A DNA stretch of 64,000 nt, from the IMG/VR virus record IMGVR_UViG_3300007735_001031, positions 1-64,000 of that record; one strand, 5' to 3'. The position numbers and the translations under genes are program-made. The notes under the pieces are model-generated. The model saw only the letters and a list, made by a program, of their open reading frames with translations. It did not search any database and had not been told where the DNA came from. This stretch comes from a virus. How positions within the stretch are numbered: the stretch's first letter is position 1; each line of letters begins with the position of its first letter. Shown here piece after piece: positions 1 through 64,000 of the stretch.

Positions 1-231
1 TTATTCCTCGGTGAACTCGTATCGTGCAACCTTGCGAATCTTGAGCTGTTGGTAAGCCTCGATATCCTCAGAGGGAACACCACGCCCAAGCAGCCCTTCG
101 TATTCATAGAAGAATTCGTGCTTGGTGAGATTGGTAAAGATTACCTCGCCTCCCAGAGCAAGCACATACCGCTTGGAATTCTCGCAGCTATTCTTTTCCT
201 TCGTACTTCCGCACCAGTAGCAACCGTGCAT
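1..231 (-). CDS. hypothetical early protein (N-terminal CxxC)
   Basis: ORF track; GGAGGT SD within the repeated leader at 233-259; stop at 1-3. Confidence 0.75.
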   Translation of the reverse strand: MHGCYWCGSTKEKNSCENSKRYVLALGGEVIFTNLTKHEFFYEYEGLLGRGVPSEDIEAYQQLKIRKVARYEFTEE

Positions 232-257
232 GATAACCTCCGAGGATTGTTAGGGTT

Positions 258-476
258 TTACTTTCGGCCCATGTCGATGGCTTCCTTGCGGAAACTGAGA
301 GGAGCTTTCGCCCACTCTTTCCCCCACTTGGCAATCTCCTTGTCCAATGCGGGCTTATTCTTTACCATCCACTTCACAAGGTTAGGCTGCGTGGGATCTT
401 TCCGCATAGCAGACCAATACTTGTAGAGCGTTGGGAACTTGTCCTTATCAATCGCAGACATAGGAACCATGCTCAA
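258..476 (-). CDS. hypothetical early protein
   Basis: ORF track; coupled to the upstream ORF. Confidence 0.7.
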   Translation of the reverse strand: MSMVPMSAIDKDKFPTLYKYWSAMRKDPTQPNLVKWMVKNKPALDKEIAKWGKEWAKAPLSFRKEAIDMGRK

Positions 477-655
477 CCTCGCTTGTTGGTTGGGAGTTTA
501 TCCATCACATAGTCAACCACATTCACAAGGACAATCGCTGTCGCCATACGACCGAGAATGTCGAAGGCTTCGGCTTCGATTCCACCCATGCGAAAGGCAT
601 AAACAACTGCGATGAACAGGAAGGCCGCGATAGCACTATTCATTAGTAGATGCAT
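473..655 (-). CDS. small membrane protein (2 hydrophobic segments)
   Basis: ORF track; GGAGGT SD; hydrophobic stretches. Confidence 0.75.
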   Translation of the reverse strand: MHLLMNSAIAAFLFIAVVYAFRMGGIEAEAFDILGRMATAIVLVNVVDYVMDKLPTNKRG

Positions 656-677
656 GGAACCTCCCGAGATTGTTGGA

Positions 678-890
678 TTACTTCCCCTCGACCTTATGCT
701 TGAGGAAGAACACGGTTTTCTTCAACGACACGAACTGCCGAGCAGTCAAGGGGTTTCCCTCCTCGACTTGGAGTTCAAGGGACTTCACAAAGTCCGGCTT
801 GAAGTCAGCCACTTGCGGGCCAAGCTCCTTTGCCTGAGCAATCCACTTCTTATGAACCTCAAGGTACTTCATGCCCTTTTCATTCATCAT
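678..890 (-). CDS. hypothetical early protein
   Basis: ORF track; AGGAGGT SD in repeated leader. Confidence 0.75.
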   Translation of the reverse strand: MMNEKGMKYLEVHKKWIAQAKELGPQVADFKPDFVKSLELQVEEGNPLTARQFVSLKKTVFFLKHKVEGK

Positions 891-935
891 GATAACCTCC
901 TGAGATTGTTAGAGTTATTGTTTCATATTCCTTAG

Positions 936-1007
936 CTCCCCGAGTTGGATTCGAACCAACAACCTGAAAGTTAACAGCTTTCTGCTCTGCCATTGAGCTA
1001 TCGGGGA
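936..1007 (-). tRNA. tRNA-Asn(GTT)
   Basis: TCCCCGA/TCGGGGA acceptor, AAAGCT-GTT-AACTTT anticodon arm, GGTTCGAATCC T-arm. Confidence 0.95.
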
Positions 1008-1011
1008 ATCG

Positions 1012-1095
1012 CTTGTGCCGTCAGGACTTACGGAAACGTGCGAACCATCATCGTTTCCCGCCTAATACCAGTGGGTTATTGGTTGACGGCACAAG
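1012..1095 (-). ncRNA. candidate structured RNA (three-way junction)
   Basis: perfect 12-bp closing stem CTTGTGCCGTCA/TGACGGCACAAG enclosing two hairpins; intergenic. Confidence 0.5.
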
Positions 1096-1114
1096 TACCT
1101 TTGAGATCGGGGAG

Positions 1115-1300
1115 TTAGAACTCAAACCCAATCTTCTTCTTGGTTTTCATCTTGCGCTCTTGTTCAATCATTCTCTGTTTCTCGGCTTCCTTGCGCTTTG
1201 CGTGCTCTGCCAGTGCCACTTGCCATTCCTCGCCCTCTTGCCTAATCAATTCCACCACTTGCTCCAACACCTTGATTCGAAAGTTGAATACCCCATTCAT
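1115..1300 (-). CDS. hypothetical early protein
   Basis: ORF track; GGGAGGT SD. Confidence 0.7.
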   Translation of the reverse strand: MNGVFNFRIKVLEQVVELIRQEGEEWQVALAEHAKRKEAEKQRMIEQERKMKTKKKIGFEF

Positions 1301-1314
1301 TCTAACCTCCCGAA

Positions 1315-1515
1315 TTAGTTGGGTTGTGAGTGCTCAAACAGCAGGTCGCCCGTTTCCCCTTGGATAATGCGGACTCTGCCCTCCATCGCAAGTTGGAGAA
1401 GCGCAAGGCCAACTTCCTGCTGAACAGGATTCGTCTCAGCCTTTACCTCACTTGCGAGTCGGGCGAACAGCGGGTCGTAGTCCAAGTGAAACTGAAGGAG
1501 TTCCATATTCAGCAT
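1315..1515 (-). CDS. hypothetical early protein
   Basis: ORF track; GGAGG SD in repeated leader. Confidence 0.7.
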   Translation of the reverse strand: MLNMELLQFHLDYDPLFARLASEVKAETNPVQQEVGLALLQLAMEGRVRIIQGETGDLLFEHSQPN

Positions 1516-1558
1516 CGTAGCCTCCGAGAATGGTTAGGGTTTGTGATTCAGCTTTCCT

Positions 1559-1642
1559 TTACATATCGAGGACATAGATGGCGATAGCCAAGCCAGCGAT
1601 AACAGGGAGAGCCAGAACAGAGCCGAGCATAACGATCATCAT
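1559..1642 (-). CDS. 27-aa single-pass membrane peptide (MMIVMLGSVLALPVIAGLAIAIYVLDM)
   Basis: manual translation; AGGAG SD upstream. Confidence 0.6.
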   Translation of the reverse strand: MMIVMLGSVLALPVIAGLAIAIYVLDM

Positions 1643-1665
1643 TGGGTTTCTCCTTTCGTTGAAGT

Positions 1666-1731
1666 TCAGTCAGGATGGGCAATTGCGACCATCATAGGAA
1701 ACGCAATCACCACGAACACATACCACGGCAT
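1666..1731 (-). CDS. 21-aa hydrophobic peptide (MPWYVFVVIAFPMMVAIAHPD)
   Basis: manual translation; GGAGGT SD in repeated leader. Confidence 0.55.
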   Translation of the reverse strand: MPWYVFVVIAFPMMVAIAHPD

Positions 1732-1781
1732 CGCAACCTCCGATTATTGTTCGGGTTTCCAGCTTCGACACGCTTTCCTAT

Positions 1782-1877
1782 CCGCTTCCTTTCGCTTATC
1801 CAAGTGCGTGCCGCTCTTGCGGAATCTCATTCCCGCAACGTAGGGATTGCGCTTGGGATCCGCCTTCGTGGAAGCGG
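1782..1877 (-). ncRNA. candidate structured RNA (long interrupted hairpin)
   Basis: nested stems CCGCTTCC/GGAAGCGG, CCAAGCGC/GCACTTGG (one mismatch), TTGCGG/CCGCAA; intergenic. Confidence 0.4.
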
Positions 1878-1889
1878 TAATCTTCTTGC

Positions 1890-2051
1890 TCACTTGCCGC
1901 CTCGCAGATAGTTGTTGAACCGAGCCGAGTAGATCGACGCGGAAAGGTTATTGTGATAGGCACGTTCCGCCAGATAAGCGGAAAGCCACGGATTCTTTGC
2001 GGTCAGCTTCTCGACCAGCTTGAGGTAATCCTTACGCTTCTCGTTCTTCAT
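1890..2051 (-). CDS. 53-aa hypothetical early protein (MKNEKRKDYLKL...)
   Basis: manual translation; GGAGGT SD in repeated leader. Confidence 0.7.
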   Translation of the reverse strand: MKNEKRKDYLKLVEKLTAKNPWLSAYLAERAYHNNLSASIYSARFNNYLRGGK

Positions 2052-2078
2052 GGGGAACCTCCGAAGATTGTTTAGGGT

Positions 2079-2243
2079 TTAGAAGTCGGTGCAATCATAC
2101 GCAAGCCAACGATCTTCACAATCGTCGCAACTGCAGAACTCGTCAGCAGAATTGTAGAACGAAGCATAAGCCTCATCCTCCGCACGGATCTGCTCCATCA
2201 GTTCGATCATAGCAGAATCGTCCATGTTATCAAAGTACTTCAT
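2079..2243 (-). CDS. 54-aa highly acidic early protein
   Basis: manual translation MKYFDNMDDSAMIELMEQIRAEDEAYASFYNSADEFCSCDDCEDRWLAYDCTDF; AGGAGGT SD. Confidence 0.7.
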   Translation of the reverse strand: MKYFDNMDDSAMIELMEQIRAEDEAYASFYNSADEFCSCDDCEDRWLAYDCTDF

Positions 2244-2256
2244 GAAACCTCCTGTT

Positions 2257-2634
2257 TTACTGGTAGAAGCTGAGTTCGCGTTGAAGATCAGCGAGTTCTG
2301 AGTTGAGCTTGGCGATTTCCTCTTTCACTTCAGCGATCTGCTCCATGATCCGTTGTTCTGGCGTCTTGCGACGTTGCAGACGACCGATCCTTTCAAGCGT
2401 GGGGAACGTGGCTTCCAGAGAGCCAAACCACTTCTTGGAATCCCCACTTGCGTTTTGTTCATCGACAACGAAACCGTTGTCCCACCAATAGATCTCGAAA
2501 GCACTGATTCGATCACGGTATTCCATCGGATTGGTGAAACGAGCGCCACCAACAGCAGTTGGCTCAAACGCTTCGTATCCTTGAGCCATTGGGAATACGT
2601 GATTCAGTTGATCGCAAACGTAGTTCTGCTTCAT
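2257..2634 (-). CDS. hypothetical early protein with C-terminal coiled coil
   Basis: ORF track; start moved to MKQNY after AGGAGGT SD. Confidence 0.75.
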   Translation of the reverse strand: MKQNYVCDQLNHVFPMAQGYEAFEPTAVGGARFTNPMEYRDRISAFEIYWWDNGFVVDEQNASGDSKKWFGSLEATFPTLERIGRLQRRKTPEQRIMEQIAEVKEEIAKLNSELADLQRELSFYQ

Positions 2635-2670
2635 TGGAACCTCCTGCAATCATTGAGGGTTTGTAAGTTA

Positions 2671-2745
2671 TGGTGTCCCCAGCGGGAATCGAACCCGCGT
2701 TGCTGGATTGAAAGTCCAGAGTTCTAACCGCTGAACTATAGGGAC
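2671..2745 (-). tRNA. tRNA-Glu(TTC)
   Basis: cloverleaf, CTGGA-CTTTCAA-TCCAG, encoded CCA. Confidence 0.95.
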
Positions 2746-2833
2746 TTGGCGAAGGCTTTGGACTTTGCTCGCTTATAGCCCTCGATAACTGGGCGAGCGC
2801 ACTACGTTTTGAGGCACAACGCAGAAACCTTAG

Positions 2834-2906
2834 TGGATTGAGAGGGGATCGAACCCACGACAAACGGATTAAGAGTCCGCTGCTCTACCAACTGAGCTAT
2901 CAATCC
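2834..2906 (-). tRNA. tRNA-Lys(CTT)
   Basis: cloverleaf, GCGGA-CTCTTAA-TCCGT. Confidence 0.95.
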
Positions 2907-2908
2907 GA

Positions 2909-3049
2909 GGTGTTGGAAGGGCTAACCGCTGCCTTATCGGTGGTCTGCCCTTTCGTGCTCCAACATCACGCCTTATGCTTAGGAAGCCCAACTTGCGGCA
3001 ACCACGCCGCTTCTCATCGTGGAGTTAGCTACCACTATTCAGCGGTTAG
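2909..3049 (-). ncRNA. candidate pseudoknotted RNA
   Basis: crossing helices 2909-2922/2947-2967 and 2922-2931/3040-3049 plus small hairpins. Confidence 0.4.
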
Positions 3050-3065
3050 GCTGAAACGTAAGTCC

Positions 3066-3144
3066 GAGTTGGACGCTTGTGAGGGGCAAGCTCACATTCC
3101 GCAATATTCTTGCGGTCTTGCGCTTAGATGAAAGCGTCCAACTC
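3066..3144 (-). ncRNA. candidate structured RNA abutting the tRNA-Ile 3' end
   Basis: 13-bp closing stem GAGTTGGACGCTT/AAGCGTCCAACTC with two internal hairpins. Confidence 0.5.
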
Positions 3145-3221
3145 TGGTAGGCTTGGGTGGACTTGAACCACCGACCCCCGCTTTATCAGAGCGGTATTCT
3201 AACCAACTGAACTACAAGCCT
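3145..3221 (-). tRNA. tRNA-Ile(GAT)
   Basis: cloverleaf, CCGCT-CTGATAA-AGCGG, encoded CCA. Confidence 0.95.
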
Positions 3222-3224
3222 AAC

Positions 3225-3682
3225 GCTAGTTTCATGAAAGGATGAGCCTTATTCAAACCAGCAAAGTTCAGGCTATCCGCTTGTTTCATAACTTCCTCCG
3301 AGAACAAGCAAACGGCGGGAAGTGCCGGTTCATAATAACCTTTCCCCTATGAACCGGCAAGTTCAGGGAAAGACCGCCTATCTTATCAACAATCCGCATA
3401 CGATGGGCAACTTTGCGAATTGTCAAGGTTGATCTAACGCACAACCATTCCGCCACCTTGAGGATCATGGTTATTCGGTTGCTGCTTTCAATAACTTACA
3501 GGCAGCGAAGCGCAACTGAACTGCCTGCTAAGTGCTGATTGTCTTTTACGATTTCACAAGCAATCGCAACTTGTGGAAAGGGTTAGCTTGACGGTGCGTG
3601 CTAACCGACGCTGTTGCTTCGCGTTTCAGCCGAAGCGGGGAGGCTGCCTTTATTGGGTTGGCAGCAAACCCTATGAAACTGC
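3225..3682 (-). ncRNA. candidate large (~460 nt) ornate structured RNA
   Basis: closing stem AGTTTCAT/ATGAAACT, about ten internal helices, apparent pseudoknots, no credible ORF. Confidence 0.6.
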
Positions 3683-3736
3683 TTCTCTTGCCTACCTCCG
3701 GCAAAGCCTTTGGTATCGCCTCAGCAGCTTCCTTTG

Positions 3737-3831
3737 TGATTCTGTGAGGTTGCGGTTATCAGCAGATTCCCAAGCGGAATCCCGACTTGCCCCTGCTCTG
3801 TTGCAGGCTTCCCCGCAACCCCACAGAATCA
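3737..3831 (-). ncRNA. candidate structured RNA (three-way junction)
   Basis: 19-bp closing stem with one G-U (valid on minus strand), hairpins CCTGC/GCAGG and GATTCC/GGAATC. Confidence 0.5.
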
Positions 3832-3838
3832 TTGGAGA

Positions 3839-4621
3839 CTACGCCTCGACTTCGAGGCTCACATCGTCATCAGTCTCAACGGCTTCCGCCTCGACGCCGA
3901 TCTCGTCGCTGTCGTCGCTCGCGTCCACATCGTCAGCCTCGCCAGTCGAAGCCTCAACGATTTCCGCGAGCTGGTCGCGCTGCTCGGTGAGATCACGAAC
4001 CTGCGAGCGCAGATCCGCAACGACCTTCAGCAGTTCCGCCTTGGTCAGCTTGTCGTCCGACTTGCCGCCGTTGGCAGCGATAGCCGCCGCAGCCTCGGGA
4101 TTCAGGAGCTTACCCGTCGCATCGCACTCGAACGCGAGCTTGACCTTCGACGGACGGCCAATGCCAAACGCTTCCACAGCGTTAGTCTCGGGGTTGATAA
4201 ACGTGCGGGGAGTCTTAGTCTTAGTAGCCATCTTGTTCACCTTCTTGGAGTTAGAAACAACCTTCGTATCATCGCCAGCTTGCACCGTGCGAGCCGCGAT
4301 ACCTTCCACAACCTTACCACCTTCCGCAATCAGCGTCAAGGCGGCATCATTATTCGCAATCCGCAGAACCATACCATACTTGGATTGCACAGGAACCACA
4401 ACGCCACGGTTTCGCAGGTTGGAAACCGCCACTTCTACCTTCACCTTCGCCCGCTCCTCATCCTTGTTGAAGTCCTTGAGAATACGAGCATCCTTCGCAA
4501 CGGCGAGCGTGGAAGCACCGTTGCGCTTTTCGGTCAGCACCGTCAGAACCTTTGCGTACATGGGGAGTTCCGACTTGCTGTAGAGGAAGTCACCGACCTT
4601 GATAGTGTTCGTCATAGTCAT
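3839..4621 (-). CDS. early protein with coiled coil and very acidic C-terminal tail
   Basis: ORF track; true start MTMTNT after GGAGGT SD (track extension runs through tRNA-Arg). Confidence 0.85.
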   Translation of the reverse strand: MTMTNTIKVGDFLYSKSELPMYAKVLTVLTEKRNGASTLAVAKDARILKDFNKDEERAKVKVEVAVSNLRNRGVVVPVQSKYGMVLRIANNDAALTLIAEGGKVVEGIAARTVQAGDDTKVVSNSKKVNKMATKTKTPRTFINPETNAVEAFGIGRPSKVKLAFECDATGKLLNPEAAAAIAANGGKSDDKLTKAELLKVVADLRSQVRDLTEQRDQLAEIVEASTGEADDVDASDDSDEIGVEAEAVETDDDVSLEVEA

Positions 4622-4647
4622 TGGAAACCTCCGTACTTTGTTAGGGT

Positions 4648-4710
4648 TTAGTCGCACCAGAAACTTTCGTCGTAAATCCAAGGACAAAGCTGCCAGTCGA
4701 TCTGAATCAT
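4648..4710 (-). CDS. 20-aa peptide (MIQIDWQLCPWIYDESFWCD)
   Basis: manual translation; full copy of the repeated leader with GGAGGT SD. Confidence 0.5.
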   Translation of the reverse strand: MIQIDWQLCPWIYDESFWCD

Positions 4711-4737
4711 CGGAACCTCCGATTATTGTTAGGGTTT

Positions 4738-4814
4738 TGGCCTGCTTGGTAGGATTCGAACCTACGACCCTGTGCTTAGAAGGCACATGCTCTATCCAAC
4801 TGAGCTACAAGCAG
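4738..4814 (-). tRNA. tRNA-Arg(TCT)
   Basis: cloverleaf, TGTGC-CTTCTAA-GCACA, encoded CCA. Confidence 0.95.
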
Positions 4815-4959
4815 AACGCTCTTTCGAGCAAAGACACCGTGTTTCCGCACCCTTCCGCTCCGCTTCCCTCATCGACTTCACCTTTCAGCGTGCTTTCGCA
4901 TACTTAGGGCTTCACCAGAGTTCCACTTCACTTTCAGGCACTTCCGCACCTTGGTTGCT

Positions 4960-5028
4960 AGTGTAGGGTTCTCGCAGTCTTGCGCCCTGCGGCCACAACC
5001 TATGGCAATTCATAGGCATATCTACACT
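4960..5028 (-). ncRNA. candidate structured RNA (three-way junction)
   Basis: AGTGTAG/CTACACT closing stem; CCTATG/CATAGG and CGCAG/CTGCG hairpins. Confidence 0.4.
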
Positions 5029-5064
5029 CGTTCTTGCAGAAGTCGCTGACTTCGCAACCGCTTT

Positions 5065-5079
5065 CAGTTGTCATAGAGC
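5065..5079 (-). promoter_or_regulatory. boxA-like antitermination element
   Basis: GCTCTATGACAACTG ~45 nt downstream of a -10 box; resembles rrn boxA GCTCTTTAACA. Confidence 0.55.
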
Positions 5080-5122
5080 TACGCATCGAGGCGAACCCGC
5101 TGCGTCGTCGTTCGGTCTGCTC

Positions 5123-5151
5123 AGTATACACCGGGCAGCGTCCCTTGTCAA
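5123..5151 (-). promoter_or_regulatory. sigma70-type promoter
   Basis: TTGACA-17-TATACT. Confidence 0.9.
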
Positions 5152-5244
5152 GCCCCGGAACTACGCGGAATCTTTCGATTCGCTTTCGTTCCGCACACTT
5201 TCAGTTCGGGAGCGAACCGCTTAGGCTCACTCGCTCACCCTGCC

Positions 5245-5273
5245 AGTGTATCAGGCTCCGCGTCCGTTGTCAA
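5245..5273 (-). promoter_or_regulatory. sigma70-type promoter
   Basis: TTGACA-17-TACACT. Confidence 0.85.
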
Positions 5274-5367
5274 GCCCGCTAACTACTCGGATTCACTAGG
5301 AACCCTTTGGCTTCGCTTGGCTTCGAGGTCGGGGGCGAACCGCTCAGGCTCGCCGCTTGACCCCTTC

Positions 5368-5396
5368 ACTATACCGCAGACCGGGGAGGCTGTCAA
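5368..5396 (-). promoter_or_regulatory. sigma70-type promoter
   Basis: TTGACA-17-TATAGT. Confidence 0.85.
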
Positions 5397-5509
5397 GCCC
5401 CCGAACTATCGGGAATCATTCGATTCCCTTTCGGTCTGCTTCGCATCGAGTTCGCAGGCTACTTTCGCAAGCAACACGCGAGGTTCGATCGAACGCGAGG
5501 GAAACTGCC

Positions 5510-5524
5510 CAGTTGTCAAAGAGC
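5510..5524 (-). promoter_or_regulatory. boxA-like antitermination element
   Basis: GCTCTTTGACAACTG ~35 nt downstream of a -10 box. Confidence 0.65.
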
Positions 5525-5559
5525 GGTCGGCTTGGCTTGTCCGCCTCACCAACACCCCT

Positions 5560-5588
5560 ACTATAGCGCCAACCGATCCCCTCGTCAA
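5560..5588 (-). promoter_or_regulatory. sigma70-type promoter
   Basis: TTGACG-17-TATAGT. Confidence 0.8.
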
Positions 5589-5589
5589 T

Positions 5590-6045
5590 AGCTGGAATCA
5601 TTGGCCTTTCCGCTAAGTAGTTGGAATCATTACGAAACTTTCTTTCTTAGTGGTTTCAGCGAGTTGGCGTAAGTCCTTGAAATCGTTTGCCCAGGTGCTC
5701 GTTTTCCTAACCTTTCGCGGGGTTGTGCGTAAGTCCTTGATTTCGCGTTTCGCAAAACGCGAAAATCCAGTGATTCCAAGGGGTTCGAAGCCTACGCGGG
5801 CGTGCGCGGTTAGAAGAACTGTATCACGAATTCGTAGGTCGCCAAGTTTATTGAGGAACGAATTCGTCGGTGTTAAAAAGTTAAAGGTTCTAATAAGTTA
5901 GGAACCTATTGAAACCACTGGAAAAGAGTGCTGCCACATAGCCTCGATGTGGCTACACTTGTTTTCGCGACTCAATACTTTCAGTAAGTTATAGCCCTTT
6001 GAAACCATTGAACTTTGGAAAACTTAATAGTTTCAGTAAGTTTCA
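5590..6045. repeat. non-coding array of IHF-site-like repeats
   Basis: CGTAAGTCCTTGA twice, 60 bp apart (5730-5742 matches WATCAANNNNTTR); TTTCAGTAAGTT twice; other degenerate copies. Confidence 0.55.
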
Positions 6046-6060
6046 AACTATTGAGGAATT

Positions 6061-6447
6061 TTAACATTCATGGATAAGTTCTTTGAAAGATTCCAAACGA
6101 ATAGAATTGAAACGAACATTATTAATCCAAATTCTTGGATCGTCGATTCGGACAACGTCGTATTCGTGGGTGATTCTAACCGAAGGCTCATTACGCAATG
6201 CAAAAGCGATAACAGGATTTTCTCTATCGGTCTTTTTTTGCTTTTTCCCAACTACAATGAATTGCTTGTCCAACCTGTCATTAACATAACACTCAAGGGG
6301 AGCAAAATTATTGGAATCAGGATCCTTGAAGTTGGTAAGCATAGGCTCCAGCTCAACCACATCCCCGATTTCAAAGATCTTGGAATCGAGGACATAATTA
6401 ATATCATCGCGTTTCTCGATATCGATTCTACGGTATAGGGTAGTCAT
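6061..6447 (-). CDS. hypothetical protein
   Basis: ORF track; same strand as neighbours. Confidence 0.65.
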   Translation of the reverse strand: MTTLYRRIDIEKRDDINYVLDSKIFEIGDVVELEPMLTNFKDPDSNNFAPLECYVNDRLDKQFIVVGKKQKKTDRENPVIAFALRNEPSVRITHEYDVVRIDDPRIWINNVRFNSIRLESFKELIHEC

Positions 6448-6486
6448 AGGGGGGTATAGTAGGGTAGTAGTAGGGTAGTAGGGTAG

Positions 6487-6693
6487 TTATGTAGGAATTG
6501 AAGTTTTACAGCTTATTTCATATCCGTATTTATACCAAATACTGAATAGTTGTGAAACCCAAGCAGGTCCATCTTCTCTATGAGAGAACCAAAAGTTATC
6601 GTAGTCATCAAACATTCCCCAGATCTTTACCGGCATGAGGTCTATACGATTATCTAATTTAATAGTTAATCTGGTTTGTTTCATATCAACCAC
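6487..6693 (-). CDS. small HREDGPA-motif protein
   Basis: HREDGPAW motif; tandem paralog of 6686-6895. Confidence 0.75.
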   Translation of the reverse strand: MVDMKQTRLTIKLDNRIDLMPVKIWGMFDDYDNFWFSHREDGPAWVSQLFSIWYKYGYEISCKTSIPT

Positions 6694-6895
6694 TATACGG
6701 ATAATTTACTCTTGAAATTTCCCTGCCTTTCTGAGACCAAATCATTTCTGTTTCAGAAATCCAAGCAGGCCCATCTTCTCTATGTTGAAACCAGTAATGT
6801 AATATGTAATTAAATTGTTCCCATTTCTTTATCGGCATCATATCCAGCCGATAATCTCTTCTAATTGTTAAGCTGATACATTTTGGCTTTCTCAT
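6686..6895 (-). CDS. small HREDGPA-motif protein
   Basis: HREDGPAW motif; tandem paralog of 6487-6693. Confidence 0.75.
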   Translation of the reverse strand: MRKPKCISLTIRRDYRLDMMPIKKWEQFNYILHYWFQHREDGPAWISETEMIWSQKGREISRVNYPYSG

Positions 6896-7719
6896 AGGTA
6901 TTCTTCATACTTGAAAGTAATGCTGAACTGGTTGGGATCACTACAATCGTTTAGATCGCACATGAGATTATCAATTCCCTCATCAGAATTATATTCTTCA
7001 TATACACACTGAAGGAAGGCTCCACCAATCTTATCATATTCGCCGTAATCAAAGTCCTTATTATTCATAATGCTCGTAAGAGTTTCTGGTGGAAGAAGAT
7101 TTGAATTTACAAGTTCCTGCGCCAGTTCAATAAGCGACTTTACTTCCAGTTCGCGGACGAATACATTATCCTTGAGTTCGTAGGTTTGATCGTCAATCAG
7201 TTCCTTATTGGTTTCATATGGAACCTTTACCTCCACGACATAATGCTTCGTGGTGATCTCGCCATTCTGAAAGAAATGTTCTCCGTCGTAATCCTCGTTG
7301 GTAAAGTAATCTTCTACATCGCAACCCTTCTCAACCAGAAAGTTAAGGAATCCTTCAGGGAAACACCAAGCGGTATTACCACTGATGGAAACTTCCTCAT
7401 CATTAACATAATTCAGATCGTAATCACAAATATCCCACTTGGTTCCCCAACGAGAAACCTTCCAATCATACCAATTCTTAACGCCATACTTATCAAGGTT
7501 TCGTTGTTCCTTGGCTTCGTGGGCTTCTTTATCCGCTCCGCCAACATAACCAGATGTGGTATCCAGGAGTTCCTGCGGGCAGGGAAAGATTGACTGCATA
7601 AAATCAACCTTCTTTTCCGAATCGGATGCGTCCTCTGCCGCCTTCTGAATCAAAGCCCAGAGTTCAGCATCACATTCGTTCTTCTTGATCGTAATATGGT
7701 TGTAAGTCCAATTCGGCAT
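6892..7719 (-). CDS. DUF1281/YubB-like protein
   Basis: MPNWxxN start, WYDW...WGTKWD and TAW motifs. Confidence 0.7.
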   Translation of the reverse strand: MPNWTYNHITIKKNECDAELWALIQKAAEDASDSEKKVDFMQSIFPCPQELLDTTSGYVGGADKEAHEAKEQRNLDKYGVKNWYDWKVSRWGTKWDICDYDLNYVNDEEVSISGNTAWCFPEGFLNFLVEKGCDVEDYFTNEDYDGEHFFQNGEITTKHYVVEVKVPYETNKELIDDQTYELKDNVFVRELEVKSLIELAQELVNSNLLPPETLTSIMNNKDFDYGEYDKIGGAFLQCVYEEYNSDEGIDNLMCDLNDCSDPNQFSITFKYEEYL

Positions 7720-7724
7720 TTTAA

Positions 7725-7928
7725 TCACCAATCCCGCATAGAGTTATAAATGTCTTTGTAATAGCCAAGATCGCTGTAATCATCATCAAGGCTTTCGATT
7801 AAAGATACATCACCTTCCGATCTATCTTCATCTTCCACCCGCTCAACAATCTTCTTTGCCTTCTTTCGCTTTGAAAGTTTCTGTTGAAACTTAATGTCGT
7901 TGGTATTATCAAGCTGCTTCTTCTTCAT
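7725..7928 (-). CDS. hypothetical protein
   Basis: 3' part of track ORF 7725-8042; start uncertain. Confidence 0.5.
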   Translation of the reverse strand: MKKKQLDNTNDIKFQQKLSKRKKAKKIVERVEDEDRSEGDVSLIESLDDDYSDLGYYKDIYNSMRDW

Positions 7929-8376
7929 CTTCATCATCCTTATCTTCTTTCTCTCCGCGCTTCTTCTGGTATTCGGCGGAACAAGTATCACAATGAGCGA
8001 TGTACCAGCCGTTATAACTTCTGTTCTTTCCAGGATTTCCACAATCCTCGCAAGTTCTCGCGGCCATACCAGTTGCGAAGGAGATAAGGAAATCTACAAC
8101 TTCATCGTGTCCGTTCGTATAAACTCGCAGACCACCAAACTTTTCCTTAACTTGGGTGAATTCAACTTGGTGAAACTCTGGATCCTTCTGTTGCTTTCTG
8201 TCGATGTAGCCCTGAATACGACTACAGAGGACTTCCATAATGTTATACCAGCCGTCGCCTACGCATACTCCATAACACATACAAGTAATATTCATAGGAA
8301 GGCTCTTCTGCGCGAACAGCTTGGGATACTTATCATAAAGCTTTTGTTGGAGTTCGTCTTTCATTTTATTCCTCAA
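7909..8376 (-). CDS. conserved phage protein (QVKEKFGGLR motif, CxxC pair)
   Basis: ORF track; recognisable motif. Confidence 0.75.
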   Translation of the reverse strand: MRNKMKDELQQKLYDKYPKLFAQKSLPMNITCMCYGVCVGDGWYNIMEVLCSRIQGYIDRKQQKDPEFHQVEFTQVKEKFGGLRVYTNGHDEVVDFLISFATGMAARTCEDCGNPGKNRSYNGWYIAHCDTCSAEYQKKRGEKEDKDDEDEEEAA

Positions 8377-8551
8377 TATGTCTGATGTGTGATTCTACTT
8401 CGCCGTATAAATAATAGTCAACGAATCCATCTCCATAATCTGCGGCCGGGCCATCTTCTCTATGGAGTTTATCATTTTTATACCAGAACTTAAATGGTGG
8501 GCAATTAAGATCTTCTGGATAATCAATTCGTAATTCTATTACTCTACCCAT
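8366..8551 (-). CDS. small HREDGPA-motif protein
   Basis: WYKNDKLHREDGPA. Confidence 0.75.
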   Translation of the reverse strand: MGRVIELRIDYPEDLNCPPFKFWYKNDKLHREDGPAADYGDGFVDYYLYGEVESHIRHIEE

Positions 8552-8814
8552 TTGTAAATTGAAGTGTTGTATTTAGAATCAATACGGAATCCGCCATCAA
8601 CCTCTTTCAGCTCGGATGCCTTGGGCCATAGTAGCAGGGACTCCTTTTTGCTGTCAAGGTCATCATCAGACAAAGCAACATAAGAAGTAGCAACTCTTAA
8701 TACTGAACGGGTCTTATTCATTTCCGCTCCAGAGAATTCAGTTAGAACAATCTTAGCTCCCGGAATCAATCTCCGTTTCAGTTCCGCTACTGTTAGTTTC
8801 TTCTTCTTCGCCAT
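8539..8814 (-). CDS. hypothetical protein
   Basis: ORF track; AGGAG SD. Confidence 0.75.
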   Translation of the reverse strand: MAKKKKLTVAELKRRLIPGAKIVLTEFSGAEMNKTRSVLRVATSYVALSDDDLDSKKESLLLWPKASELKEVDGGFRIDSKYNTSIYKWVE

Positions 8815-8828
8815 TAGAGTCTCCTAAA

Positions 8829-9494
8829 TTAGTTAGTCTTACCAGTCAAGAACACGACAGCTTCTTTGCTGTAAGTAAGGAATTCTTTTGTCAGTACAGT
8901 AATTCTTGAATCAAGCTCATTAATAATCATTTCTTTTGATTCACTATCGGGCTGAGATTCCAACATCATTTTTACAACATTGATGGATCTAATTTCTTCA
9001 GTGAGCTTGAACCAGCGCATATCCTTAACCATAGGATTGGTCTTATATTCCGGTTGGAGCCACTTTGTATCAATAATAGTATTGAGTCCGGCGTTTGTTC
9101 TTTGTAGATCGAAATTTTCCCTTCTCAACTTATCGGTCTCCTGACTAGAACTTTGAAGTTCGATTTCAAGAGAATAAGCATTGCTGGTGGCTTTCGATGC
9201 CACATTACGAAGACTCAGAACAATTGCTTCAAGTTCTTCAGTCTTAGAGCGAACTTTTTCATCAAGTTCAGCTGCAACTTTTTTCTTCTTGTAATCGTCA
9301 ATATTGGACCAGGTTTTAAAATTGAAGAAAAGAATCATCAAATTAAAACCAATAAAAAATTTAGAAAAACTCCCGACTCCAATCTCGCTCATATAGTTTG
9401 CGAAAAGAACAAGAAAAATTGACGGAAAAATCCACCAATGGAAAAAGATATACACAAAAGTTTCGGCCAACTTCTCTCTGTTAAACTTAAACAT
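8829..9494 (-). CDS. membrane protein with coiled coil
   Basis: two N-terminal TM segments; start at MFKFN after GAGG. Confidence 0.7.
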   Translation of the reverse strand: MFKFNREKLAETFVYIFFHWWIFPSIFLVLFANYMSEIGVGSFSKFFIGFNLMILFFNFKTWSNIDDYKKKKVAAELDEKVRSKTEELEAIVLSLRNVASKATSNAYSLEIELQSSSQETDKLRRENFDLQRTNAGLNTIIDTKWLQPEYKTNPMVKDMRWFKLTEEIRSINVVKMMLESQPDSESKEMIINELDSRITVLTKEFLTYSKEAVVFLTGKTN

Positions 9495-9557
9495 TTTTCC
9501 TCGTGATCTGGTTGTCTCATCCAACGCCACCAAGAATACCAGCGAGATAAATTGCTG

Positions 9558-9836
9558 TCAACCAGCCGAAGAATCTTCTTCAGAATTTTCTACATCCTTT
9601 TCTGTTATTGGTGATCGTTCAACGATTTCTTTTCCATCGTCGTTAAAGTATCGAATACCTTTTCGTGTTTCAATTCTTTTAAGTTTGCCGTTTTCAAAGT
9701 AGCCGAATGTTTCGGATCCACTACCATAGTCAATAGCAAAGCCGTCTGCTCTATGGTATTGGCCTTCACCATTACGCCAGACCTTTTGGCCTGATGGGAA
9801 TACTTCCAATTCAGCCTTCTTCGTTGAAACTACCAC
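9558..9836 (-). CDS. HREDGPA-like motif protein
   Basis: WRNGEGQYHRADGFAI. Confidence 0.65.
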   Translation of the reverse strand: MVVSTKKAELEVFPSGQKVWRNGEGQYHRADGFAIDYGSGSETFGYFENGKLKRIETRKGIRYFNDDGKEIVERSPITEKDVENSEEDSSAG

Positions 9837-10005
9837 TTAGGAAACTCTCCACACATTCCTGTGCTTCTTCCTTTGTCCTGTATGGAATGGTTCTTACTTC
9901 TTCTTCTCGTCCATCATTCCATACATTAACAAGGTGCGCCCAATAACCGGCAAAGGTTTCGCTAAGCTCGGCAGACACATAACCTTCTCTAATAAATTTC
10001 GCCAT
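9811..10005 (-). CDS. hypothetical protein
   Basis: ORF track. Confidence 0.6.
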   Translation of the reverse strand: MAKFIREGYVSAELSETFAGYWAHLVNVWNDGREEEVRTIPYRTKEEAQECVESFLSGSFNEEG

Positions 10006-10525
10006 GAAACATACTCCCTAAATAATCCTTCCATTCATCTGGAAGTGGGTTATTCTTGGTTGATTTGTTAAAGATCTCAAAGTTGTCGGGAACATAAGGT
10101 TCCTTCAATAGTTTCATTCCTGCTTGTTTTGGTGTTCTATCTTTCTTCTTTTGATTACAAGATACACAGCAAGAAACAATATTCTTCCAATTCGTCTTTC
10201 CGCCCTGCGAAATAGGGAGCACATGGTCCATCGTAAAGGTTCGCTTATCCAGCTTGATTTTACAATACTGGCATTCGTGATTGTCTCTAAGCATTACATT
10301 CGTTCGGCTGAACTTGGCGTTCTTTGCCTGACGATTGCGCTTGATGACTCCCTTTACGAAACGAATGATTGATGGAATCTGGAATGATTCTGAGATCGTA
10401 TTGACGACTCTATCTTTATAGAATTCAATAACCTCAACACGACCAGAGAACCAGAGACAGAAAGCCTCCTTCCAATCAACATACCGCATCGGCTGATAAG
10501 CTGTACTCAATACAAGTGTATCCAT
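9989..10525 (-). CDS. HNH endonuclease (McrA-like)
   Basis: RDxxxCQYC...TMDHVLPISQGG..W.NIV.CCVSCNQKK. Confidence 0.9.
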   Translation of the reverse strand: MDTLVLSTAYQPMRYVDWKEAFCLWFSGRVEVIEFYKDRVVNTISESFQIPSIIRFVKGVIKRNRQAKNAKFSRTNVMLRDNHECQYCKIKLDKRTFTMDHVLPISQGGKTNWKNIVSCCVSCNQKKKDRTPKQAGMKLLKEPYVPDNFEIFNKSTKNNPLPDEWKDYLGSMFHGEIY

Positions 10526-10552
10526 CGTCGTCCCTACCACATAGGCACCACC

Positions 10553-10581
10553 AGTGTAGGCCACCAGTAATTATCTGTCAA
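10553..10581 (-). promoter_or_regulatory. sigma70-type promoter with TAATTA spacer box
   Basis: TTGACA-GATAATTA..-TACACT, 17-nt spacer. Confidence 0.8.
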
Positions 10582-10590
10582 GTGTCTCAT

Positions 10591-10710
10591 TTATTCTAAT
10601 ATGATCCAAGTGGCTCTACCCGCTTCGTTATTCACCAACCAGTGATATTGAAGCCAGGTGCGATTTAACGAGGGTAAATAAGCAACATGGAGTTGAACTT
10701 GCTTTTTCAT
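10591..10710 (-). CDS. 39-aa micro-protein of the xLxV...WxxN family
   Basis: manual translation MKKQVQLHVAYLPSLNRTWLQYHWLVNNEAGRATWIILE; ATGA-coupled to GGCT. Confidence 0.6.
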   Translation of the reverse strand: MKKQVQLHVAYLPSLNRTWLQYHWLVNNEAGRATWIILE

Positions 10711-11141
10711 CGCATCACGTCTGCCTTGATTTGATCAACCTTATCGTGGTAATAAGATCTCCAATCGTTAGCCGGAATCTTCACATCCAAAGCGTTTAAA
10801 GAACCCTTAGCCAAAACATAAATGTAGGCGGCAACAGGATATTCTCTATCGCCAAACACAACATCAACAAGCTTTCGCTGATAGAAATGTGGGCAACCCT
10901 CGAGAACATCCAATCGCTTCAATAGTTCATCACTAACCACATAGAGTTCGCCAAGGATGAACTTTCCTTTATCACTCTCGATAATGCCCGGAAAGTATCC
11001 AAGATCATACATATCGTATCGTTGAATGGTCTTGGCGATGGAAAGATACTTTGCGTTGTTATTACGCAGGATTCCGTTGTTCTGTAGCCCCGAACAAAGG
11101 GAGCCATAAACGAATACCAAGTTCTTATTCTTCTCTTCCAT
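10707..11141 (-). CDS. gamma-glutamylcyclotransferase (AIG2-like)
   Basis: VFVYGSL, GELYVV, LDVLEG..YQR motifs. Confidence 0.9.
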   Translation of the reverse strand: MEEKNKNLVFVYGSLCSGLQNNGILRNNNAKYLSIAKTIQRYDMYDLGYFPGIIESDKGKFILGELYVVSDELLKRLDVLEGCPHFYQRKLVDVVFGDREYPVAAYIYVLAKGSLNALDVKIPANDWRSYYHDKVDQIKADVMR

Positions 11142-11142
11142 T

Positions 11143-11505
11143 TTAATCCTCTCTCTTCTTTTCTACCAAATCTTTCTCAATAAGCGGGAGGATGTTATCA
11201 CTCCAAATATCATTCTTAATTTCTTGGAAATTATCCCAATATCCGTCCGTTTTAGCGTCCTCTTTTGGATAATGGACATATTCCAAAAGAACATGCGGAG
11301 GAATTGTATTCAGACATTCTCTCAGGTTCTCATATTCTTCTCTGTATTCTCTATCATAGATAATATCAGTGATTACATTTTCGGTGGTAATGACTTCAAT
11401 ATCAGCAGAAACAATCTCGTCCTCACCAAGAGCTTGGAGTTCTCCAATCTTTTCTTGGAGATAGTTGATTAGTTCATTAACGGGGATAATTTTTCTGTAA
11501 TACAT
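11143..11505 (-). CDS. hypothetical acidic protein
   Basis: ORF track; GGAGG SD. Confidence 0.7.
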   Translation of the reverse strand: MYYRKIIPVNELINYLQEKIGELQALGEDEIVSADIEVITTENVITDIIYDREYREEYENLRECLNTIPPHVLLEYVHYPKEDAKTDGYWDNFQEIKNDIWSDNILPLIEKDLVEKKRED

Positions 11506-11655
11506 TTAATCCTCCACTTTGACGGAACGAGTGTGAATAGAACCAAAGGTTTTGTGTGGAAATTTGTGATAGGGCTTCTTATTCAGCCACCAAGAATATT
11601 CAATCACGGTTGGATTTATAGAATAAATATCAGTCATTAGAAGATAGGTTTTCAT
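11506..11655 (-). CDS. micro-protein array member 7 (49 aa)
   Basis: MKTYLLMTDIYSINPTVIEYSWWLNKKPYHKFPHKTFGSIHTRSVKVED. Confidence 0.7.
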   Translation of the reverse strand: MKTYLLMTDIYSINPTVIEYSWWLNKKPYHKFPHKTFGSIHTRSVKVED

Positions 11656-11789
11656 AGCCACACAAATCGTCTATTGGTTAATCCAATCTTTTTATCCACA
11701 CAGCAATATAATGGAATTTCGTTCAACCACCAAGAATACTTAACGGCGTTCGTAGCATAACTTTCAACTCTTAAGTGGTATGTTTTCAT
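11652..11789 (-). CDS. micro-protein array member 6 (45 aa)
   Basis: MKTYHLRVESYATNAVKYSWWLNEIPLYCCVDKKIGLTNRRFVWL; ATGA overlaps. Confidence 0.7.
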   Translation of the reverse strand: MKTYHLRVESYATNAVKYSWWLNEIPLYCCVDKKIGLTNRRFVWL

Positions 11790-11899
11790 CTGAATTGTAG
11801 CAACTTAAACTTAAATGTTTTGCCGTTTATCAGCCATTCTTTTCTCAAGAGATCTGGGGCGGAATATTGTTTGCGAATTGTAAATGTATGAATCTTCAT
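11786..11899 (-). CDS. micro-protein array member 5 (37 aa)
   Basis: MKIHTFTIRKQYSAPDLLRKEWLINGKTFKFKLLQFR; ATGA overlaps. Confidence 0.7.
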   Translation of the reverse strand: MKIHTFTIRKQYSAPDLLRKEWLINGKTFKFKLLQFR

Positions 11900-12012
11900 A
11901 GATAAATAAACCTCGTCCAAATTTCATAACCATCAACATAGAATGTTTGGCAAAGACGAGTTGGTATGTATTCCCACTCACTTGTATAGATTTTAAGTTT
12001 GTAGGTTTTCAT
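11896..12012 (-). CDS. micro-protein array member 4 (38 aa)
   Basis: MKTYKLKIYTSEWEYIPTRLCQTFYVDGYEIWTRFIYL. Confidence 0.7.
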   Translation of the reverse strand: MKTYKLKIYTSEWEYIPTRLCQTFYVDGYEIWTRFIYL

Positions 12013-12118
12013 CTAATTTAACGATCCTGCTTCCTGCGAAAACGAATTGATAGTTTATGAACCAAGAATACTTAATATAATATCGTGTTTGAAATACTCT
12101 CAACTCATATCTTTTCAT
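11993..12118 (-). CDS. micro-protein array member 3 (41 aa)
   Basis: MKRYELRVFQTRYYIKYSWFINYQFVFAGSRIVKLDENLQT. Confidence 0.7.
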   Translation of the reverse strand: MKRYELRVFQTRYYIKYSWFINYQFVFAGSRIVKLDENLQT

Positions 12119-12231
12119 AGATCAACATATATTCTAATTCTTTTGCCTTGGTTCTTTAGCCCAAACCATTCATAACGAACAAACGGCTCGGACACACTAA
12201 CTATCTCAACACTTAATTCAATCGTTCTCAT
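12115..12231 (-). CDS. micro-protein array member 2 (38 aa)
   Basis: MRTIELSVEIVSVSEPFVRYEWFGLKNQGKRIRIYVDL. Confidence 0.7.
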   Translation of the reverse strand: MRTIELSVEIVSVSEPFVRYEWFGLKNQGKRIRIYVDL

Positions 12232-12331
12232 GATAAACAAACCATTGTTTAATACAACGATGATCAACAAACTTACGATACATCAAGGCATTACTTCTAC
12301 ATACATTAACATCTAATTCAATCGTTCTCAT
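12218..12331 (-). CDS. micro-protein array member 1 (37 aa)
   Basis: MRTIELDVNVCRSNALMYRKFVDHRCIKQWFVYHEND; ATGA-coupled to the deaminase. Confidence 0.7.
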   Translation of the reverse strand: MRTIELDVNVCRSNALMYRKFVDHRCIKQWFVYHEND

Positions 12332-12738
12332 AGCTTCATCATCTCAAAGTATCCATCCTCAGTAGAGTAGAATACACGCTTGCTTCCACAGAATCGCATA
12401 GCTTCCTGACACATAGAACAAGGCTTGGAGTTGCGATACTCATTCTCATAATTCACACGAACAACATAAACATCGGCTCCCTCGGTGGAGTCCTTCGCCA
12501 TATTAAGAATGGCTCCGAGTTCAGCGTGAAGCGTTGCCTGTCCCTTAGTTCTGCAACGAAAGCGACCACCAAAAGAACAAGGCTTATCCTTGTTGTGGGA
12601 AGCATTTAGGACAACCCCGTGCTTCACCAAAACGGCACCATGACGAAACTTTCCGTAGCTGGAAAGCTCCGCCATTCTCTTTGCGAACTCAAACATTCGC
12701 TCGTTTCGTCTGGTAAGATCAATAGTTCTGATATACAC
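12328..12738 (-). CDS. cytidine/dCMP deaminase-fold zinc deaminase
   Basis: HGAVLV, HAE, SKPCSMC; start placed at the GTG after GAGGAG, downstream of the promoter. Confidence 0.85.
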   Translation of the reverse strand: MYIRTIDLTRRNERMFEFAKRMAELSSYGKFRHGAVLVKHGVVLNASHNKDKPCSFGGRFRCRTKGQATLHAELGAILNMAKDSTEGADVYVVRVNYENEYRNSKPCSMCQEAMRFCGSKRVFYSTEDGYFEMMKL

Positions 12739-12759
12739 GACACCGCTCCTCACCCTCAC

Positions 12760-12788
12760 AGCATACAGGGGAGATAATTACAGGTCAA
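12760..12788 (-). promoter_or_regulatory. sigma70-type promoter with TAATTA spacer box
   Basis: TTGACC-TGTAATTA..TG-TATGCT, 17-nt spacer. Confidence 0.75.
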
Positions 12789-12915
12789 GCTTGCTAATAA
12801 TGTTTCTATAATACCTTTCATTATAGAATCTTCCATTCTTTAACCATTCACGGCGAATAAGATCACCACCGAATAACCTAACTACCAGTTTGTATTCCGC
12901 GATCTCTGGCTTCAT
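12778..12915 (-). CDS. 45-aa micro-protein of the xLxV...WxxN family
   Basis: manual translation MKPEIAEYKLVVRLFGGDLIRREWLKNGRFYNERYYRNIISKLDL. Confidence 0.55.
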   Translation of the reverse strand: MKPEIAEYKLVVRLFGGDLIRREWLKNGRFYNERYYRNIISKLDL

Positions 12916-13093
12916 GTTCGTCGTCAATCCATATTCCATTTATGTAATAATCCTTATTCATTCCTTCAAAAGAGTCATAAATAAAAGCAGGGCCATCCAT
13001 TCTGTGAAGTCCATCGCCATTTCCCCACAATTTAGCGGGCATACGATCAAACTCAATTTTGTTATATTCCACAGAAAGGGTTATTACTCTCAT
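12878..13093 (-). CDS. small HREDGPA-motif protein
   Basis: MRVITLSV...LHRMDGPAF...YYING. Confidence 0.75.
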   Translation of the reverse strand: MRVITLSVEYNKIEFDRMPAKLWGNGDGLHRMDGPAFIYDSFEGMNKDYYINGIWIDDEHEARDRGIQTGS

Positions 13094-13401
13094 ATCAGCC
13101 CACGATCCTTCCCGTCAATACAGAAATCACATTCGCCTCTTCCATCGCAGAAACAGCAGGAGAAATATTTATCTACATTCTCTTTCACTTCTGCTTCCGA
13201 CATTTTAGCAATATCTTTGGCGAATTGTTCGGCTGAATCAAATGCTCCACAATTACAATCGTGCCAATCTTTATACCAGCCGCAAGTTGGTGAATGTTCC
13301 TCTTCACCATACTGGCAACCAACAGAACACCACAAACGATTCAACTCGTTGCTACCAATCTGATATTCTTTTCCACAAACACAGCAGTTAAGCGTTATCA
13401 T
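13090..13401 (-). CDS. Cys-rich hypothetical protein
   Basis: multiple CxxC motifs. Confidence 0.65.
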   Translation of the reverse strand: MITLNCCVCGKEYQIGSNELNRLWCSVGCQYGEEEHSPTCGWYKDWHDCNCGAFDSAEQFAKDIAKMSEAEVKENVDKYFSCCFCDGRGECDFCIDGKDRGLI

Positions 13402-13406
13402 TTTGA

Positions 13407-13580
13407 TTATTCATATGCTCCAATATCAAAAAACTTTCCTTCCTTATCAAAGGAAAGAATGGATACGAAACCAGAATATCCTTTCTCAACTGAGATAAAA
13501 GTAAAGTTTTCATCGTGTTCTCCGCGAAAATCAATATTCTGCCGCTCAAGCCAAGAGATAAATGTTTCAAGTTCGGTCAT
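13407..13580 (-). CDS. 57-aa hypothetical protein (MTELETFISW...)
   Basis: manual translation; fills the gap better than track ORF 13388-13570. Confidence 0.55.
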   Translation of the reverse strand: MTELETFISWLERQNIDFRGEHDENFTFISVEKGYSGFVSILSFDKEGKFFDIGAYE

Positions 13581-13583
13581 TAT

Positions 13584-13736
13584 TTACCCCACCATCCATT
13601 CTTCGTCTTTATATTCTGTAATGACGCTCCAAAGCAATCCTAAAAGATTCTCGTTTGTATGTAAATAGCAGGAATAAGAACAGACCCAAACAGGCTTTTT
13701 GCTTATCACTCCTGCTTTCTCACGAAAGATTTTCAT
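13584..13736 (-). CDS. 50-aa hypothetical protein (MKIFREKAG...)
   Basis: manual translation. Confidence 0.45.
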   Translation of the reverse strand: MKIFREKAGVISKKPVWVCSYSCYLHTNENLLGLLWSVITEYKDEEWMVG

Positions 13737-13846
13737 TTTGATTACCACGATCTCCAAAAGATATATAGGACAAGGAATCCCATAACAAAGTAAAGTCCTT
13801 CCGGATTTTCTTTTACAACATTAAACGCTTCAATCATTTTTTCCTT

Positions 13847-14209
13847 TGGTGGAGACGCCGCGAGTCGAACGCGGGTCTTGAATAATAATTGTAATCACTC
13901 ATTCACAGGAATAGCCAAACACCCAGCAGTTCAGCAGACCACCCAAAATATTGGGAACTTCATATGATTTTCTTTAAGGTAGAAACCATTAAAATAACCA
14001 ATTGTGGATATTCTTTTCGGCAGTATCCAAGCTTATCCAAACTTATTTTACAGAGCGTTTGGCAACTCCGTTTAACTAAGCTGCTAGAGCGTAATTAAAA
14101 GTTTCAACATTATCGTTGGCACTTAAACATTTCAGCGTTTTTACGATGCCACGCTGCCCATCGTCCTGCATAATTACAAATCTTACCCAATCGAAACCAG
14201 TTCGTCCCC
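13847..14209 (-). ncRNA. ssrA: tmRNA
   Basis: 5' GGGGACGAACTGGTTTCGA, 3' GTTCGACTCGCGGCGTCTCCACCA with G3-U; tag ORF ANDNVETFNYALAA* at 14120-14076. Confidence 0.95.
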
Positions 14210-14214
14210 TTATG

Positions 14215-14469
14215 TTATTCCTTCTTTTCTAGCGAGGTGAAGGCACCTTCCTCAATTAGTTTATACACTTGTCGAACATTTTTAAGTGTCTGAAACAGAA
14301 CAGCATGGGAGGGAGGAATAGAAATAATATTCTGTCCTTCGAACTCCATTAAGTCCTGCTCCACAACAACATCTAATTCTTGCGCGACAATATTCTCGAG
14401 ATTGTCGATAAGGCCTTCCATAGTTCGCTTGGTATAATCCTTATCATAAGACCAATAACGATTACGCAT
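14215..14469 (-). CDS. hypothetical protein
   Basis: ORF track; GAGG SD. Confidence 0.7.
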   Translation of the reverse strand: MRNRYWSYDKDYTKRTMEGLIDNLENIVAQELDVVVEQDLMEFEGQNIISIPPSHAVLFQTLKNVRQVYKLIEEGAFTSLEKKE

Positions 14470-14659
14470 TTCGTCCTCTAAACTTGTAGTTTTGGATGTT
14501 ATAAATGTATTGAGCAGATTGGAGAACTTGATTCTCCTTCTCTTCCTTCTGTTCGCACCAGAAGCATACGCCGTTTCTCATATCTCTAATGTCGTGCTCA
14601 ACACCACACTTCTTACAGGTTGCCGTATTCATAATGAAGTCCTCCTCTGCTATACACTA

Positions 14660-14688
14660 ACTATAGCAGAGGAGGAAATCTGTGTCAA
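14660..14688 (-). promoter_or_regulatory. sigma70-type promoter overlapped by a 14-bp inverted repeat
   Basis: TTGACA-17-TATAGT; CCTCCTCTGCTATA/TATAGCAGAGGAGG at 14641-14675. Confidence 0.8.
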
Positions 14689-14704
14689 GGGGAGTTAAAA
14701 GAGA

Positions 14705-15088
14705 TTATCCGTTGTCTAATATTTTACCAACAGTTTCAACAACTTCATCAAGAGTTGAGCAGAACCTGCCTTTAACTCTAACTCCGAAATCATCATTATC
14801 AATTGCTAAGAACATAAAAATATCATCGCTGGATGACTTACCATGTTTGTTGCCGTTATAAAAGATACCTGCGATTCCTTGAGTTTGAATTTCAAACTTA
14901 CCAGGACCAAACTCTCGATCTAATCTATCTACGATTTGATCAAGAATTGGCTTTCCTTTTCCTCTATTTGCTTTTAGCCCAAATCCACTACGACCACCAG
15001 CGGAAGGAGAAGCTCTACCAAAATCACCTTCATCTAAGGTATCTTGGATTGCCTCTAAAATCATTTTCTTTAATAATCTATCGTTCAT
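14705..15088 (-). CDS. putative late/virion-associated protein
   Basis: MNDRLLKKMILEAIQDTLDE leader; ACTATTTAT upstream at 15114-15122. Confidence 0.7.
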   Translation of the reverse strand: MNDRLLKKMILEAIQDTLDEGDFGRASPSAGGRSGFGLKANRGKGKPILDQIVDRLDREFGPGKFEIQTQGIAGIFYNGNKHGKSSSDDIFMFLAIDNDDFGVRVKGRFCSTLDEVVETVGKILDNG

Positions 15089-15121
15089 TAACAATCTCCT
15101 ATAAGATTACAGGATAAATAG

Positions 15122-15784
15122 TTATTCAAATTCCTTAATTGCCTTTTTAAGCTTTTTCAATTCATCTTTCAAAGAGGAAATTGATTCAGAAAATTCTTTA
15201 TCTTCTTCAAGACCAACAAACTTTAAGAAATTAGATTCCAAGCTTTCAAACTCTTTGTTTGTTTCATCAATTAAAGATTGAACTTCTTTTGATTTAGCAT
15301 CACATTTGGTTTGTTCTTCTTTCTTCTTTTCTTCCCGCTTTTGTTGATCTTGAGATTTATGATCCTGTTTGGGAGATTTAGATTTTGATCTTAACTTTTT
15401 CAAATGTCCTGCCTTTGATAGAGCAGAAACCCCTGTTGCTACTACTGCGGTTGTAGCCGCAACGGCAATCGTAGCAACGACAGCAGTTTCTGTATTGAGA
15501 ACTGGCTTATCAACTTCTTTCGGAGGAATAGCAATAAGCGTTGAACTTTCTGATAGAGGAACAGAAACAGGTGGAGTTGTAGCAGTTTGATCTGTCGGAG
15601 TTTCTACCGCTGGTGGAGCCACTATGGTATCCTCCTGGGGTAGGGGTATGGTCTTATCCTCCACCTGTTTCTTTTCTGGAATAGGATGATGTTTAACCAC
15701 TTTCTTCTTCACAGAAGGTTGTGGTTTTTTCTCTTCATCCTTTTCTTCTTCACCATATTCAAAAGAGAAAGGATTATTACTCAT
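15122..15784 (-). CDS. Pro-rich membrane-anchored coiled-coil protein
   Basis: ORF track; central hydrophobic segment. Confidence 0.7.
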   Translation of the reverse strand: MSNNPFSFEYGEEEKDEEKKPQPSVKKKVVKHHPIPEKKQVEDKTIPLPQEDTIVAPPAVETPTDQTATTPPVSVPLSESSTLIAIPPKEVDKPVLNTETAVVATIAVAATTAVVATGVSALSKAGHLKKLRSKSKSPKQDHKSQDQQKREEKKKEEQTKCDAKSKEVQSLIDETNKEFESLESNFLKFVGLEEDKEFSESISSLKDELKKLKKAIKEFE

Positions 15785-16283
15785 CGTCGGAATCCTTTAC
15801 TCTTTTTTTCTTGCTCTTTCTTTCTCTTTCTTCTTGTTCTTCAATCTCTTCTTGGATCTTCTTAACTTTCTTCTTTAACTTCTTTACGCCTTCATCAAGA
15901 GCGGAAACTTCTTGTTTTTGCTTCTCAACAATCTCTTTTGAAGCTTTCTCTGTTTCGGCTGCCTTGTGGTTAATTTCATTAAGCTTTGCTTTGAGGGCTG
16001 AAACTTGAGAACCTAATTCCTCTTGTTTGGCTACGCACTGTTCGTGTCCTGTGGCTGAACTTAATTTAATCTCAGCCATCTTTTCTTCATGCTTTTGTTC
16101 TTGTTTTTGTTTTAACCAGTCCCAAACTTTCTTGCCGCCTAAAATACCAACAGCGCCCAAAGCAAGCATAACCACTGGGTTTCCGTTGCTAAGATGCGCT
16201 ATTTGATTAATATCGATATTTCCGTCTGCGACGGCACTTGAAACTGAATGTGCTAAATCAACTTGAGCTAATAAATTTATCAT
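15777..16283 (-). CDS. membrane-anchored coiled-coil protein
   Basis: ORF track; GGAGG SD; TM segment followed by coiled coil. Confidence 0.7.
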   Translation of the reverse strand: MINLLAQVDLAHSVSSAVADGNIDINQIAHLSNGNPVVMLALGAVGILGGKKVWDWLKQKQEQKHEEKMAEIKLSSATGHEQCVAKQEELGSQVSALKAKLNEINHKAAETEKASKEIVEKQKQEVSALDEGVKKLKKKVKKIQEEIEEQEERERKSKKKRVKDSDDE

Positions 16284-16374
16284 ACATGAGTCCCTCCATG
16301 GTAAAAAAGTATGTATAATAAGTAGTTTGCAACATTCAGTTTTTCGGCCTTTGAGGTTTCATCCACATACCTAA

Positions 16375-16462
16375 ACTCCCACGAACTATGAGGGATTTGA
16401 ACCCACATGACGCCTTCCCCTAGTGGGCAAGCGGTTCTACCACTTTGAATTAATAGGGGAGT
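16375..16462 (-). pseudogene. aberrant tRNA-like element with expanded anticodon arm (CTA at apex)
   Basis: D-arm TTCAAAGTGGTAGAA and T-arm GGGTTCAAATCCC present; acceptor broken; outer ACTCCC/GGGAGT stem. Confidence 0.55.
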
Positions 16463-16593
16463 CATGCTTCTAAATGTTGCGTAAAGTATCCAGGATTGCG
16501 GCTAAAACTATACATAACCTATCATACTAACACAAGCCATTTTCAGCTCTCGATCTTCAAATGTTCGATTGTCTAGTATAACTACTTCTGGAT

Positions 16594-16669
16594 TGGTGCC
16601 GCCAGAGGGAGTCGAACCCCCGACCACATGATTACAAATCAAGTGCTCTACCAACTGAGCTATGACGGC
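16594..16669 (-). tRNA. tRNA-Thr(TGT)
   Basis: cloverleaf, TGA-TTTGTAA-TCA, encoded CCA. Confidence 0.93.
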
Positions 16670-16678
16670 TTCTTTTAC

Positions 16679-16879
16679 TCATAGGTCTAGCATAGCAGAC
16701 CCATATTTCTCGCGCAAGTTATCAAAGAATTGTTTTGAGGCGAGAATGATTTTATCTGTATTCAATTTCTTCTTTGCTTTTAGTGTTAATAACTGACCAG
16801 CAAACAAAGACATATCAGCCCAACGCGGGGACAAGATATAATATTTCTCACCATCAAAAATATACTCTATAGTTGTCAT
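16679..16879 (-). CDS. hypothetical protein
   Basis: ORF track. Confidence 0.55.
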   Translation of the reverse strand: MTTIEYIFDGEKYYILSPRWADMSLFAGQLLTLKAKKKLNTDKIILASKQFFDNLREKYGSAMLDL

Positions 16880-16899
16880 CTTTTTAAGTAGTTATTTTC

Positions 16900-16988
16900 T
16901 GGCGGAAACGACAGGATTTGAACCTGTGGAACCAAAAAGGTTCGGCGGTTTAGCAAACCGCTGCTTTCGGCCACTCAGCCACGTTTCC
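16900..16988 (-). tRNA. tRNA-Ser(GCT)
   Basis: long variable arm, GCGGT-TTGCTAA-ACCGC, G73, CCA. Confidence 0.95.
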
Positions 16989-16989
16989 A

Positions 16990-17682
16990 TTATCTTAACG
17001 CTTCTGTCATCCTTATCGCTGAGTTCCCAACCTTACCATGATACCAAGGAGAAGTCAAGGGGTGGATCTCCAACAATAAGTTCTTTGACTTCTCAATTCT
17101 TTTTACTGAGGTTTGCGTTCCAGTTCCTTTTAAATACCAAATTTCAGTTCTAATTGGTTGCTTATTCAAACAGCTATTCCAAGCTTTATCTAGCCAATCA
17201 CCATAAGAAGCATCAGACCAAACAACCCAAGTTGGGTTTAGATTACAAAGACCACCAGTTTTCGCTGCTTCTGCTATTGCTTTACCGCCGCGAGAGTGTC
17301 CGACAATAACTAGATTTATTCTCTTATTTGTTTCTGGAACAACTTTTAATGCTGCTCTTACAAACTTTTCAAAGGAATCTTTTTGAGTCCAAGCATGTTG
17401 CCCATGCGGCTCAATAAGTCTTGTGCTCCAAGGTAATTCTGGATGAATCCATGTAAAAGATTTCTTCTCTTGAACTAGCCATTTAATAGATGGTGCCGTT
17501 CTTTCTTCAAATTCATCTTTATCAAAACCATTCATTCCATGAAACCAAACAATAATATTATGTTGTTTAGCCTCTGGAACTTCGTGATGAACTAGAACCA
17601 CTCCTCTATAATCATTCTCGACCATGGAACCAGTCCAAGTCCATAAGTGAAGAGGTAATAATAATTTTAATAATATACTCAC
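16990..17682 (-). CDS. alpha/beta-hydrolase with N-terminal signal
   Basis: WFHG and GHSRGG nucleophile elbow. Confidence 0.75.
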   Translation of the reverse strand: MSILLKLLLPLHLWTWTGSMVENDYRGVVLVHHEVPEAKQHNIIVWFHGMNGFDKDEFEERTAPSIKWLVQEKKSFTWIHPELPWSTRLIEPHGQHAWTQKDSFEKFVRAALKVVPETNKRINLVIVGHSRGGKAIAEAAKTGGLCNLNPTWVVWSDASYGDWLDKAWNSCLNKQPIRTEIWYLKGTGTQTSVKRIEKSKNLLLEIHPLTSPWYHGKVGNSAIRMTEALR

Positions 17683-17888
17683 TTTTCTCTTTTAGCTCTA
17701 ATTGAATTTAGCCAATCTGATGTAGAATCCAAATCAAATGGCTTAGGAATTGGTAGGAAAGGAAATACGGCATGAAGAAAATAAATTATTGCTGACATTC
17801 CAAGCCTGTAAGTTCCCTTCCAAGCAATAAGCAAATGCTCTAAATATGTTTCTCCAACTGAATGTGGATGCTTTGTAAAAGGATTCAT
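17679..17888 (-). CDS. DUF6356-like protein
   Basis: NPFTKHPHSVGETYLEH...HAVFPF. Confidence 0.75.
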   Translation of the reverse strand: MNPFTKHPHSVGETYLEHLLIAWKGTYRLGMSAIIYFLHAVFPFLPIPKPFDLDSTSDWLNSIRAKREK

Positions 17889-17900
17889 TTTATTCTCCTT

Positions 17901-17989
17901 TGGCGGAAGCTAAGAGATTCGAACTCCTGGATGCTTTTAACATCGACGGTTTTCTAGACCGTTGCCATAAACCACTCGGCCAAACTTCC
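17901..17989 (-). tRNA. tRNA-Ser(AGA)
   Basis: ACGGT-CTAGAAA-ACCGT, long variable arm, G73, CCA. Confidence 0.92.
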
Positions 17990-17997
17990 GTTGTTAT

Positions 17998-18261
17998 TTA
18001 CTTTTCGTGGAAATCAACTGATTCGATTGCTACCAAAGTGATGGGAGTTGATGGATCCAATAAGCCCTGAGCTGTTCTATAAACTGAAGTTCCATTCTCT
18101 CCAAGTTCAACAACTTTATAACAACCTGGATTTGCTTCATCTGGAAAATCCACTAGAATTACCAACTTATTACCCAATCTGGATGGGATCATAAAACAAT
18201 CTCCAACTGCCGCATCAGATAGAACTTTTGGGCTTGAAGGTGTAACGTTATTAATATGCAT
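17998..18261 (-). CDS. hypothetical protein
   Basis: ORF track; AGGAG SD. Confidence 0.7.
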   Translation of the reverse strand: MHINNVTPSSPKVLSDAAVGDCFMIPSRLGNKLVILVDFPDEANPGCYKVVELGENGTSVYRTAQGLLDPSTPITLVAIESVDFHEK

Positions 18262-18291
18262 ATTAAATGTCTCCTATGACATAATAAGTAG

Positions 18292-18375
18292 TGGAGGAAG
18301 AGAGATTCGAACTCCCTAGCCGACAAAGGAACAGATTTACAGTCTGCCGCAACCCGCCATCGTTGCCGTTCCTCC
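18292..18375 (-). tRNA. tRNA-Tyr(GTA)
   Basis: GCAGA-CTGTAAA-TCTGT, long variable arm. Confidence 0.9.
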
Positions 18376-18384
18376 AATATTTAG

Positions 18385-18469
18385 TGCTCCCGGTGAGAAT
18401 CGAACTCACAAGACCCAAAGGGTCGGCAGATTTTAAGTCTGCTGCGTCTACCTGTTTCGCCACAAGAGC
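18385..18469 (-). tRNA. tRNA-Leu(TAA)
   Basis: GCAGA-CTTAAAA-TCTGC, long variable arm. Confidence 0.95.
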
Positions 18470-18481
18470 ATTAACTTTCAG

Positions 18482-18561
18482 TGCGTCGGGAGAGACTTGA
18501 ACTCTCACTCCAAAGGAAGCGGATTTTGAGTCCGCCGCGTCTACCATTCCACCACCAACGC
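18482..18561 (-). tRNA. tRNA-Leu(CAA)
   Basis: GCGGA-CTCAAAA-TCCGC, variable arm. Confidence 0.93.
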
Positions 18562-18569
18562 ATGTGAAC

Positions 18570-18598
18570 AGTATAGCTGGTCTTTAATTAGCTGTCAA
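18570..18598 (-). promoter_or_regulatory. sigma70-type promoter with TAATTA spacer box
   Basis: TTGACA-GCTAATTA..-TATACT. Confidence 0.85.
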
Positions 18599-18602
18599 GT
18601 CA

Positions 18603-19484
18603 TTATTTAACGTTTGCAATTATTGCAGACAACTGCGAAAAACTTAACCTTTTTCTATACTTTCCAGACTTCATCATAGACTTAAATGATGTTAGATAAA
18701 AATCATTAGTAGAGCGTCTCCAGTCTGAAATAAATTCGTTTATTTTTTGACAATCTAACTGTTTTTCCGAGAAAAATAGAGCATAATTTCTAGAAGTATT
18801 TTTTAAGAATTTTTTTCTATCAAAAGAATCATCAACTTCAGAGATGCTCAGATTTTCTTTATCTGTTCTATCAATTGCCGATAAGACATAATTTCCATGT
18901 GCTACATTAAATTTTAATTTTGAATCACCGGAAAGATTGTTCTCTTTAATTTCTTTGCCATTTACAAAGATCTTTGTTTCACATTTATCTGGACCGAAAT
19001 ATGCAACTCCGACTGGATTATCTGTGTCGTCAAACAATTGATAATCTAGCTTATCCCATGCAATTAATCTATCTTGAAATTTATTTAAGCCATAGTATGT
19101 AGATGGAATAATTGCAGCAACGTACTCGCAATTATTCAACATTAATTGAATGCAGTCAAGATAAAGATCTTCGTTTTTCATTGAAACGGATAACTTCAAC
19201 CTGCTGGCACTATTTTTTGCCAAATATGGTGGATTTGTTATGCAAACTTTATAACCAATTGGAAAATTACTTATCGTATCTCTTAATTTAATTGACGGAT
19301 GATTGGGCTCAATATCAAACCCAACCCAGCTTTCTGGAAGAAAATTGAATAGATTGCCTGCCCCAGCGAACGGCTCTAATACTTCAGCCCCTTGCGGGCG
19401 AACAGAGTTCCATAAAGAAAAAGCATCCCCAATAAATGGGTTTTTAGTCGTATAAAATTGACCAAGCTTTTTCTTTTTAGACAT
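18603..19484 (-). CDS. N6-adenine DNA methyltransferase (gamma-type motif order)
   Basis: GQFYT, EPFAGAG (motif I), NPPY (motif IV). Confidence 0.85.
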   Translation of the reverse strand: MSKKKKLGQFYTTKNPFIGDAFSLWNSVRPQGAEVLEPFAGAGNLFNFLPESWVGFDIEPNHPSIKLRDTISNFPIGYKVCITNPPYLAKNSASRLKLSVSMKNEDLYLDCIQLMLNNCEYVAAIIPSTYYGLNKFQDRLIAWDKLDYQLFDDTDNPVGVAYFGPDKCETKIFVNGKEIKENNLSGDSKLKFNVAHGNYVLSAIDRTDKENLSISEVDDSFDRKKFLKNTSRNYALFFSEKQLDCQKINEFISDWRRSTNDFYLTSFKSMMKSGKYRKRLSFSQLSAIIANVK

Positions 19485-20004
19485 TTGCAGTTGCTTCCTT
19501 TAATGGACCAATATAAAACTTTTCTTTTAATTCTTGCGGAATTAAATCATTCATTCTTTGCCAATGTTTAGAAAGTAATTCTCCATCTAGAATGAACAAA
19601 AATTTGTCTACCTTAATTTTATTATCAAGACTTACAGATTTTATACATGCTTTAATATGCCAATAAACTTCCTTGATTGATCTATTCTGAGATCCACCAT
19701 TTTCTGGAATCATTTTAAATGAAACTACACACTCTTTTCCATTTTTGGTGAAAACTCCATCAAAATCTTCAGACCATACGGATGGATCTAGTTCCTGCAT
19801 GGAACTTTTTACAATTTTAATCTCTCCGGAGTCAATATTAACTCTAATATCTTTTTTCTTTTTAATTTGTACACCAAGGTGTTTTTCTAAATAATCTTTT
19901 TGAAATTTTTCATCTTCAGATTTACCTCTTCCATTTGAGATAATTTCCGATCTTAGTTTTTTTGTAAAAATTTTTGGAATTTCTTGTAAAACGTTGTCGC
20001 TCAT
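19477..20004 (-). CDS. putative restriction endonuclease-like protein
   Basis: overlaps MTase; EDFDG...SFK...GGSQ..SIKEV PD-(D/E)xK-like arrangement. Confidence 0.5.
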   Translation of the reverse strand: MSDNVLQEIPKIFTKKLRSEIISNGRGKSEDEKFQKDYLEKHLGVQIKKKKDIRVNIDSGEIKIVKSSMQELDPSVWSEDFDGVFTKNGKECVVSFKMIPENGGSQNRSIKEVYWHIKACIKSVSLDNKIKVDKFLFILDGELLSKHWQRMNDLIPQELKEKFYIGPLKEATANV

Positions 20005-20005
20005 T

Positions 20006-20383
20006 TTATTCTTCCCTCATAATTACCTGACTCAAATCAACTCTTTCACCATCTGCATCCCAGCAGCCCCAAAAGTCATGATTGAAGAGATAAAAATATT
20101 CAGCCCAAGAATCTCTGCCCGCTCTCATAAAGATTTCAAATGAAGAATAAGTATCGGCGTCAACACCAGTTTCTCCACGATCTTTATAAAAGACACACTC
20201 ATTTAGAGTATGGTCAATAGTACTCATATCGCCACCAGCAAGTAAAGAATCTACCTGCGCTTCAGTGATATAACTATCAATTAGAATCTTACCAACATGA
20301 CCGGGATATCCGTCAAAATGGCAATAGATTGCAGTAATAGTATCATCCTTGTTGATCTTACCAATAAAACTACGAGTTGCCAT
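20006..20383 (-). CDS. conserved phage protein (TRS..IYCHxDGYP)
   Basis: recognisable motif. Confidence 0.8.
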   Translation of the reverse strand: MATRSFIGKINKDDTITAIYCHFDGYPGHVGKILIDSYITEAQVDSLLAGGDMSTIDHTLNECVFYKDRGETGVDADTYSSFEIFMRAGRDSWAEYFYLFNHDFWGCWDADGERVDLSQVIMREE

Positions 20384-20391
20384 TTTATTTC

Positions 20392-20679
20392 CTAAACGGT
20401 GAAGGAGTCAAGTCTGTGTTTAATAAATGCGAGGAAAATTACTGTTCCAAAAGTATATCCAAATCCTTCGAACATCGCAAGCTTTAATTTCTCTTTAATT
20501 GTTTTTTCTTCTACAATCAAGAGAATTGGAACCATGCTAACGAAAGGATAGGTTAAGTTAGAAAAAATAGCAACTGGATAGGAATTATGGTTTGCCGCAT
20601 AAGCGCACATATTGAACCAAAATTCAACCAAGACCGCTGAAACAAAGGCGATGAAATATTTATGTTTTATCCAATTCAT
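20392..20679 (-). CDS. small multi-pass membrane protein
   Basis: three hydrophobic segments; start MNWIKH. Confidence 0.7.
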   Translation of the reverse strand: MNWIKHKYFIAFVSAVLVEFWFNMCAYAANHNSYPVAIFSNLTYPFVSMVPILLIVEEKTIKEKLKLAMFEGFGYTFGTVIFLAFIKHRLDSFTV

Positions 20680-20680
20680 T

Positions 20681-20768
20681 TGGTCCGCGCTGGAGGAGTT
20701 GAACCTCGACGGCACCGCCACTCAAGTTTAACCAAAGGTTTATAAGACCCCCGAGTGGAGCAGCGCGG
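20681..20768 (-). tRNA. non-canonical tRNA-like RNA, anticodon TAT, 8/4 fold, no D-arm
   Basis: CCGCGCTG/CAGCGCGG + ACCA; GAGG-TTCAACT-CCTC; GGGGT-CTTATAA-ACCTT; CCACTC/GAGTGG. Confidence 0.75.
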
Positions 20769-20780
20769 CTTGATAGAGAC

Positions 20781-20809
20781 AGTGTAGCCCGTCTCTATTT
20801 GGCTGTCAA
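20781..20809 (-). promoter_or_regulatory. sigma70-type promoter
   Basis: TTGACA-17-TACACT. Confidence 0.85.
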
Positions 20810-20815
20810 GCCTGG

Positions 20816-21130
20816 TTAATATTGACAGGCAACTTCACTTCCATGAAAACTTGAATCATTGGGGTCTTTAATCTTAACCGAAAGTAATGGCTTGATTGAC
20901 TTAAAGAACTCAAACGACTTCTCCGCAACTTCCTTCGCTTGTTCTTCGCTCGGGCAGGCAAGATCAAAGGCGTTCCAGTAAGTATCGCCCTCGATATGAA
21001 CATTTACAGAAAACCAATCTTCTTTCTTCTCGCCTCTTGATTTAATCTCTTGAACCTTTACATGAATACCAGATTCTTCGTCGATAAATTCAAGATCAAT
21101 TTCTTTTCTCTCTCTTGGTTTAAGTTCCAT
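20816..21130 (-). CDS. hypothetical protein
   Basis: ORF track; AGGAG SD. Confidence 0.7.
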   Translation of the reverse strand: MELKPRERKEIDLEFIDEESGIHVKVQEIKSRGEKKEDWFSVNVHIEGDTYWNAFDLACPSEEQAKEVAEKSFEFFKSIKPLLSVKIKDPNDSSFHGSEVACQY

Positions 21131-21139
21131 TATTATCTC

Positions 21140-21535
21140 CTATGCTGCATGGCCAGCAAAAATATACTTCTCATATCCGCCGTTATCTTGAAGCCACTTC
21201 TCCACAATCTGCTTGTCAGCTTCTTCAAGACGACCAATCATATAATCATATTCCTTCTTTGTCAAGCGCATCTTATGATTATTCTTAACAAGAGAATACT
21301 TGAAATATCCATCAATTCTTTCGATAACAGCATTAGCCGTCTTTGATTGTCTTTCCTTATCCATCATCATAGTTTCATACTCTCGCATTCTCTTCTGAAC
21401 ATGAATCTTACATAGATCCTCGAGTTCATTAAAAAGTTGCTCGTCGCAGATATTTGATAGGTGTTGCTTCAATACATCACGGGCAAGCGATGAAATAAAG
21501 TTTGTATTATTCAGCACCAGATTCGCGTTTCCCAT
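21140..21535 (-). CDS. hypothetical protein
   Basis: 3' part of track ORF; start MGNAN. Confidence 0.6.
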   Translation of the reverse strand: MGNANLVLNNTNFISSLARDVLKQHLSNICDEQLFNELEDLCKIHVQKRMREYETMMMDKERQSKTANAVIERIDGYFKYSLVKNNHKMRLTKKEYDYMIGRLEEADKQIVEKWLQDNGGYEKYIFAGHAA

Positions 21536-21899
21536 TTTCATATCCTTCATCATATCCTTCTTTGCGCCCTTCTTCTTTTCCATCTTCCCAGCCACGATCA
21601 TAACCAGAATCACGACCTTCGCTTGCTCCTTCCTGATATCCATTATCATACGCATCTTCGCGCTCTGATTCAATAATGCTATCGATGGTTTCTTCAAACT
21701 CTATTACATGATAGATTCTAGCATCGGGAAAATCTTTATCCGGGTTTTTATGTTTCCACTCAACCTTAGCCTCGTAATTCAATTGCTCAGCATAAGCAGC
21801 AGCAATATCATAATCGGTAAATACCTTTTTAATATCATTAAATGGACTTGCGATGTATCCATTACGGACAAAGTATAGATCCTTAAAATCATAAAGCAT
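21507..21899 (-). CDS. hypothetical protein with GxxxG (Yae1/FliH-like) repeats
   Basis: GYQEG..GYDRG..GYDEGYENG. Confidence 0.7.
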   Translation of the reverse strand: MLYDFKDLYFVRNGYIASPFNDIKKVFTDYDIAAAYAEQLNYEAKVEWKHKNPDKDFPDARIYHVIEFEETIDSIIESEREDAYDNGYQEGASEGRDSGYDRGWEDGKEEGRKEGYDEGYENGKRESGAE

Positions 21900-22040
21900 T
21901 TAATACCAGCAATCTTGTAGGAGTATTGTTCTTGTTTGAAGCTGTTTGGGAAGCATTCTTTTCCCTCTCCAGCAATAATACATCATCTTGTGTCTTGAAT
22001 GATAATAAACTCTAAAGGTTATTGTTTTTACCTTTGGCAT
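21900..22040 (-). CDS. 46-aa micro-protein, probable xLxV...W family member
   Basis: MPKVKTITFRVYYHSRHKMMYYCWRG...; ATG overlaps the tRNA-Ala 3' end. Confidence 0.45.
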   Translation of the reverse strand: MPKVKTITFRVYYHSRHKMMYYCWRGKRMLPKQLQTRTILLQDCWY

Positions 22041-22113
22041 GGTGGACAGTGAGGGAATCGAACCCTCGATCTCGGCTTGCAAAGCCGATGTTATCCCGTT
22101 TAACTAACCGCCC
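22040..22113 (-). tRNA. tRNA-Ala(TGC)
   Basis: G3-U70, TCGGC-TTTGCAA-GCCGA, CCA. Confidence 0.92.
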
Positions 22114-22117
22114 TTTA

Positions 22118-22194
22118 TGGTCGGCGTTGAGGGATTTGAACCCCCGACAGCTTGCTCCCAAAGCAAGTGCGCTACCAGACTGCGCTAAACGCCG
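22118..22194 (-). tRNA. tRNA-Pro(TGG)
   Basis: CTTGC-TTTGGGA-GCAAG, CCA. Confidence 0.95.
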
Positions 22195-22202
22195 TTATGT
22201 TT

Positions 22203-22277
22203 TGGAGCGGGTAATGGGATTCGAACCCATGACGAACAGCTTGGAAGGCTGACACTCTACCCCTGAGTTATACCCGC
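22203..22277 (-). tRNA. tRNA-Gly(TCC)
   Basis: CAGC-CTTCCAA-GCTG, U73, CCA. Confidence 0.95.
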
Positions 22278-22290
22278 ATACCATGAGACT

Positions 22291-22319
22291 AGCATAACTA
22301 GTCTCTGGTTTTAAGTCAA
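22291..22319 (-). promoter_or_regulatory. sigma70-type promoter
   Basis: TTGACT-17-TATGCT; GAGACTAG/CTAGTCTC inverted repeat around the -10. Confidence 0.75.
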
Positions 22320-22328
22320 GTCCAAAAA

Positions 22329-22718
22329 TTAATCCCACCAATTACGCATATTATTCTTCAGATAATCAAAGGCTCTGTTCCAGCGATCTTCTTCAATCTC
22401 AACAGCGCAAGCAGAAATCTTTCTCGCATCTTCTCTATCATCAGAGAAAACAGAAAGACCAAGTTCCTTTTCCGCAACCTCAATACTATTTTCGTGTTCG
22501 TTCATCAGAGCGAGATAAATATCAATCTGTCCCGCAGATTCGATAGAACGATCCATCATCGCATCATCGCTTCTCATATATTCCGCAGTAAGTTCAAGAG
22601 AACGATTAAGCATCTTGAGATTGCAACCATAATCATAACGGCGGAAATCCCATAGTTGCTTACGGAAAGCCCACAGGTTCTTGATGAAATGCTTGATACT
22701 GCGGAAGAACTGGAACAT
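22329..22718 (-). CDS. conserved phage protein (C-terminal WWD)
   Basis: ORF track. Confidence 0.75.
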   Translation of the reverse strand: MFQFFRSIKHFIKNLWAFRKQLWDFRRYDYGCNLKMLNRSLELTAEYMRSDDAMMDRSIESAGQIDIYLALMNEHENSIEVAEKELGLSVFSDDREDARKISACAVEIEEDRWNRAFDYLKNNMRNWWD

Positions 22719-22719
22719 T

Positions 22720-22833
22720 TTATAACTCCGTACAACTTCTTTTGGTTATATAGAACATGATTCCATCACTGCTTACAAACCAATCTTGATATAATCTACC
22801 ATTATTTACATGCGTTCGTAGTTGAATTACCAC
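22720..22833 (-). CDS. 37-aa micro-protein of the xLxV...W family
   Basis: GTG start: MVIQLRTHVNNGRLYQDWFVSSDGIMFYITKRSCTEL. Confidence 0.45.
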   Translation of the reverse strand: MVIQLRTHVNNGRLYQDWFVSSDGIMFYITKRSCTEL

Positions 22834-23090
22834 GGCAGATCATCTTGTTCTTGATTAAGCCAGGGGGTAATAATCTTACCTTCTTCCATGCAGCGCTTTA
22901 GGAACGAGTCAATACCTACACCAACTTCTCCACCAACCTCGCCCCAATCAGAAACCTTGCCTTCCGCATCGCACTTGAATACGAGGGTTTCAACTGGCTG
23001 GACGAAATCGGAACTCTGTGAAATAAGATAGTTCTTACCTTCCTGCTCCACAATCGTCTGCCGATAATCAATATGCTTAACAATCTTCAT
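22827..23090 (-). CDS. hypothetical protein
   Basis: start MKIVKH after GAGGAG. Confidence 0.65.
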   Translation of the reverse strand: MKIVKHIDYRQTIVEQEGKNYLISQSSDFVQPVETLVFKCDAEGKVSDWGEVGGEVGVGIDSFLKRCMEEGKIITPWLNQEQDDLPW

Positions 23091-23385
23091 TTGAAATAAT
23101 CTCCTCTCCGTTTTGAACTTTAAATACTTGGAACATAGCGATTTCTTCGCTGTTGAAATCGTTGGTGCGAACAGACATAACCACATCATAATAGATGAAA
23201 TCGCCTTCACGAATGTTCGTAACCACGCCACAACGATCAAGTCCGTTTGGATCAAACCAAATCATCGAACCAATCTGAACATGCTTCGGATCAACGAACT
23301 TCCACGGCTCGTCGTCAAGAAAATATTGACGCTCGCCAGTTTCTTCGTTCTCCATAATCTTGTATGTAATATCCTTGGGATCCAT
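23077..23385 (-). CDS. hypothetical protein
   Basis: ORF track. Confidence 0.7.
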   Translation of the reverse strand: MDPKDITYKIMENEETGERQYFLDDEPWKFVDPKHVQIGSMIWFDPNGLDRCGVVTNIREGDFIYYDVVMSVRTNDFNSEEIAMFQVFKVQNGEEIISNEDC

Positions 23386-23386
23386 T

Positions 23387-23575
23387 TTAACCTACCATCT
23401 GAAGCTTAAGAAATTTCCAGTTGCCACCGTGTCTTTCACGGAGGGTATGCTGAAGTTCAAAACAATATGAAGCAACCTCTCGCCAATCAATTGACTTGCG
23501 GATTTCCTTATGCATTTGTCCTGTCTCTTCCATAAAGAACTCAACTTGATACTCTCTCATTTCACTTCTCCACAC
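23387..23575 (-). CDS. hypothetical protein
   Basis: ORF track. Confidence 0.6.
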   Translation of the reverse strand: MWRSEMREYQVEFFMEETGQMHKEIRKSIDWREVASYCFELQHTLRERHGGNWKFLKLQMVG

Positions 23576-23772
23576 TTGAAAATTCCCTTGACGGCATCCT
23601 TGCTTCCAATATACATGTAAGCACCCTTGTTATAGGCCGGAGCCGTACAGGTAGCTTTGTAAGCTTTCTCTGCTTCTGCGTGCTTCTGTCCGCAATCAAG
23701 GCAGGAAATGTAGCCAAGGTCAAAACGCTTCTTGGAATAATCTTCACCACAATAACGGCAGACAGCAAACAT
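23557..23772 (-). CDS. C4 zinc-finger protein (DksA/TraR-like finger)
   Basis: CxxCGE...R...GY..CLDCG; YNKGAY motif. Confidence 0.7.
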   Translation of the reverse strand: MFAVCRYCGEDYSKKRFDLGYISCLDCGQKHAEAEKAYKATCTAPAYNKGAYMYIGSKDAVKGIFKCGEVK

Positions 23773-23993
23773 TACAGATACTCCCTCAGCAACTCATAAG
23801 CAAACGCCGGGTAAGCGTTGGTATAATCTTCCACATCCCAAGTAGATGGGCTGGTAATGATATTCACCGAACCCGTTTCATGAACATAACCTTCACCATT
23901 GGAAGCCTTTTCCATCGCGCTCCATTCGTCATCAGCCTCGACAACAAAAGGAGTAATCTTCTGCTCTACAACATTCACAATAAACTTCTTCAT
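23772..23993 (-). CDS. hypothetical protein
   Basis: ORF track; GGAGG SD. Confidence 0.7.
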   Translation of the reverse strand: MKKFIVNVVEQKITPFVVEADDEWSAMEKASNGEGYVHETGSVNIITSPSTWDVEDYTNAYPAFAYELLREYL

Positions 23994-24001
23994 TGTTCCT
24001 C

Positions 24002-24262
24002 CTAATCGAACAGGGTGATCTGCTGCTCACTCAACTGGTACATCTTCGCATCGAGCGAGTTGTCTGTCAAGACCCGATAAAGATATTCGTTTTGCCGCTT
24101 TAGATATTCCACTTCGGCAATAACCAAACCTTCGTCGCCAACCAAACAAATTTCATCTATATCAAGCTTCTTATCTTCTCCGTCCTTCATATTAAAGACC
24201 ATACACGGCTCAATAACACGAACAACATCACCGATCTTGAACTGTGGTTCTAGCTTCTTCAT
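24002..24262 (-). CDS. hypothetical protein (FKIGDVV SH3-like start)
   Basis: ORF track. Confidence 0.7.
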   Translation of the reverse strand: MKKLEPQFKIGDVVRVIEPCMVFNMKDGEDKKLDIDEICLVGDEGLVIAEVEYLKRQNEYLYRVLTDNSLDAKMYQLSEQQITLFD

Positions 24263-24683
24263 TTTTGTATTCCTCTGCTGAGTAGATGAAATCTTGACCG
24301 ATTGAGTATTCTATAAAATCTGGATACTCCAGCTGCTTAATTACATACTGATTATATTTATCTGTTTGCTTTGGCGTCTCCACTACGATAAAAGCTTTAT
24401 CAAGCATGGGAGACATTCGCCAATTAAGATCCGCTAAGGATTCTTTCATATAAACAATATCACCAACTTTGAATTTAGTTTTTGAGAACTTAATCATAAG
24501 CTTCTCAATAACGGAACTTGTTTTCGATACAATCTCCACAAACGAAGGAGAGTCCCTTCTGCTTTCTCGCATTTGGGAAATAATCTCGGCAATAGAGGCA
24601 TGATTCTCCTCGTTCGCTCGCTTCTTTTCCCGCGAGATCGCGCGCAAGAGCGAGATTATATCTTCCTTGCTGGACGGCCACAT
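24228..24683 (-). CDS. hypothetical protein (FKVGD motif)
   Basis: ORF track. Confidence 0.65.
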   Translation of the reverse strand: MWPSSKEDIISLLRAISREKKRANEENHASIAEIISQMRESRRDSPSFVEIVSKTSSVIEKLMIKFSKTKFKVGDIVYMKESLADLNWRMSPMLDKAFIVVETPKQTDKYNQYVIKQLEYPDFIEYSIGQDFIYSAEEYKNEEARTTVQDR

Positions 24684-24703
24684 GACGCTTCTTTCCCATG
24701 GGA

Positions 24704-25324
24704 TTACCCCTTTTTGGTCTTGATTACATTTACAGCCGACTCGGGCAGGCTGAAAGTTTGTTGATGCTCCATCGCAGTCGTATCAATCACAACATAGTGA
24801 TTGGTGAATTCACGGCTGGCGTTCTTGACGCACTCCAGTACCAGAAGGGGATTACCCATCTGGCTCTTGAACTGCGAACGATTACGCTGAGTATCCCGCA
24901 GGATACACATTTCGCCAACACTGAAACGGAATGGAGCCTTGTGATTACCGATCACTCGCTTTGCCCAATCGGAAGCCACGCTCTTCTCAAAGATTTCCTT
25001 GGAAGGAACCCAGCCAGCTTCCTTGTAGCCCTTGGCCAGACGGCTGGTAGGATAATGCTTCTCGTAATACTGACCCATGATTTGGAGATCCTCCCGCATT
25101 TCATCGGTAAAGGAATTCACCCAAGCCTGTTCCTCCGCGAGCACATCCTCAGCGGGGAAACACTCAGCCCAAAACTTATCGACATAAGTAATCTGCTTCT
25201 CAGAAAGATCCTTACGCTTTGCCTGCTCGAGCATAGACTCGACAAAGCTCTTGGAACTCGCACGCAGACGAGGGGACGAAACAATCTTCTCAAGTCTCTC
25301 AACATTAGTCATTGTAATCTCCAT
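24704..25324 (-). CDS. hypothetical protein
   Basis: ORF track; own promoter at 25356-25384. Confidence 0.75.
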   Translation of the reverse strand: MEITMTNVERLEKIVSSPRLRASSKSFVESMLEQAKRKDLSEKQITYVDKFWAECFPAEDVLAEEQAWVNSFTDEMREDLQIMGQYYEKHYPTSRLAKGYKEAGWVPSKEIFEKSVASDWAKRVIGNHKAPFRFSVGEMCILRDTQRNRSQFKSQMGNPLLVLECVKNASREFTNHYVVIDTTAMEHQQTFSLPESAVNVIKTKKG

Positions 25325-25355
25325 AGGACAGGACACCTAACCAACCAACACCCCC

Positions 25356-25384
25356 ATCATAGAGGCTGGTTAATTAGGCGTCAA
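25356..25384 (-). promoter_or_regulatory. sigma70-type promoter with TAATTA spacer box
   Basis: TTGACG-CCTAATTA..-TATGAT. Confidence 0.8.
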
Positions 25385-25400
25385 GTCCCAGGTTAAAGTT

Positions 25401-26651
25401 TTAGTTTGCCTTCTTCTTTTCTACCACAATCATCATCTCACTCGGACGAGGATCAAAGTAAGGACGATTCGCACATTCCTTCGTGGTCATCCACATACGC
25501 GAACAACGCGAAGGGATTGGCTTTTCTGCCATCATATCGGTAAGGATGATGTGCCCGTCGAACTGACGATTCTCATTCACATACTTGGTAGGAGAAGAAA
25601 AGTTCGTACCACCGCAAAGCACACGCTCACGCTTACGATTCTCGCCCTTCTTCCACACATACACCTTATCGACGAACACTTGATCGTCAAAGGGAACAAC
25701 GGTGAAGGTTGCGAGCTTCGCCAGAGAGTTCAACTCAGCAAAGAACATCGAAAGCATTTCATCACTCACCGAGCCAGACTGGTCGATGGAGATTGCGATG
25801 TTGGCGATACGATTGACCTTTCGGCCAGGATTTACCGACACAACATTGATGCTGTTGGCGTAAGCGTGAGTGCGCTTATCAATACGGCGACGAGTGTTGG
25901 ACTTATCCGCCTTCTGAGCACGACCGATGAACAGACGAAGAATACGCTTCCAATCCACATAGGATTCCAAAGCCTTCTTGATTTCCTCACGGGTCTTGTA
26001 GGACATGGAACCCCAGCCCTTCTGATCGGCCTTCTCCGCAGCTTCCTTCAGATACTCCTTAACACGCTCGTTGGCGGTTTCGGCTTCCATTCCGTCGCCC
26101 GAACCTTCGGCCCAATTGCCGTGATCGTCGAACTGGCCGGAATCATCAACTCCGCCCATACCTTGACCTTTACCATTCCCGCCACCGCCATTCGGATCAA
26201 GCTCAACCTTCTCGAGAATCTTGCGGAAGTAGAACTCAGCCGACTGCTCGCTAGGGAAATCCTCAAAGGACTTACCACCGGGAATACAGCAATTCTCGGG
26301 CAGATTATCGGCACCAATCAGACAGTTAATCGACAGGTCAGTAGCGATATTCCATAGCTTAAAGAAACGCTCTGGCTCACGGATAACCTGAGCAGGACGA
26401 CGATTCGACACATGACGAAAGACAAGGTGATAGAACTCGTGGATGATAACACCACGACGCTGCTGCTCGGTCAGCTTCTCAAAGAAATCGGGATTGTAGA
26501 GGAACTCATACTGCATAGCTTCACGGTTCAAGCCGACAGCCGCAGTAGGAATAGAAGTAGTGGAATTCTTCTCGATACGACGAGAAAGAGCAGCAAAGAA
26601 AGGCTCGTCCTTGAGCAGACGGGCAATATCAATATTAAGATCGTAAGACAT
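25401..26651 (-). CDS. DUF2201-like metallopeptidase + VWA domain protein
   Basis: HEFYH, NIATDLSIN, DDH, MIDAS DQSGS, GGT, LTD. Confidence 0.9.
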   Translation of the reverse strand: MSYDLNIDIARLLKDEPFFAALSRRIEKNSTTSIPTAAVGLNREAMQYEFLYNPDFFEKLTEQQRRGVIIHEFYHLVFRHVSNRRPAQVIREPERFFKLWNIATDLSINCLIGADNLPENCCIPGGKSFEDFPSEQSAEFYFRKILEKVELDPNGGGGNGKGQGMGGVDDSGQFDDHGNWAEGSGDGMEAETANERVKEYLKEAAEKADQKGWGSMSYKTREEIKKALESYVDWKRILRLFIGRAQKADKSNTRRRIDKRTHAYANSINVVSVNPGRKVNRIANIAISIDQSGSVSDEMLSMFFAELNSLAKLATFTVVPFDDQVFVDKVYVWKKGENRKRERVLCGGTNFSSPTKYVNENRQFDGHIILTDMMAEKPIPSRCSRMWMTTKECANRPYFDPRPSEMMIVVEKKKAN

Positions 26652-26687
26652 TTTACACCTGTGAGGTGAGGGGTTGAACTTGATACA

Positions 26688-26716
26688 AGACTACCACCCT
26701 GATAGTTTCCCGTCAA
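26688..26716 (-). promoter_or_regulatory. sigma70-type promoter overlapping a terminator-like inverted repeat
   Basis: TTGACG-17-TAGTCT; AAGACTACCACC/GGTGGTAGTCTT at 26687-26728. Confidence 0.65.
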
Positions 26717-26744
26717 GGTGGTAGTCTTATTGTTTAGGATTTGA

Positions 26745-27815
26745 TTACTGAGCGACCTTCTTGCCGGTCAGAATCTGAACCGCATAGAGCGAAGCCAGAC
26801 CCTTCGAAGTCTGCTGCTTCATAACCAGCGGATTGTTGAGCTTACCGAAGATACCGCCCATCTTGGTAGCGGCCTCGGAAGGCAGATTGACATAGTACTC
26901 GGCCACATTCTTGGCTTCGTCAGCGGTCAGCTGCGAATCGAATACCTTGCTCGCGCCCAGCTTCTCAATCAGAGCGAGGTGCTCATTCAGAGAAAACTTC
27001 TTGGTGAGCTTAAGCGCCTTACCATTCAGCACTTCCTCAACCTTGACCTGACGATCGTAGTTGCGAACGAAATCCACGAACGCGGTGGAAGCCTCAAAGC
27101 CAACGAAACCTTGAACGATAGCTTGGAGTTCGGGAGTCGCACCCTTATCCAGCATCTTTGCCTTCGTCAGAGCGACTGAAGCGCGAGCCCACGACCGACG
27201 CGAAGGATAAACCTTGTTCGGCTCAAAGGTATCGGCGTGCTCAAGGTGAGCACGGTTGTTATTGATGAAGTCCCAGATTTCGCCAGCGACGTTATCCTTG
27301 GCCCAAGTCAGCCAATCCTCAACGGTCGGCTCCACATCGACGCACCAATAGCGGTCAAGCTCGGCAACGTCCATATCGGAAACCTGATAGTTAGCGCCGT
27401 GGATACCGCCGTTGACTGCGGCAAACATCAGCGTATCAGCGTGAAGGTGCTTGCCAGCCAGCTTGCGGGAATCCATCAGCTCGAAAAGACCTTGGCGAAC
27501 TTCCATCGCACCACGATCAACCTCGTCGAAGAACAGCACAACGCCACGCTCGCAAGCGTCTTGGAACCAGTCCGAAGCCGCCCACTTCGTAACCAAAGCG
27601 GTCTTGCGCTGTTCCAGCGTAGGCAGACCGATCAAATCGCCTTCGGTCATCTGTGAAGCGCGACGCTCGATAACCTCCATCTTGCGACGATCCGAGAACT
27701 GATAGATGAGCTGCGACTTACCGATGCCGTGGCGACCACGGATCAGAACAGGGAGCCGAGCGTCAGCAACAGCGTCCACGATAGCGTTGAAAGTACCGAA
27801 AGAAATAGTAGCCAT
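26745..27815 (-). CDS. MoxR-like AAA+ ATPase
   Basis: Walker A GRHGIGKS, Walker B LFFDEVDR, PSRRSW; adjacent to VWA partner. Confidence 0.9.
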   Translation of the reverse strand: MATISFGTFNAIVDAVADARLPVLIRGRHGIGKSQLIYQFSDRRKMEVIERRASQMTEGDLIGLPTLEQRKTALVTKWAASDWFQDACERGVVLFFDEVDRGAMEVRQGLFELMDSRKLAGKHLHADTLMFAAVNGGIHGANYQVSDMDVAELDRYWCVDVEPTVEDWLTWAKDNVAGEIWDFINNNRAHLEHADTFEPNKVYPSRRSWARASVALTKAKMLDKGATPELQAIVQGFVGFEASTAFVDFVRNYDRQVKVEEVLNGKALKLTKKFSLNEHLALIEKLGASKVFDSQLTADEAKNVAEYYVNLPSEAATKMGGIFGKLNNPLVMKQQTSKGLASLYAVQILTGKKVAQ

Positions 27816-27877
27816 AATAATAAACCTCAAAGGGTTAAGAGTCAGAGAGAGTGCCCCGAACCGCTCAGGACACCCCC

Positions 27878-27906
27878 ATCATAGGGGAGAGTTAATTACC
27901 TGTCAA
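27878..27906 (-). promoter_or_regulatory. sigma70-type promoter with TAATTA spacer box
   Basis: TTGACA-GGTAATTA..-TATGAT. Confidence 0.85.
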
Positions 27907-28589
27907 GCCGGTGCAACAACCTCGCTGCTTCCAGCCTTAAATTTGTATCCAGCCTTGAAGAACTCTTCTGCTGAACTAAACTTCATAATTGGACTTGAGT
28001 AGCAAGCCATCTTGTTCTTCATCTTATCAATCTCAGCTGGATCCGCTTTGCTGATAATACTTACATTCTTAGAAGTTGGCTTTGGAGCATAGAAAGAATG
28101 GTATGGAAGATAGATCTTTTGTACTCTCTCATTAGCAGTATCAACAGCATCAACGGCAAACCAGTTTCTTTGGCTACCATTAACGAGTTCGTTGATAAAG
28201 CGGGTGAAAGTATATGGCCTGAAATCTCCGATTACAACCATCTTCTCTTCTTTATTACGCGAGTTCCAACGATACTCATTCGCCATACCATTAAGCATGG
28301 CTCCGGGACCAAAGCCAATCTCGTGCAGCCATTCAAAAGCCTTATCAAGATCACTAATCTCGGCTGAGAGTTTGGCTTTATGGTCGTTAAACTTCTTTGA
28401 ACACTTGGTAGAGGCGTGGTTCATACCAGCGCAGTACCCACATACCCGCTTACCACCCGAGTCCATCTTAGCTTTCATCTTAACCGCTCTCATTCTACCC
28501 GCAGTTAGAGCTGCCTTGTAATAGGAACAAGAATCGATTGTGTGGCCGGTTTGCCACCGACCACACCACTTACAATTAATAGTAGCCAT
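27903..28589 (-). CDS. double zinc-knuckle (CCHC) protein
   Basis: CKWC..H..C and CGYCAGMNHASTKC. Confidence 0.75.
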   Translation of the reverse strand: MATINCKWCGRWQTGHTIDSCSYYKAALTAGRMRAVKMKAKMDSGGKRVCGYCAGMNHASTKCSKKFNDHKAKLSAEISDLDKAFEWLHEIGFGPGAMLNGMANEYRWNSRNKEEKMVVIGDFRPYTFTRFINELVNGSQRNWFAVDAVDTANERVQKIYLPYHSFYAPKPTSKNVSIISKADPAEIDKMKNKMACYSSPIMKFSSAEEFFKAGYKFKAGSSEVVAPA

Positions 28590-29356
28590 TAATCACCTTT
28601 TTCAGCCTTCTTGGCTGCTCTGATAGCGCGTTGATAACTCTTACGATCTGGATGCTTTAGAATCTCTGGCTTGCTGCCGAGAATAACATTCACAGCCTTC
28701 TCGACTTCCTCATCACTCGCAGGAAGAATAACTTGCGTTAGATCCTTCATGTTCTGCCGACCAGACATGACCCGAGTGTAGCCTTGAGCATCATTGTCGC
28801 GCAACCACTGCTTTTGACCATCAGGGAATTCAGCTTGCATGGTAGCAACAGCCTCATAAAGACCTGGAACGGGAACAGTATTACGGAACTCATTGCGAGC
28901 TTCAGTTGGTTCAGCAAGCGTAGCACAACGAATCAACGAAGAAGCTTCGTTGGTGAAGTAGCTTGGTCTAATCTTTACAAAATCAGTTACCGTGTAATTC
29001 ACAAGCTCATAGCTATGATCGCTATCAGGCATGGAGTTCGAATAAAACATCATGGGACCATAAACGAAAGCGCCCGTAGCCAGCTTGAGATTCTTGATAA
29101 CCTCAGCCACGCCAACCATACCAGCCCATTCCTTTTGGGCTCTATCGTGATCGTCGCGATAAAGCTTTTCGCAAGTGGTCTTGGTGTGATCCGTACCATT
29201 ACAATACGAGCACTTCTTAACCGCTGCTCGCTCAACAACTCTTTGGGCGTAGGTATCGCCGTTTGCCGCAGCCTGCTTCGCAGTCGGGCAGTTATTACGA
29301 TTGTGTCCCTGATTGTAGCAATAACTACAGCGCGGGCTTCTCTTCACCAAACTCAT
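28589..29356 (-). CDS. double zinc-knuckle (CCHC) protein
   Basis: CSYCYNQGHNRNNC, CSYCNGTDHTKTTC. Confidence 0.8.
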   Translation of the reverse strand: MSLVKRSPRCSYCYNQGHNRNNCPTAKQAAANGDTYAQRVVERAAVKKCSYCNGTDHTKTTCEKLYRDDHDRAQKEWAGMVGVAEVIKNLKLATGAFVYGPMMFYSNSMPDSDHSYELVNYTVTDFVKIRPSYFTNEASSLIRCATLAEPTEARNEFRNTVPVPGLYEAVATMQAEFPDGQKQWLRDNDAQGYTRVMSGRQNMKDLTQVILPASDEEVEKAVNVILGSKPEILKHPDRKSYQRAIRAAKKAEKGD

Positions 29357-29675
29357 TTGTATCCTCTTCGTCTTTGGTTTCTTCAATTAGGTCTTCAACC
29401 AGCATCGCAACATCATCGAAACTATAAACTGAAGTCTCGGTTGGCCAACCATTTTCTGGAAGGGCTGCTAGTGTTTGAAATACATACGGCTCAAACTCTG
29501 GCTGTAGAATGAGCATTACCTTTGGATTCTCCGCCATCATATAGAAGAATCCATCATCATACTTCCATGTGCCATGCTTACCGGCTTTCTCGTTCAAATC
29601 ACGAAGCATCTTGTGCTTCACGTTTGTATGAAAGTCCTTCTGTCGATTTAGAAATTCTTGTAGTGTGTTTAACAT
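29325..29675 (-). CDS. hypothetical protein
   Basis: ORF track; AGGAG SD. Confidence 0.7.
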   Translation of the reverse strand: MLNTLQEFLNRQKDFHTNVKHKMLRDLNEKAGKHGTWKYDDGFFYMMAENPKVMLILQPEFEPYVFQTLAALPENGWPTETSVYSFDDVAMLVEDLIEETKDEEDTNEFGEEKPAL

Positions 29676-29702
29676 CGTCTGCTCCTGCTGTTCAGTCCCT
29701 AC

Positions 29703-29731
29703 AGCATAGAGCAGAGTTAATTACGTGTCAA
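29703..29731 (-). promoter_or_regulatory. sigma70-type promoter with TAATTA spacer box
   Basis: TTGACA-CGTAATTA..-TATGCT. Confidence 0.85.
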
Positions 29732-29735
29732 GCGG

Positions 29736-30797
29736 CTAACCAATGTCAGATGGTTTTGGCTCTACAACTCCGGGCTTCTTTTCTCTTTTAACCGGGGCTG
29801 CTTCTGGCTCCAAAGAAGTTAAATCTTCACGAACATCTAGGAAGTTAATAACTGCTTTAAGCACATCCAAAAGCATCGTTACGTCAGCAAGAGCATCATG
29901 CCAGCCCTTATTTTCTACGTCAAATGCCTTGATGATCTTTCCAAGAGATACAGACAATTTGCCTTTATCTGTTGTCATTGCATTAAGAATCTTTGCGTCT
30001 TGCTCTGAAAGTTCTTTTCCGGCCTCTCTATTTGCCTTAAACATTTTTAGAGCTGGTGTTAAGAACTTTCTAAAGATCACAACTGTATCAACAGAAATGT
30101 CGTCTGGTGGTTCTCTACCAATTCTTTGATACATGTTATTTAAAAATCCAACGTCGAATGGAGCGTTTTGAGCTACCAATACTCTATCCGGGTATTTATC
30201 CAAGAACTCTGTAAACGATCTAAGAGCTTCGCCCATTCTCATAAATGGCGCTCCCTCTGGTACTTCTTCCATAGAGATATCTTCTTTGCCGGGCATTTCT
30301 TTTGCCTGTAAGAATGCTTTTCTTCTTGCTTTCTCTGGATCTCTTGAAACTCCATATTGGGTCATAGAGAAAATATCTTCTATGCCTTTGAACTTTGAGG
30401 GCTCTTGTCTAACTCTTTTAACGCCAGGGCGTACTTCTACACCGGCAGCGCGAGCAGCTGCTAGTTTCTCTGCTTTCTTGCCGCGATCCCAATCCATAAA
30501 TCCACGGGTTCTTTGACCTAGTTGGATCTTTACATTAAATTTCTCGAGGATTTCTGGATCTGCGTCCCAATTCTTTACATCAACAGCGATCGCTGCTATT
30601 TGAGTAACTTGGTGAAAATCTTTTTCTGCTGAAAGACCTGTCGTTTCTGTGTCATAGAAGATCCAAGTTTTATTTGATGCTTCTTTCATTAGCTCTCTCA
30701 TTTCTTGGAATGAGGAGCCATATTGTTCATATTCCATTACATCTTCATTAATGGTCTTTTTAAAAGATCTCCAGTTCTCAAATAGTTTCTGATACAT
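29736..30797 (-). CDS. DEDDh 3'-5' exonuclease (DnaQ-like) with N-terminal LFENW leader
   Basis: FYDTETTGL, AQNAPFDVGFL, HDALADV. Confidence 0.9.
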   Translation of the reverse strand: MYQKLFENWRSFKKTINEDVMEYEQYGSSFQEMRELMKEASNKTWIFYDTETTGLSAEKDFHQVTQIAAIAVDVKNWDADPEILEKFNVKIQLGQRTRGFMDWDRGKKAEKLAAARAAGVEVRPGVKRVRQEPSKFKGIEDIFSMTQYGVSRDPEKARRKAFLQAKEMPGKEDISMEEVPEGAPFMRMGEALRSFTEFLDKYPDRVLVAQNAPFDVGFLNNMYQRIGREPPDDISVDTVVIFRKFLTPALKMFKANREAGKELSEQDAKILNAMTTDKGKLSVSLGKIIKAFDVENKGWHDALADVTMLLDVLKAVINFLDVREDLTSLEPEAAPVKREKKPGVVEPKPSDIG

Positions 30798-30821
30798 TAA
30801 ATTTCTCCTACTAGTACTAAA

Positions 30822-31340
30822 CTAATTAGTAGGCAGAAGAGCATTCATCGCATTGTGCATCAAAATACCACTGGCTGTTCCTACGTTCAGACTTCTAACA
30901 GAACCTCTCATCCCGATATAAACAAAGTCATCGCAGAGATCGAGGATTTCATTATTCAACCCCTTTGTCTCTTCCCCGAAAATAAATAGAGATCCAGGCT
31001 TGATCTGGTAGTCGGCAACATTGATACAAGGTCTATCAATATTACATTCAATAGCTACAAGCCTATACTCCTTCTTAAGCTCCTTGATATCATCAATTGA
31101 CTTAAGATGAACTACATTTGTGTAATGATGGGTTCCAACTGAGCCTCTGCGATCCCAAGCCTTCTTGCCGAAGTAGAAGAACTTTTCACAGCCGAAAGCA
31201 TTGGCGTTTCTAATAGCCGTTGAAATATTGAAGTCTCCTTCAACATGGCTCATCATACACGCATAAGGAAGCGTGTTAAGTTGAACGTCAGCCTTGATTA
31301 GCTCGGTCGTCCAATTAGCATACTTATTCAGAACGTTCAT
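30822..31340 (-). CDS. SpoU/TrmH-family RNA 2'-O-methyltransferase
   Basis: NISTAIRNANAFG, FGEETKGL, SLNVGTASGI. Confidence 0.9.
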   Translation of the reverse strand: MNVLNKYANWTTELIKADVQLNTLPYACMMSHVEGDFNISTAIRNANAFGCEKFFYFGKKAWDRRGSVGTHHYTNVVHLKSIDDIKELKKEYRLVAIECNIDRPCINVADYQIKPGSLFIFGEETKGLNNEILDLCDDFVYIGMRGSVRSLNVGTASGILMHNAMNALLPTN

Positions 31341-31536
31341 TTAGAGAATCCTTGTAATCAAAGTGTCCATACTTAGAACAATACTTTCCGCAGTATTGAT
31401 CCGAAAATACAATAGGCCATACGCCACCCCCGTAGATGTCCCCCTTAGTAGGGGCGGAGTAGATACATACACCTATCAAACCATTTTCTACATCTTGTTT
31501 AAAGTAGATACAATTTTCACAACTAATCTTAGTCAT
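31324..31536 (-). CDS. small Cys-rich protein
   Basis: CENC..G.C...WP.V..DQYCG. Confidence 0.65.
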   Translation of the reverse strand: MTKISCENCIYFKQDVENGLIGVCIYSAPTKGDIYGGGVWPIVFSDQYCGKYCSKYGHFDYKDSLNERSE

Positions 31537-31772
31537 AAAACCTCGAGATCACTTAATTCGTCCAGAGAAAACCAAGCCGACACCGGCTTATCACTAGGGT
31601 CAGTGTAGCTGACCTCAATGTTCTTGTCAAACAGGACAGAAGAGACAATACCTTCGACAATCATATCTCTTTGAAAGACACCATAAGCTGTTTTATATGG
31701 AACATCACTCTTTTTTACTCTTACGAAGTCCCCCTGCTTTGGCAGGTTTAATTGCTTTTGGCTTTTTTGCAT
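31533..31772 (-). CDS. hypothetical protein
   Basis: 3' part of track ORF; start MQKSQ. Confidence 0.6.
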   Translation of the reverse strand: MQKSQKQLNLPKQGDFVRVKKSDVPYKTAYGVFQRDMIVEGIVSSVLFDKNIEVSYTDPSDKPVSAWFSLDELSDLEVL

Positions 31773-32142
31773 TCTTAACCTCGTTTTTATCTTTAACAAG
31801 GACTTTGGTTGTGCATTTAGCATTACACTTGTTATAAGTTGTTGGGAAATCAATTGTCTTTTGTACCCACTCAATCATAGCTTCCTCGGTAGGGAATGAT
31901 CCTGAGTAGATAACAGTTTCAGTAGATTTCTTATGATTATAACCCGTGCTTGCTGTATGCCAGTCCTTAAAAATTGGATCCAGGACTTTAGTATAGAGTC
32001 CTCTTTTAATTCCATCAACCTGGAACCTGTATTCTATTTCTTCTTTTCTTCTGTGATAAATCCAAATTACGCCGTGCATATTATACAAGAGGGGAGTGTT
32101 ATCTCCCCTCCCTCCTAACTCTAAGTATGTAGGATTTTTCAT
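31705..32142 (-). CDS. hypothetical protein
   Basis: ORF track. Confidence 0.7.
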   Translation of the reverse strand: MKNPTYLELGGRGDNTPLLYNMHGVIWIYHRRKEEIEYRFQVDGIKRGLYTKVLDPIFKDWHTASTGYNHKKSTETVIYSGSFPTEEAMIEWVQKTIDFPTTYNKCNAKCTTKVLVKDKNEVKNAKKPKAIKPAKAGGLRKSKKE

Positions 32143-32507
32143 TAGTTCACAAGGATGGTCTTCACTTTTAGAACTGGTGGCTTAACCTTTGGAACTGAGA
32201 CAGTAAGAATACCGTCAACATAGTCGGCTTTAATGTTGTCGAAATCAACATTTAGAACCTTCCAAGCTCTATCAAAAGATCCGGCGTATGGATTCTTTTT
32301 CTCCGGCTGATATGAAAGAATCAGAACTCCATTTTCTTTTACAGAAACCTTGATATCTTCTTTCTTGGCTCCTGGAAGCGGAATAGTTGCAAGATAATGG
32401 TCTCCCTTGTCTACCAAATGATAAGTAGAGACATCGTGTCTATCATAGGAACCAAAAGAGCCATTCATAATTTCATCGAAAAGCTTTGAATTGTAATTAT
32501 ACCACAT
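32142..32507 (-). CDS. small heat-shock protein (Hsp20)
   Basis: LPGAKKEDIKV, A.Y.DGILTVSVPK. Confidence 0.9.
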   Translation of the reverse strand: MWYNYNSKLFDEIMNGSFGSYDRHDVSTYHLVDKGDHYLATIPLPGAKKEDIKVSVKENGVLILSYQPEKKNPYAGSFDRAWKVLNVDFDNIKADYVDGILTVSVPKVKPPVLKVKTILVN

Positions 32508-32580
32508 TCTATTTCCTCCATGCATATACCCCCAGTAGGGGGGTAGTAGTAGTCTATACTAATCCGGCCCTAGCAGTCTG

Positions 32581-33315
32581 TCAAGTCTCATCAGGAAATT
32601 TTCCTATATAACCAGCATTTCTATAAAATTTCTTAAACATTTCAAGTTTTACATTAATTTTTGGATATGATTTTAATGTTTTCATCAATTCAGTTCTAAT
32701 AAATAAAGTTTCAGCGTAAGTATTGAAATCGTTTTCTTCATTTGTTTTTCCATAGTTATACATAAACCCATCAGAATTAATAGAATTATCGCTTGTGTAT
32801 GCAAAATAAAAATCTGTTAAACAATGATCATTAAATTCACTGGAGAAGTCGTATTTACTGCGAGAAATAGCTTTCCATTTTAAAATTAATTCGTATTGGT
32901 TTGCTTTAAAAACATCACTAGAGAACTCATGATGAAGAATTCTCAGATAAACTTCTGTGAGATCACCACTATAATTATCTAAACAAACAAATATCATCCT
33001 ACCATCACTAAGACCCCCTATATCAATTCCATTCTTTTTTAAGTTTTCAACCAATACAATCTGATCAATATGTTTTCTTAAAAAGCTGGTATCATAAGAT
33101 GATATGAATTTTTTTAAGTAAGGAAAAAATATATCTAACTTATTTTTAGAGGCCCTTGTTCCATAAATATTTGATGCATATTCGCGAGTTTTATTTGGAT
33201 TGCATGATACTTTAATTCCTGATTCGGCTGAGTAAAGATCAATTTCTCTAGTACATTCATAAGCAAAAACATTCGCGGGCAATAGTAAAAGTAAAAATAG
33301 AATAATTCTAAACAT
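32581..33315 (-). CDS. exported zincin-like metallopeptidase
   Basis: signal peptide; LHHEFSS; YG.TN.ENDF. Confidence 0.6.
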   Translation of the reverse strand: MFRIILFLLLLLPANVFAYECTREIDLYSAESGIKVSCNPNKTREYASNIYGTRASKNKLDIFFPYLKKFISSYDTSFLRKHIDQIVLVENLKKNGIDIGGLSDGRMIFVCLDNYSGDLTEVYLRILHHEFSSDVFKANQYELILKWKAISRSKYDFSSEFNDHCLTDFYFAYTSDNSINSDGFMYNYGKTNEENDFNTYAETLFIRTELMKTLKSYPKINVKLEMFKKFYRNAGYIGKFPDET

Positions 33316-33671
33316 TATTTTCCTTTAAAATAAAATTGAACATAGATAATACAGATAACTAAAAGGGAAGTTATTATATTTCTATGTGTAAAAAATGGCT
33401 CATTAAAAAATATCTTTGATAGAGTATACATAGCCGGAAAAGAAGCGGCAAACATAATCCATCTTATCTGCCAAATGCTATGGGTTTCTTCAAATATATA
33501 TCTTGACGCCAGCCAAAATAATATGTTTGAAGGAATGCCAAAAAGAATGATTGCGTATAATGGACTGCTTTTCCATGACTCCCATAGAAACTGAGAGTTG
33601 CCGCCGAACCATGCTACACTGTGTCCTAGGATAGCTAGAAGGCAGCCTAGAAATAGTAGAGTATGATTCAT
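33315..33671 (-). CDS. four-TM small membrane protein (SMR/EamA-like topology)
   Basis: four hydrophobic segments. Confidence 0.7.
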   Translation of the reverse strand: MNHTLLFLGCLLAILGHSVAWFGGNSQFLWESWKSSPLYAIILFGIPSNILFWLASRYIFEETHSIWQIRWIMFAASFPAMYTLSKIFFNEPFFTHRNIITSLLVICIIYVQFYFKGK

Positions 33672-33997
33672 TAGTGAATACTTAGGCTAAAATTTGAAAC
33701 ACTTGTAAATAGTTTTTCGGCCTTATAGGTACTATTTTTGTATTCGTTAATTTTCTGCATAGTATCTTTAGTAATTAAGAAAGTATTTCCTTCTAATTCT
33801 AATATCTTTTCTATTTCTAGAAGATATTGACCAAGCCAAAAATAATACATATTCAAAGAAGTGAAAGAATAGAAATCATCGTGATTATAGTTTACAACTT
33901 CTTTCATGATTAATCTGACCTGGAGCATTAAATTCAGAGTTTTTTGTCTGGCATCCGCCAAAGCATCTCTCTGTATTTTAAACTTTGTGGTTTTCAT
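33671..33997 (-). CDS. hypothetical protein
   Basis: ORF track. Confidence 0.7.
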   Translation of the reverse strand: MKTTKFKIQRDALADARQKTLNLMLQVRLIMKEVVNYNHDDFYSFTSLNMYYFWLGQYLLEIEKILELEGNTFLITKDTMQKINEYKNSTYKAEKLFTSVSNFSLSIH

Positions 33998-34386
33998 TTA
34001 ACTTCAATAGATTGTTGCATTTCTTTTAATGATTTAATTGCTTCCATGAGATTGGATAATTTATCTGAGGCCGATGCTGTTTCAACTTTTTTCTCGACAG
34101 GTTTTTCTTTGGGTTCTTCTTGTTGCGGGGTTAAAGCTACGACATAAGCCTGTGTATTGTTTTTGAGATTACCAAGCATAGCATTGATAACTTTGATTAA
34201 TTGTTCAGATTGCTCGATTGCGGATAGCGTTTCCTCTATATTTCTATTTTTACAAGCAACAGAGGCGGCTTTAATCTCACACACTAAATCATTTGAAATA
34301 GATGCAAGTTCTTCCGCATCAAGATGGATTCTATCCATCAAAGTCTCTTTTTTAACAAGAGTTGAATAATAAGCTAAAGTTGACAT
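33994..34386 (-). CDS. hypothetical protein
   Basis: ORF track; coupled to groEL. Confidence 0.7.
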   Translation of the reverse strand: MSTLAYYSTLVKKETLMDRIHLDAEELASISNDLVCEIKAASVACKNRNIEETLSAIEQSEQLIKVINAMLGNLKNNTQAYVVALTPQQEEPKEKPVEKKVETASASDKLSNLMEAIKSLKEMQQSIEVK

Positions 34387-35957
34387 TATACCTCCACGAT
34401 TGCGTTATTTGTTGTAATCAACGTTGATACAACTGAAATAGAATTCTTTATGGCAGAGGTTGTAACTTTCACAGGGTCAATCACGCCTGCCTTGTACAAG
34501 TCTACCACCGTGCGCGTCTTGGTGTCAAGGCCGAGTCCGTCCTTTGACTTGATAACCTTTTCAGAGAGAATTTGTGCCGGAAGGTCAAGATTCTCACAGA
34601 TCTTTTCAAACGGAGCCGATAACGACTTGATAACAACATTGTAGCCGACAGCTTGATCCTCGGTTAGATCCTTTGGGACTCTAATAGCCTTAGAAGCCTT
34701 TAGAAGAGTTGTGCCGCCACCTGGGTGGGTTCCGGCCATTTGCGCTGATTTAACAGCCTCCAAGGCGTCCTCAATACGGTGTTTCTTTTCTACGACTTCT
34801 ACCTCACTTGAACCACCAACACGAATGGTTACAACACCACTGGCAAGTCTTGTAATTCTATCTTGGATTCTCTTACATTCTTCTAAGTCAGCAGTCTCTT
34901 TGATAAGTTCTTTAAGTTCTTCAGATCTTTTATCTATCTCTTCCGCCGATCCCTTGCCTCCGATAATCGCCGTTTGAGTCTTTCCAACTTCCACCGCTTT
35001 ACAACGGCCAAAATCTGCAAGCGTAAATTGGGAAAAATCCAAACCAGAGTCTCTAGTAAAAAACCTACCATTAGTAGCGACAGCAAGATCAGCCAAAACA
35101 TTTCTTCTTTCTTCTCCGTAGTAAGGGGCTTTCACGGCAACAATCTTCATGGAATTACGAAGAGCATTCATAATCAAAGCAGCTAATAGTTGTCCTTCAA
35201 CATCATCAGCAACAATAATTAAAGGTTTCTTTTCTCTAGCCGCAAGTTCTAAAACAGGCATGATTGGTTCTACATGCTCTAACTTCCAGTCAGTAATAAA
35301 CAAGAGACAATCATTATGCTTGGCTACTTTTCTCATTTCGTCAGTGATAAACTGAGAAGAGAGGTAGCCAGACTCAAAGATAAAGCCTTCGGTTAAGTCC
35401 AGTTCTGTTTCGTAGGACTTGGAATCCTCAATTGTGATCGCTCCATTCTTACCCGCCAGATCAACGGCTTTGGCGATTAGCTTACCAATAACTTTATCAT
35501 TATTGGAAGATACGGTTGCGATATTCTCAATATCTTCAATTGAGTTAATTGACTTTGACTTAGAATTGATAAAGGCGATTACATCGTCCTTTGCCTTTTC
35601 CATACCCCTTCTCATTTCAGTTGGAGAAATGCCGGATGAAAGATACTTCTGTGATTCCTTTAACATACGATACGCTAGGAGGGTGCTAGTAGTGGTCCCA
35701 TCCCCTGCTTCGTGTGCTGTAAGCATGGATACTTGCTTGAGAATCTGTGCTCCAGCATTCTCAAACGGATCTTCAAAATCAACAAAGCGAGCAACAGTTA
35801 CGCCGTCCTTTGTAATGATTGGTCTTTTATCTTTTTGTTGTAAGATTACATTTCTTCCACCAGGTCCAAGTGTGGAAGAAACAAGATTAGATAGTTTTTC
35901 TACGCCTAACAGGATCTTTTCCTGTAATTGTTTGTTGCCCTCGTAAGCCTTTCCCAT
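34386..35957 (-). CDS. groEL: chaperonin GroEL
   Basis: TLGPGGRNV, ITKDGVTVA, GDGTTT, GVIDPVKV. Confidence 0.97.
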   Translation of the reverse strand: MGKAYEGNKQLQEKILLGVEKLSNLVSSTLGPGGRNVILQQKDKRPIITKDGVTVARFVDFEDPFENAGAQILKQVSMLTAHEAGDGTTTSTLLAYRMLKESQKYLSSGISPTEMRRGMEKAKDDVIAFINSKSKSINSIEDIENIATVSSNNDKVIGKLIAKAVDLAGKNGAITIEDSKSYETELDLTEGFIFESGYLSSQFITDEMRKVAKHNDCLLFITDWKLEHVEPIMPVLELAAREKKPLIIVADDVEGQLLAALIMNALRNSMKIVAVKAPYYGEERRNVLADLAVATNGRFFTRDSGLDFSQFTLADFGRCKAVEVGKTQTAIIGGKGSAEEIDKRSEELKELIKETADLEECKRIQDRITRLASGVVTIRVGGSSEVEVVEKKHRIEDALEAVKSAQMAGTHPGGGTTLLKASKAIRVPKDLTEDQAVGYNVVIKSLSAPFEKICENLDLPAQILSEKVIKSKDGLGLDTKTRTVVDLYKAGVIDPVKVTTSAIKNSISVVSTLITTNNAIVEV

Positions 35958-36417
35958 TCATAGCCTCATTTATATATTTGATTAGTTGTTCTTGTAGTTG
36001 AATCTTGTCTCTATGTGAACGCGCAAGGTCAAGTGTATCAAAGAATTTCATTTTCGTCAAGCTGCCTTCTTCAATATCATTCACCAAGTCGTTTCCAGCA
36101 ACTTCCAAAACAAACTTACATGGGGCTTTAGGAGCATACGGTCCATTAGTTAAAGGCTGAACGTTTGGTAGATAATCTACAATCTGTCCGTGCTTACTGA
36201 TAAAAACCATATCCAAAGGAACATATGTATCCTTCATTTGAAAGGGGTGCTTATCTTCCTTGGGCATATCGAATAACATTCCGAAACCGTCGTCAAGTTT
36301 GTGTCTCTTTGAAAGACCTTTATATCTAGCCGCGTCATCCATAGCGACTTCAACTACATAATGTTTATCCCCAATACTAATCATACCAAATGGTTTTGTC
36401 AAGATCTTTTTTTTCAT
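35887..36417 (-). CDS. DUF192-domain protein
   Basis: GMLF, F.MKDT.VPLDMVFI, VLEV. Confidence 0.85.
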   Translation of the reverse strand: MKKKILTKPFGMISIGDKHYVVEVAMDDAARYKGLSKRHKLDDGFGMLFDMPKEDKHPFQMKDTYVPLDMVFISKHGQIVDYLPNVQPLTNGPYAPKAPCKFVLEVAGNDLVNDIEEGSLTKMKFFDTLDLARSHRDKIQLQEQLIKYINEAMNGKGLRGQQTITGKDPVRRRKTI

Positions 36418-37658
36418 GGTTGTTCTTCTTTTATAAAATACTGATCAAATTTAACAGTGGTCTCAGATAAATTATTCACTGTTTGATATCCCGTACTTTG
36501 ATCTCTGGTTGAGAAAAATTTATTCATTGTTTGCACAGATGTTTTTAATAAATTTAATACCTCAAACATTTTGCCAGATAAAGTCCTTCTATAATTTTCT
36601 ATGACTTTATTTAAAACTTCATCTCTTAAATCTAACTCTCCAGTAAAATATGAAGCTTCTGATGGTTTCGTTCTATCGGCATAGACCTTACTCATGAAAG
36701 CTGCGTTTAATGAATATTGTGTAGGGATAGTAAATTCTTCTTTCCCTGGTATAATTTCTCTGTATTTTTCTATAAATTTTAATGCTTGATATCTTCTTAA
36801 TAAATATTCTGGACTTTGATCTTGTATTTTGTCTAAACTAGGTATAAAAATTTGATTTGTATTTGGATCAAACATATCCTGAAGATTTTTAATAAACCTT
36901 TGAAAAGTATCTGCAGATCCTCTAAAATTTGCTGGTGGTATATAAGCTCTAAATTCTTCTTTAAAATTTTTTAATTCCAATTTCTCCAGGAACCCTTTGA
37001 GATTTAATTCAAAAGTAAAGAATCTATATATTCCCGGCGTTCTATCTTTTAAAATAATAATATAAAAATAATTTGGGGATTCTTGATAATATTCTATCAG
37101 TTGAGTAAAACTTCCTCCGACCTTTGGATCTTTTGATCTTGGATTATCTGGATCTCTTGCCGATAGTGTTTTTAATTGTACGCCACCTTTAAATACTTTT
37201 TGTGATTCAATATCAACAGCGCCATTGTTTGCCTCATTGGATCCGTCTATTAATTGTGCCATAATTGTTTCAGCTTGAAATCCCGCAACTGATTCGTCTG
37301 TATTTAAAAGATTTTCTCTTATTTCTTGTATCAACAAAAAAGACGAGAAAGCTCTTTTAATATTTCCTGCTCTAATTATTTTTTCTGGTCTCAACAGAAA
37401 ATCATTTACTTTATCAATTCTCTGGTAAAGAAATGGGGAATTTCCTTTAATGTTCTTTAATAGTTCTGTGTATTCTGTATAGGCTGCCGTCTTTTTTTGT
37501 TTTCCTTCGATTTCTCCTTTGCCTGCCTCAATATCAAGAGGGCTTGGAACAAATATTTTTGGAACATCCTCATTTAGTTTATTCTCAATCAATTTAATAA
37601 GAAGTTCATTTCCTTTCTTTGGAGCATAATAGTTGTCAAGCAGTTCTTCAAGATTCAT
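36414..37658 (-). CDS. putative virion-associated protein with PD-(D/E)xK-like segment
   Basis: LIENKLNE leader; AGFQAE..AVDI..VQLK. Confidence 0.6.
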   Translation of the reverse strand: MNLEELLDNYYAPKKGNELLIKLIENKLNEDVPKIFVPSPLDIEAGKGEIEGKQKKTAAYTEYTELLKNIKGNSPFLYQRIDKVNDFLLRPEKIIRAGNIKRAFSSFLLIQEIRENLLNTDESVAGFQAETIMAQLIDGSNEANNGAVDIESQKVFKGGVQLKTLSARDPDNPRSKDPKVGGSFTQLIEYYQESPNYFYIIILKDRTPGIYRFFTFELNLKGFLEKLELKNFKEEFRAYIPPANFRGSADTFQRFIKNLQDMFDPNTNQIFIPSLDKIQDQSPEYLLRRYQALKFIEKYREIIPGKEEFTIPTQYSLNAAFMSKVYADRTKPSEASYFTGELDLRDEVLNKVIENYRRTLSGKMFEVLNLLKTSVQTMNKFFSTRDQSTGYQTVNNLSETTVKFDQYFIKEEQP

Positions 37659-37696
37659 TGGAATACCTCTGGAGTAATTAGGTTCTTAACAACAAC

Positions 37697-37722
37697 AAAG
37701 CCCAGTTTTTAGGCTGGGCTTT
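37697..37722 (-). terminator. intrinsic terminator
   Basis: AAAGCCCAG/CTGGGCTTT hairpin followed by TGTTGTT. Confidence 0.7.
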
Positions 37723-37748
37723 GTCTGATTTCTAGGATTTAGGATAAC

Positions 37749-38687
37749 TTATTTCTTTTTGGCTTTCAAGGCTGCTGCTTTCTTTTTCTTCATCATCATT
37801 TCTTTCTTTTTCTTCGCAGCGGCCTCTTCTTCTTTCTTCTTTGCGGCAGCTTGCTTTTCTTTCATTAATTTTGCCTTAGCTGATGCTTTTGGATCCTTTT
37901 TCTTTGCTTCCATTAAGCGAGCCTTAACTCTAGCAGCTACTTTATTTACGAGACGATTGATTGCTTCTGCCATTGGGGCTGGGGCTGCCTCTGGAGCTGC
38001 TGGTGGAGGGGCTTCTGGGGCTGCTTCGCCTTCTGGTGCTTTTTCTTCGCCCGATTCTTCAACTGTTACCTCTACGCCTAATGTTTCTTGTACCAATTCA
38101 CCAAGTTTCTTTACAAACTCTTTAATCTTTGTTTCCATTTCATCACCACCGGCTCCTTCTGGTGCTGGTGGTAGTTCTGCTGGGGCCTCCTCTCCACCTG
38201 CTGGTGGGGGTGGAGCGTCAGCTTGTTCGAGTAGCTTCTTTAGTCTTTTCATGCTCTTGCGAACATTTTCTTGCATATATCCTTTGCAAGAACCTTCATG
38301 AATTTCTCCACATTTCTTACAAGCCATACCTTCTTCTAACTCATTTTCTTCGTGGGGATAAGCCTCTTCTAAAGATTCATTCTCTTCATAATCTTCTTCG
38401 CCTTCATCTAAAGATTCATTCTCTTCATCATCATAAGCCTCTTCTAAAGATTCATTCTCTTCATCATCATAAGCCTCTTCTAAAGATTCATTCTCTTCAT
38501 CATAGACTTCATCTAAAGCGTCTTCGCCTTCTTCTTCTTGATCGCCTGGATAGTATCTACCTTCATCGGAACCTGTATCGTGGTGTCCTTCTTTTAAGAA
38601 TGGATTTGCTAATGAACCAATACCAGCAAGACCCATCATTCTCATAGTCGTTGCTTCTGTTAATAATAAATCTTTACGTTTTGCCAT
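37749..38687 (-). CDS. putative prohead core/scaffold-like protein with ENESLEEAYDDE repeats
   Basis: acidic repeats, Pro/Ala linkers, Lys-rich tail; ACTATTTAT upstream. Confidence 0.7.
   Translation of the reverse strand: MAKRKDLLLTEATTMRMMGLAGIGSLANPFLKEGHHDTGSDEGRYYPGDQEEEGEDALDEVYDEENESLEEAYDDEENESLEEAYDDEENESLDEGEEDYEENESLEEAYPHEENELEEGMACKKCGEIHEGSCKGYMQENVRKSMKRLKKLLEQADAPPPPAGGEEAPAELPPAPEGAGGDEMETKIKEFVKKLGELVQETLGVEVTVEESGEEKAPEGEAAPEAPPPAAPEAAPAPMAEAINRLVNKVAARVKARLMEAKKKDPKASAKAKLMKEKQAAAKKKEEEAAAKKKKEMMMKKKKAAALKAKKK
38359..38503. repeat. intragenic ~36-bp tandem repeats
   Basis: TAAGCCTCTTCTAAAGATTCATTCTCTTCATCATCA units. Confidence 0.85.
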
Positions 38688-38730
38688 TATAGTTTCTCCT
38701 AAGAAATCATAATAAATAGTGATGAGTTTT

Positions 38731-38982
38731 CTAAAATGCCATTTCTTCTTCTAATTGATTCCAGCTTTGTTTCATTTTTGCTAAAGCTCTATCTTCTAAT
38801 TGTTTTATTCTTACATAAGATACGCCCAATCTCTTGGCTGTTTCTTCCAAAGTCAATGGACCATTTTTTCTTGCACATACTAACGTGCAATTTAAATCTT
38901 CTTCATAATTTATAAATTGATCACACTCAAAATTATTGCAAGGAACATTGTCTCTCTCGCAAATCTCATCACAACTTATCAT
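38731..38982 (-). CDS. stand-alone sigma70 region-4 HTH protein with Cys-rich N-terminus
   Basis: PLTLEETAKRLGVSYVRIKQLEDRALAKM. Confidence 0.8.
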   Translation of the reverse strand: MISCDEICERDNVPCNNFECDQFINYEEDLNCTLVCARKNGPLTLEETAKRLGVSYVRIKQLEDRALAKMKQSWNQLEEEMAF

Positions 38983-38989
38983 TTATTCC

Positions 38990-39328
38990 TCAGTCTGGCA
39001 TTGTTTCGTCAAGAAGATCATAGATTCCATCTATGTCGTCATCATTAAGATTATACAAAGATTCTGTTTTTTTAGCAAGCTCAGTCTGCTTTTCTATATA
39101 ATCTTTTTTACCACGACCTGAAATTTTATTTCTTTGTTTAAAGTTTTCTACAACAACTCTAACGTCTTTATCCCCGGCTAAATATGATTCCAAAAAGAAT
39201 CTAATAAGTTTTGCTGGATGTGGAATGTTCTCAAACTTAAAATTAGCTATTAGTTCGCCATATTCATATTCCGGCATATTACATATGATTCTTTTAGCAT
39301 AATTTTCAGAAAGCTTTTTCTTTTCCAT
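38990..39328 (-). CDS. hypothetical protein
   Basis: ORF track. Confidence 0.7.
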   Translation of the reverse strand: MEKKKLSENYAKRIICNMPEYEYGELIANFKFENIPHPAKLIRFFLESYLAGDKDVRVVVENFKQRNKISGRGKKDYIEKQTELAKKTESLYNLNDDDIDGIYDLLDETMPD

Positions 39329-39330
39329 TA

Positions 39331-39651
39331 TTATACCTTGAAGTGTTTCTTTATTTCTTTTGTTAAACTAACTTTATCAAAGCCTTCTTGTGGATAATCT
39401 AGTTCTTTAAACTTCTTACCGTGAATATAATAGAGCGTAGGAACGCCGTCTTTAATAAAGAGATCGGATAAATCTTCCTCTTCATTTACATCAACGTCGT
39501 AGAAATCTAGGTCAGGGAAAGACTTAGCAACAGCTTGATAATCTGGTTCCAAATCTACGCACACAGGACATCCATCGCTCTTAAATTTTATTACAGCTGG
39601 CTTGCCTCCATCAACAATTTCTTTGAATTTAAATAAATCAAGTTTCTTCAT
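39331..39651 (-). CDS. thioredoxin
   Basis: CPVC active site; GVPT cis-Pro motif. Confidence 0.88.
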   Translation of the reverse strand: MKKLDLFKFKEIVDGGKPAVIKFKSDGCPVCVDLEPDYQAVAKSFPDLDFYDVDVNEEEDLSDLFIKDGVPTLYYIHGKKFKELDYPQEGFDKVSLTKEIKKHFKV

Positions 39652-39901
39652 CTGGGAGTTGCTCCTTTACTTTATTGATACACTCTGGGCAGAACAATCT
39701 AACTAGTTTTTGTTCGCTCTTAACCACCACAACCCAAGTTTGCGCCATTTCTTTTGATTTCTTATCAAATGGTTTGGAACAAACATCACACTTATCAGGC
39801 AATCTATCAAACATACTTATCTGTTTGCCAAGATTTTTTTCAGCGTCTTTTCTTGCTTCTACTTGTTTTTGTCTTTTAATTTTATTTATTGGATTACTCA
39901 T
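39638..39901 (-). CDS. small zinc-binding protein
   Basis: CDVC...CPEC. Confidence 0.7.
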   Translation of the reverse strand: MSNPINKIKRQKQVEARKDAEKNLGKQISMFDRLPDKCDVCSKPFDKKSKEMAQTWVVVVKSEQKLVRLFCPECINKVKEQLPDEET

Positions 39902-39907
39902 AATAAT

Positions 39908-40354
39908 TTAGCATCCCGTCGAACCAAACCCGCCTTCACCGCGATTGGATTTGGTTAGAGTTTTTGAATATAATGGAACGTCGTTTGGTAGTTCTTCAAA
40001 TGAGGGAAGTTCTATTGGATAGACAAGAATTTGAGCGATCTTATCTCCTGGATAAATTTCTTGAGCACTACGACCAATATTATGAAGATTAATCATTAAC
40101 TCACCTTCGTAGCCAGAATCAATAATACAGGCACCAACAATTATGGAACGCTTGGCTGCCATTCCCGATCTGTTTTTAACTTCTGTAACGTATCCGAGTG
40201 GGGTGGCGATTTTAATTCCTGTTCCGAGGAGTTTTGACTCTCCAGCATATATGACAACAGCATCATCCCCAGCATAAAAAATATCAGCACCAGCATCGCT
40301 AGGATTTGATCTTTGTGGTAGTTTGGCATCTTCTCGAATCTTCTGTATAAACAC
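39908..40354 (-). CDS. dut: dUTPase
   Basis: AGAD, RSG, IDSGYEGE, RGEGGFGSTG. Confidence 0.95.
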   Translation of the reverse strand: MFIQKIREDAKLPQRSNPSDAGADIFYAGDDAVVIYAGESKLLGTGIKIATPLGYVTEVKNRSGMAAKRSIIVGACIIDSGYEGELMINLHNIGRSAQEIYPGDKIAQILVYPIELPSFEELPNDVPLYSKTLTKSNRGEGGFGSTGC

Positions 40355-40413
40355 AATAACCTCCTGATATGTTTAGTAGCAGGAGGTTATCATAGTTTTA
40401 TTAAGTTGTCAAA

Positions 40414-41181
40414 TTAAGTTGCAGAACCAGTAATATATACCCACCAACCTTTTGTTGTCGTGGTAGAGGAAGCGTGTGTTGCCGAAGAAGAGAACACAAT
40501 TCTTAGGACATTACTTCCACCTAACAAACTGGCGGTATTAACACTTGCAGACATATAAATTAATGTTGAAGATGTTAAAACAAGAGAAGCCGCAAATCTT
40601 GTAGCGGTAGAGGTGGCTGAGCCGGTGTAAATATCGACTCTATCGGATCCCGCAGAGGAAGAATTTACTTGACCAGCAAGAATGATCTTTAATTTTGGAA
40701 AATTTCCAGCTGCGCCAGTAATTGTTGTATCAAATGAAATAGAGGCCGTTCCATTTACACCGTCGCTCGTATAGTAAGGAGAGAAAGCTGCTTGTGGACC
40801 ATCGGTAGAATATATCATCGCAGGAACTAAAACATTAGTCCAAGCAGCATTTGCTGTTCCAACTCTTGACATTGAAAAATGCACAGTAGTTGAATTAACG
40901 CCAAATGTTGTTTCGCCACCAGACACTCCAGAGGCTCCATTTACACCAGTCCCTGACCAAACTCCATCCGCATTAGAAATTGCGTCAGATAATGGTCCAT
41001 AAGTGCCGTTTTGCGTGAATGGCGCAGAATATCCGCCACTAGCATAAAGACCTAAATTGATGAGATTATTTTGATTATCTGTATTGCCTCTATCATTTTC
41101 GGGGACATTTGTTTCGCCAATTGGATTTAGAGTATATAATCTTAATATATCTGCTTTTCTTTTTCTGTGTCCACTTGCCAT
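40414..41181 (-). CDS. putative structural protein (Ser/Thr/Gly-rich)
   Basis: composition; ACTATTTAT upstream at 41208-41216. Confidence 0.65.
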   Translation of the reverse strand: MASGHRKRKADILRLYTLNPIGETNVPENDRGNTDNQNNLINLGLYASGGYSAPFTQNGTYGPLSDAISNADGVWSGTGVNGASGVSGGETTFGVNSTTVHFSMSRVGTANAAWTNVLVPAMIYSTDGPQAAFSPYYTSDGVNGTASISFDTTITGAAGNFPKLKIILAGQVNSSSAGSDRVDIYTGSATSTATRFAASLVLTSSTLIYMSASVNTASLLGGSNVLRIVFSSSATHASSTTTTKGWWVYITGSAT

Positions 41182-41234
41182 TTATTAGTTCTCCTAAAAG
41201 TTCATTAATAAATAGTATGTGGAATTGATAAATA

Positions 41235-44200
41235 CTAGCCAATCATCTTCCAACTCTTAGAAATTCCTATACAAGAGAATCCACCAAAGTTTTCATCATA
41301 ATTGAGTTTAGCCACATACGGTCTATTTAAATAGATTACATCTTTATCTAAATCTACCGACCAACATTTAATTTCTGTTGTTTTACCAGAATCATCTACA
41401 ACTTGAACCACATAATAATTCTTATCATTCTTGGACTTCTTAACTTCAAAAGACATAGGAACAAACCAACAGATTTTTAAGTCCTCATCATACTTGGAAA
41501 TTGAATTAATATTTGTATCACTTAGCCGCTTATATAGTTGACTGGTCATAACCATATCAACAGGGAAGAAGCCAAGAAGGGTTGTATAATTTTCCATAAC
41601 CTCTTCTTTTGTAAAGTCTCCGGCTTCTTTATACTGATTAATGTATTCATCAAACTTTTTCTTTGTCTTTGGTCTTTCACCGCAAAAGGACATCCAGAAA
41701 TGCTTGCGACCAGTAAAGCGATTATCTATCAATTCGTCAAGAGCGCCAGAACGAGCAAGAGCATCAAAGCCCTTCTTATTTAATTTAGCGTAAGCAATCT
41801 TATCATGGAATAACATTTCGTCAATTGTTTTGAACGGACGATTGTTTATGATCTGCTCGATTGCTTTTTCGCCCAAGCCCTTAATAGAACTAAGTGGCTG
41901 ATAGAAAGTCTTTCCGTCATTTGATACACCCCATTCGTCGCCGGATACATTTACATTCGGCGGATCCACTTTATACCCCAATGCTTTAACGATTGATATG
42001 GCTTTAGTTTTTCCATCATCGTCTTGGGTTTCATCGTCCAAGTATGAAGCAATCCACTCGCTTGGGTGATAAGTAAGAAGCCATGCACACTGATAAGAGA
42101 GGATACTATAACAAACTGCGTGAGATTTGTTAAAGCCATAACCTGAGAAGAACTCAAATGTTTTCCATAGATTTTCTGCTTGGTCTCTTCCAATTTGTTT
42201 TTCAGCGCATCCCTCAATAAATTTCCTGTGAATTTCATCTTTAACCTCGTGTCCTTTGCCTGTGCCTTTCTTCGTCAAAACTTTCCGCAATAGGTTGCCT
42301 TCGTCCAAAGATAGATCCTTGCCTAGCTTGTGAGCGATCAAAGCAATCTGTTCTTGGAAAATTAGGAAGCCGAAGGTTTCTTTCGTAATCTCTTCCACGA
42401 CTGGGTGAATATATTTGATAGAATCTGGATCTTCTTTTGCCTTCACATAGTTATCATCCACATGAGCCGACAAAGGACCGGGACGATAGATAGAGGTAAT
42501 AGCAGAGAGATCAATTATGCTTCTTGGCTTTGCTTTCTTACAGAATTCTTGAGCGCCTTTTTCTGCAAACTGGAATACAGCGACCCATCTTCCGTCATGG
42601 AATACATGCTCATAAACCTTCTGGTCATCAAAGTTTATTTTTGATGGGTGTAAGTTTGCATCGTAGAAGGTTTTGATATCATCGAAGGTGGGATTAACTT
42701 GTCCCTGCTTACGCAGGACACGGCTGATCGCATTCTGTATGATACGAAGAGTTGCAAGCCCAAGAATGTCAAACTTAATAAACCCAAGAGGCTCCAGGTG
42801 TCTAACATTTTGTCCCTCGCTCCAAGGTGTTTGGATTACTCCGCCACTATTAATTAGTGGCATGAACTTCGAAATGTCCTCGGACACAATAACTCCGCCA
42901 GCATGACGGCTTGCGCTTCTTACTTGGCCTTGTAGAGCCTTGATGTGCTTGCCGACCTCTGGATACTTAGCTAGAAACTTTTGTAGGGTTTCTGAGAATT
43001 CTAAGCATTCTTCGAATGTTGGAACATACATACCAGCTGTAATACCATGCTTTTCTTTTGCTGGACTTGTTGCTTCCTTAACCATAACAGAAGTGGTTTC
43101 ATTTACTTCTGTAAACGGAATACCATAAAGCTTGCCTACATCTTTGATTAGAGAGCGGAGTTGTAGAGTATTCCAGTTTGAGATTGGAACAACACAATCC
43201 TCACCCCACTGTTCGATAAGCATTTGTTTAAGGGTCATAGGATCGCTTACATCATAATCGATATCAGGATAGTCCTTTGCGTTCTTCTGCAAGAAGCGAC
43301 TGAATAGAAGACCATACTTGATTGGATCAATCTGAGTAATGTTTAATAGATATGAGATTAGAGAACCGGCCGCAGAACCACGACCAGCTCCAACAAGCTG
43401 ATTCTCAACTGCCTTGTCTGCAATCGCTTTCATGGTTAGAAAATACTTTGCGAAACCACGATTTTTAATTACCAGCAGTTCTTCTTTGAGGCGCTCAATA
43501 TACTCTTTGTTCTTATCTAGCCCATGCTTCTTCATAGAAGAAGAGCAGAGTTCGATAAGAGCTTGAATATCCGTCTTACCTTCCGGCACAACGAAATCCG
43601 GTAGTCTTACCTTTGATTCTGGTAGGAAATCCTCGATCTGTTCGTGAGCAATACGATAAGTATTTTCAAACGATTCCAATACAAGATCGTCGTCATACTC
43701 GTTAAATGTTTGAGCTGAATACTTTTTGTATGACTCCCACATTTGATCGCCGTTCTTTGGGTAAAGCTCGGAGTTTAGATCCTCTCGCTTTGATGGGAGA
43801 GAATCCAAAGACATATTCTTTGATCCAAGCCAACCAAGCATCTTATAGATTTCTCTTTCCTTCCACAACTCGGGACGAGGATAATGAGAATCACAGGTCG
43901 ATACCAGCTTGATATTATTAGCCTTGGCGACTTTGATTACAGCCTTGTTGATTTCATGCTGATCTTCATAGGCGTTCCATTGTAGTTCGCAATAGAATCT
44001 ATCTCCAAGAATGTTCTTGAAGTTTTGAACCACCTTCGTCATTTCTTCTTGGACTTTGTCTTCGCCTTGCTCTTTAAACATCCAATAGCATTTAGATAAA
44101 GGACCACCCATACAAGCAGTTAAGGCAATAACGCCTTCGCTGTGTTGTTTTAGTAGTTCGTAATCAATCCGAGGAAAACGATAAAAGTTTCCTGGTCGAT

Positions 44201-44642
44201 ATGACTTGGAAACCAATTGAAAAATGTTTGAGAGGCCTGTTTGATTCTGAGCCAGAAGAACGAGGTGAGCGCGGAAATTAAGAAAGCTCTTCTCATCTTT
44301 CTTTGATTCCTCTTCGTCTTCAACAACGACTCCTGCTTCTTCATCATCGCTCTTTTTATTCTTCTTGTCTTCTTTATGCTTCGCATAAGCTTCTGCCCAT
44401 TCCGTCAAAGACGGATTAAAATAAGCCTCAACGCCAAAGATAGGCTTGAAGTTCTTACCTTCCGCCCGCAGTTTCTTTGTGTGAAGAACTTGATAAGACA
44501 AGCCATTCATGTTGCCGTGATCGGTCAAAGCAAGAGCGTCTGCTCCGTTGCTAATAGCAAAGTCAATATGCTCGTTTGGATAGCCGAGTCCGTCAAACAC
44601 GCTGAAACAGCTATGTCCGTGTAGATTTACAAACTTAATCAT
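41235..44642 (-). CDS. dnaE: DNA polymerase III alpha subunit
   Basis: PHP LHGHS..DG/TDHG, GRGSAAGS, PDIDYD, KFDILGL, GYGFNKSHA. Confidence 0.97.
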   Translation of the reverse strand: MIKFVNLHGHSCFSVFDGLGYPNEHIDFAISNGADALALTDHGNMNGLSYQVLHTKKLRAEGKNFKPIFGVEAYFNPSLTEWAEAYAKHKEDKKNKKSDDEEAGVVVEDEEESKKDEKSFLNFRAHLVLLAQNQTGLSNIFQLVSKSYRPGNFYRFPRIDYELLKQHSEGVIALTACMGGPLSKCYWMFKEQGEDKVQEEMTKVVQNFKNILGDRFYCELQWNAYEDQHEINKAVIKVAKANNIKLVSTCDSHYPRPELWKEREIYKMLGWLGSKNMSLDSLPSKREDLNSELYPKNGDQMWESYKKYSAQTFNEYDDDLVLESFENTYRIAHEQIEDFLPESKVRLPDFVVPEGKTDIQALIELCSSSMKKHGLDKNKEYIERLKEELLVIKNRGFAKYFLTMKAIADKAVENQLVGAGRGSAAGSLISYLLNITQIDPIKYGLLFSRFLQKNAKDYPDIDYDVSDPMTLKQMLIEQWGEDCVVPISNWNTLQLRSLIKDVGKLYGIPFTEVNETTSVMVKEATSPAKEKHGITAGMYVPTFEECLEFSETLQKFLAKYPEVGKHIKALQGQVRSASRHAGGVIVSEDISKFMPLINSGGVIQTPWSEGQNVRHLEPLGFIKFDILGLATLRIIQNAISRVLRKQGQVNPTFDDIKTFYDANLHPSKINFDDQKVYEHVFHDGRWVAVFQFAEKGAQEFCKKAKPRSIIDLSAITSIYRPGPLSAHVDDNYVKAKEDPDSIKYIHPVVEEITKETFGFLIFQEQIALIAHKLGKDLSLDEGNLLRKVLTKKGTGKGHEVKDEIHRKFIEGCAEKQIGRDQAENLWKTFEFFSGYGFNKSHAVCYSILSYQCAWLLTYHPSEWIASYLDDETQDDDGKTKAISIVKALGYKVDPPNVNVSGDEWGVSNDGKTFYQPLSSIKGLGEKAIEQIINNRPFKTIDEMLFHDKIAYAKLNKKGFDALARSGALDELIDNRFTGRKHFWMSFCGERPKTKKKFDEYINQYKEAGDFTKEEVMENYTTLLGFFPVDMVMTSQLYKRLSDTNINSISKYDEDLKICWFVPMSFEVKKSKNDKNYYVVQVVDDSGKTTEIKCWSVDLDKDVIYLNRPYVAKLNYDENFGGFSCIGISKSWKMIG

Positions 44643-44954
44643 TTATTCCTCATAGACGCTGTATTTTTCAACGTCTTTTTTTGCTGTTTCTTCTTCTAGC
44701 TCTTCTTCTGTGTCTTTCAGATCTTCGTTAAAGTCGTCAATTTGATACTGAAAGTATGTTTCACAGATATTAATTAATTCATCTACATACGCTCTTTGAT
44801 CTGTCGTAAGCAGGTAATAACTTGAGGCAAGGCCGGCGTTTGTTGTATCTACGATATGTAGAGAATTAAAAACTTTAGCCGGGTCAAGTTTCTTTAGGGT
44901 CATCTTTGGTAGCTTCATCGTAATCATCTCCACAATCAATTGTTCTTGTTTCAA
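44643..44954 (-). CDS. hypothetical protein
   Basis: ORF track; start uncertain. Confidence 0.65.
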   Translation of the reverse strand: MKQEQLIVEMITMKLPKMTLKKLDPAKVFNSLHIVDTTNAGLASSYYLLTTDQRAYVDELINICETYFQYQIDDFNEDLKDTEEELEEETAKKDVEKYSVYEE

Positions 44955-45825
44955 GATTCTTCATCTTGTTGAACTTAAAATACTTAACCTTCTTGGGCAT
45001 TCTATACCATTTAGAGGTAGAAATATATTTAGCATATCCTTCCCAAGTAGATATATTATTACTTTTATCACACTCTACGAGTGTAGCGTCGTCTAGTGTA
45101 GCAGACCTGAATACTTCGTCAAGGGTCAGCCTTGTCGCCGTGTTCCTCTCCTCTTTCGGCTTTCTATGAAGGCCTTTCATTCCATCAAAAGAAATCCATG
45201 CGCCCTTATCTCTTGCCTTAAAGTCTTTCTTAAATCTTTCAAAATCCTCTTTAAAGAAAGTGAAGCCTACATCTACGCCGTCTTTTATAGTTTTGCCGTC
45301 TATTGTAAAGTAGAGGTTCTTGTTGGCGTCTTTTACTTTCTTCCGCAGATTTTGTAGCATCCACGCTGAATAAACCCTGTGTGGAAACGACACGAAGAAT
45401 TTATCCGGCACTGCCTTATTGGATAATCTTTGCGCGAGTTTTATGGCGTATTCCGCCCCGGCAAGAATGGTTCTACCATAGCAGTCCCGCCTTCCAATAT
45501 CTCGAGCTGGAAGTGAGGCATACCAGATTGGAACTTTCATCTTAAAATTATCTTTAAACTCTACTGGTAGTTGAGCCAAGATTGGATCCTCAACATAAGA
45601 GCCGACAACTGCTTTTAATAAAGGTATGTGTCTCTTTTCTGTTATTACCCAAATAGAAGAACAGCCAGCCATAGCACATTCCAAGACGCTTCTATGAAGG
45701 GCTGTATAGTGTCTATAAAGAGGAGTTAAGGCATTCGGCCAAGGGAATCCATCATTTTTTGGACCACTCTGGATCGGGACGATCCCAACCAGGTTTGAAA
45801 CGTATGTGGCTTTCTTTCCTTCCAT
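44884..45825 (-). CDS. divergent nucleotidyltransferase-like protein
   Basis: GIVP...LTP...ECAMAGCSSIWVI pattern of sugar-phosphate NTases. Confidence 0.55.
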   Translation of the reverse strand: MEGKKATYVSNLVGIVPIQSGPKNDGFPWPNALTPLYRHYTALHRSVLECAMAGCSSIWVITEKRHIPLLKAVVGSYVEDPILAQLPVEFKDNFKMKVPIWYASLPARDIGRRDCYGRTILAGAEYAIKLAQRLSNKAVPDKFFVSFPHRVYSAWMLQNLRKKVKDANKNLYFTIDGKTIKDGVDVGFTFFKEDFERFKKDFKARDKGAWISFDGMKGLHRKPKEERNTATRLTLDEVFRSATLDDATLVECDKSNNISTWEGYAKYISTSKWYRMPKKVKYFKFNKMKNLETRTIDCGDDYDEATKDDPKET

Positions 45826-46598
45826 ATTTCCTCTTCGTTCCTTTTATCTATTATCAGCCAATCTTTTTGTTCGTATTCTAGATTATCTTTTTCTTCCGTG
45901 TGTCTTTTTAGCCACTCTAATTTACCAGTTATATCGTGTTGTCCCAAAACAGACTCTACTTGCTTTGTTATAAAAAATGAAGAGTATTCAGGCTGGTTCA
46001 TTTGATCTGGTGTTAATAATGAATGAGCCATAAGTTTCTTTTTATCGTTTGATACATACACATTACGGGGGAAGTCCCCACTAGTAGGTATCATATGATA
46101 AAAGTGTTTTGATCTTAAATCAAAAGAGAATTCGTCCAAGACATAGTGTTTTTCGCTTGTGCTGCCGACTGAGTTGAGGAATTCTAATCCTCTCGTATCA
46201 AAGATTCGTAGTTTATTAAAGTTATATCTTATAAGTCGTTGATTTTTTGTGGTTATTTTTAATAACTTGTCTTCTTCGTCCAGCCGAATATCAGCAACTT
46301 TATCATCAAGCGGAATCATTCCAGTTAAAGATTGTATAAGATACAAATGACTTAATACACTCTCTTTCAGATAAGGCATAATTAATTGCCCTTCTGGTGT
46401 ATTAAGCTTCTTGTCGTCTTTAAGAATAGCCGTCTTAGTTAGATTAACTGAATTATCGATATACTCAAAGAATCTATACTTTGTTTGATATTTATAGATT
46501 ACTGGAACATTATGAATATAAGAATATAGAAGGGCTGGGATAGTTAAACCTATCACAACCTCTTCTACTTCGTAGGTATGATTCTTTAAGTTCCCCAT
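45726..46598 (-). CDS. hypothetical protein
   Basis: ORF track. Confidence 0.75.
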   Translation of the reverse strand: MGNLKNHTYEVEEVVIGLTIPALLYSYIHNVPVIYKYQTKYRFFEYIDNSVNLTKTAILKDDKKLNTPEGQLIMPYLKESVLSHLYLIQSLTGMIPLDDKVADIRLDEEDKLLKITTKNQRLIRYNFNKLRIFDTRGLEFLNSVGSTSEKHYVLDEFSFDLRSKHFYHMIPTSGDFPRNVYVSNDKKKLMAHSLLTPDQMNQPEYSSFFITKQVESVLGQHDITGKLEWLKRHTEEKDNLEYEQKDWLIIDKRNEEEIWKERKPHTFQTWLGSSRSRVVQKMMDSLGRMP

Positions 46599-46610
46599 AT
46601 AATAAATATC

Positions 46611-47276
46611 TCATAGCTGATTAATCATAGGGAAGATTTCTGTAATAACTTTGGCGATTTCTGCGGCAACAAGCATATGTTCTTTTTGCGTTCCCGATCC
46701 TTCACCGCGAACTTCTAAGTAATGAACCCAAGAACGAAGAGATCCTTTCATGTAGAGGCGGGACTTTGTTAGACCTTCTGGTAGAACTTTGCGGGCAACT
46801 TCTTTGGCGATGCCGAGATCTATGGCTTGGCGATAAACCATATTACAATATTCAATTACATTCTTCTGATAATCATTCCACCACTCTTGGGTCTTTTGAT
46901 CTTCTGTTGGAATGCTATTCTGCCGATTCTTTAGATCTTGTGTTCTGGCCTCGGATAATTCAAACATATCACCAAGAGCAGAAACGTCAGAGTATCTCTG
47001 GCTAAACTCTTGGAAACTAAATGATCTATGTCTAAGCATTTGACGAGCAATATCTCTCGTCGTCTCGATCTCCAAAGTCATATCCACCATTTCCAACGGA
47101 GACCAGTGTTTATGCTGAATAAGATACTTAATCAGTTTCTCGGAGGTTGCCGAATTCATTTGATTTGTTGGATTGGATACACGAGCGCAATACGCCACCA
47201 GGTCGGTAGGAGTGGATAAACCTTGTTCTTGTAGATTATCGGCTGCTTTTGTATAGGAAACTAAACTAACTTTCAT
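46611..47276 (-). CDS. thyX: FAD-dependent thymidylate synthase
   Basis: HWSPLE, RHRSFSFQEFSQRY, ARKVLP. Confidence 0.96.
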   Translation of the reverse strand: MKVSLVSYTKAADNLQEQGLSTPTDLVAYCARVSNPTNQMNSATSEKLIKYLIQHKHWSPLEMVDMTLEIETTRDIARQMLRHRSFSFQEFSQRYSDVSALGDMFELSEARTQDLKNRQNSIPTEDQKTQEWWNDYQKNVIEYCNMVYRQAIDLGIAKEVARKVLPEGLTKSRLYMKGSLRSWVHYLEVRGEGSGTQKEHMLVAAEIAKVITEIFPMINQL

Positions 47277-47328
47277 AAGACCTCATAGAGTTATAGTGTC
47301 TCTATGATAAGCTATGTTTAGTTTTAGG

Positions 47329-47736
47329 TCAAGACCACTTTCTTTTAAATGCTTTTTTAGACATAAATGAACCGCCTGCTCCGCCAGCGTATCCCTCTAC
47401 TGACGAAGCTCCTGGTCCGCCAGACATAGCAGACATTTCTTCTAATTGCTCTTCTTCTACAGAATCTACGGCTTTATTTGTTTCAGATCCAGAAGGCTCA
47501 TTGATTACTGCTTCATTTTCGAATTCTTCCCATTCGTTCTTAACGACAAATGAAGGATCGGTCATTAATTCTTTTGCTTTCTTGGGTGGTGGTCCAACTT
47601 TCTTTTTGTTTTTCTTTTTATTATTCTTCTTATTTATTTCGTCTTTCTCTTCGTCTGGATTAATAATCATATCTTCCTTGAACGTATTTTCGAGGAGAAA
47701 AGATTTCCATTTATCATTTATATCTTTATAGTTCAT
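47329..47736 (-). CDS. putative virion-associated protein
   Basis: INDKWKSFLLE leader; QLEEMSAM..G.VEGY motif. Confidence 0.7.
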   Translation of the reverse strand: MNYKDINDKWKSFLLENTFKEDMIINPDEEKDEINKKNNKKKNKKKVGPPPKKAKELMTDPSFVVKNEWEEFENEAVINEPSGSETNKAVDSVEEEQLEEMSAMSGGPGASSVEGYAGGAGGSFMSKKAFKRKWS

Positions 47737-47891
47737 TATCTTCCTTGACCACGATATTTCTTCTTATAAAGCTTGGAGTGCTTATGTGTAGCAAACTTGG
47801 TATTGCAGCTATTACCTTGTCTTGTTCTCTTTGGCTTTGAGTATCCCTTTTTAGCGTTTTTTGATATTGCTGCTTCTGATTTCTTTGCCAT
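47736..47891 (-). CDS. 51-aa very basic protein
   Basis: manual translation MAKKSEAAISKNAKKGYSKPKRTRQGNS...KKKYRGQGR; AGGAG SD. Confidence 0.7.
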   Translation of the reverse strand: MAKKSEAAISKNAKKGYSKPKRTRQGNSCNTKFATHKHSKLYKKKYRGQGR

Positions 47892-47939
47892 TTAATTAAT
47901 CTCCTTTGATATTAATTATATAGCAGAAAACAAATAATC

Positions 47940-48485
47940 CTATAGAGGAAGATTTACTATACGAGTATCTACATCAATCTTCTTTATGATATCAAAACCT
48001 TCTTCTTCTGTAGGTTTTTCGTATTTATCAATCATTATTTTTAGGAAATGTCTTGGGAGAGTTTTTCTTCTACCGACTTTCATATGTTCTATGTCTCTTA
48101 GTTCATTTGATCTAACAAGTTTCTCAAAATTATTTGAATCAATCATAAAATCTAAGGCTACAAACTGGAACTTATCCTTGGAGAAGCGTGTTAATATATA
48201 AGATCTCTCCGCTCTATTAATATTCGTCATATCAATCGCAACATCTTTATCTTCGATCGAGGCTTGAGTCAATAAATCCTCTACTTCTTGCTTAATAGAT
48301 ACATTTATTTCAGCAATTTTTGGATCGTCGTTGAATAAATCATTATATTTAAGACCATTTAGATCTGCGTGTTTCTCTCTTATATCATCTCGAGAGATAA
48401 TGGTTGTGTTTGGGAGGTTCTTTCTAACATAATATGACTTTCCCACTCCTGGTGGGCCAATCATAACAAACAGATTATTCTTCAT
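47940..48485 (-). CDS. P-loop kinase (polynucleotide-kinase-like, AAA_33)
   Basis: GPPGVGKS, ISRDDIR, DMTN, P..EEGFD. Confidence 0.85.
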   Translation of the reverse strand: MKNNLFVMIGPPGVGKSYYVRKNLPNTTIISRDDIREKHADLNGLKYNDLFNDDPKIAEINVSIKQEVEDLLTQASIEDKDVAIDMTNINRAERSYILTRFSKDKFQFVALDFMIDSNNFEKLVRSNELRDIEHMKVGRRKTLPRHFLKIMIDKYEKPTEEEGFDIIKKIDVDTRIVNLPL

Positions 48486-48530
48486 AATGCCTCTTGCTAA
48501 TGAGTTGGCCGTATCATAAACGGGAGTTAA

Positions 48531-50108
48531 TTAAAAGTCAAATTTAAATGATGTGTAATCTGGTTCTGGTTGTTTCTCTGCCTGTGGTTTTATCTCTGGC
48601 TTTGATTCTGGTTCACTGGTTAATCCCAATTTCTCTTTTTCAGCTTGCCAAGCTTTTTGAGACCGATATTTTTTTCCATCTATGTAGTATTCTTTAGAAT
48701 ATGGACTAAACACGGCTGGTCCATCTAATCTATGTTTTTTACCATCTTTATACCACATCTCAGATCCATCAATAGCTTTAACTGCTGGGCCTCCAATTCT
48801 ATGTTGTTTACCATGCTTATACCAGCTTTCGGATCCGTTCTTCCAAATAATTGCTGGCCCATTTTCTCTGTGTCTTTCTCCGTCTTTAAACCATTCTTTA
48901 ATGGCACCGTTATTCTGGATCGATGCTGGTCCGTCATCTCTATCTAATTTACCATTACGATACCAATATTGGGAATCGCGGGTAATTCTTGCTGGACCAT
49001 CTTCTCTATGAAGCACTCCATTTTGCCACCATTCTTCTTTATTCAAATAAGAATATTTGGGATCTTTATAAACAAGAGCAGGGCCACCTACTCTATGTCT
49101 TTCTCCGTCTTTATACCACTCTTGCTGAGTTTCTCCGAAATCAATTGCTGGTCCATCCAATCTATGTAGTTTACCATTCTTATACCACTCCTGCTTAATC
49201 ATAAGACCATCTGTCGGAGTTTTAATTATAACTGCTGGTCCGTCGTCTCTATGTTTTTCGCCGGATGAATTATAATAAGTTATATGAGGGCCAGAATATC
49301 CTTTTACTTGCGTAACCATTCCACCATTTGGTAGTTTTTCAGATTTATATTCTTTAGCCTTATTAATAACTTGTTTTGGTAGCTCTTTTATTTGTTTAAC
49401 AATATCGTTTAATATAAAGAATATACCTTGTCCATATACGGTTTTATCTTCTTTATCCATATATTGATTAGAACCATAACTAAACTGATATTTTTCACTT
49501 GGGTCCTGTTTAGAAATAAAAATAATTAATGGACTATCTCGCTTATGATACTGCGTATAATAGTTTCTACTGCCTCTTGAAGCAGTACACCATCTAGTTC
49601 CAGTTCCAAGTTGGCAAGAGGCCGCCTTTGATTCTGGAATATAAACATTCCATTCATTATCTTCATAGATTTTTCTTACGTCTTCTTCTTTAACTACGGC
49701 CGCTTTCTTTTTGCCTTGATAAACTCTCCATTTACGAGAAGATTTTTTCATCATCTCTGTAAATTCTTCTACGCTTTCAAAAGCATTAATATCATTTTTG
49801 GTTAGCATTCTATCAAGATTATTTGCCTTAATCATATAGAATTCTTCAACAAATTTTTGCTTAGGTCCTTCAACAACTCCATTCATCATGAATTGTTTTA
49901 TTCTCCAGTTAAGATAATTTGCTTTCTCAGAATCTTCTATATCTTCTGGAACAGTTGATAGTATTGCTTCTTTTGTTTGTTGAGCATCTACTTTATGATA
50001 ATTGCAGGAATTAAGGAATTTTTGTGAATCTAATCTTGGTAGAACCTCTTCATATTTTAGTTCTACTAATAAATACCTTCTCCAAGATTCCATTAAAAGA
50101 TGCATCAT
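48531..50108 (-). CDS. protein with WCTA-motif domain and 8 HREDGPA (MORN-like) repeats
   Basis: LMESWRRYLLVE leader; GTRWCTAS; HRxxGPA-type repeat x8. Confidence 0.85.
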   Translation of the reverse strand: MMHLLMESWRRYLLVELKYEEVLPRLDSQKFLNSCNYHKVDAQQTKEAILSTVPEDIEDSEKANYLNWRIKQFMMNGVVEGPKQKFVEEFYMIKANNLDRMLTKNDINAFESVEEFTEMMKKSSRKWRVYQGKKKAAVVKEEDVRKIYEDNEWNVYIPESKAASCQLGTGTRWCTASRGSRNYYTQYHKRDSPLIIFISKQDPSEKYQFSYGSNQYMDKEDKTVYGQGIFFILNDIVKQIKELPKQVINKAKEYKSEKLPNGGMVTQVKGYSGPHITYYNSSGEKHRDDGPAVIIKTPTDGLMIKQEWYKNGKLHRLDGPAIDFGETQQEWYKDGERHRVGGPALVYKDPKYSYLNKEEWWQNGVLHREDGPARITRDSQYWYRNGKLDRDDGPASIQNNGAIKEWFKDGERHRENGPAIIWKNGSESWYKHGKQHRIGGPAVKAIDGSEMWYKDGKKHRLDGPAVFSPYSKEYYIDGKKYRSQKAWQAEKEKLGLTSEPESKPEIKPQAEKQPEPDYTSFKFDF

Positions 50109-50122
50109 ATTTTATTCCCTAA

Positions 50123-50764
50123 TTAATCATCGATCTCTAAACTTGGTCCAGAACTTCTCGGGGCAGACGATCTTGCTGGTGTTGGAATTTTTGGTAAAGA
50201 ACGACCAACTGGGGCTTCGGATGATTCACCAGCCATCATTTTTAATACCATAGCTTTTAGATCATCAAAATCTTGTTTTAGTTTTTCGTGTTCTCTTCTT
50301 AGTTTAGCCAATTCTTCTTGTTGATCGAGGGCGGAAGAAGAACCAGAAGTTCCGGCATCTTCATACTTATCTTCTGGTCCTTTCTTGGCTCCAGCCATCT
50401 TATAAATCTTATTGATTACAGGCTGCATAACTCTTTCCATTTGCTCGGCATTTTGGAGAAGAATATACGCTCCTTGCTTTGCTCCATCGGCCCCTTTTCT
50501 ATAAGAGGCTGGTTGCATATCTGATTTGGTATATGCTGCTGAAACAGGAGTAAAGTTGTGGAACTTTCCTTCTTGATCTTTAATTGTAATATAAGAAGAG
50601 TGTCCTTCGGATCCTTGTCCTACTTCACAATTAGATCCAAATAATTGCGTTAAGGCAGCAGATAATTTGCTAACTTGTTTATCTGTTGGTGCCTCATTTA
50701 AAAGAGTTTCTTTTAAGAAATATCGCGGATCAAATGGTTTTTTGTTTTGTCTATTAAATAACAT
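50123..50764 (-). CDS. putative virion-associated protein
   Basis: DPRYFLKETLLNE leader. Confidence 0.7.
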   Translation of the reverse strand: MLFNRQNKKPFDPRYFLKETLLNEAPTDKQVSKLSAALTQLFGSNCEVGQGSEGHSSYITIKDQEGKFHNFTPVSAAYTKSDMQPASYRKGADGAKQGAYILLQNAEQMERVMQPVINKIYKMAGAKKGPEDKYEDAGTSGSSSALDQQEELAKLRREHEKLKQDFDDLKAMVLKMMAGESSEAPVGRSLPKIPTPARSSAPRSSGPSLEIDD

Positions 50765-51687
50765 TATTCCTCTCCCTCCACTTTCTTACCTGCTCTCCAT
50801 TGATAACAAGACCAGTAGCGAGCTGTGCAACGATCTTTGCCTGCTGGCTTATCGCACTTATGTCTTGCTCTGAAATTCTTTCTACGGGCTGGCGAATCTC
50901 TCTTAATTGATAATCCTGGATCACCGAAAGAAATCTTCTTTACTCTTCCGCCGCATTTAACATAAACGTGAAATTTCTTATTTGAGCCTGCGGGATTACG
51001 TGTTACTTTGCCGAGCCTTGGTTTCTTTTTTTTTACTTCGGCTTCTGAGAGATATTCAACGCCTTCCTCCATCTCCCATCCTTCTCCTGGCGCTGGATCG
51101 TCTTCATCTGCCTCTTCTCCACGTTTTCTAAAATGTTCGTCCGCATCATAATCACAATCTGGGCATTTACCGGTAACTGGATCAAATTCATAAGATCCAC
51201 ATTCTGGGCAACCATCATCGTCGCCACCAAAATCATCATCGTCGTCGTCAAAATCATCGTCGTCGTCAAAATCGTCGTTGTCGTCAAGATCTTGTTCTGC
51301 TTGGTCTGGCTCTCTTTCTTCGCCATATTCATCCAACATGGCGTCGGCTTGTTCTTCTGTTATTTCTCTGACTTCCAAATTCTCAAACAAGATTTTTTCA
51401 AGCTTCTCAATTGCTTCATCAATCTTGCTCTTCTTGGCTTTTTTCTTTTTAGCAATATGCATTCTTAATTGTGGGGGAATTTTACCTTTGCCTTTTTTAG
51501 CTTTTGGAGTATCCTTCTTTCCACCAGCTTCTTTTGAAGCTTTGCTCATAGGTTCTTCTTTATCGCCGTCTTTATCAAGATCTAAGAAATCTGGCTTTGA
51601 TCCTTTGGACTTGCTGGCCTTTACTTCTTTTTCCTTCTTCTCTTGTAGAAGGCGATACATCATTCTATCCCACAAATTATGTCTCAT
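50764..51687 (-). CDS. modular putative head protein (EF-hand-like loop, acidic run, Zn ribbon, basic C-terminal domain)
   Basis: PDFLDLDKDGDKEE; CPECG..CPDC; SFGD...RRKNFRARHKC...ARYWSC. Confidence 0.75.
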   Translation of the reverse strand: MRHNLWDRMMYRLLQEKKEKEVKASKSKGSKPDFLDLDKDGDKEEPMSKASKEAGGKKDTPKAKKGKGKIPPQLRMHIAKKKKAKKSKIDEAIEKLEKILFENLEVREITEEQADAMLDEYGEEREPDQAEQDLDDNDDFDDDDDFDDDDDDFGGDDDGCPECGSYEFDPVTGKCPDCDYDADEHFRKRGEEADEDDPAPGEGWEMEEGVEYLSEAEVKKKKPRLGKVTRNPAGSNKKFHVYVKCGGRVKKISFGDPGLSIKRDSPARRKNFRARHKCDKPAGKDRCTARYWSCYQWRAGKKVEGEE

Positions 51688-51720
51688 TACAATTCTCCTA
51701 TTGGTATATTAAATAGTCTG

Positions 51721-52017
51721 TTAATCTTTAGTTTTCTTTTGACCGGCCCAAGTATTACACCATTTCTTGCCCATACACATAAAGTCATGCATCTCGCAGA
51801 AACCAAGACCTTCTCCGTCATCTACACACTTTTCTACAATTTTTGTATTCCATGCTTTACAATTTTCGCAGAGTTCGCCTTTAACTTGTGATTTACCGTA
51901 TTCATATTCTTCTATGGCGTGCTGTTTATTTTTAGCATTAACTTTTGGATTCTTTGTTGCCTCGGGGCATTTTGAAATTGAAAGTTTGCTTTCATGAAGT
52001 TTAATTATAAGTTTCAT
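51721..52017 (-). CDS. small Cys-rich protein
   Basis: CENC...GFC...FMC...WCNTW. Confidence 0.7.
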   Translation of the reverse strand: MKLIIKLHESKLSISKCPEATKNPKVNAKNKQHAIEEYEYGKSQVKGELCENCKAWNTKIVEKCVDDGEGLGFCEMHDFMCMGKKWCNTWAGQKKTKD

Positions 52018-53882
52018 TAATCTTCCTCTCCTACGCCAATGTTTTTAAGCCGTTGTTGATTCGTTGGCTGAGTTGGGCCGGTTTCTTCTTGTTCTCTTTG
52101 TAAGTTATCGCCTCTTCTCTTATAGCCTTTGCACTGAGAAGGTGTTGGGCGGCATCTTGGATACTTAGATCTCTTCTCACCGCCTTGTCTGCCGCATGGC
52201 TTACATTTACCATCACGGCAAGTATTGCAATCAACCCAACCGCCTTTTTTGCCGGGGGCACCTTTGCGTTTAAACCAGTCGCCTAAGTTTGTTTCACTGG
52301 AAGGCTTACCGAGCTTACGTTCATCCAACTCAATCTCTTCGTTTTTCTTTCTACCTTGACAATGCGCTCTTTGAGAAAAGCCCTTTGGATTCTTACAGTC
52401 AATAGATTTTTTATATTTTTCAGACCATTTTTCGTCTAGCTCTTCTTCAGCTACAATATGTTTTTCTGTTTTTGCTTTCTTTGACTTCTGAAGTTTTTCT
52501 TGATCCTTGGAACCAAGCATCGTAGAAGCGGCGGCGGCAAGAGCCACGCCTTTTTTGGCTAGATGTTTTGCTTTAGAGTGTTTCTTTGTTTCTTCTAATT
52601 CTTCCTCTTCTTTTATGTTTTTCCAGATCTTTCCCTGACGGCATTTAACAACAGCACCAGAAGCATAGGCAGAAGGCCAAGCATCATATTTACTCTTTGC
52701 TATTCTAGTACAACGATCTTCTTTGCCTTTTTTCTTTCCTTCTTCTAATACTTCACCAAATTTAATTGTAATTTTTCTATTTTCGGATATTGTATTACCG
52801 AATTCTTGTTCAGCCTTGGCAATTGCAGCCATCTTTCTTTGTCCACCTTCATCAGTTCCGGCATACATTCTCATTGCTCTTTCTAAGTCGCCACCTTTAG
52901 CTTTTATGTTTTTGGCAATAGTAATAATAGATGCTTCAATTCCATATTTTGGAATCCAAATCATATAATGAGGAACACCAAGAATACTTTTAATATTATA
53001 ACCCTCATATGTTGTAAGAGTTACGCCGCCCATTCCATAAGCAGTTGAGTTTGCTCTTATTGCAGCTTGGGGGTCTCCCTTTGATCTCATAGTTTGACTA
53101 TAAATTCCAGTAGGAGTTAAACCAGACTCTCCTTTCATAACACCAATTGCAATATGTGGAGGCAGCCCGTATTTAGGAGCAATCTGTTTAATTAAATCAA
53201 TTGATTGAGAGACCGTCCAACCGCTCACTGATGATTTATTTTCATCAAATAATTTCCAAAGAAATTCTATATAACCATTAAATCCGCCAAATTTAGCAAT
53301 CAATTCTTTTTTGCTTAATGACAAATCAGCTTTTGGATCGACTCCAGATATATTAATAGAATCAGTTTGTTTGGCTTCGGGCTCTTTTTTCTTTTGTTCC
53401 TTGTCTTTAGAGTCTTCCTTTTCATCTCCATCAAAGGCAGATTTAATTTTTTCCCATGCAGAGCTACCAAAACTTTTTAAATCATCCAGCCAATCTTCTT
53501 CTAAAAGAGCTTGTTCTAATTCCTCTTTAATGATAGATTCTTTTAAGTGTTTAAAATATTGAACTTGTCTCTCTCTCTTCATTGCTCCCGCCTTTGATGA
53601 ATAGCATCCTAAATTTCTTTTTGTCTTTTTAGAAAATAAACAATATTTTCCACCTTTTTTTCTAATAACTTCGTCTAGTTGTTCGGACTCTTCTATAGAT
53701 CCACCGAATCCAGGAGGAGCTGACTTGCCCATTTTGTAGTCAGGCTTTTCTTTATAAGGACTTCCACCGCTACTTGCCTTTTGGCCACCTTTAGATAATA
53801 AACGAAGTTTCCATTTTTTATAGTTTTTTCCAACTATTTTCTGAAATTGGCTATCCGCTTTTGGAACCTGCTGATTATCCAT
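52017..53882 (-). CDS. modular putative head polyprotein containing a lytic-transglycosylase-like domain
   Basis: KYGLPPHIAIGVMKGESG..AYGMG; small basic Cys-rich domains separated by LDE/LEE. Confidence 0.75.
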   Translation of the reverse strand: MDNQQVPKADSQFQKIVGKNYKKWKLRLLSKGGQKASSGGSPYKEKPDYKMGKSAPPGFGGSIEESEQLDEVIRKKGGKYCLFSKKTKRNLGCYSSKAGAMKRERQVQYFKHLKESIIKEELEQALLEEDWLDDLKSFGSSAWEKIKSAFDGDEKEDSKDKEQKKKEPEAKQTDSINISGVDPKADLSLSKKELIAKFGGFNGYIEFLWKLFDENKSSVSGWTVSQSIDLIKQIAPKYGLPPHIAIGVMKGESGLTPTGIYSQTMRSKGDPQAAIRANSTAYGMGGVTLTTYEGYNIKSILGVPHYMIWIPKYGIEASIITIAKNIKAKGGDLERAMRMYAGTDEGGQRKMAAIAKAEQEFGNTISENRKITIKFGEVLEEGKKKGKEDRCTRIAKSKYDAWPSAYASGAVVKCRQGKIWKNIKEEEELEETKKHSKAKHLAKKGVALAAAASTMLGSKDQEKLQKSKKAKTEKHIVAEEELDEKWSEKYKKSIDCKNPKGFSQRAHCQGRKKNEEIELDERKLGKPSSETNLGDWFKRKGAPGKKGGWVDCNTCRDGKCKPCGRQGGEKRSKYPRCRPTPSQCKGYKRRGDNLQREQEETGPTQPTNQQRLKNIGVGEED

Positions 53883-53885
53883 TAA

Positions 53886-54236
53886 CTAAACCTCGTATTG
53901 TTTCCAGGCATATTTCTTTCTTTTTTGGAAATAAGAAATTTCATTTTGGTGTTCAAAAGCCTCTTGTTCAAATGGATTTTGAAAGTATGCTCTTCTTCTA
54001 TCCTTATACTTAATTAGACCTTTAATATAGTAATAAGCATACATGGCCCATTGTCCTAGGAAATACAATTCTTTTTGTTGGACGTAGTGTATAAGTTCAT
54101 GTCTTTTTGTTTTTTGAGATAACTTCTCAGCCGAAATAATCCAAATAGCAAATGAGATTGCTATGATATTTAAGTTAAATATTTTTGATAGATAAGAGGG
54201 GATCTTTGAATTTTCTATGATTATTGGTAATTTCAT
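53886..54236 (-). CDS. HExxH metallopeptidase-like membrane protein
   Basis: HELIHYVQ, NPFEQEA. Confidence 0.7.
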   Translation of the reverse strand: MKLPIIIENSKIPSYLSKIFNLNIIAISFAIWIISAEKLSQKTKRHELIHYVQQKELYFLGQWAMYAYYYIKGLIKYKDRRRAYFQNPFEQEAFEHQNEISYFQKRKKYAWKQYEV

Positions 54237-54257
54237 ACATAAGCCCTCCAAATTAAA

Positions 54258-55436
54258 TTAAGCAACTTGTGAAGTTGATTGTTGTGGTTCTGTTTTAACG
54301 GTTGAAACAATTTCTGGATATATTCCTCTTCTGTTCATTATACAATTTTTTGCTTTTGGATCCTGTTTACAATTACGTATCTTTTCAACAATATAATCTC
54401 TTACTTCTGGAACAGGTGTTCCTTTTGTTGCTTGCTCTATTTGATAGGCTAAATTTTCATATTCTTCTGGTGTCGCATATGATTGTAGAATAACATAATA
54501 ATTTGGATCACCTAAATTTGGAATCTCTCCTCTTTGTATCTTCCCTTCCTTCTTTATTCTTTGAAGTATTTTAGCAAACCAGAATTTCATTGGACGATAA
54601 TATCGTTGTTGAGATTCCGAACGAGAAAGAACATACGGGAGTTGATATTCTGTTTTTTGAACATTTAACATGTCCTTAACTTTTTCATATTGTTCTGGTC
54701 TTTCTTTTTTAAAGCTTGGTAAAATTATTTGTCCAAGATTTGAAAGTTCATCATATATATTTTTCTTATCCTTTTCAAGATTCTGCACCCTATAACCTCT
54801 GCCCAAACCATATCCTCGTGATGTTGCTACATCCATCTGAGCTTCCGCATTTAATCTTCCAGCGCTTGGTCCATCATTAATGCAGTGTCCTAATTCGTGA
54901 ACGATTGTTTGAAGAGGATCTTTGTCCGCTTTTCTTAGCGCTGGAAAATTAATAAATAAAGTATCAACAGCTGGTTTATATACTCCAAATCGCCCCTCTA
55001 GTTCACTATTCTTGGAAATTTTTAATGGCTTTGGTCTCCAATATAAAGAACCGCCAACACCATATGCTTTATTTTTTCTTATTTTTTGAGCATCTACCCA
55101 CACCTTTTGCCACCCACCTGGAAATAAATTTGTAGGATATAGAGCATTTAAATATTTTGGAAGATCAATTATTATTGTTGTTCCATCTGGTGATTTTTCA
55201 AGTCCCAATAGTTGATTTTCAATTTCATCGCTCATTATATGAACGAAAGTTCCATGTTGGTCTGAGTTAGGATTATTAATCGGATCTTTCTTTGGGTCCT
55301 TTGAAACAGCGGGCTGCTTGGATATCGTTGGAGCGGTTGTCGTTTTAGGCGTTGCTAAATAATTACCTTGTTCTGCGGGAGAACCTTCTTCTTCTTTTAA
55401 TAAGAATTTTATCCAATTCTCATACAAAATTTTCAT
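54258..55436 (-). CDS. HExxH zincin-like protein with LYENW leader
   Basis: MKILYENWIKFLLKE; IVHELGH. Confidence 0.75.
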   Translation of the reverse strand: MKILYENWIKFLLKEEEGSPAEQGNYLATPKTTTAPTISKQPAVSKDPKKDPINNPNSDQHGTFVHIMSDEIENQLLGLEKSPDGTTIIIDLPKYLNALYPTNLFPGGWQKVWVDAQKIRKNKAYGVGGSLYWRPKPLKISKNSELEGRFGVYKPAVDTLFINFPALRKADKDPLQTIVHELGHCINDGPSAGRLNAEAQMDVATSRGYGLGRGYRVQNLEKDKKNIYDELSNLGQIILPSFKKERPEQYEKVKDMLNVQKTEYQLPYVLSRSESQQRYYRPMKFWFAKILQRIKKEGKIQRGEIPNLGDPNYYVILQSYATPEEYENLAYQIEQATKGTPVPEVRDYIVEKIRNCKQDPKAKNCIMNRRGIYPEIVSTVKTEPQQSTSQVA

Positions 55437-55461
55437 TTTCCTCTCCAAAACAAAAAACAAA

Positions 55462-55492
55462 AAAGCCACCAAACTAAATAGTTCAGTGGCTT
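55462..55492 (-). terminator. intrinsic terminator with late motif in its loop
   Basis: AAGCCAC/GTGGCTT stem + T-run; loop contains ACTATTTAG. Confidence 0.6.
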
Positions 55493-55505
55493 CTTAAAGG
55501 GTCTA

Positions 55506-56018
55506 TTAGACTATGATGAAAGGTATTTTTCGTCTTGCGGCAAACCAATCAGGTATTTTATTTTTTGGATATCTCATTTTTTCTTTTGTAGAATAATAGT
55601 CTCGGTATGATTTTACAGGATTATTTGACTTAAATTCATCCGGCATAGCAAGACGAAGTGGTGTAGGATTTACATTTGAAAACTTTTTGGCGTCATATGT
55701 TCCACACATTTCAATCAATCTATCATAGCACTTATGCTTCTTCTTAAAACGCTCTTCATACTCTTCATTTAGAGCAAGAGCATGAACCATAAGAGCGCCC
55801 CAATTGGCAGAGCTTTCAGCAGTCCAAATAGTAGAAGGGTGTTTGGCATGATTGGGTTTGTATGGTCCTGGCATACCATTTAGTTGTAATGCTGTAGAAA
55901 GTAGTTGGGTGCTTTCTAATAGCATTTTAACTGTCCGCAGATTGTCCTGTGTTCTGCCAGATTGATACCAATCAATAGTTCCAGTTGTTTCATCACCCTC
56001 AATAGCAAAAATATTCAT
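55506..56018 (-). CDS. pyrimidine-dimer DNA glycosylase (DenV-related family)
   Basis: MNIF, KMLLESTQLLST, H.KHPSTIW, YR.YY. Confidence 0.75.
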   Translation of the reverse strand: MNIFAIEGDETTGTIDWYQSGRTQDNLRTVKMLLESTQLLSTALQLNGMPGPYKPNHAKHPSTIWTAESSANWGALMVHALALNEEYEERFKKKHKCYDRLIEMCGTYDAKKFSNVNPTPLRLAMPDEFKSNNPVKSYRDYYSTKEKMRYPKNKIPDWFAARRKIPFIIV

Positions 56019-56404
56019 TATTCCTCAATCCAAACACGTAGTAATAAACGATCGCCAACTGGCCCTTTCCGAGCATGGCGAATGTTTCTGTTGTTCATGA
56101 TGATAGCCTGTCCCTCTTTTAGTGTCAATTCAATTTCTTGACCCTCAACCTCTAAAAGAGTTTTTGACTCTCCACCTCTAATACAATAAAGCCCGACATA
56201 ATCAATGCTATGCTTGGCAGCAATATCTTTTGAGTAATCACCATCCCTATGGAATGGTAAATCAACATCTCTTCTGCTACCTCGCCCCTCTGAATCAAAA
56301 ACTCCAACCAAAGATGTTTCAATTGGTTTGCCGAGTTTTAACATTTCAAGGATAAATTTATCTGCCGTAATATTTTCATAAACATAAAAAGTATTAATCA
56401 TCAA
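56018..56404 (-). CDS. TauD/TfdA-like Fe(II)/2OG dioxygenase (minimal)
   Basis: FHRDG, NN...RHAR, R.LLRVW. Confidence 0.65.
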   Translation of the reverse strand: MMINTFYVYENITADKFILEMLKLGKPIETSLVGVFDSEGRGSRRDVDLPFHRDGDYSKDIAAKHSIDYVGLYCIRGGESKTLLEVEGQEIELTLKEGQAIIMNNRNIRHARKGPVGDRLLLRVWIEE

Positions 56405-57408
56405 TCACCCATATCAAAATCGTGTGGAGTATATGAGAATGAAACTCTTATATCTTCTGATGCTAATTGTTTCTTCGTCCAATAAACAAAATCGGATTCT
56501 GAATCAAATGATAGGATTTCTCCATTAAATTTAACTTTCCATGCTTCAACTTTATTTAGAATATCAACCTTATTCATAACGACTCTACTAACACCATTCA
56601 TTCTAGCCGCTTTCATAACGAGGTTCCAATCAAGCCAATTACACTGACGCTTTCTACCTGTTGTTGCCCCGAATTCTTGTCCTTCTTGTTGAATCCTATT
56701 AAAAATTTCGTCTTCTGGTTGAAATTTCTTTGCTCCAACATAGGTTTCGTATGCTTTAATGATTCCATAAACTTTATTGATATGTCTGTGATTAAAACCG
56801 TTATTTAAAATTGATCCAATGCCACAATGGCTAGAAGTTACATAAGGATAATCGCCCCAATCAATATCTAACCCGAATGCTTGCGCTCCCTCGGCAAGAA
56901 TTTTAAAAGTAGAATTATCTTGCTCATAAAACTCTTGGTAGATATCAATTAAATAAGAGTTTAATAAATCAATTTCTTCTGCTCTAACGCCATTTCTGGC
57001 GTATTTATCACGATAGCATGGACCATTGCCAGTTCTGGTTGTTCCAATTGAAGTATCAGTTCCGTCTTCGTTTAAATGATCATCTGTAATAATATGAGCG
57101 TTCTTAGAAATATAAACAAGGCCTTCTGTTTTAATTCCATTATCTTCAAGATAATCAATTTCACGGAAGAATTTTTCTACATCAACCACGCAGCCAGGAC
57201 CAATAATAGATTTTACACCAAAAAATACTCCAGAAGGGATTAAGTGAGTAATTAGTTTTTTACCATTATGATAAATGGTATGACCAGCATTTCCGCCGCC
57301 ATTAAACCTAATAACATGAGTATATAGACCATCTTTTAATAGTGAATGGCATACTTTACCCTTACCTTCATCTCCATATTGAAGACCTAAAACCGCATCA
57401 ACTTTCAT
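56401..57408 (-). CDS. purA: adenylosuccinate synthetase
   Basis: QYGDEGKGK, GGGNAGHT, EGAQ, YPYVTSS, EFGATTGRKR. Confidence 0.95.
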   Translation of the reverse strand: MKVDAVLGLQYGDEGKGKVCHSLLKDGLYTHVIRFNGGGNAGHTIYHNGKKLITHLIPSGVFFGVKSIIGPGCVVDVEKFFREIDYLEDNGIKTEGLVYISKNAHIITDDHLNEDGTDTSIGTTRTGNGPCYRDKYARNGVRAEEIDLLNSYLIDIYQEFYEQDNSTFKILAEGAQAFGLDIDWGDYPYVTSSHCGIGSILNNGFNHRHINKVYGIIKAYETYVGAKKFQPEDEIFNRIQQEGQEFGATTGRKRQCNWLDWNLVMKAARMNGVSRVVMNKVDILNKVEAWKVKFNGEILSFDSESDFVYWTKKQLASEDIRVSFSYTPHDFDMGD

Positions 57409-57417
57409 AATCCACCT

Positions 57418-58383
57418 TTAAATAAATTGCTTATTGGCCTTTGAGCTGAAATCTTCTAATGAAATACAGCCAGAATAAGATAAGCCGCTCTTTATACCTC
57501 TTAAAATTACATCTACAGTTTCCGCTAATGATTGTTCTTTTAGGGGAACAAGAATTTCCTTTCCCTCTGAGACAGAGACATAGCCTCTCCAATCTTTTTG
57601 TGCGCTAGCTGAAGCCATACCTCTAAACTTCTTGTAGAGAGAGTTATTATGATTAATGATTTCACCTGGAGATTCTTTGTGTCCAGAAAGCATGGAACCG
57701 AGCATAACCATATCTGCTCCACAAGCAAGAGCCTTCACAATATCTCCGCTATCTCTAAAGCCACCATCAGCAACAATCAAAGCATTTCTGTCTGTTTCAG
57801 AGCAGCGAATAACAGACTCTAGTGTTGGTAAGCCAAAACCAGTTTTGTTTCTGGTCTCACACACAGTTCCGCCTGAAACCCCAACGCGGATAAGATCCGC
57901 ACCAGCGTCGGCTAAGAAATTAAAACCATCAAGGTCAGCTACATTTCCAGCCATAATCAAAATGTTTTCGTCTTTTTCTTTTAAAGAAAAAATGGCGTTA
58001 GCTACATTTTGATGATAGCCGTGAGCCACATCAATACAAAACATTCTACAACCAACACTATAAAGAGCGTCAAATCTTTCTAGATAGTCGCCAGTCGCTC
58101 CAATAGCACAAAAAACACCGGTATTATCTTTTACTGATAGATATTCTTTGACTTGATCTTTAATTGTCATGTATCTATGTAGCACGGCAGAACTACCAGA
58201 TTGGCGCATAATATCTGCCACTTCTGCCGATACGACTGTATCCATACAAGAAGCTATAATTGGGGTTTTAATGTGGCTCTTGTTTGTTAGTCTTGGCGTT
58301 AAATCAACACTGTGTCTTGTATTAATCTCACTGTAGCTAGGAATTAAATACATATCGTCAAAATTTACAACTTTCTTTCTCAT
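57418..58383 (-). CDS. IMPDH/GMP reductase family protein (no CBS domain)
   Basis: MDTV, IDVAHG, GNV, GGTVCETR, ADGG, RGMAS. Confidence 0.9.
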   Translation of the reverse strand: MRKKVVNFDDMYLIPSYSEINTRHSVDLTPRLTNKSHIKTPIIASCMDTVVSAEVADIMRQSGSSAVLHRYMTIKDQVKEYLSVKDNTGVFCAIGATGDYLERFDALYSVGCRMFCIDVAHGYHQNVANAIFSLKEKDENILIMAGNVADLDGFNFLADAGADLIRVGVSGGTVCETRNKTGFGLPTLESVIRCSETDRNALIVADGGFRDSGDIVKALACGADMVMLGSMLSGHKESPGEIINHNNSLYKKFRGMASASAQKDWRGYVSVSEGKEILVPLKEQSLAETVDVILRGIKSGLSYSGCISLEDFSSKANKQFI

Positions 58384-58649
58384 TGTTCCTCAATAAATCC
58401 AATAATAGCGTTCTCTGGAATTACCTTCCATTTTTCTTTTCTAAATTCAAATTTCTGAACCATTGTAGAAAAGACAACGGCGGTTCTGTTAACGAGATTA
58501 TCGTTGGCTCCAAATGGCACGCTTAAGATTCTAACGGCAATTAGATCGCCATTAGTCTGCTGATCCCAGAGAAAATTTGGGGTTTCTTGTTCATCTTTAG
58601 CAGATACTTGTTCTACTAGAAAGTATCCGTTGTGTGGTTTAAATAACAT
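58380..58649 (-). CDS. divergent co-chaperonin GroES-like protein
   Basis: FKPHNGYFLVE start and VIPENAIIG end match the GroES pattern. Confidence 0.55.
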   Translation of the reverse strand: MLFKPHNGYFLVEQVSAKDEQETPNFLWDQQTNGDLIAVRILSVPFGANDNLVNRTAVVFSTMVQKFEFRKEKWKVIPENAIIGFIEEQ

Positions 58650-58891
58650 TAATCCTCCTGTTCAGGCATCATATCAAACATTTCTGTTAGTTGTTCCATA
58701 TCTGTATTATCTTTACGAAGACGATAAGCCTTTAGTGCGGTCTTGATCTCTTCTTTGGTTAGCCAGCCATTCTCTAGATACGACTTACGAAGATCGGTTT
58801 TTTGCTCCTTAAACGGCTTCATGGCTTCGTCCAAGGCGGCAATAGACGTAACGTAATCAACAACGCGCTCTTCTTTTGACTTCTCACTCAT
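58649..58891 (-). CDS. GapR/T4 DsbA-like DNA-binding protein
   Basis: helical pattern ...KTDLRKSYLENG...IKTALKAYRLRK. Confidence 0.5.
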   Translation of the reverse strand: MSEKSKEERVVDYVTSIAALDEAMKPFKEQKTDLRKSYLENGWLTKEEIKTALKAYRLRKDNTDMEQLTEMFDMMPEQED

Positions 58892-58892
58892 A

Positions 58893-59144
58893 TTATACCT
58901 CATACTCCATTTCTTGTTGGACGACTTCGGCTGTCGTCGTAGCCCAATTAAAGATTCTGAAATCTTTTGCTTCCAGATCATACACCATTTCTGATCCTTC
59001 CGCAAGTTTCTTTTTCTTTGATTCTTTGTCTGGTGTTAGACCAATCTTGTTCTTTTGTTCCTCAGTCATATCAGAGATTTTAAGGAACTTCATTTCTCTT
59101 TCTTCGCCGTTTTGTTTTAGAAATTTACCAACTCTAATTAACAT
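58893..59144 (-). CDS. WYL-like/SH3-barrel protein
   Basis: FLKQNGEEREM...VYDLEAKDFRIF. Confidence 0.6.
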   Translation of the reverse strand: MLIRVGKFLKQNGEEREMKFLKISDMTEEQKNKIGLTPDKESKKKKLAEGSEMVYDLEAKDFRIFNWATTTAEVVQQEMEYEV

Positions 59145-59607
59145 TTTGTTCTCCCTGAATTGTTCTTGCTAATAAAATAATGTTTCTATGACTCTGCATG
59201 GCATACTCTTCCGACTCCATGTAGACCTCGGACTTGCTTTGCTCGGACAAGAATGAACAGTTGTCCATATCTGCTTCTATCTCATCTTTTGGAATATCAA
59301 ATATGTTGGCCAAATGAAAATGAAGCAGACAAGCATTGCGCTCCTGCTTCTTCGAATTAAATAGATTCAATTCTAATCCGTAATTATTAAGTGAATATTG
59401 TTCAGGTTTTTCTACCACTAGATAATGGGCAATTTCATGAGCTAAATCAATTGCTCTAACTTTATCCCAAATAGCAAGCTTACCAGTTCTGCCTGACCAA
59501 TAACAACCACCTTGGCCATTACCGCGATCAATTCTGCCGCCACGGTAGATTTCATAAGGAATATTTGCTCTTGATGCTAGTTTGAAAAATTTATCTGCTG
59601 GACTCAT
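59134..59607 (-). CDS. ImmA/IrrE-like HExxH protein
   Basis: LAHEIAH, ERNA. Confidence 0.65.
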   Translation of the reverse strand: MSPADKFFKLASRANIPYEIYRGGRIDRGNGQGGCYWSGRTGKLAIWDKVRAIDLAHEIAHYLVVEKPEQYSLNNYGLELNLFNSKKQERNACLLHFHLANIFDIPKDEIEADMDNCSFLSEQSKSEVYMESEEYAMQSHRNIILLARTIQGEQNVN

Positions 59608-59630
59608 GACACCTCACATGTAGAGGCACC

Positions 59631-59659
59631 AGTGTAGCAGGGGGGTAGTTGTGTGTCAA
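59631..59659 (-). promoter_or_regulatory. sigma70-type promoter
   Basis: TTGACA-17-TACACT. Confidence 0.85.
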
Positions 59660-59669
59660 GGGAGACACC

Positions 59670-59918
59670 TTAATCGGCGTTTTCGATATTAAAAACTTTT
59701 CTTTCTAATCTTTCTATTCTTTTCTCAAGTTTATCCACTTCTTCAAACTTAGTTAAGAGCCTTTCTAAAATAACTTTAATAGAGGAGATCTCTGTCTGTA
59801 GATTTACTTTGATTGATGAAATATCTGAATGTAGTTTCCAGCTTGTTCCTACCAAAGTTATAAGAAAAGCTGCTACTGCCACCATATCACTTATGCTCAT
59901 ACTTATTGCTCCTGTCAT
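59670..59918 (-). CDS. small TM + coiled-coil protein
   Basis: hydrophobic N-terminus; ACTATTTAT at 59922-59930. Confidence 0.65.
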   Translation of the reverse strand: MTGAISMSISDMVAVAAFLITLVGTSWKLHSDISSIKVNLQTEISSIKVILERLLTKFEEVDKLEKRIERLERKVFNIENAD

Positions 59919-59932
59919 ATGATAAATAGTAT

Positions 59933-61471
59933 CTACTGTTGTTCGAACCAGTTGATGCCTATTTCGCCAGATATTTGACCAGAGGTCTTTATAGCTACCA
60001 CAATAATTTCGCCAGCATTATTTACAAACTCTTCTGGAGTTAAATCAATAGTTTGAGCCGAGTTTGCGCCAATGCTAAATACTAATTGTGGATTTTTTCC
60101 AGTAGTAGAAAAACTTAGAGGTGAAGCAGAAAAATCCGCTATTGAACAAATGCTGTTATTACTATTTATGTCAACAAAGTTGATTGGATTGTTACCCAAG
60201 TTGACATCTTTAAAAAACGCAACTGTCAATGTCTTTGCGGTTGATTCGTTTGATGCTGCTATTCTTAAAATATCAAACTCTCCATAACTCGTTTGACTAT
60301 TGAAAACATCGTTTGCTTTTATCGCAAATAGAGCAAGATAAGTGGAACTATTAACACTTGAAAATGTTGTAGAATAAGCAAATCTTGGATCTAATTTTCT
60401 AATTTCACCTTCAGTAAATACAGCCATGCTTAATGTTTTTGGAGATACTGATGTTGTTGCTCCAATATTTGCGCTAACTATTCTTGTGCTTGCCTGTGGA
60501 TTCTTTAGCACCGGAGTTGTTCTAGCGTTGGCATTTTTAATCATGTGAACTGGAACCACTCTTCCAGTTTCTGGATTCTCAACCGCAAAAAAGGCATTAC
60601 CAAAGCCGAGATACTGGAATCCAATTTGATAAACATTACCCTTTTGTGGATTTATAGTCATACCACTTGGATTTGGACCACCACTAGCGCCGCCATCTAG
60701 CCTGTCAATATTCCAAGCAGATTGAGAAACAAATGTTTGTGTTCCTGCCGATCCTACGGCAATAGAAGAAAATGTTCCAACAATCGAGTTATTGGCAACA
60801 CTATAAGCACCACCAAGAGAACCTGCTCTTGAACTAATAAAGAATACCGAACTACTGACAGCATCAGCAATCCATCCTGTGCCAACATTAGAGTAATCGT
60901 ATTGTGCTAATAAATATGCTGTTTGAACAGTATTACTAGCTCCAGTCATTGGCACAGAAACAGAAACGCCATTTAATGTAACAGTGGTATTTCCTGTTCC
61001 CGCGCCAGTTGTTATTGTAAGCTTTCTTATTTCTCTTTGTGAAGTTTCGTTGTGAATAATACCAAAGCTAGTTCCATAATAAGCAAAATAATAACCAGAT
61101 TCAGCATTTCCAAGTCCAGCAGCCTGCACATTGCCAGATATAGCTGTATCAAATATACAAGTTAATCTTGCCAAAGAGCCCATTCCGGGTCTATATTTTA
61201 GATTTCTTCTTAAGGCAAGATCGGCAGAACCAGTAACATTTATTCCAGAATTTATAGAAGCGATACCGTTTGCTTGAGTAACTGTTCCACCATTATATAC
61301 TAGGGTTTTAAAAACATTAGGATTAATATTATAAATAAAATCGCCTTGACCGGCTGGACTTAACTCGGATACAGAAAGTTCGTTGAAAGAAGTTAGCGGC
61401 TCGCCGGACGGAGTAGCGATATCTGCTGTTATATCATATGGAGAGCGCCGCTTAACATTAAAACTAGCCAT
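59933..61471 (-). CDS. putative virion structural protein (beta-rich)
   Basis: S/T/G-rich; YRPG and FQYLGFG motifs; ACTAATTA upstream. Confidence 0.7.
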   Translation of the reverse strand: MASFNVKRRSPYDITADIATPSGEPLTSFNELSVSELSPAGQGDFIYNINPNVFKTLVYNGGTVTQANGIASINSGINVTGSADLALRRNLKYRPGMGSLARLTCIFDTAISGNVQAAGLGNAESGYYFAYYGTSFGIIHNETSQREIRKLTITTGAGTGNTTVTLNGVSVSVPMTGASNTVQTAYLLAQYDYSNVGTGWIADAVSSSVFFISSRAGSLGGAYSVANNSIVGTFSSIAVGSAGTQTFVSQSAWNIDRLDGGASGGPNPSGMTINPQKGNVYQIGFQYLGFGNAFFAVENPETGRVVPVHMIKNANARTTPVLKNPQASTRIVSANIGATTSVSPKTLSMAVFTEGEIRKLDPRFAYSTTFSSVNSSTYLALFAIKANDVFNSQTSYGEFDILRIAASNESTAKTLTVAFFKDVNLGNNPINFVDINSNNSICSIADFSASPLSFSTTGKNPQLVFSIGANSAQTIDLTPEEFVNNAGEIIVVAIKTSGQISGEIGINWFEQQ

Positions 61472-61500
61472 TTAGTATCCCCTCGGATACTAGTAATTAG

Positions 61501-63357
61501 TTATTTAATTTCACAAGCGCCACCAGCACAAGCCAATTCATTTTGTAGGTCTGTATTATCGTCCATTTCAAGAACGTGTGTTAGATCGACATTCTTTAAG
61601 GATTCAAATAATCTATCAAAAGTTTCTTTATCACAATCCTCAAATGGAGCTTGTTTGTAAGAGCCTCCGTCAAATGGAAGAACACTTAATCCAGTATATG
61701 AATCACGATTTTCCCACATCCATTCACCAACTTCTGCCCACTCATTATCTTTGATTGATACTGTGGCTGAAACATTGTGAGTATTTTGACCTTTAACATG
61801 TCCTGGTTTTACCCAGCGACTATGAATGTCCTTTACTCTCTTAAGCATTTCTATGGCGCTTTCCGTTCTCATGGTGGCACCTTCTGGGGCCTTTTGTGGA
61901 ACCGAAATAACCGCTGTATCATGTGGGCGGAAATATTCATCTTCAACCAACTCTGGATGATTGTCTAGTAGATATTTGTATATTGCTTCATTCTTACCAA
62001 CGCGAATACGGCGAATATAGTAATCATTATGCCAAGCGTGGACACCGCTAGAAGTTCCAAGGATTAAACTAGTTGTGCCTGAAGGCTTTACAGTCGTAAC
62101 TCTTGCGGCTGGATTAATACCTAACAAAGCGGCCACTCTTTTATTTTCTTCAACGGCAACCTTGGCTGCCTTTTCCATATCCAAGTTTTGGACTTTATTG
62201 GAGGCAATACCAGTCATACCGATACCCAATAGAGCTTCTTTCTCTGTTGTTCTTCTCCAAATATCACGGAGATAATGGAAATCAGTATAAGAAGCTTGTA
62301 GTGTGCCAATAAAAGCAGCTGCCTTAACTCTTGCCTCATAATCTTCCTGACTTACTAGGTCGCTTACATTGACCTCGCAAAGATTACAGAACTGATTGCT
62401 TCTCAAAGCAATCTCAGCGCACGGGTTAGTTCCCCATTCTTTATCATTTGTAAAGAAAATTCCTGGTTCGCCAGCACCGGAGGACTTAATTCTTTCCCAT
62501 AGGTCCATAAAGTATTCTTTGGTTATTCTGTGTCTTAGAATAACTGCTGAATTATTTGCTCTACCTCTTTGTGGTTGAGTTTCCCACCAAGCACCAGACT
62601 TGGCTGCGATCATATCATCGTCATCTGCGCTAAATAAACAGATAAGAGCAGAACGTCTGATTCCGCCTGCCAATACGGCATCTGCGATAAAGCAGACGAT
62701 ATCATGTACTTCAATTGGCTGTAATTTATCTCCATCTTCTTTGCCCTCCAAGATACCTTCTAGTTTAATTAGGCATTCTTTAAGTGGTTGTGGTCCGGGT
62801 GCTTTACCGCCAGCGGTTACCAACCTTGCTCCCTTTGGACGAATATCGCTGAAATCAAAGGTGAGTTTTGAGCCGCCCTCAAAGTAAGAACGCATTAGAG
62901 CTTTAACAGCATCAGCCCAACCTTCAATATTATCGGCAACCAAGAAACGGCGATTTCTCTTTGGATTTGGCTTACGAATCTCTGGTAGTTTCTCTACATG
63001 ATGTTTTTGAACTGAATAACCCACGCCGGTTCCGCCGAGAAGAAGAAACATGATTTCACTAAATGCTCTTGTATCATCTAGGGCGACAAAAGAACAATTG
63101 AAGATTCTGGTTGGGTTTACCTCAATTGGTCTGCCGCCGAATTGCATTGAACGCATGGAAGGAAGAACTTTACGATCAAATACAAAGTTGTAAGCAGCTC
63201 TGATTTCGTCAGCTAGTTCAGGAAACTTAGTGATATGCATGTTCATATTTCTACGAACAGTATCTTCGTAGCTTTCCCTGCGTAGTTCTTGCTTGATATA
63301 GCGAGCATACTTCATGTGGTGAGTAATATCGCTAAGAATTTTTTGTGAAATATCCAT
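61501..63357 (-). CDS. nrdJ: class II (B12-dependent) ribonucleotide reductase
   Basis: FNC, GTGVG, TNPCAEI, KPSGTTS, C-terminal CAGGACEI. Confidence 0.93.
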   Translation of the reverse strand: MDISQKILSDITHHMKYARYIKQELRRESYEDTVRRNMNMHITKFPELADEIRAAYNFVFDRKVLPSMRSMQFGGRPIEVNPTRIFNCSFVALDDTRAFSEIMFLLLGGTGVGYSVQKHHVEKLPEIRKPNPKRNRRFLVADNIEGWADAVKALMRSYFEGGSKLTFDFSDIRPKGARLVTAGGKAPGPQPLKECLIKLEGILEGKEDGDKLQPIEVHDIVCFIADAVLAGGIRRSALICLFSADDDDMIAAKSGAWWETQPQRGRANNSAVILRHRITKEYFMDLWERIKSSGAGEPGIFFTNDKEWGTNPCAEIALRSNQFCNLCEVNVSDLVSQEDYEARVKAAAFIGTLQASYTDFHYLRDIWRRTTEKEALLGIGMTGIASNKVQNLDMEKAAKVAVEENKRVAALLGINPAARVTTVKPSGTTSLILGTSSGVHAWHNDYYIRRIRVGKNEAIYKYLLDNHPELVEDEYFRPHDTAVISVPQKAPEGATMRTESAIEMLKRVKDIHSRWVKPGHVKGQNTHNVSATVSIKDNEWAEVGEWMWENRDSYTGLSVLPFDGGSYKQAPFEDCDKETFDRLFESLKNVDLTHVLEMDDNTDLQNELACAGGACEIK

Positions 63358-63384
63358 TAAGACCTCTAATGTTTAGTGTCAGCT

Positions 63385-63413
63385 AGTATAGTTGATATGT
63401 TTTTTTAAGTCAA
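63385..63413 (-). promoter_or_regulatory. sigma70-type promoter
   Basis: TTGACT-17-TATACT. Confidence 0.8.
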
Positions 63414-63414
63414 G

Positions 63415-63999
63415 CTAGAGTTGTCTGAGAAGTTTATTTATCTCTTTTCTGATTAAGGACTCTTGTTGGCTTCCCGGCGCTCCAGGAACTTTAGGATAAA
63501 CTTCTCTTTCAGCTTTTCTTTTTTCTTCGGCTTCTTTTTTATCTCTCTCTATTTCTTCTGGTGTCGGCCCGACTTGAACTTGAATCGGTTTTTCCACTTT
63601 TCCACCTGGTCCCTCAAGTGGATTTTTTGGAGCAGCTGCGCCAGCTTGCTCTTGTGATGCCATATCTTGATCGTGCTTTTGTGTATTTGTAGCATATTGC
63701 TCTTTTGACATTTTAGATAAATAATTTGTAAGTAATTTTATTTTACTTACTGATTTTAAATCATTGAGAGTCCATTCGTAAGTTTCACCAAATAATGCGT
63801 CTGATATTGAGGCAATTGTCGCATTACCAACAATTCCATCAGTTCTCAAAGGAATTACATTTCCCTTATAAGCTTGTGTGGCCCCTAGTTTTCTTAGTTG
63901 TTTTTGCAAATTTATTATTGCTATTGTCTTTGGAGACACAGATTTTTTTGAAGAAAAATTAGAAGAATCTCTACACCCAGGATCTCCAGGCTGGGTGCA
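63415..63999 (-). CDS. 5'-truncated gene with peptidoglycan-binding-like domain
   Basis: frame open to window edge; LQKQL...DGIVGNAT. Confidence 0.65.
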   Translation of the reverse strand, partial: CTQPGDPGCRDSSNFSSKKSVSPKTIAIINLQKQLRKLGATQAYKGNVIPLRTDGIVGNATIASISDALFGETYEWTLNDLKSVSKIKLLTNYLSKMSKEQYATNTQKHDQDMASQEQAGAAAPKNPLEGPGGKVEKPIQVQVGPTPEEIERDKKEAEEKRKAEREVYPKVPGAPGSQQESLIRKEINKLLRQL

Positions 64000-64000
64000 T

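Follow-up and report, generated by a model that had tools for sequence, protein, structure and literature searches.

According to one report (bioRxiv 10.1101/2024.12.08.627333), the large structured RNAs GOLLD and ROOL occur in phages and prophages, often near tRNA islands; GOLLD combines a conserved 3′ region with a variable 5′ one, and tRNAs can be attached to it covalently. The locus analyzed here belongs to a window of 64,000 nucleotides (the whole stretch of DNA that was studied), which corresponds to the initial 64 kb of an IMG/VR virus record of 72 kb that is 39% complete. In this window, a candidate RNA of ~450–615 nt is located on the minus strand from position 3838 to position 3222, between the gene of a 260-aa protein and a tRNA-Ile gene. 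Our RNA shares with GOLLD and ROOL the phage tRNA niche, a conserved 3′ domain, a variable 5′ part and an abutting tRNA; it differs from them in being shorter and in forming a linear chain of small H-type pseudoknots instead of a multi-junction fold. The GOLLD-like context (a phage, nearby tRNA genes, a conserved 3′ and a variable 5′ part) is a likeness of layout, not of homology.

Four other systems resemble this locus in part. In tmRNA, the consecutive H-type pseudoknots PK1 to PK4 are located beside a tRNA-shaped part, and our RNA likewise contains several H-type pseudoknots next to a tRNA shape, but its ends are not joined in a tRNA-like domain and it contains no tag reading frame. The 3′ETS-leuZ sponge of Escherichia coli and the stable RNAs C and D in the tRNA cluster of phage T4 are also non-tRNA RNAs inside tRNA operons, which share a transcript with tRNAs and are cut out of it by the enzymes that process tRNAs; in contrast to the RNA described here, they are ~50–140 nt in length and are not pseudoknot arrays. 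At the 3′ ends of the plant viruses TMV and TYMV, an upstream pseudoknot domain is followed by a tRNA-like structure, an order of parts that recurs where our chain ends in a tRNA-shaped element (L091, L095, and L100 among the related loci); however, those are genomes of eukaryotic RNA viruses and ours is a DNA phage operon, and no homology is expected. Finally, MALAT1 is a eukaryotic nuclear RNA that is matured by RNase P at the tRNA-like mascRNA and whose 3′ end is protected by a triple helix. By analogy, the same logic of an RNase P cut at a downstream tRNA shape and a structured, protected 3′ end may apply here, with a pseudoknot in place of the triple helix and with a cleavage that is inferred.

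The source of the window is a large freshwater phage encoding a DnaE-type DNA polymerase, GroEL, a ribonucleotide reductase, a tmRNA and 14 tRNAs, and the tmRNA and all 14 tRNAs are on the minus strand. Bases 1 to ~5950 constitute a distinct GC-rich tRNA island (50–53% GC, versus 32–52% and mostly below 42% elsewhere in the window), which contains five tRNAs and small ORFs without an assigned role. Searches of PHROG and Pfam yielded no family for ten small island proteins. A conserved leader was found at seven start regions, all confined to 235–4736, with none expected by chance. Upstream of the operon, three tandem sigma-70-type promoters are present on the minus strand in ~122-nt direct repeats (repeat family D3; 5121–5439). 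Their sequences (TTGACA-17-TATAGT, TACACT, and TATACT) are near-consensus, matching at 10–11 of 12 positions, and seven promoter-like sites were found in all against 1.7 expected. The leader at 4815–5125 did not stand out by its structure (z 0.15).

On the minus strand, these promoters are followed by tRNA-Arg(UCU) (4814–4738), the first RNA of the operon, which is located upstream of the protein gene wherever that side is present, then by the 260-aa gene (4621–3839), 617 nt without a convincing gene (3838–3222), and tRNA-Ile(GAU) with an encoded CCA (3221–3145), which abuts the 3′ end of the pseudoknot chain. A 238-nt spacer, tRNA-Lys and tRNA-Glu are located further downstream. Directly 3′ of the CCA of tRNA-Ile, a tRNA-like element occupies 3050–3144 on the minus strand, with a terminal stem of 13 bp and a T-loop that is degenerate, and its homologs close the pseudoknot chain in the other lineages named above. 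Among these tRNA-like elements, the Rfam tRNA model scored 34.2 bits in L095 (1275–1342) and 49.2 bits in L092 (4961–5033), and ARAGORN reported ‘tRNA-???’ in L091, L092, and L100. A Y-RNA-like reading of the element was tested as well, and neither Ro60/TROVE nor RtcB was found in the 72-kb record, which is 39% complete.

Analysis of the region 3838 to 3222 suggested a linear string of H-type pseudoknots, in which the loop of a hairpin pairs with the strand immediately 3′ of its own hairpin. All the following features are on the minus strand. The long hairpin H0 (3737–3831) begins 8 nt past the stop codon of the 260-aa gene and is expanded in this phage; it lacks a U-tract and may therefore serve in processing or cap the 5′ side. 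A hairpin is located at the H0 position in all relatives, with compensatory changes of the basal stem in the alignments and in a hand table, and a 112-column gap distinguishes the window version of H0 from the versions in L093 and L098. A second hairpin (3675–3731), within the 112-nt insertion, occurs in the window version only. The next element is the 58-nt type I unit (3616–3673), which comprises an H-type pseudoknot (S1, 3667–3671/3655–3659; S2, 3660–3665/3643–3648), a 6-nt C-rich linker and a 6-bp hairpin (3631–3636/3616–3621) with a 9-nt loop. The type I unit was found in every related locus examined, where it measures 58–59 nt and has an S1 of 4–5 bp, a loop of 1–2 nt (usually 1), an S2 of 5–6 bp and a third loop of 6–10 nt; this geometry recurred in 10 of 12 automatically picked units. 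A covariance model of the unit, R1, detected exactly one copy in the window and a single copy in each of the related loci listed, and it also gave an independent match of 19.5 bits in L092, which had not been used for the model. In L091 and L100, a second type I copy is present in tandem.

The type I unit is followed in order by H3, H4, H5, PK2, H7/PK3, PK4, H9, and PK5. Hairpin H3 (3581–3606) is 100% paired among the relatives, with one pair changed from A-U to G-C. In H4 (3570–3575/3555–3560), four of the six pairs are changed on both sides, and its loop (3561–3566) may form a tentative pseudoknot with 3536–3541, which was read by eye and contains one terminal mismatch in the window. H5 (3499–3527) includes one compensatory pair, and a possible pairing of its loop with downstream sequence, also read by eye, is invariant. 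PK2 consists of S1 (3467–3472/3443–3448), in which four of eight pairs are compensatory relative to L101, and of the invariant S2 (3455–3461/3423–3429). In the hypervariable hairpin H7 (3414–3422/3390–3398), four of six pairs are compensatory, and the conserved H7 loop (3402–3408) pairs with 3376–3382 to form PK3; this pairing is perfect in L093, L098, L101, and the RNA contigs (G>A at 3405 in the contigs), and contains one mismatch in the window. Both stems of PK4 (S1, 3366–3372/3340–3346; S2, 3348–3358/3324–3334) are invariant among close relatives, and L101, aligned by hand, keeps S2 with two compensatory pairs, one bulge and one mismatch. H9 (3279–3309) does not vary among close relatives, and L101 has no hairpin of this form; in the H9 loop, a GGAGG resembling a Shine-Dalgarno sequence is present together with the AUG of a 25-aa frame that extends into tRNA-Ile. 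PK5 closes the chain 2 nt before tRNA-Ile and comprises a hairpin (3270–3278/3240–3249) whose loop (3255–3263) pairs with the 3′ tail (3224–3232). In PK5, a G-U pair of the window is G-C in L093, and L101 retains the pairing with two pairs changed on both sides (by hand). BLAST detected no self-similarity between the units, and the paralogy of their loop motifs was read by eye.

The fold was then assessed against shuffled controls, which are biased in favor of the window because the helices were first read from it. For ten type I units, 99.1% of the cells were paired and 7 of 11 pairs were changed on both sides, a result matched by 0 of 500 shuffles, and controls slid along the sequence were 29–43% paired. 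Among these ten units, S2 covaries in four of five pairs; S1 could not be brought into a single column register, and in a hand table of nine units it covaries in three of five. The type I unit thus contains two crossing stems with compensatory change in each, as expected of an H-type pseudoknot. In PK2, S1 covaries but the crossing S2 is invariant, and the support for S2 of PK5 comes from the hand table of L101. For the 3′ domain, four sequences including the distant L101 gave 27 pairs that were 97.2% paired, with eight compensatory pairs (four in PK2-S1 and four in H7; 0/500 shuffles), and for the whole RNA, three close relatives gave 90 pairs in 13 helices that were 99.3% paired, with nine compensatory pairs (0/500 shuffles). 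PK2-S2, PK3-S2, PK4-S1, and H9, as well as PK4-S2 among close relatives, are invariant and hence uninformative. The agreement of the four sequences is good evidence for the proposed fold, short of proof.

The strand and the density of pseudoknots were examined separately. The fold z-score was −3.9 on the minus strand and −4.5 on the plus strand, so the folding energy says little by itself, as the complement folds equally well. The wobble pairs (11 of 108 cells) are all G-U on the minus strand and would read A-C on the plus strand, which, together with the minus-strand orientation of the tRNAs, the gene and the promoters, assigns the RNA to the minus strand. A crude pseudoknot counter, which scores hairpin loops that pair immediately downstream, found 10 clusters in the window sequence, compared with 2.72 ± 1.71 in dinucleotide shuffles, none of 200 reaching 10; the plus strand gave six clusters (9/200 shuffles). 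L093, L098, L101, and L095 contained 9–16 clusters (0/200 shuffles in each case) and L096 contained seven (2/200), and the short stretches of L100 and L103 contained one each, not above shuffles. Judged from these comparisons, it is very probable that window 3838–3222 on the minus strand encodes a real structured RNA.

The sequence-only reading of this region had proposed a large, ornate RNA with paired ends at 3225–3682, perhaps extending to 3831. All the helices that it listed are present in the DNA (101 Watson–Crick pairs, 3 G-U pairs, and 2 mismatches over the 15 helices checked), and of its 11 helices, nine are conserved in metagenomic relatives, six of them with compensatory changes, and two are not conserved. 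The covarying ones are GCTGCC/GGCAGC, GCTTCG/CGAAGC, GGTTAGC/GCTAACC, CACAAG/CTTGTG, CAGGCAG/CTGCCTG, and AACCAT/ATGGTT; TCAAGGT/ACCTTGA, GCTTGTT/AACAAGC, and the 12-bp helix 3323–3334/3348–3359 are kept without change. The pairing that it proposed between the loop of this 12-bp helix and 3365–3372 corresponds to PK4 and appears genuine, and the suggested extension to about 3831 was borne out. On the other side, the proposed pairing of the two ends (3228–3235 with 3673–3680) is confined to the window, as the 5′ partner differs in L093 and L098 and the 3′ partner pairs instead with 3255–3263 in the conserved pseudoknot. The proposed long-range helix 3261–3268/3409–3416 also failed, because 3409–3416 is part of the hypervariable hairpin and is not complementary in L093 and L098. 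The strand had been left unstated; on the minus strand, the RNA ends 5′ of tRNA-Ile and does not start after it. Instead of a closed fold with an end-to-end helix, the comparison points to a modular string of H-type pseudoknot units of ~55–60 nt.

The 260-aa protein gene (3839–4621, minus strand) is always located directly upstream of the RNA, and its product has an acidic tail. Neither Pfam nor PHROG contains a family for this protein, and as a single query against viral contigs it returned no match. Its AlphaFold2 model has a pLDDT of 72, and Foldseek returned weak, MarR/PadR-like matches (best E 3.9e-3), from which a winged-helix fold of the N-terminus is predicted. The protein forms 38 clusters with identities of 43–100%, 25 of which were aligned as family alignment A1, and a search with this alignment recovered 2 viral and 13 metagenomic loci. 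In the related loci, a gene-poor structured stretch follows the gene and terminates at a tRNA or a tRNA-like element. The two viral loci, L091 and L092, are distant: synteny is kept, with no RNA similarity by blastn. Four distinct full-length sequences, a small sample, carry the longer version of the window type, namely the window, L093, L098, and L101, and L094 and L102 are duplicates of two of them. When 2600–4900 was compared with 50,697 phage records by blastn, tRNA-sized matches alone were obtained, covering at most 6% of the query. Pattern scans of viral contigs gave no match for the RBS-leader motif, and 1 and 5 matches for two RNA motifs, none of which was similar to this RNA. A match in Caldovatus sediminis from the pattern scan of genome contigs comprised only the hairpin half of R1 in DNA of 72% GC and was treated as chance.

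Two of the related loci are in phage records whose DNA polymerases are 86% and 77% identical to that of the window, whereas their flanking proteins are 46% and 40% identical, suggesting that the island is part of this phage lineage and that its rate of evolution is far above that of the core genes. The record of G001, the closest relative by DNA polymerase, stops short of the island and is hence uninformative. The 3′ domain is missing from L091 in G006, the phage with the 86% identical DNA polymerase, which suggests that this domain is dispensable or replaceable. L093, L098, and L101 carry an extra pseudoknot unit that the window lacks, within a 73-column segment, and different pseudoknots are located at the same place in L095 and L096. 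From these alignments, pseudoknot units of ~55–60 nt appear to be gained and lost between relatives, and the turnover of the island appears quick.

Parts of 2907–3838 were found in 22 public runs among those listed (22 rows from 19 studies), 18 of which are registered as RNA. In metatranscriptome assemblies of rivers, taken from four studies, contigs of 446–823 nt cover 2927–3540, 2967–3540, and 3092–3499 and join the 3′ domain of the RNA, tRNA-Ile and the tRNA-like element at a word depth of 20–38. Contigs of the flanking coding sequence have depths of 2.9–9.8, a comparison in which depth cannot rank genes, and DNA may be present in RNA libraries. One contig bridges the 260-aa gene and the type I unit, and contigs thus join the RNA to tRNA-Ile on one side and to the gene on the other. 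By the positions of the tRNAs and promoters, the RNA lies inside the predicted tRNA transcription unit. RNA contigs of relatives skip 3673–3738 or 3673–3816. Ends, strand, level and cleavage are invisible in assembled contigs, and only one conclusion is taken from them: the sequence occurs in RNA libraries as a joint piece. In all four RNA runs, 5675–6500 is without cover and the contigs stop at 5524, which divergent flanks of the sampled relatives may explain.

Based on the above, we propose that the tandem sigma-70 promoters at 5121–5439 would drive a co-transcript of tRNA-Arg, the protein gene, the RNA and the downstream tRNAs. RNase P cleavage at the 5′ end of tRNA-Ile would free the RNA with its 3′ end buried in PK5, where 3′ exonucleases could not grip it, and the hairpin H0 after the stop codon would mark or protect the 5′ side. 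In other lineages, a tRNA-like element takes the place of the tRNA at the end of the chain, as would suit a handle of tRNA shape for processing at the 3′ side. That RNase P defines the 3′ end is somewhat probable. The product would be a stable RNA that belongs to the early host-takeover region and acts in trans. Its repeated units would present several copies of one binding surface, with which the RNA might serve as a multivalent scaffold or decoy, directed at a factor of the host or the phage that recognizes tRNA-like or pseudoknot shapes. The fast turnover of units in an otherwise conserved phage lineage would fit an accessory or arms-race role. This trans-acting role as decoy or scaffold is offered as a tentative proposal, with the balance leaning against it, and the reading as a whole, i.e., a new structured non-coding RNA that is released by RNase P at tRNA-Ile and acts in trans, seems to us somewhat probable.

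The main competing explanation is that the region is a cis-acting structured spacer or 3′ UTR without a function of its own, whose pseudoknots would only insulate a mixed mRNA–tRNA transcript and order its processing, and shield the upstream mRNA of the winged-helix protein from 3′ exonucleases after the RNase P cut. Such a role would suit an RNA that always has the protein gene on one side and either a tRNA or a tRNA-like element on the other, whose type I unit occurs once per locus and always right after the gene, and whose contigs bridge gene and RNA; the free gain and loss of modules between relatives and the absence of the 3′ domain from L091 point in the same direction. However, the constraint on the RNA extends beyond its stems. 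Outside H7, the 3′ domains of the window and L093 are identical at 250 of 254 positions, loops and linkers included, whereas the flanking coding sequence is 93.9% identical (of its 261 codons, 31 differ synonymously and 13 by a replacement), suggesting that the nucleotide sequence of the RNA is more constrained than the adjacent protein gene. H7 itself is identical at 44 of 58 positions, with compensatory changes. Moreover, ~450 nt with at least five pseudoknots far exceed the needs of 3′-end protection, and in four runs the contig depth of the RNA exceeded that of the gene 2–13-fold, which is a weak measure. We regard the cis-acting spacer as a serious but rather unlikely explanation.

We also considered that the region might be a gene for a small protein, encoded by a 60-aa frame (3286–3468) or a 25-aa frame (3212–3289) on the minus strand, with incidental structure. 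The sequence-only reading, which saw no credible ORF, was nearly right in this respect, as the three closest relatives, though not L101, keep the 60-aa frame open. Its length does not differ between the window and L093, even though a variable patch contains several 1-nt indels. In L101, however, the helices are kept, the AUG is absent, in-frame stops are present, and the locus's own frame comprises 31 aa from a TTG. In addition, the AUG of the 60-aa frame is within the helix PK2-S1 and has no Shine-Dalgarno sequence, the two substitutions outside the patch both change the amino acid, and the frame shares no words with any of 5.8 billion predicted proteins. The 25-aa frame has a strong GGAGG-AUG start resembling the conserved leader of the island, but it runs into the tRNA gene and is reduced to six codons in L101 and L102. 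Neither of the indels, of 73 and of 112 columns, has a length divisible by three, and covariation with G-U pairs is a signature of RNA. Taken together, a small-protein gene is highly improbable.

It is about equally improbable that the RNA is a far-diverged member of a known family, i.e., GOLLD, ROOL, tmRNA, RNase P RNA or a group I intron. The context and the layout with a conserved 3′ and a variable 5′ part match those of GOLLD and ROOL, and the string of pseudoknots recalls tmRNA, whose model (RF00023) aligned over 3264–3458 with 5.6 bits (E 7.9). The gathering score of that model is 47, the hallmarks of tmRNA are lacking as described above, and a complete tmRNA, the only one called by ARAGORN, is located elsewhere in the window (13847–14209, 119 bits) without similarity to the RNA. 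In Rfam 15, no match at gathering score was found in 3222–3838, and with the cutoff relaxed to E ≤ 10, stretches of 1.7 kb and of 0.9 kb around the element yielded noise alone (snoRNA, miRNA, and tmRNA models on either strand); in nine related loci at E ≤ 1, nothing was found in the RNA for GOLLD, ROOL or any other family. There was no row for GOLLD (RF01998), ROOL (RF03087), OLE, RNase P or introns at either of these relaxed thresholds, and no Rfam 15 model of RNase P RNA, group I and II introns, OLE, HEARO, raiA or riboswitches matched. This agrees with the sequence-only reading, which had seen no RNase P, tmRNA or intron signature and had named an Rfam comparison with GOLLD, ROOL, OLE and RNase P as the check. 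Its call of a new structured RNA class also fits what was found (a conserved, covarying, ORF-poor RNA of 450–615 nt in a phage tRNA cluster with no Rfam family), and no evidence was found for a divergent GOLLD or ROOL. In a full-text search of the literature, no account of a phage RNA of this kind appeared among the entries listed. The RNA belongs to no catalogued family; the family is new to the catalogs, and its general kind is known. Lastly, a decaying remnant of tRNA or tRNA-like genes without present function, which the ~58-nt units among tRNAs, the degenerate T-loop of the neighboring element and the quick turnover of the island might recall, is scarcely credible in view of the strong sequence constraint, the compensatory changes, the units being pseudoknots and not cloverleaf fragments, and the fact that neither ARAGORN nor Rfam calls a tRNA in 3222–3838.

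Returning to the RNase P-released, trans-acting RNA, its most far-reaching form is a new class of phage RNA, built as beads on a string from ~58-nt H-type units with a tRNA or tRNA-like 3′ handle, which would be transcribed early in infection from tandem promoters in the style of an rRNA operon, would act in trans as a multivalent decoy or a self-assembling scaffold, and would gain and lose units in an arms race; as a decoy it could, for instance, titrate a host factor that recognizes tRNA or pseudoknot shapes, such as a tRNA-targeting defense nuclease, ribosomal protein S1 or the SmpB/tmRNA machinery; this extended proposal is speculative, and we consider it unlikely as it stands. The RNA was missed by Rfam and by phage databases and was found solely via its neighboring protein, which points to a general blind spot. 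GOLLD and ROOL are abundant RNAs of phage tRNA islands that form RNA-only cages and whose function is still obscure. A third, unrelated family in the same niche, built more simply from repeats and evidently linked to tRNA processing, would be informative in this regard, since big RNAs would then be shown to arise repeatedly in this niche, as opposed to one lineage having settled there by chance. It would also provide a more tractable model, in which the units can be deleted singly and the predicted position of the 3′ end is exact to a single nucleotide.

The tRNA-Ile/tRNA-Lys spacer contains a tRNA-like element on the minus strand (window 3050-3144), which begins immediately 3′ of the tRNA-Ile CCA; 13 bp make up its terminal stem, and its T-loop is non-canonical. 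Its homologues in related loci found through the 260-aa flanking protein (L095, 1275-1342; L100, 1588-1662; L091, 5036-5110; L092, 4961-5036; L103, about 3840-3900) belong to other lineages, retain a canonical T-arm, carry odd anticodon loops and appear to have an 8-bp acceptor followed by G-CCA. Those of L091, L092 and L100 were reported as 'tRNA-???' by ARAGORN, and the Rfam tRNA model scored those of L095 and L092 at 34 and 49 bits, respectively. The entire 238-nt spacer is well folded (z −3.4), as is its remainder (2907-3049, minus strand), which is 79% identical to positions 1466-1547 of L095. L093 has a 676-nt spacer at this place, but those of L098 and L101 measure 9 and 3 nt, respectively.

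The 260-aa protein gene (3839-4621, minus strand) encodes an N-terminal winged-helix domain, a long helix and an acidic tail, and no Pfam or PHROG family was found for its product. Its invariant motif FGxGRPSKxKLAxE presumably resembles AT-hook or H-NS-like DNA-binding loops.

Seven gene starts on the minus strand (window 235-4736) share a 23-nt leader, AACCCTAACAATnnTCGGAGGTT, with at most three mismatches; no other copy was found in the window at that threshold, and no exact site in IMG/VR. The 122-nt tandem repeats at 5121-5439 (minus strand) contain three near-consensus sigma-70 promoters, and a candidate fourth, TTGACG-17-TATAGT, was read by eye further upstream on the same strand (about 5568-5596). 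The layout of these tandem promoters is like that of an rRNA operon. RNA contigs from all four river metatranscriptome runs end at position 5524.

The GC content steps at ~5950, from 50-53% in the tRNA-rich island (1-5950) to 32-52% (mostly <42%) in the remaining window, and a short tandem repeat with a TAGGGTAG-like unit (6436-6483) lies just beyond this boundary. The position of the island is unchanged in phages whose polymerases are 77-86% identical. Both this record and the related phage record G006 are labeled 'provirus', perhaps owing to the host-like look of the island. Elsewhere, the window encodes a phage tmRNA (13847-14209, minus strand; 119 bits) with the tag ANDNVETFNYALAA, and the relative G001 also has a tmRNA, with the tag ANDNVAFDYAVAA.

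In the loop of hairpin H9 of the pseudoknot-chain RNA (3279-3309, minus strand), GGAGG precedes an AUG at the same distance as in the genes of the island. The 25-aa frame that starts at this AUG runs through PK5, the last pseudoknot of the RNA, and into tRNA-Ile, and its translation could interfere with RNA folding or processing.

Follow-up and report, generated by a model that had tools for sequence, protein, structure and literature searches.

The seven very short open reading frames (ORFs), o1 to o7, that fill the 826 bp downstream of a dCMP/cytidine deaminase-like gene in an uncultivated phage are probably real, translationally coupled micro-genes of a single fast-evolving family, which sit in a plastic accessory region, encode β-meanders akin to the HR-DGPA proteins of the same phage and recombine at their start motifs. 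Two components of this interpretation are very likely, namely, that genuine, conserved genes are present at o2, o4, o6 and o7, and that the array differs among relatives by entire units. The ORFs are considered genes because they have orthologues of the same length, because the dN/dS values are low for o2 and o4, and because the differences among contigs in o5 fall in third codon positions.

The window, that is, the whole stretch of DNA analyzed, consists of 64,000 nucleotides of a virus record that is itself a 72-kb fragment, 39% complete. The phage is large and aquatic, and encodes GroEL, 14 tRNAs, a tmRNA and a DnaE-type polymerase with at most 31% identity to that of any isolate; it is not T4-like. 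Comparison of positions 10500-13500 with GenBank phages using megablast and blastn yielded no match. The features of the array and its surroundings are listed in the table.

Table. Micro-gene array, neighboring genes, related proteins and repeats, in window coordinates
Feature	Position	Strand	Remarks
Seven-ORF array, o1-o7	11506-12331	minus	826 bp, no gap between ORFs; 3' of the dCMP-deaminase-like gene
o1, 37 aa	12218-12331	minus	accessory 100-nt unit; out-of-frame stop 14 nt into o2
o2, 38 aa	12115-12231	minus	most widespread array member
o3, 41 aa	11993-12118	minus	accessory 106-nt unit; 20-nt overlap with o4
o4, 38 aa	11896-12012	minus	core member; without the W motif
o5, 37 aa	11786-11899	minus	accessory; KEWLINGK motif
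o6, 45 aa	11652-11789	minus	core member; clear paralogue of o7
o7, 49 aa	11506-11655	minus	core member; end codons contain the Shine-Dalgarno sequence of the next gene (GGAGGA)
dCMP/cytidine deaminase-like zinc enzyme, 136 aa from GTG 12738	12328-12738	minus	longest ORF reaches 12759
120-aa protein, no assigned function	11143-11505	minus	directly downstream of o7; own strong Shine-Dalgarno sequence
Further family member, 39 aa	10591-10710	minus	ATGA overlap with GGACT-like gene 10707-11141
Further family member, 45 aa (REWLKNGRFYNE)	12778-12915	minus	just upstream of the deaminase gene; ORF open to 12939
71-aa protein	12878-13093	minus	array-like N-terminus MRVITLSVEY, then 'LWGNGDGLHRMDGPA' unit; repeat-unit profile E 1.8e-4
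61-aa single-unit protein, MGRVIELRIDY ... FWYKNDKLHREDGPA	8366-8551	minus	repeat-unit profile 2e-8
Two adjacent ~68-aa proteins with 'HREDGPAW' units	6487-6693, 6686-6895	minus	repeat-unit profile E 0.011 and 6e-4
525-aa protein, nine C-terminal 'EWYKNGKLHRxDGPA' units	48531-50108	minus	multi-repeat relative in the same genome
Direct repeat bounding the o1 unit	12197-12331		18-nt exact part; 100-nt unit missing in L012, X6, X10
TTTTCAT (reverse complement ATGAAAA) at the o4 and o3 starts	12005-12118		7-nt junction of the 106-nt o3 unit

The preliminary description had reported that a gap in the ORF track is filled by seven ORFs, each 37-49 aa long and most of them joined by ATGA overlaps, and this picture stands. 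ORFs of at least 30 aa that start with ATG cover 100% of 11506-12331, without any intergenic DNA. ATGA overlaps occur at five starts (deaminase/o1, o2/o3, o4/o5, o5/o6 and o6/o7), two overlaps are longer (14 nt at o1/o2 and 20 nt at o3/o4), and the TAA stop codon of o7 abuts the ATG of the 120-aa ORF (TAAATG). This tiling is beyond chance: dinucleotide-shuffled sequences are covered on average to 20% and at most to 83%, with none of the 2000 shuffles reaching 90%, and the best of 328 windows in the antisense control attains 87.5%. No terminator-like site was detected within the array, and the Rfam search of positions 9500-15000 identified the tmRNA only, with no RNA families in the array. The repeats initially taken for relics of duplication were all located in the DNA, namely, a 35-nt direct repeat with copies at 12197-12231 and 12297-12331, spaced by 100 nt and 80% identical (exactly so over the last 18 nt), the ACCAAGAATACTTAA family with three copies, and TAGGTTTTCAT with two copies.

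The array changes by whole units among very close relatives. The closest of these, L012, with a 98-99% identical deaminase, lacks exactly 100 nt (o1) and 106 nt (o3), and at the position of o5 carries a scar of ~20 nt, with the start codon mutated and o4 extended to 52 aa. Both the o1 and the o3 junctions of L012 recur in contigs of the sequencing runs X6, X10 and X17, which represent three studies. The o1-less form is seen as loose contig ends in X6 and X10, and the o3-less form in contigs of X6, X10 and X17, with o3 being present in an X13 contig that spans 12030-12604. The joint that removes the o3 unit (12005 to 12112) was found in X6 with its 7-nt junction, and is accompanied by the identical junction in L012 and by loose contig ends that agree with it in both X10 and X17. 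The X17 set is labeled RNA-Seq and is probably DNA; two true RNA runs contained 5-6% of the words. A joint of 319 nt that eliminates o1 to o3 comes from a single contig with a 25-nt side and is flagged as unreliable, and parts with low contig cover, such as 12015-12115 in X6 and X10, were not counted as evidence on their own. The genes are nearly identical over their first 7-18 nt, and these stretches would be the recombination sites; recombination at these start motifs would entail loss or gain of whole gene units between close relatives. The earlier proposal that the array expands by recombination holds as far as change by whole-gene units with boundaries in shared start motifs is concerned. 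Expansion is another matter: the comparison revealed units as present or absent, and the remnant of o5 in L012 indicates loss in that relative rather than gain in the present phage.

The deaminase itself is readily recognized (Pfam PF00383, E 2.5e-13; PHROG 174 'dCMP deaminase', 2e-15), and its GTG start is backed by a GAGGAG sequence 7 nt upstream and by agreement among the N-termini of the orthologues. In all 12 loci where the deaminase is at least 84% identical and the contig extends past the deaminase gene, o2 follows this gene, directly in L002, L003, L012, L014, L018 and L030 and with one gene in between in L004, L015, L016 and L017, and the other neighbors are shuffled. This constant company, together with the stop/start overlap that suggests co-translation, could mean that o2, and perhaps its paralogues too, acts on the coupled deaminase as a partner or regulator, by analogy with MORN-variant immunity proteins that act against deaminase toxins, such as YwqK, which neutralizes YwqJ. 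A sub-threshold match of the phage enzyme to the toxin-type deaminase family MafB19-deam (E 2.2e-4) points in the same direction. However, the enzyme matches ordinary dCMP/cytidine deaminases best, the search detected no sequence link to YwqK or MORN_2, and in relatives whose deaminases are 58-62% identical this position is taken by an unrelated family of small proteins. Gene adjacency alone is weak ground for binding, and such a partnership with the deaminase is rather improbable. The predicted complex of the deaminase with o2 scored 0.00 against a mark of 0.32, which is no answer and was counted neither way with respect to binding.

The grouping of the seven proteins into one family can be gleaned from their sequences even at the low level of identity between them (10-38%). 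The N-terminal pattern M-[KR]-[TRI]-[YIH]-x-[LF] and the later W motif, both noticed in the preliminary description, recur as claimed: the former is found in all seven array ORFs and in none of the 324 other ATG-ORFs of 25-100 aa in the 72-kb record, a count that is post hoc because the pattern was derived from these very ORFs, and the latter, [YK]-[SEQ]-W-[WFL], is found in six of the seven (it is absent in o4). The N-termini read MKTY in o4, o6 and o7, and MKRY, MKIH or MRTI in the others; the shared M-K/R is explained in part by the ATGA overlap, which requires an A at the first position of codon 2. The extended form W-[WFL]-x-N is present in four of the seven, and 'NG' only in o5. In leave-one-out profile searches against 1021 other ORFs, which bear out the suggested paralogy, the left-out member came first in four of the seven cases, including o3 (E 0.016), second in the case of o1 (rank 2 of 1021), third for o4 and only 16th for o5; the E-values for o6 and o7 are 4e-8 and 3.5e-7, respectively. 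The family includes at least two more members near the array. The 39-aa protein is the best non-array match of the family profile (E 0.0074) and has an orthologue (P0017) on 13 contigs; for the 45-aa protein, the inner start is backed by orthologues (L012, L013, P0051 and P0053).

Beyond this genome, the family profile retrieved from 5.8e9 clusters 23 small proteins, all of 37-49 aa: 16 of the o2 type, two of the o7 type, single counterparts of o6, o4, o1 and the further member of 39 aa, and an HR-type protein of 49 aa. A second search, of 1.84e9 representatives, produced 36 matches, 13 of these being further small members; the Y-x-W-x-x-NG motif also fits Ig-like and other β repeats (5/23 large matches inspected). 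The orthologues of o1, o2, o4, o6 and o7 in public metagenomes are of the same length as the array proteins. For o2, alignment of 23 variants reveals 13 invariant columns and a hypervariable loop; for o4, the orthologue P0027 is present on 25 contigs; for o6, there is P0015, with 45 aa, and in L012 the o6 orthologue sits after o4; for o7, there are P0011 (92% identical), P0029 (61%) and P0049, with 48-49 aa each; and for o1, one variant, P0028, is known (95%). The conserved core of the array consists of o2, o4, o6 and o7, and o1, o3 and o5 are accessory. The weakest case for a functional gene is o3, with no homologue among the 5.8e9 clusters and with family likeness as its sole support. None of the seven proteins matches Pfam, PHROG or NCBIfam, o2 found no usable match in the ESM Atlas and none among sequenced phage isolates (tblastn against GenBank), and no relatives of o7 or of the 120-aa protein were found in the IMG/VR scans; relatives of the 120-aa protein lie upstream of the deaminase in other phages. 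Among 2650 candidates, there were no fused or longer forms of the family, which is weak evidence by the tool's own statement, and no description of the family was found in the literature searched, with supplements and subscription journals outside the search.

The array proteins, most of them basic and all together rich in aromatic residues, are probably three-stranded β-meanders, as suggested by the AlphaFold2 (AF2) model of o2, with strands at residues 5-12, 17-23 and 34-37 and moderate reliability (pLDDT 69.6). The common layout would start with an N-terminal strand (M-K/R-T-Y/I-x-L-x-V), after which come a loop of variable sequence, a strand with 'Y-x-W-[WFL]-x-N' and a short C-terminal strand. 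A similar N-terminal strand followed by a hairpin (strands 5-10, 20-25 and 28-35; pLDDT 60.3) is predicted for the 61-aa single-unit protein encoded elsewhere in the window. Foldseek comparison of both models with the PDB found no match at E ≤ 0.001; the highest-ranking entries, among them mitoribosomal proteins, enolase and cGAS, had E ≥ 1 and were disregarded. The 61-aa protein has look-alikes in the Atlas among clusters of viral small proteins, one of these auto-named 'DUF6745/MORN repeat variant', and in tblastn against GenBank phages, it matches only one Celeribacter phage (two accessions), over half of the query.

These models and the sequences together suggest that the array family is probably related, through a weak link, to the phage's small proteins with a single 'W-x-x-NG-x-x-HR-x-DGPA' unit, which are MORN-variant-like; HR-DGPA repeat proteins presumably resemble MORN and MORN-variant repeats. 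The same genome encodes the nine-unit protein and at least four single-unit proteins, the latter share with the array the N-terminal strand and its spacing to W, and β hairpins are predicted, with moderate reliability, for both groups. Within a 6.7-kb region, small proteins combine array-like N-termini with HR-DGPA units, and the 71-aa protein, by its sequence, is a bridge between the micro-proteins and the repeat. The array members differ in lacking the HR-x-DGPA half-unit, so that of the full unit, aromatic-x-x-N/D-G-x-x-H-R-x-D-G-P-A, only the first half is found in them. The profile-profile support is weak as well: hhalign aligns the array family with the single-unit proteins at a probability of 41.8% (P 2.7e-4), confidently over 12 N-terminal columns only, the W-to-W alignment is obtained only at low stringency, and the repeat-unit profile finds o5 with E 0.62, the remaining six being missing from its best 30 matches. 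There is no match to Pfam MORN or MORN_2 for the seven array proteins (E ≤ 10) or for the HR-DGPA proteins of the phage, and the nine-unit repeat has no match in Pfam, NCBIfam or PDB sequences, apart from a sub-threshold 'lipoprotein' model in NCBIfam. Full-text literature searches did not retrieve the HR-DGPA motif strings, and those for MORN repeats together with phage small proteins showed nothing relevant among the papers listed. The array proteins are likely stripped-down relatives of the single-unit HR-DGPA proteins.

A different meaning of the shared N-terminus comes to mind from T4, where the protease cleavage motif that ends the capsid targeting sequence is [L/I]-x-E, and where the internal-protein locus of T-even phages was reportedly the subject of work by Repoila et al. 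in 1994. The MKTY-x-L start would be a detachable targeting signal, and the array would encode small proteins that are packaged in the head and injected with the DNA, like the T-even internal proteins, which are anti-restriction proteins of diverse sequence. The T4 targeting sequence is given as MKTYQEFIAE (bioRxiv 10.1101/2021.01.19.427310), and the locus of IPI-III and their alternatives is described as encoding highly diverse defense proteins with only the targeting sequence conserved (PMC3012670). The array likewise consists of diverse small proteins with only a short common N-terminus, starting with MKTY in three of the seven and dissimilar to the T4 sequence past these four residues; most of them are basic (pI 9.4-10.7 in four of the seven), and both loci are polymorphic. 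However, none of the seven has a conserved [L/I]-x-E at residues 8-12, and the A-initial second codon follows from ATGA coupling alone. Furthermore, the AF2 model places residues 5-12 of o2 in a strand paired with the W strand, so that the N-terminus is predicted to belong to the fold, and the same strand is present in the HR-DGPA small proteins. The array proteins are also half the size of the T-even internal proteins or less. The T4-type prohead protease (Pfam PF03420) had no match in the 39%-complete record, with the control genomes also silent. Given also that the phage is not T4-like, capsid targeting is quite improbable.

In the comparison of orthologues, the dN/dS values are 0.13-0.34 for o2 (finite dS in five of seven pairs), 0.19 for o4 (against L012) and 0.18-0.34 for the 45-aa member, compared with 0.02-0.10 for the deaminase. 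By these ratios, the orthologues of o2 and o4 are under purifying selection, and for this reason, the characterization of the array in the preliminary description as a 'diversifying library' with an 'anti-defence' role is unsupported. None of the predictions of family, fold or partners points to an anti-defense or host-interaction role either. Only the loop of o2 evolves faster, with pN/pS reaching or exceeding 1 in close pairs, on only 1-4 substitutions per pair, too few to claim positive selection. Of the 13 differences among contigs listed in the array, eight are synonymous; in o5, all five are at third codon positions and four are synonymous. Every small indel listed in the array belongs to a frame-restoring set, such as the +1/-1 pair at 11854 and 11860 that preserves the frame of o5.

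These observations bear on the notion that the array is decayed sequence, either spacer DNA in which ORFs arose by chance or what is left of a single long, now broken gene of tandem, MORN-like repeats. The notion draws on the very short length of the ORFs, most of them without a Shine-Dalgarno (SD) sequence, on the low identity of the paralogues and the lack of a homologue for o3, and on the genuine decay of o5 in L012. Orthologues, for their part, keep their starts, stops and lengths. Against decay, in addition, are the dN/dS values well under 1 for o2 and o4, the preference of contig differences for third positions along with the frame-restoring indels, and the failure of any of the shuffles to tile the region. 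Moreover, successive ORFs are in different frames, each with its own ATG, so that repeated breakage of one gene would not yield the array. Decay as the general explanation is therefore very improbable.

The reading of the seven ORFs as coupled genes involves a specific manner of translation. ATGA-overlapping, translationally coupled genes occur in phage and bacterial operons; the array resembles these in its four-base stop/start overlaps and in downstream genes without SD sequences, and differs in that seven such junctions follow in a row over 826 bp, two of them with a longer overlap. Recognizable SD sequences are lacking in four of the seven genes (o2, o3, o6 and o7). At the longer overlaps, GATGAA (o3/o4) and CATGAG (o1/o2), the upstream Asp/His-Glu codon pair contains the next ATGA. 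From these arrangements, we infer that the array ORFs are translated by coupling, and the link to the deaminase gene that had been suggested initially agrees with the overlapping stop and start codons at the deaminase/o1 boundary. Ribosomes that have translated the deaminase gene would continue along the array by termination-reinitiation at the ATGA or longer overlaps, a hand-over presumed because most of the genes have no SD. A sigma-70-like site lies just upstream of the deaminase gene (12788-12760), but such sites are not enriched (14, compared with 15.0 ± 3.9 in shuffles), and the single promoter proposed in the preliminary description is at most putative. That the micro-ORFs are only a translational relay, with functionless peptides, tuning the ribosome flow from the deaminase gene to the 120-aa gene is hardly credible: the unbroken overlaps, the absence of SDs inside the array and the strong SD of the 120-aa gene in the end of o7 are offset by the 13 invariant columns of o2 and dN/dS below 1, by the downstream gene having its own SD and being located elsewhere in relatives, and by relatives managing on 2-4 units.

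The genes of the array, taken as coupled and real, have their closest counterpart in T4-type phages, in which hyperplastic regions and modular shuffling have reportedly been treated by Comeau et al. in 2014. In these regions, modules are shuffled at PeSLs, which are short cassettes that recur in the genome (Arbiol et al. 2010, PMC2839356). The regions are blocks of small non-essential genes without assigned function between conserved genes, in which whole genes are inserted, deleted or replaced even among very close relatives, with short repeats at the boundaries. The array is similar in the changes observed in L012 and in the contigs of three studies, and in the repeats at the unit boundaries, the exact 18-nt one at o1 and the 7-nt TTTTCAT at o3. 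The differences are that the PeSL is an intergenic cassette of a promoter plus stem-loop, whereas the array repeat is the stop/start overlap with the first codons, 7-18 nt in all; that the array genes all belong to a single paralogous family and, at 37-49 aa, are much shorter; and that the phage is not T4-like. The array locus can be read as another case of the hyperplastic small-gene region of large phages.

By analogy with other small accessory genes of large phages, the proteins might tentatively, and with less than even chances, be dispensable host-interaction or counter-defense factors, each with a different partner. A bolder and unlikely scenario is that the site behind the deaminase gene is a dedicated cassette site of large aquatic phages for exchangeable, minimal one-sheet binding modules, recombined at the stop/start motif, each of which, by its conserved scaffold and hypervariable loop, would neutralize a different host factor or defense protein, or which would stack into a mixed MORN-like sheet; the unrelated family of ~60-aa proteins in sister lineages would then make this a general, undescribed 'micro-gene integration hotspot'. 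If the proteins are indeed binding modules directed against host factors, a very small scaffold would be added to the counter-defense repertoire.

Genes of this length are usually thrown out by annotation pipelines; the seven array proteins are new to Pfam, PHROGs and NCBIfam, and o3 is absent from every protein collection searched. As the array demonstrates, ORFs this small may nevertheless be genuine genes that are conserved and that come and go as units. It is a compact model for the turnover of genes in accessory regions via microhomology in the stop/start overlap itself, as well as for the reach of translational coupling along a chain of genes devoid of SD sequences. As such, the locus is an instructive, not a surprising, case of phage genome plasticity.

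In the uncultivated phage represented by the window, the gene for a 136-aa deaminase (Pfam PF00383, 2.5e-13; PHROG 'dCMP deaminase', 2e-15) is followed by seven overlapping micro-ORFs, o1 to o7, and then by a gene for a 120-aa protein. The deaminase ORF (12328-12759, minus strand) most likely starts at GTG 12738, with GAGGAG 7 nt upstream, rather than at GTG 12759, the start of the longest ORF; its N-terminal sequence, M-Y-I-R-T-I-D-L, is reminiscent of M-R-T-I-E-L in o1 and o2. Five of the array starts lie in ATGA overlaps and two overlaps are longer: 14 nt for o1/o2, where o1 ends in '...Y-H-E-N-D' and its His-Glu codon pair CATGAG contains the ATGA of o2, and 20 nt for o3/o4, where o3 ends in '...L-D-E-N-L-Q-T' and the Asp-Glu pair GATGAA contains the ATGA of o4. 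Full tiling occurred in 0 of 2000 dinucleotide shuffles (mean coverage 20%, maximum 83%) and in none of 328 antisense control windows (maximum 87.5%). The shared N-terminal pattern noted in the preliminary description is found in all seven ORFs and is absent from the rest of the 331 short ATG-ORFs, a post hoc count; the later W motif recurs in six, and the three DNA repeats named there were all recovered. Within the array, a Shine-Dalgarno (SD) sequence, and a weak one, precedes o4 and o5 alone; o1 offers a marginal purine stretch at most, and no SD was recognised for o2, o3, o6 or o7. By contrast, good SDs precede the deaminase gene, the 120-aa gene and a GGACT-like gene. Promoter-like sites occur in the array region at chance frequency, the best nearby (TTGAGA-18-TATATT, 10/12; 12103-12074, minus strand) being inside the accessory o3 unit.

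Positions of the features discussed (in the window unless another locus is named)
Feature	Location	Strand	Remarks
o1	12218-12331	minus	37 aa
o2	12115-12231	minus	38 aa
o3	11993-12118	minus	41 aa
o4	11896-12012	minus	38 aa
o5	11786-11899	minus	37 aa
o6	11652-11789	minus	45 aa
o7	11506-11655	minus	49 aa
39-aa family member	10591-10710	minus	orthologues found
45-aa family member	12778-12915	minus	orthologues found
525-aa protein	48531-50108	minus	N-terminal domain and nine C-terminal 'EWYKNGKLHRxDGPA' units
HR-DGPA single-unit small proteins	8366-8551, 12878-13093, 6686-6895, 6487-6693	minus	found with repeat-unit profile
DnaE-type polymerase	41235-44642	minus	PHROG 405, 5e-239
GroEL-type chaperonin	34386-35957	minus	PHROG 5725, 1e-134
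14 tRNA genes, three clusters	935-4814, 16594-18561, 22040-22277	minus	
tmRNA	13847-14209	minus	Rfam RF00023, 119 bits, full length
~60-aa family array	L026 4399-5916		seven copies; an ATGA overlap links the first to the deaminase

Comparison with relatives that share the deaminase indicates that the array locus is cassette-like and polymorphic. The closest of these loci, L012 (deaminase 98-99% identical), differs from the window by two clean gaps, one of 100 nt, corresponding to the o1 unit and bounded by an 18-nt exact repeat, and one of 106 nt, corresponding to the o3 unit, with TTTTCAT (ATGAAAA in reverse complement) at its boundaries; the deaminase-ATGA-o2 and o2-ATGA-o4 junctions are intact. 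In Logan contigs from other studies, the o1- and o3-unit junctions are the same as in L012: that of o3 as a joint 12005->12112 in sequencing run X6, to which loose ends in X10 and X17 correspond, and that of o1 as loose ends bridging 12231->12332 in X10 and 12213->12314 in X6. One short-sided contig has a further joint, 12008->12328, which would remove o1 to o3 and is regarded as unconfirmed. Of o5, L012 retains a scar of ~20 nt, with ACG replacing ATG, followed by the o6 orthologue; because of this scar, o5 at least appears to have been lost in L012 rather than gained in the window phage. The ATGA stop of the o4 orthologue is gone (TAT GA -> TAC GA; L012 4521-4679), and read-through of the scar yields 52 aa, a visible trace of unit loss.

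In relatives with 84-87% identical deaminases, only two family members follow the deaminase, o2 always being one of them. This conserved linkage is the sole support for the suggestion that o2 is a partner or regulator of the deaminase; complex prediction gave no answer. Where the deaminases are 58-62% identical, the array position is occupied by tandem copies of an unrelated ~60-aa family (W-K-[IV]-G-D-L ... Y-G-I-[IV] ... [VI]-x-W-[FIV]), which has no Pfam match and is absent from this record; such arrays lie just after the deaminase in L020-L025, L026 and L027-L029. The 120-aa gene (11143-11505, minus strand), here downstream of the array, has its relatives upstream of the deaminase in other phages (L012 2978-3334, L003 4125-4595); the neighbourhood, besides varying in content, is rearranged.

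The array proteins have no match in Pfam, PHROGs or NCBIfam, and o2 gave no usable match in the ESM Atlas and was not found in sequenced isolates; the family is unannotated. The products (pI 7.8-10.7; F+W+Y 13-26%) are predicted to be small, mostly basic, aromatic-rich beta-meanders, AlphaFold2 on the family alignment placing three strands in o2, at 5-12, 17-23 and 34-37 (pLDDT 69.6). In the 23 variants of the o2 subfamily, 13 columns are invariant (M1, I4, E5, L6, V8, Y20, E21, W22, G24, L25, K26, Q28, R31), flanking a loop whose sequence differs and whose length varies by up to ~10 residues. The shared N-terminus could be a capsid targeting sequence, such as that described for T4, MKTYQEFIAE (bioRxiv 10.1101/2021.01.19.427310), given that three array members start with MKTY, and the T-even internal proteins are presented in PMC3012670 as diverse defence proteins with only the targeting signal in common; however, no cleavage motif follows the N-terminus here, and this segment is part of the predicted fold. 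A purely translational relay is contradicted by the conserved residues.

The reading of the array as decayed sequence is rejected on grounds of conservation and selection. When a profile built from six members was used to rank the seventh against the record's 1021 other ORFs, the omitted member came first in four cases, with o1 second, o4 third and o5 16th. In a collection of 5.8 billion clusters, the family profile retrieved 23 small proteins (37-49 aa) with the same ends as the window ORFs: 16 of the o2 type, two of the o7 type, one each of the o6, o4, o1 and 39-aa types, and one HR-type protein of 49 aa. When 1.84 billion representatives were searched exhaustively, there were 36 matches, 13 of them small, with additional o2-, o7- and 45-aa-type members; o3 had no homologue in any collection searched. 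For relatives with DNA at hand, dN/dS was 0.13-0.34 for o2 (five of seven pairs, two being saturated), 0.19 for o4, 0.18-0.34 for the 45-aa member, which lies upstream of the deaminase, and 0.02-0.10 for the deaminase itself. Of the 13 contig differences with the best support in the array, eight are synonymous when read in the ORF frames, and the five located in o5 all fall at third codon positions; each listed 1-nt indel is offset by others so that the reading frame is kept, and the single 3-nt insertion is in frame (one compared run, labelled 'RNA-Seq', is probably DNA). From these sequence comparisons, we conclude that o2, o4, o6 and o7 are genes; o5 probably is one as well, and for o1 and o3 an origin as recent copies, or a state of decay, is possible. 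The scarcity of SDs in the array and the missing o3 homologue weigh on the other side.

The best lead to a wider kinship is the phage's own group of HR-DGPA (MORN-variant-like) proteins. The repeat of the 525-aa protein is absent from Pfam, NCBIfam and PDB sequences, and a profile of its nine units finds four small proteins (window 6.4-13.1 kb), each with an array-like N-terminus (MGRVIELRIDY, MRVITLSVEY) and one unit, equally spaced; o5 is the next match but one, not significant (E 0.62). For the 61-aa protein (8366-8551), an N-terminal strand and a hairpin are predicted, and it resembles many viral small-protein Atlas clusters, among them one with the automatic name 'DUF6745/MORN repeat variant'. 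The kinship is a candidate only, because profile-profile support is weak (42% probability, P 2.7e-4, confident at the N-terminal strand alone) and the Y-x-W-x-x-NG motif also fits Ig-like and other beta repeats (5 of 23 large matches inspected).

The parent IMG/VR record, whose first 64 kb form the window, comprises 72,348 bp (CheckV completeness 39%), carries nearly every gene on the minus strand and encodes a ribonucleotide reductase. The source is a large, uncultivated aquatic phage, since there is no DNA match among GenBank phages, the polymerase shares no more than 31% identity with that of any sequenced isolate, and DNA that is almost the same is present in metagenomes (aquatic, sediment and viral) from nine studies. 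The 'provirus' label (host flank) may be wrong because the 50% GC stretch at 1-6000 coincides with the first tRNA cluster. In the sense of transcription, the tmRNA (ARAGORN tag, ANDNVETFNYALAA) precedes the deaminase and the array by ~1.1 kb.

We propose that ribosomes leaving the deaminase would reinitiate at every overlapping start, which would account for the array genes that lack SDs and, given that ATGA forces an A-initial second codon, for the shared M-K/R. This coupling would keep the genes nearly identical over their first 7-18 nt, a stretch that would serve as microhomology for deletion or duplication of units. By analogy with the small accessory genes that large phages carry, the products might be dispensable host-interaction or counter-defence binders, a guess that we regard as rather less than even; the bold version, the diversifying anti-defence library of the preliminary description, is quite improbable and is not shown by the present data. 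Among known phenomena, the hyperplastic region of T4-type phages comes closest; for it, PMC2839356 describes shuffling of whole small genes at short repeated cassettes. Here, in contrast, the coding stop/start overlap is itself the repeat, and the shuffled units are micro-genes paralogous to one another. As an observation, the array is solid, and the surprise it carries is modest.

Follow-up and report, generated by a model that had tools for sequence, protein, structure and literature searches.

A covarying phage family of tRNA-like genes, mostly with a UAU anticodon, and with a rebuilt core, candidates for a non-cloverleaf tRNA reading AUA

The stretch of DNA analysed here (the window) comprises 64,000 nucleotides, positions 1 to 64,000 of the IMG/VR virus record IMGVR_UViG_3300007735_001031. 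Its minus strand carries an RNA gene of 88 nt at 20768-20681, which was also the single strong match (96.2 bits) of model R1 over the 72-kb record. The parts of this gene and of its surroundings are collected in Table 1. What a preliminary description had read from the letters of the window, namely an 8-bp acceptor, a 4-bp T stem with a TTCAACT loop, an A73-CCA end, a canonical CT-TAT-AA anticodon loop and a helix joining CCACTC to GAGTGG (P2), is all present on the minus strand. The plus-strand reading was dropped because the G-U pairs would turn into A-C, those of the anticodon stem being compatible with the minus strand only. The gap from the acceptor to the anticodon stem measures 8 nt, and a D hairpin is absent there.

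Table 1. Positions of the tRNA-like gene, its parts and the neighbouring features in the window
Feature	Position	Strand	Remarks
Sigma-70-like match, TTGACA-17 nt-TACACT	20781..20809	-	10/12 matches; TTGACA 20809-20804, TACACT 20786-20781; ends 12 nt before first acceptor base
Inverted repeat, 8 bp, spanning the -10 hexamer	20773..20797	-	20790-20797 x 20773-20780; read from sequence
tRNA-like gene, mature RNA with encoded CCA	20681..20768	-	R1 96.2 bits
Acceptor stem, 5' strand, 8 nt	20761..20768	-	20768-20761 x 20692-20685, 8 bp, Watson-Crick throughout
P2, 5' strand CCACUC, at usual D-arm start	20753..20758	-	20758-20753 x 20723-20718
Anticodon arm, 5-6 bp stem	20734..20752	-	4/6 stem pairs covary
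Anticodon loop CUUAUAA, 7 nt	20740..20746	-	anticodon UAU 20742-20744
P3, 5' strand GGU, immediately 3' of anticodon stem	20731..20733	-	partner 20711-20713
A-rich joining strand UAAACUU, P3 5' to P2 3'	20724..20730	-	
P2, 3' strand GAGUGG	20718..20723	-	same evidence as P2 5' strand
CGGU motif, like allo-tRNA D tetraloop	20714..20717	-	G, G, U invariant; C 18/19
P3, 3' strand GCC (20711-20713), and 3-nt connector to T stem	20708..20713	-	
T arm, 4-bp stem and loop UUCAACU	20693..20707	-	stem 20707-20704 x 20696-20693; loop 20703-20697
Acceptor 3' strand (20685-20692), discriminator A (20684), encoded CCA (20681-20683)	20681..20692	-	
Downstream ORF, 95 aa	20392..20679	-	ATG 1 nt after CCA

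Upstream of the gene, both hexamers of the promoter-like site are identical in two close relatives, with the spacer altered at 2 places, and a 1-kb scan found 6 such sites against 2.3 ± 1.4 in shuffled sequence. The dedicated promoter proposed earlier is plausible, but RNA-library contigs that cover the upstream gene run through it. The arms of the inverted repeat are likewise identical in the two relatives, with one loop base changed. The element is found in contigs from four RNA-library runs (four studies), which are not proof of transcription, with 0 internal differences and 11 in the flanks. In three runs these contigs stop near 20680-20685 and 20560-20679 is uncovered, an observation not used as evidence; in one RNA contig, position 20847 is joined back to 20680 with 25 other letters between, which may stem from an assembly artefact or from a tandem duplication in a relative.

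Downstream, the 95-aa ORF probably encodes a membrane protein, as its product looks hydrophobic by eye; it matched no Pfam or PHROG family and is conserved in the two relatives with many third-position changes. That the RNA would be a tRNA-shaped processing or leader element of this gene is very unlikely. The 1-nt spacing from CCA to ATG is indeed kept in the two close relatives and a Shine-Dalgarno motif is not obvious, but in other phages tRNA genes or unrelated DNA come next, never the 95-aa ORF, the viral contigs yielded no relative of the ORF, and conservation follows the RNA rather than the ORF.

A homologue search with covariation, the check suggested in the preliminary description, brought together 49 distinct relatives, all located on viral or metagenome contigs. 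In a MAFFT alignment of 19 relatives, 96.1% of helix cells were paired, as compared with 65.6% after shuffling and no more than 52.5% with the partners slid; as these 19 were picked with a filter demanding pairing, the percentage paired is inflated, and compensatory changes are unaffected. Changes on both sides were observed at 19 of the 24 pairs, which none of 500 shuffles matched. A model-fitted alignment of 49 distinct sequences had 97.1% of helix cells paired, and RNAalifold without guidance predicted the same four nested helices, P2 included. All 8 acceptor pairs show both-side changes (98.7-99.3% of cells paired), as do 5 of the 6 pairs of P2 (96.5% paired with MAFFT and 99.3% in the model-fitted alignment), and the T stem covaries at 2 of its 4 pairs, its closing G-C pair beside the T loop being invariant across relatives.

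The loops are equally constrained. C32, U33 and A37 of the 7-nt anticodon loop are invariant in 19 of 19 relatives, as are U54, U55, C56, A58 and the final two T-stem pairs; 48 of the 49 distinct relatives have an A discriminator, and pair 3 is G-C in 18 of 19. Two A columns of the A-rich joining strand are (nearly) invariant in 19 sequences, and this strand may serve for groove contacts.

When compared with two close relatives, the gene varies at 1 of 88 columns, an indel in an A run at the 3' boundary, and the flanks at 30 of 304. Together with the compensatory changes across helices, these figures indicate that the RNA is under selection and argue against decay, as had been proposed from its intact stems. 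A decaying tRNA pseudogene or an integration-derived fragment (att site remnant) could find a hint in the 'provirus' label of the IMG/VR record and in the rejection of the element by tRNA finders, but it is extremely improbable, with both acceptor strands kept, every helix maintained by compensation, the element being the most conserved stretch of its neighbourhood and the gene content resembling that of a large lytic-type phage.

Additionally, we found a short helix, P3, which crosses P2. It occupies the variable-arm site, is G+C-rich and has 3-6 bp (3 bp in the window copy, including one G-U), and closes a loop of roughly 17 nt that takes part in P2. At least 3 bp of P3 can be formed in 47 of 47 distinct relatives, compared with 33% of shuffled and 49% of cross-paired controls, and in fixed columns 3 of 3 pairs show both-side changes with 75.4% of cells paired. 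The strands that flank the CGGU motif pair upstream, in P2 and P3, and not with each other. This crossing makes a pseudoknotted core probable, in which the loop of a V-arm-like hairpin would give both one strand of the helix replacing the D stem and the GG motif. The RNA had been called D-arm-less, which holds for the D hairpin, but the covarying P3 that crosses P2 makes D-arm function look relocated rather than lost.

Folding of the single sequence gave a minimum free energy of -32.5 kcal/mol (z = -1.20), a stability equalled by 22 of 200 shuffles; thermodynamics by itself is thus little evidence and comparison is decisive. The minimum free energy fold, with P2 lengthened to 9 bp and the anticodon arm turned into a 4-bp AACC/GGUU hairpin, was rejected, as the anticodon stem shows covariation and the hairpin replacing it is not conserved. 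Also set aside were a 4-bp CUCC/GGGG mini D hairpin (judged by eye), which would abolish the anticodon arm, and a local GGC-GGU-GCC hairpin, lost on inspection in members with a P3 of 4-6 bp. An alternative local hairpin around CGGU has 2-3 bp only and is, by inspection, unmaintained among relatives.

These genes are passed over by the usual finders. ARAGORN made no call of the element in the window, nor at the loci of 27 relatives (0 of 27). The question whether the fold belongs to a described family, raised in the preliminary description, received a negative answer from Rfam 15, in which no family reached its gathering score for the window element or for the 19 relatives tested, RF00005 staying below it in all of them. 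The lone Rfam alignment, to tRNA-Sec (RF01852), scored 18.7 bits (E = 0.44), far under the gathering score of 47. tRNA-Sec and this element have in common a long acceptor stem and a 6-bp anticodon stem, and they differ in anticodon (UCA versus UAU), in the branch (8/5 versus 8/4) and in the D hairpin, missing here. Of the hallmarks of a canonical tRNA, the element has the 12-bp acceptor/T stack, the T loop, the discriminator followed by CCA and a 7-nt anticodon loop that has U33 and a purine in position 37, and lacks the cloverleaf with its D hairpin. The canonical anticodon arm excludes a tmRNA-type tRNA-like domain; the tmRNA of the same phage lies elsewhere (13847-14209). A literature search that included the text and sequence table of PMC5389517 returned no description of this fold.

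The closest described RNAs are the (8/4) allo-tRNAs (Mukai et al., Nucleic Acids Res 2017, PMC5389517). They share several traits with the present family: the 12-bp acceptor/T branch split 8/4, an anticodon stem of 6 bp, a YGGU motif, a weak resemblance to tRNA-Sec models and a predominance of UAU among the anticodons; 8/4 tRNAs have already been reported from phage tRNA clusters. As the preliminary description had stated, allo-tRNAs keep a D arm, with a stem of 5-6 bp and a YGGU tetraloop (PMC5389517), and here the two groups part, since the flanks of the motif form the D stem in allo-tRNAs and pair with two separate upstream partners, in P2 and P3, in our family. The discriminator is A here and G or U in most allo-tRNAs, and the G3-U70 pair of some allo-tRNAs is absent (PMC5389517). 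None of GGCGGTGC, GGGGGTCTTATAA and GCTGTCTTATAAGC occurs in the allo-tRNA sequence table of PMC5389517. The allo-tRNA group is bacterial (soil and sediment Acidobacteria and others), whereas this family comes from viral and metagenome contigs only.

A second group, class B, comprises phage tRNA-Ile(UAU) genes that have a D hairpin as well as a long extra arm. It has the same anticodon loop and UUCAACU T loop as the window's class, motifs that were prerequisites of the class B search pattern; both classes also have CGGU and lie in phage tRNA arrays, and some members have a near-identical anticodon stem. In class B the D hairpin is genuine and closed by a CGGU tetraloop, and a long variable arm, distinct from it, shows G-A-U in its 7-nt loop; the window's class has neither D hairpin nor GAU. 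ARAGORN called tRNA-Ile(tat) at 8 of the 13 class B loci tested, against 0 of 27 in the window's class.

Two further systems are similar in part. Animal mt-tRNA-Ser(AGY) has no D hairpin, links acceptor and anticodon stems by a single strand and acts as an adaptor in mitochondria, where D-armless tRNAs are described as reduced, flexible and served by co-evolved organellar factors (excerpts of PMC7609411 and PMC9427863). Unlike these, the present RNA has 88 nt, G+C-rich stems and covarying long-range helices and would require bacterial factors; it shows neither organellar origin nor reduced size, being encoded in a virus record with phage genes. In the tRNA-Ile2 of Mycoplasma mobile, UAU reads AUA without lysidine or TilS, but on a normal cloverleaf and with adapted IleRS and ribosome (PMC3575796); the fold of our element differs.

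The pattern that recovers the metagenome members detected none when run over 185,579 species genomes of bacteria and archaea, and the family has so far been found only in phage DNA, among viral and metagenome contigs. The cultured Rhizobium phage RHph_N3_2 carries one unannotated copy with a GUA anticodon (MN988526.1, 39882-39970); in a blastn search of 50,697 cultured-phage records the GUA type alone was matched, five UAU-type queries and the CAU type giving no match. With the anticodon left free, UAU dominated: 5 of 5 distinct sequences in a first viral scan, 8 of 13 in a second, and 48 of 50 class A loci in the metagenome scan, these 50 having been selected by eye from 99. The idea of an AUA-specific scaffold did not survive, as the same fold also bears GUA and CAU anticodons. 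A search pattern of the T arm plus ACCA returned 3 loci, all of them unrelated tRNA-like 3' ends, and was rejected. Some shorter UAU tRNA-like genes with a 7/5 branch (among them L020, L024, L031, L009, L050, L063 and L081) scored 34-56 bits with R1 and seem by eye to have the anticodon arm likewise nested in a 3-bp helix. Another sequence (L267, 53 bits) retains P2 and P3 together with both the acceptor and the T stem, but carries an odd segment where the anticodon arm should lie.

The genomic setting is that of ordinary tRNA genes. A same-strand canonical tRNA lies within 40 nt in 14 of the 27 loci tested, sometimes abutting the element. Two phage genomes that are nearly or fully complete (96% and 100%) have the GUA version as the sole GUA tRNA found, at the head of a Leu/Leu(/Ser/Ser) array; in the window, a canonical tRNA-Tyr sits at the corresponding position relative to the Leu genes. 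As to codon use, AUA occurs 210 times in the window's phage (18.7% of Ile codons), and the 14 canonical tRNAs of the window include Ile(GAU) and no AUA reader. Since 8 of these 14 have U34 and serve A-ending codons, a UAU tRNA would complete the pattern.

Judging from these sequence data, we regard it as rather probable that the element is a functional phage tRNA, new in its fold, which serves to read AUA. Building on the observed helices, their conservation and their genomic setting, we infer the shape, processing, charging and decoding as follows. The RNA would act as an elongator tRNA whose core departs from the cloverleaf; Ile is its most likely amino acid, and AUA the codon at which the ribosome most likely reads it. 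It would be transcribed with, or beside, other phage tRNA genes and trimmed like them. The acceptor/T branch would form the normal 12-bp stack with an 8/4 split and a canonical T loop, next to a canonical anticodon arm. The six bases of the 5' strand of P2, 3' of the acceptor stem and continuous with the anticodon stem, would pair into the large loop of the P3 hairpin, located at the site of a long variable arm, and CGGU in the same loop could dock onto the T loop, its proposed tertiary partner. The functions of D stem and D loop would in this manner be supplied from 3' of the anticodon arm, via the pseudoknot, and the phage would own an AUA reader that bypasses TilS and the host's scarce lysidine-modified tRNA-Ile2.

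Several points count against a working tRNA, among them the P2/P3 crossing (the two helices may not form at once), the shortness of P3 and the unremarkable stability of the single-sequence fold. E. coli IleRS charges a tRNA-Ile with a UAU anticodon poorly, and on E. coli ribosomes unmodified UAU does not distinguish AUA from AUG (passages of PMC3575796). The determinants listed for this enzyme in PMC9976931 include G16, D20, D21 and U12-G23 of the D region, which in the present fold cannot take their normal form; C4-G69 and C29-G41, minor determinants in E. coli, are unconserved in the family. Finally, the six allo-tRNA(UAU) species tested by conversion into amber suppressors were inactive in E. 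coli, two of them being toxic, and Mukai et al. suspect a non-translational role for this group (sections of PMC5389517).

Such inactivity and toxicity fit a tRNA mimic not used in decoding. It could be a decoy or regulator that binds a factor of host or phage origin, for instance a synthetase, a modification enzyme or a nuclease or toxin directed at tRNAs, or else an RNA that is charged but never reaches the ribosome. Mukai et al. also noted links to toxin-antitoxin loci and transposons (PMC5389517), the odd core might shut out EF-Tu, the ribosome or IleRS, and the missing D-region determinants are equally in line with it. We consider this unlikely, given that a decoy needs neither the perfect 12-bp acceptor/T branch nor A73-CCA and an invariant U33 and A37, and that the loci examined are ordinary tRNA arrays with no adjacent toxin-antitoxin genes. 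Moreover, the GUA form substitutes for the missing tRNA-Tyr in the two near-complete phage genomes, which makes the decoy hard to sustain.

A decoder could also insert an amino acid other than Ile at AUA, as phage recoding or mistranslation. Allo-tRNAs insert Ser or Ala whatever their anticodon (as stated in PMC5389517), and this too would agree with the loss of the IleRS determinants of the D region and with the disfavour of E. coli-type IleRS for UAU (PMC3575796). Recoding appears quite unlikely: the discriminator A differs from the G/U of Ser-type allo-tRNAs, the G-C at pair 3 leaves no G3-U70, the Ile determinants A35, U36, A37 and A38 are retained (PMC9976931, in part), and AUA supplies its 18.7% of Ile codons in ordinary-looking phage genes.

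Beyond the AUA reader, it seems to us an even call whether a second way of building the tRNA fold has arisen in phages, with this element as a member, full-size and translationally active, in which a pseudoknot of the 5' connector and the loop of the variable-arm hairpin builds the D arm in a trans-like manner. If so, this would be the first natural non-cloverleaf elongator tRNA class on bacterial ribosomes, and it would serve AUA, UAY and the codon of the CAU anticodon. The rewiring may allow escape from host enzymes with specificity for the D arm or elbow (tRNA-directed nucleases, toxins) or from dependence on TilS-type modification.

In the textbook view, tRNAs for bacterial ribosomes are cloverleaves. 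A passage of a 2024 paper has every known bacterial tRNA take the cloverleaf fold (PMC11551756). The family described here, conserved, covarying and phage-borne, keeps the acceptor/T branch and the anticodon arm and has its core rebuilt with long-range helices; if it is active, the L-shape is attainable through a different chain topology. It would expose a blind spot in tRNA annotation, since ARAGORN and Rfam miss all tested members and phage tRNA counts and codon-supply analyses are biased as a result, and it would supply a natural, possibly orthogonal scaffold for genetic-code work. It would also raise the question of what phages need such an RNA for, a TilS-free supply of AUA reading or the evasion of tRNA-directed host defences. 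The family is open to direct test, since RHph_N3_2, cultured on Rhizobium phaseoli, carries a member.

All features that the preliminary description had listed for this 88-nt minus-strand element, which runs 5' to 3' from 20768 to 20681, are present in place, and no hairpin occupies its D-arm position (see the table).

Coordinates of the tRNA-like element and of further features of the window
Feature	Positions	Strand	Remarks
Acceptor stem	20768-20761 with 20692-20685	-	8 bp, all Watson-Crick
Connector	20760-20759	-	2 nt
P2, 5' strand	20758-20753	-	CCACUC
Anticodon arm	20752-20734	-	5-6 bp stem, loop CUUAUAA; anticodon UAU at 20744-20742
10-nt stretch	20733-20724	-	
P3	20733-20731 with 20713-20711	-	GGU with GCC
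P2, 3' strand	20723-20718	-	GAGUGG
Ten bases	20717-20708	-	CGGU first
T arm	20707-20693	-	4-bp stem, loop UUCAACU
A73 and encoded CCA	20684-20681	-	
tmRNA (phage)	13847-14209	-	Rfam 119 bits; tag peptide ANDNVETFNYALAA; within tRNA-rich region
tRNA-Ser	17901-17989	-	ARAGORN, anticodon AGA; Rfam tRNA 51.3 bits
GroEL-type chaperonin	34389-35957	-	phrog_5725, 1.2e-134
DNA polymerase	41238-44642	-	1135 aa; phrog_405, 4.8e-239
Adenylosuccinate-synthetase homologue	56404-57408	-	335 aa; phrog_1211 '2-aminooxy adenylosuccinate synthetase' 3.2e-67; Pfam Adenylsucc_synt 1.2e-87
IMPDH/GMP-reductase-family gene	57421-58383	-	adjoins the short adenylosuccinate-synthetase homologue
Ribonucleotide reductase	61504-63357	-	

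Relatives were gathered by four pattern scans built around short conserved motifs. On viral contigs, the anticodon loop together with the T loop gave 94 stretches; CGGTGCC with the T loop gave 18, GGCGGTGC with a degenerate T loop 74, and, on metagenome contigs, GCGGTGC plus T arm and ACCA 99 (72 distinct strings). The whole layout of the element is common to many of these stretches. Nineteen distinct relatives were aligned with MAFFT (alignment A2); as they were picked by a filter demanding pairing, which two false positives, since removed, had also passed, the paired fraction in A2 is inflated by selection, with 96.1% of cells paired in the four nested helices vs 65.6% in shuffles and 43-53% with slid partners. 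Both-sided changes occur at 19 of the 24 pairs, and the covariation score was matched by none of 500 shuffles. The long-range helix proposed earlier (P2) is borne out by covariation at five of its six pairs, and RNAalifold, working from the alignment only, recovered the acceptor, P2, anticodon and T helices. R1, a covariance model built from A2, gives the element 96.2 bits and the canonical tRNAs of the window at most 26.6 bits; no second copy was found with it in the 72-kb virus record (estimated 39% complete) to which the window belongs. The R1-fitted alignment of 71 matches (49 distinct), which is biased towards structure by its fitting, has 97.1% of cells paired overall and 99.3% for P2. 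The homolog search suggested earlier has yielded a family whose helices covary, and it is practically certain that a phage-borne family with this secondary structure exists.

A further helix, P3, is formed in the aligned sequences by 3-6 bases right after the anticodon stem and a complementary 3-6 bases after CGG(U); members other than the window's show AGC/GCU, CCGU/GCGG, CUGCA/UGCAG, GCGCA/UGCGC, CCGCUA/UAGCGG and more. With free register, at least 3 bp can form in 47 of 47 distinct sequences, compared with 33% for shuffled 3' segments and 49% for strands swapped between helix types; in fixed MAFFT columns 75.4% of cells are paired, with both-sided changes at all 3 pairs. The evidence for this short, G+C-rich helix is less strong than for P2. 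Because P3 crosses P2, the two together would make a pseudoknot, and the core of the family is probably rewired and pseudoknotted.

P3 would take the place of a long variable arm's stem; its ~17-nt loop contains the CGGU motif as well as the 3' strand of P2 and a strand rich in A. In the sequence table of PMC5389517, allo-tRNAs have a D arm with a 5-6 bp stem and a YGGU tetraloop on top, in line with the earlier statement that 8/4 allo-tRNAs keep a D-arm, unlike the element. The D stem is likewise closed by a YGGU tetraloop in class B, the phage UAU tRNAs that have both a D hairpin and an additional long arm; in the window's family (class A) a YGGU-type motif also follows a 6-nt strand, but this strand has its partner in the six bases that follow the acceptor stem. 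P2 could stack on the anticodon stem as a D stem does, because the 5' strands are continuous, and the 6 bp of each would add up to the D-plus-anticodon helix length of tRNA-Sec-like tRNAs (length as given in PMC5389517). The two G residues of CGGU would be located at the distal end of P2, the site where the D-loop GG contacts the T loop, and the 3-5 bases from P3 to the T stem would equal an ordinary variable loop in length. Since stacking, helix length, GG position and connector length all fit, the D-arm functions look relocated, not lost; the earlier term "D-arm-less" would therefore hold for the hairpin but probably not for these functions, seemingly taken over by P2 and P3.

The ARAGORN calls for the window, 14 tRNAs and the tmRNA, are all minus-strand and do not include the element. 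One of the 14, a tRNA-Ser (see the table), carries A as its wobble base, an uncommon feature in bacterial-type tRNAs. Rfam at gathering scores reported 13 of ARAGORN's 14 tRNAs (missing tRNA-Tyr) and the tmRNA and had no match at the element, easing the earlier concern that the fold might already belong to a described family; at a permissive threshold its sole alignment was tRNA-Sec (18.7 bits vs a gathering score of 47, E = 0.44). Single-sequence folding gave unremarkable stability (z = -1.20, equalled by 22 of 200 shuffles), and judged by itself the element could have been a mere curiosity.

The nearest published class, the (8/4) allo-tRNAs, shares the 8/4 branch, but the D stem-loop that defines it is absent from the element, its discriminator differs from the family's A (48 of 49 distinct sequences), and the spreadsheet table of PMC5389517 has no occurrence of three motifs characteristic of the family. 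Class B is related in sequence but cloverleaf: these phage tRNA-Ile(UAU) genes, ~89-95 nt long, carry a CGGU tetraloop on the D hairpin and a long arm (loop C-A-G-A-U-U/C/A-A) displaying a G-A-U that class A does not display. Of 13 class B loci tested (viral contigs L015, L018, L026, L032, L048, L055, L058, L061, L062, L069, L077, L101 and L016), 8 are identified by ARAGORN as tRNA-Ile(tat); the gene at L101 directly adjoins tRNA-Ile(GAU). Mitochondrial D-armless tRNAs have only the missing hairpin in common with the family (PMC7609411), and the abstract of a 2024 paper describes all known bacterial tRNAs as cloverleaves (PMC11551756). A literature search, with most subscription journals outside it, found no description of the fold, and the family would represent a tRNA with a previously undescribed fold.

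Two other groups were observed on viral contigs. UAU tRNA-like genes of 75-83 nt with 7/5 branches (L020, L024, L031, L033, L041, L064, L080, L097, L009, L050, L063, L081; the first three and last four tested with ARAGORN, 0 of 7 called) on visual inspection enclose the anticodon hairpin in a covarying helix of 3 bp (CGG/CCG, CCC/GGG, CUC/GAG, CCU/AGG), after which comes a D-loop-like segment, AG(Y)GGU or AAYUGGU; they may be a canonical-size counterpart of the window's fold. Short "minihelix" elements (L119, L129/L147/L170/L171/L178/L184, L132/L169 and L002, the last immediately 3' of a tRNA-Thr) consist of an acceptor stem and T arm preceded by GGCGGUGC, with the anticodon arm absent, and could represent the ends of tmRNAs or a further class of tRNA-like RNA.

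Among 27 relatives' loci, in none of which ARAGORN called the family element, 14 have a same-strand canonical tRNA within 40 nt, several directly adjoining. G001 and G002, phage records of 51.8 and 54.4 kb (96% and 100% complete), were found to have no GUA tRNA besides the family's version, which precedes a Leu(CAA)-Leu(UAG) pair by ~37 nt; in G002 this pair is followed by two Ser genes. Apart from the rewired GUA gene, the tRNA set of G002 (L312 6233-6744) comprises only Leu(CAA), Leu(UAG), Ser(GCU) and Ser(CGA); the whole set is of types that in bacteria have long variable arms. The window's canonical tRNA-Tyr adjoins Leu(UAA) and Leu(CAA). In G004, a complete jumbo phage of 243 kb, a CAU version lies between Leu(GAG) and Ser(GCU), abutting the latter, in a region with two canonical CAU tRNAs and Ile(GAU). 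The window's element stands outside any array, inside and on the same strand as the phage's tRNA-rich region (935-22277). The window's gene content appears to be that of a large lytic-type phage, against the record's "provirus" label; short PurA-like genes (PurZ), of which that at 56404-57408 may be one, mark phages replacing adenine by 2-aminoadenine.

In one genome from each of 185,579 bacterial and archaeal species, the metagenome pattern matched 12 stretches, none of them a member (best R1 score 29.1 bits), absence from such genomes being unproven because the pattern demands ACCA and one motif form. The only relative that blastn brought up from 50,697 records of cultured phages is an unannotated GUA member in Rhizobium phage RHph_N3_2 (MN988526.1, 39882-39970; 69.2 bits with R1, no ARAGORN call). 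A 401-base segment that includes the window's element is found again in public runs labelled as aquatic, estuary or marine metagenome, from at least five studies beyond the possible sources, each run with at least 64% of the sampled words.

Comparison of the window locus with two near-identical metagenome contigs (L205, L269; three sequences in all) revealed 1 variable column of 88 in the element, an indel within the run of A where CCA meets ATG, vs 8 of 137 in the upstream ORF end, 6 of 47 in the intergenic leader and 16 of 120 in the downstream ORF; with the compensatory changes in the helices, this upholds the earlier view of selection, not decay. Comparative analysis thus indicates that the element is genuine and under selection, and that it belongs to a family of tRNA-like genes carried by phages. 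Contigs from RNA libraries (four runs, four studies) are free of differences in the element and differ at 11 places in the flanks; they are only a hint of expression, because such libraries can contain DNA. They extend upstream across the promoter-like site into the preceding ORF, so some transcription would read through from upstream if they are RNA. The TTGACA-17-TACACT match itself is real (10/12, ending 12 nt upstream, hexamers identical in L205 and L269), but its proposed dedicated role is weakened by a 1-kb scan giving 6 sites vs 2.3 +/- 1.4 expected. About ten metagenome loci of the L010 type have, by eye, a -10-like hexamer (TATATT, TACATT, TATACT) ending 6-7 nt before the first acceptor base, consistent with self-standing transcription of that subgroup. 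One contig of RNA-library run X19 links 20847 to 20680 through 25 letters of other sequence (window 20680-20847) and could be a relative with two tandem copies of leader and element, or an assembly artefact.

The anticodon is UAU in 42 of the 49 distinct sequences, GUA in 4 and CAU in 2, one (L267) having no recognisable anticodon arm; the UAU share is partly due to one scan requiring a UAU loop. Where the anticodon was free, UAU appeared in 5 of 5 distinct members (CGGTGCC scan), in 8 of 13 beside 3 GUA and 2 CAU (GGCGGTGC scan), and in 48 of 50 class A loci picked by eye from the 99 metagenome stretches. Since GUA and CAU versions occur, the scaffold is not AUA-specific; judged by these anticodons, AUA is its main use.

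What the element does has to be weighed against data from E. coli and Mycoplasma mobile, from which the phage's host may differ in its IleRS and ribosome. A UAU-anticodon tRNA-Ile is a poor substrate of E. coli IleRS and does not separate AUA from AUG on E. coli ribosomes, changes in both IleRS and ribosome being required in M. mobile (abstract of PMC3575796); recognition by E. coli IleRS also involves positions in the D loop and D stem (PMC9976931). Six allo-tRNA(UAU) variants were inactive suppressors in E. coli, and Mukai et al. suspected a non-translational role (PMC5389517). The main rival, a non-decoding tRNA mimic, is rather improbable in our judgement. The window (40% G+C) uses AUA 210 times, 18.7% of its Ile codons, and its canonical tRNAs include Ile(GAU) and no CAU or UAU tRNA. 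U34 is found in 8 of the 14, for the A-ending codons AGA, ACA, UUA, GCA, CCA, GGA and GAA (CAA-type Leu aside), a set that a UAU tRNA would round off. We lean towards the element being a working tRNA that would read AUA, probably as Ile.
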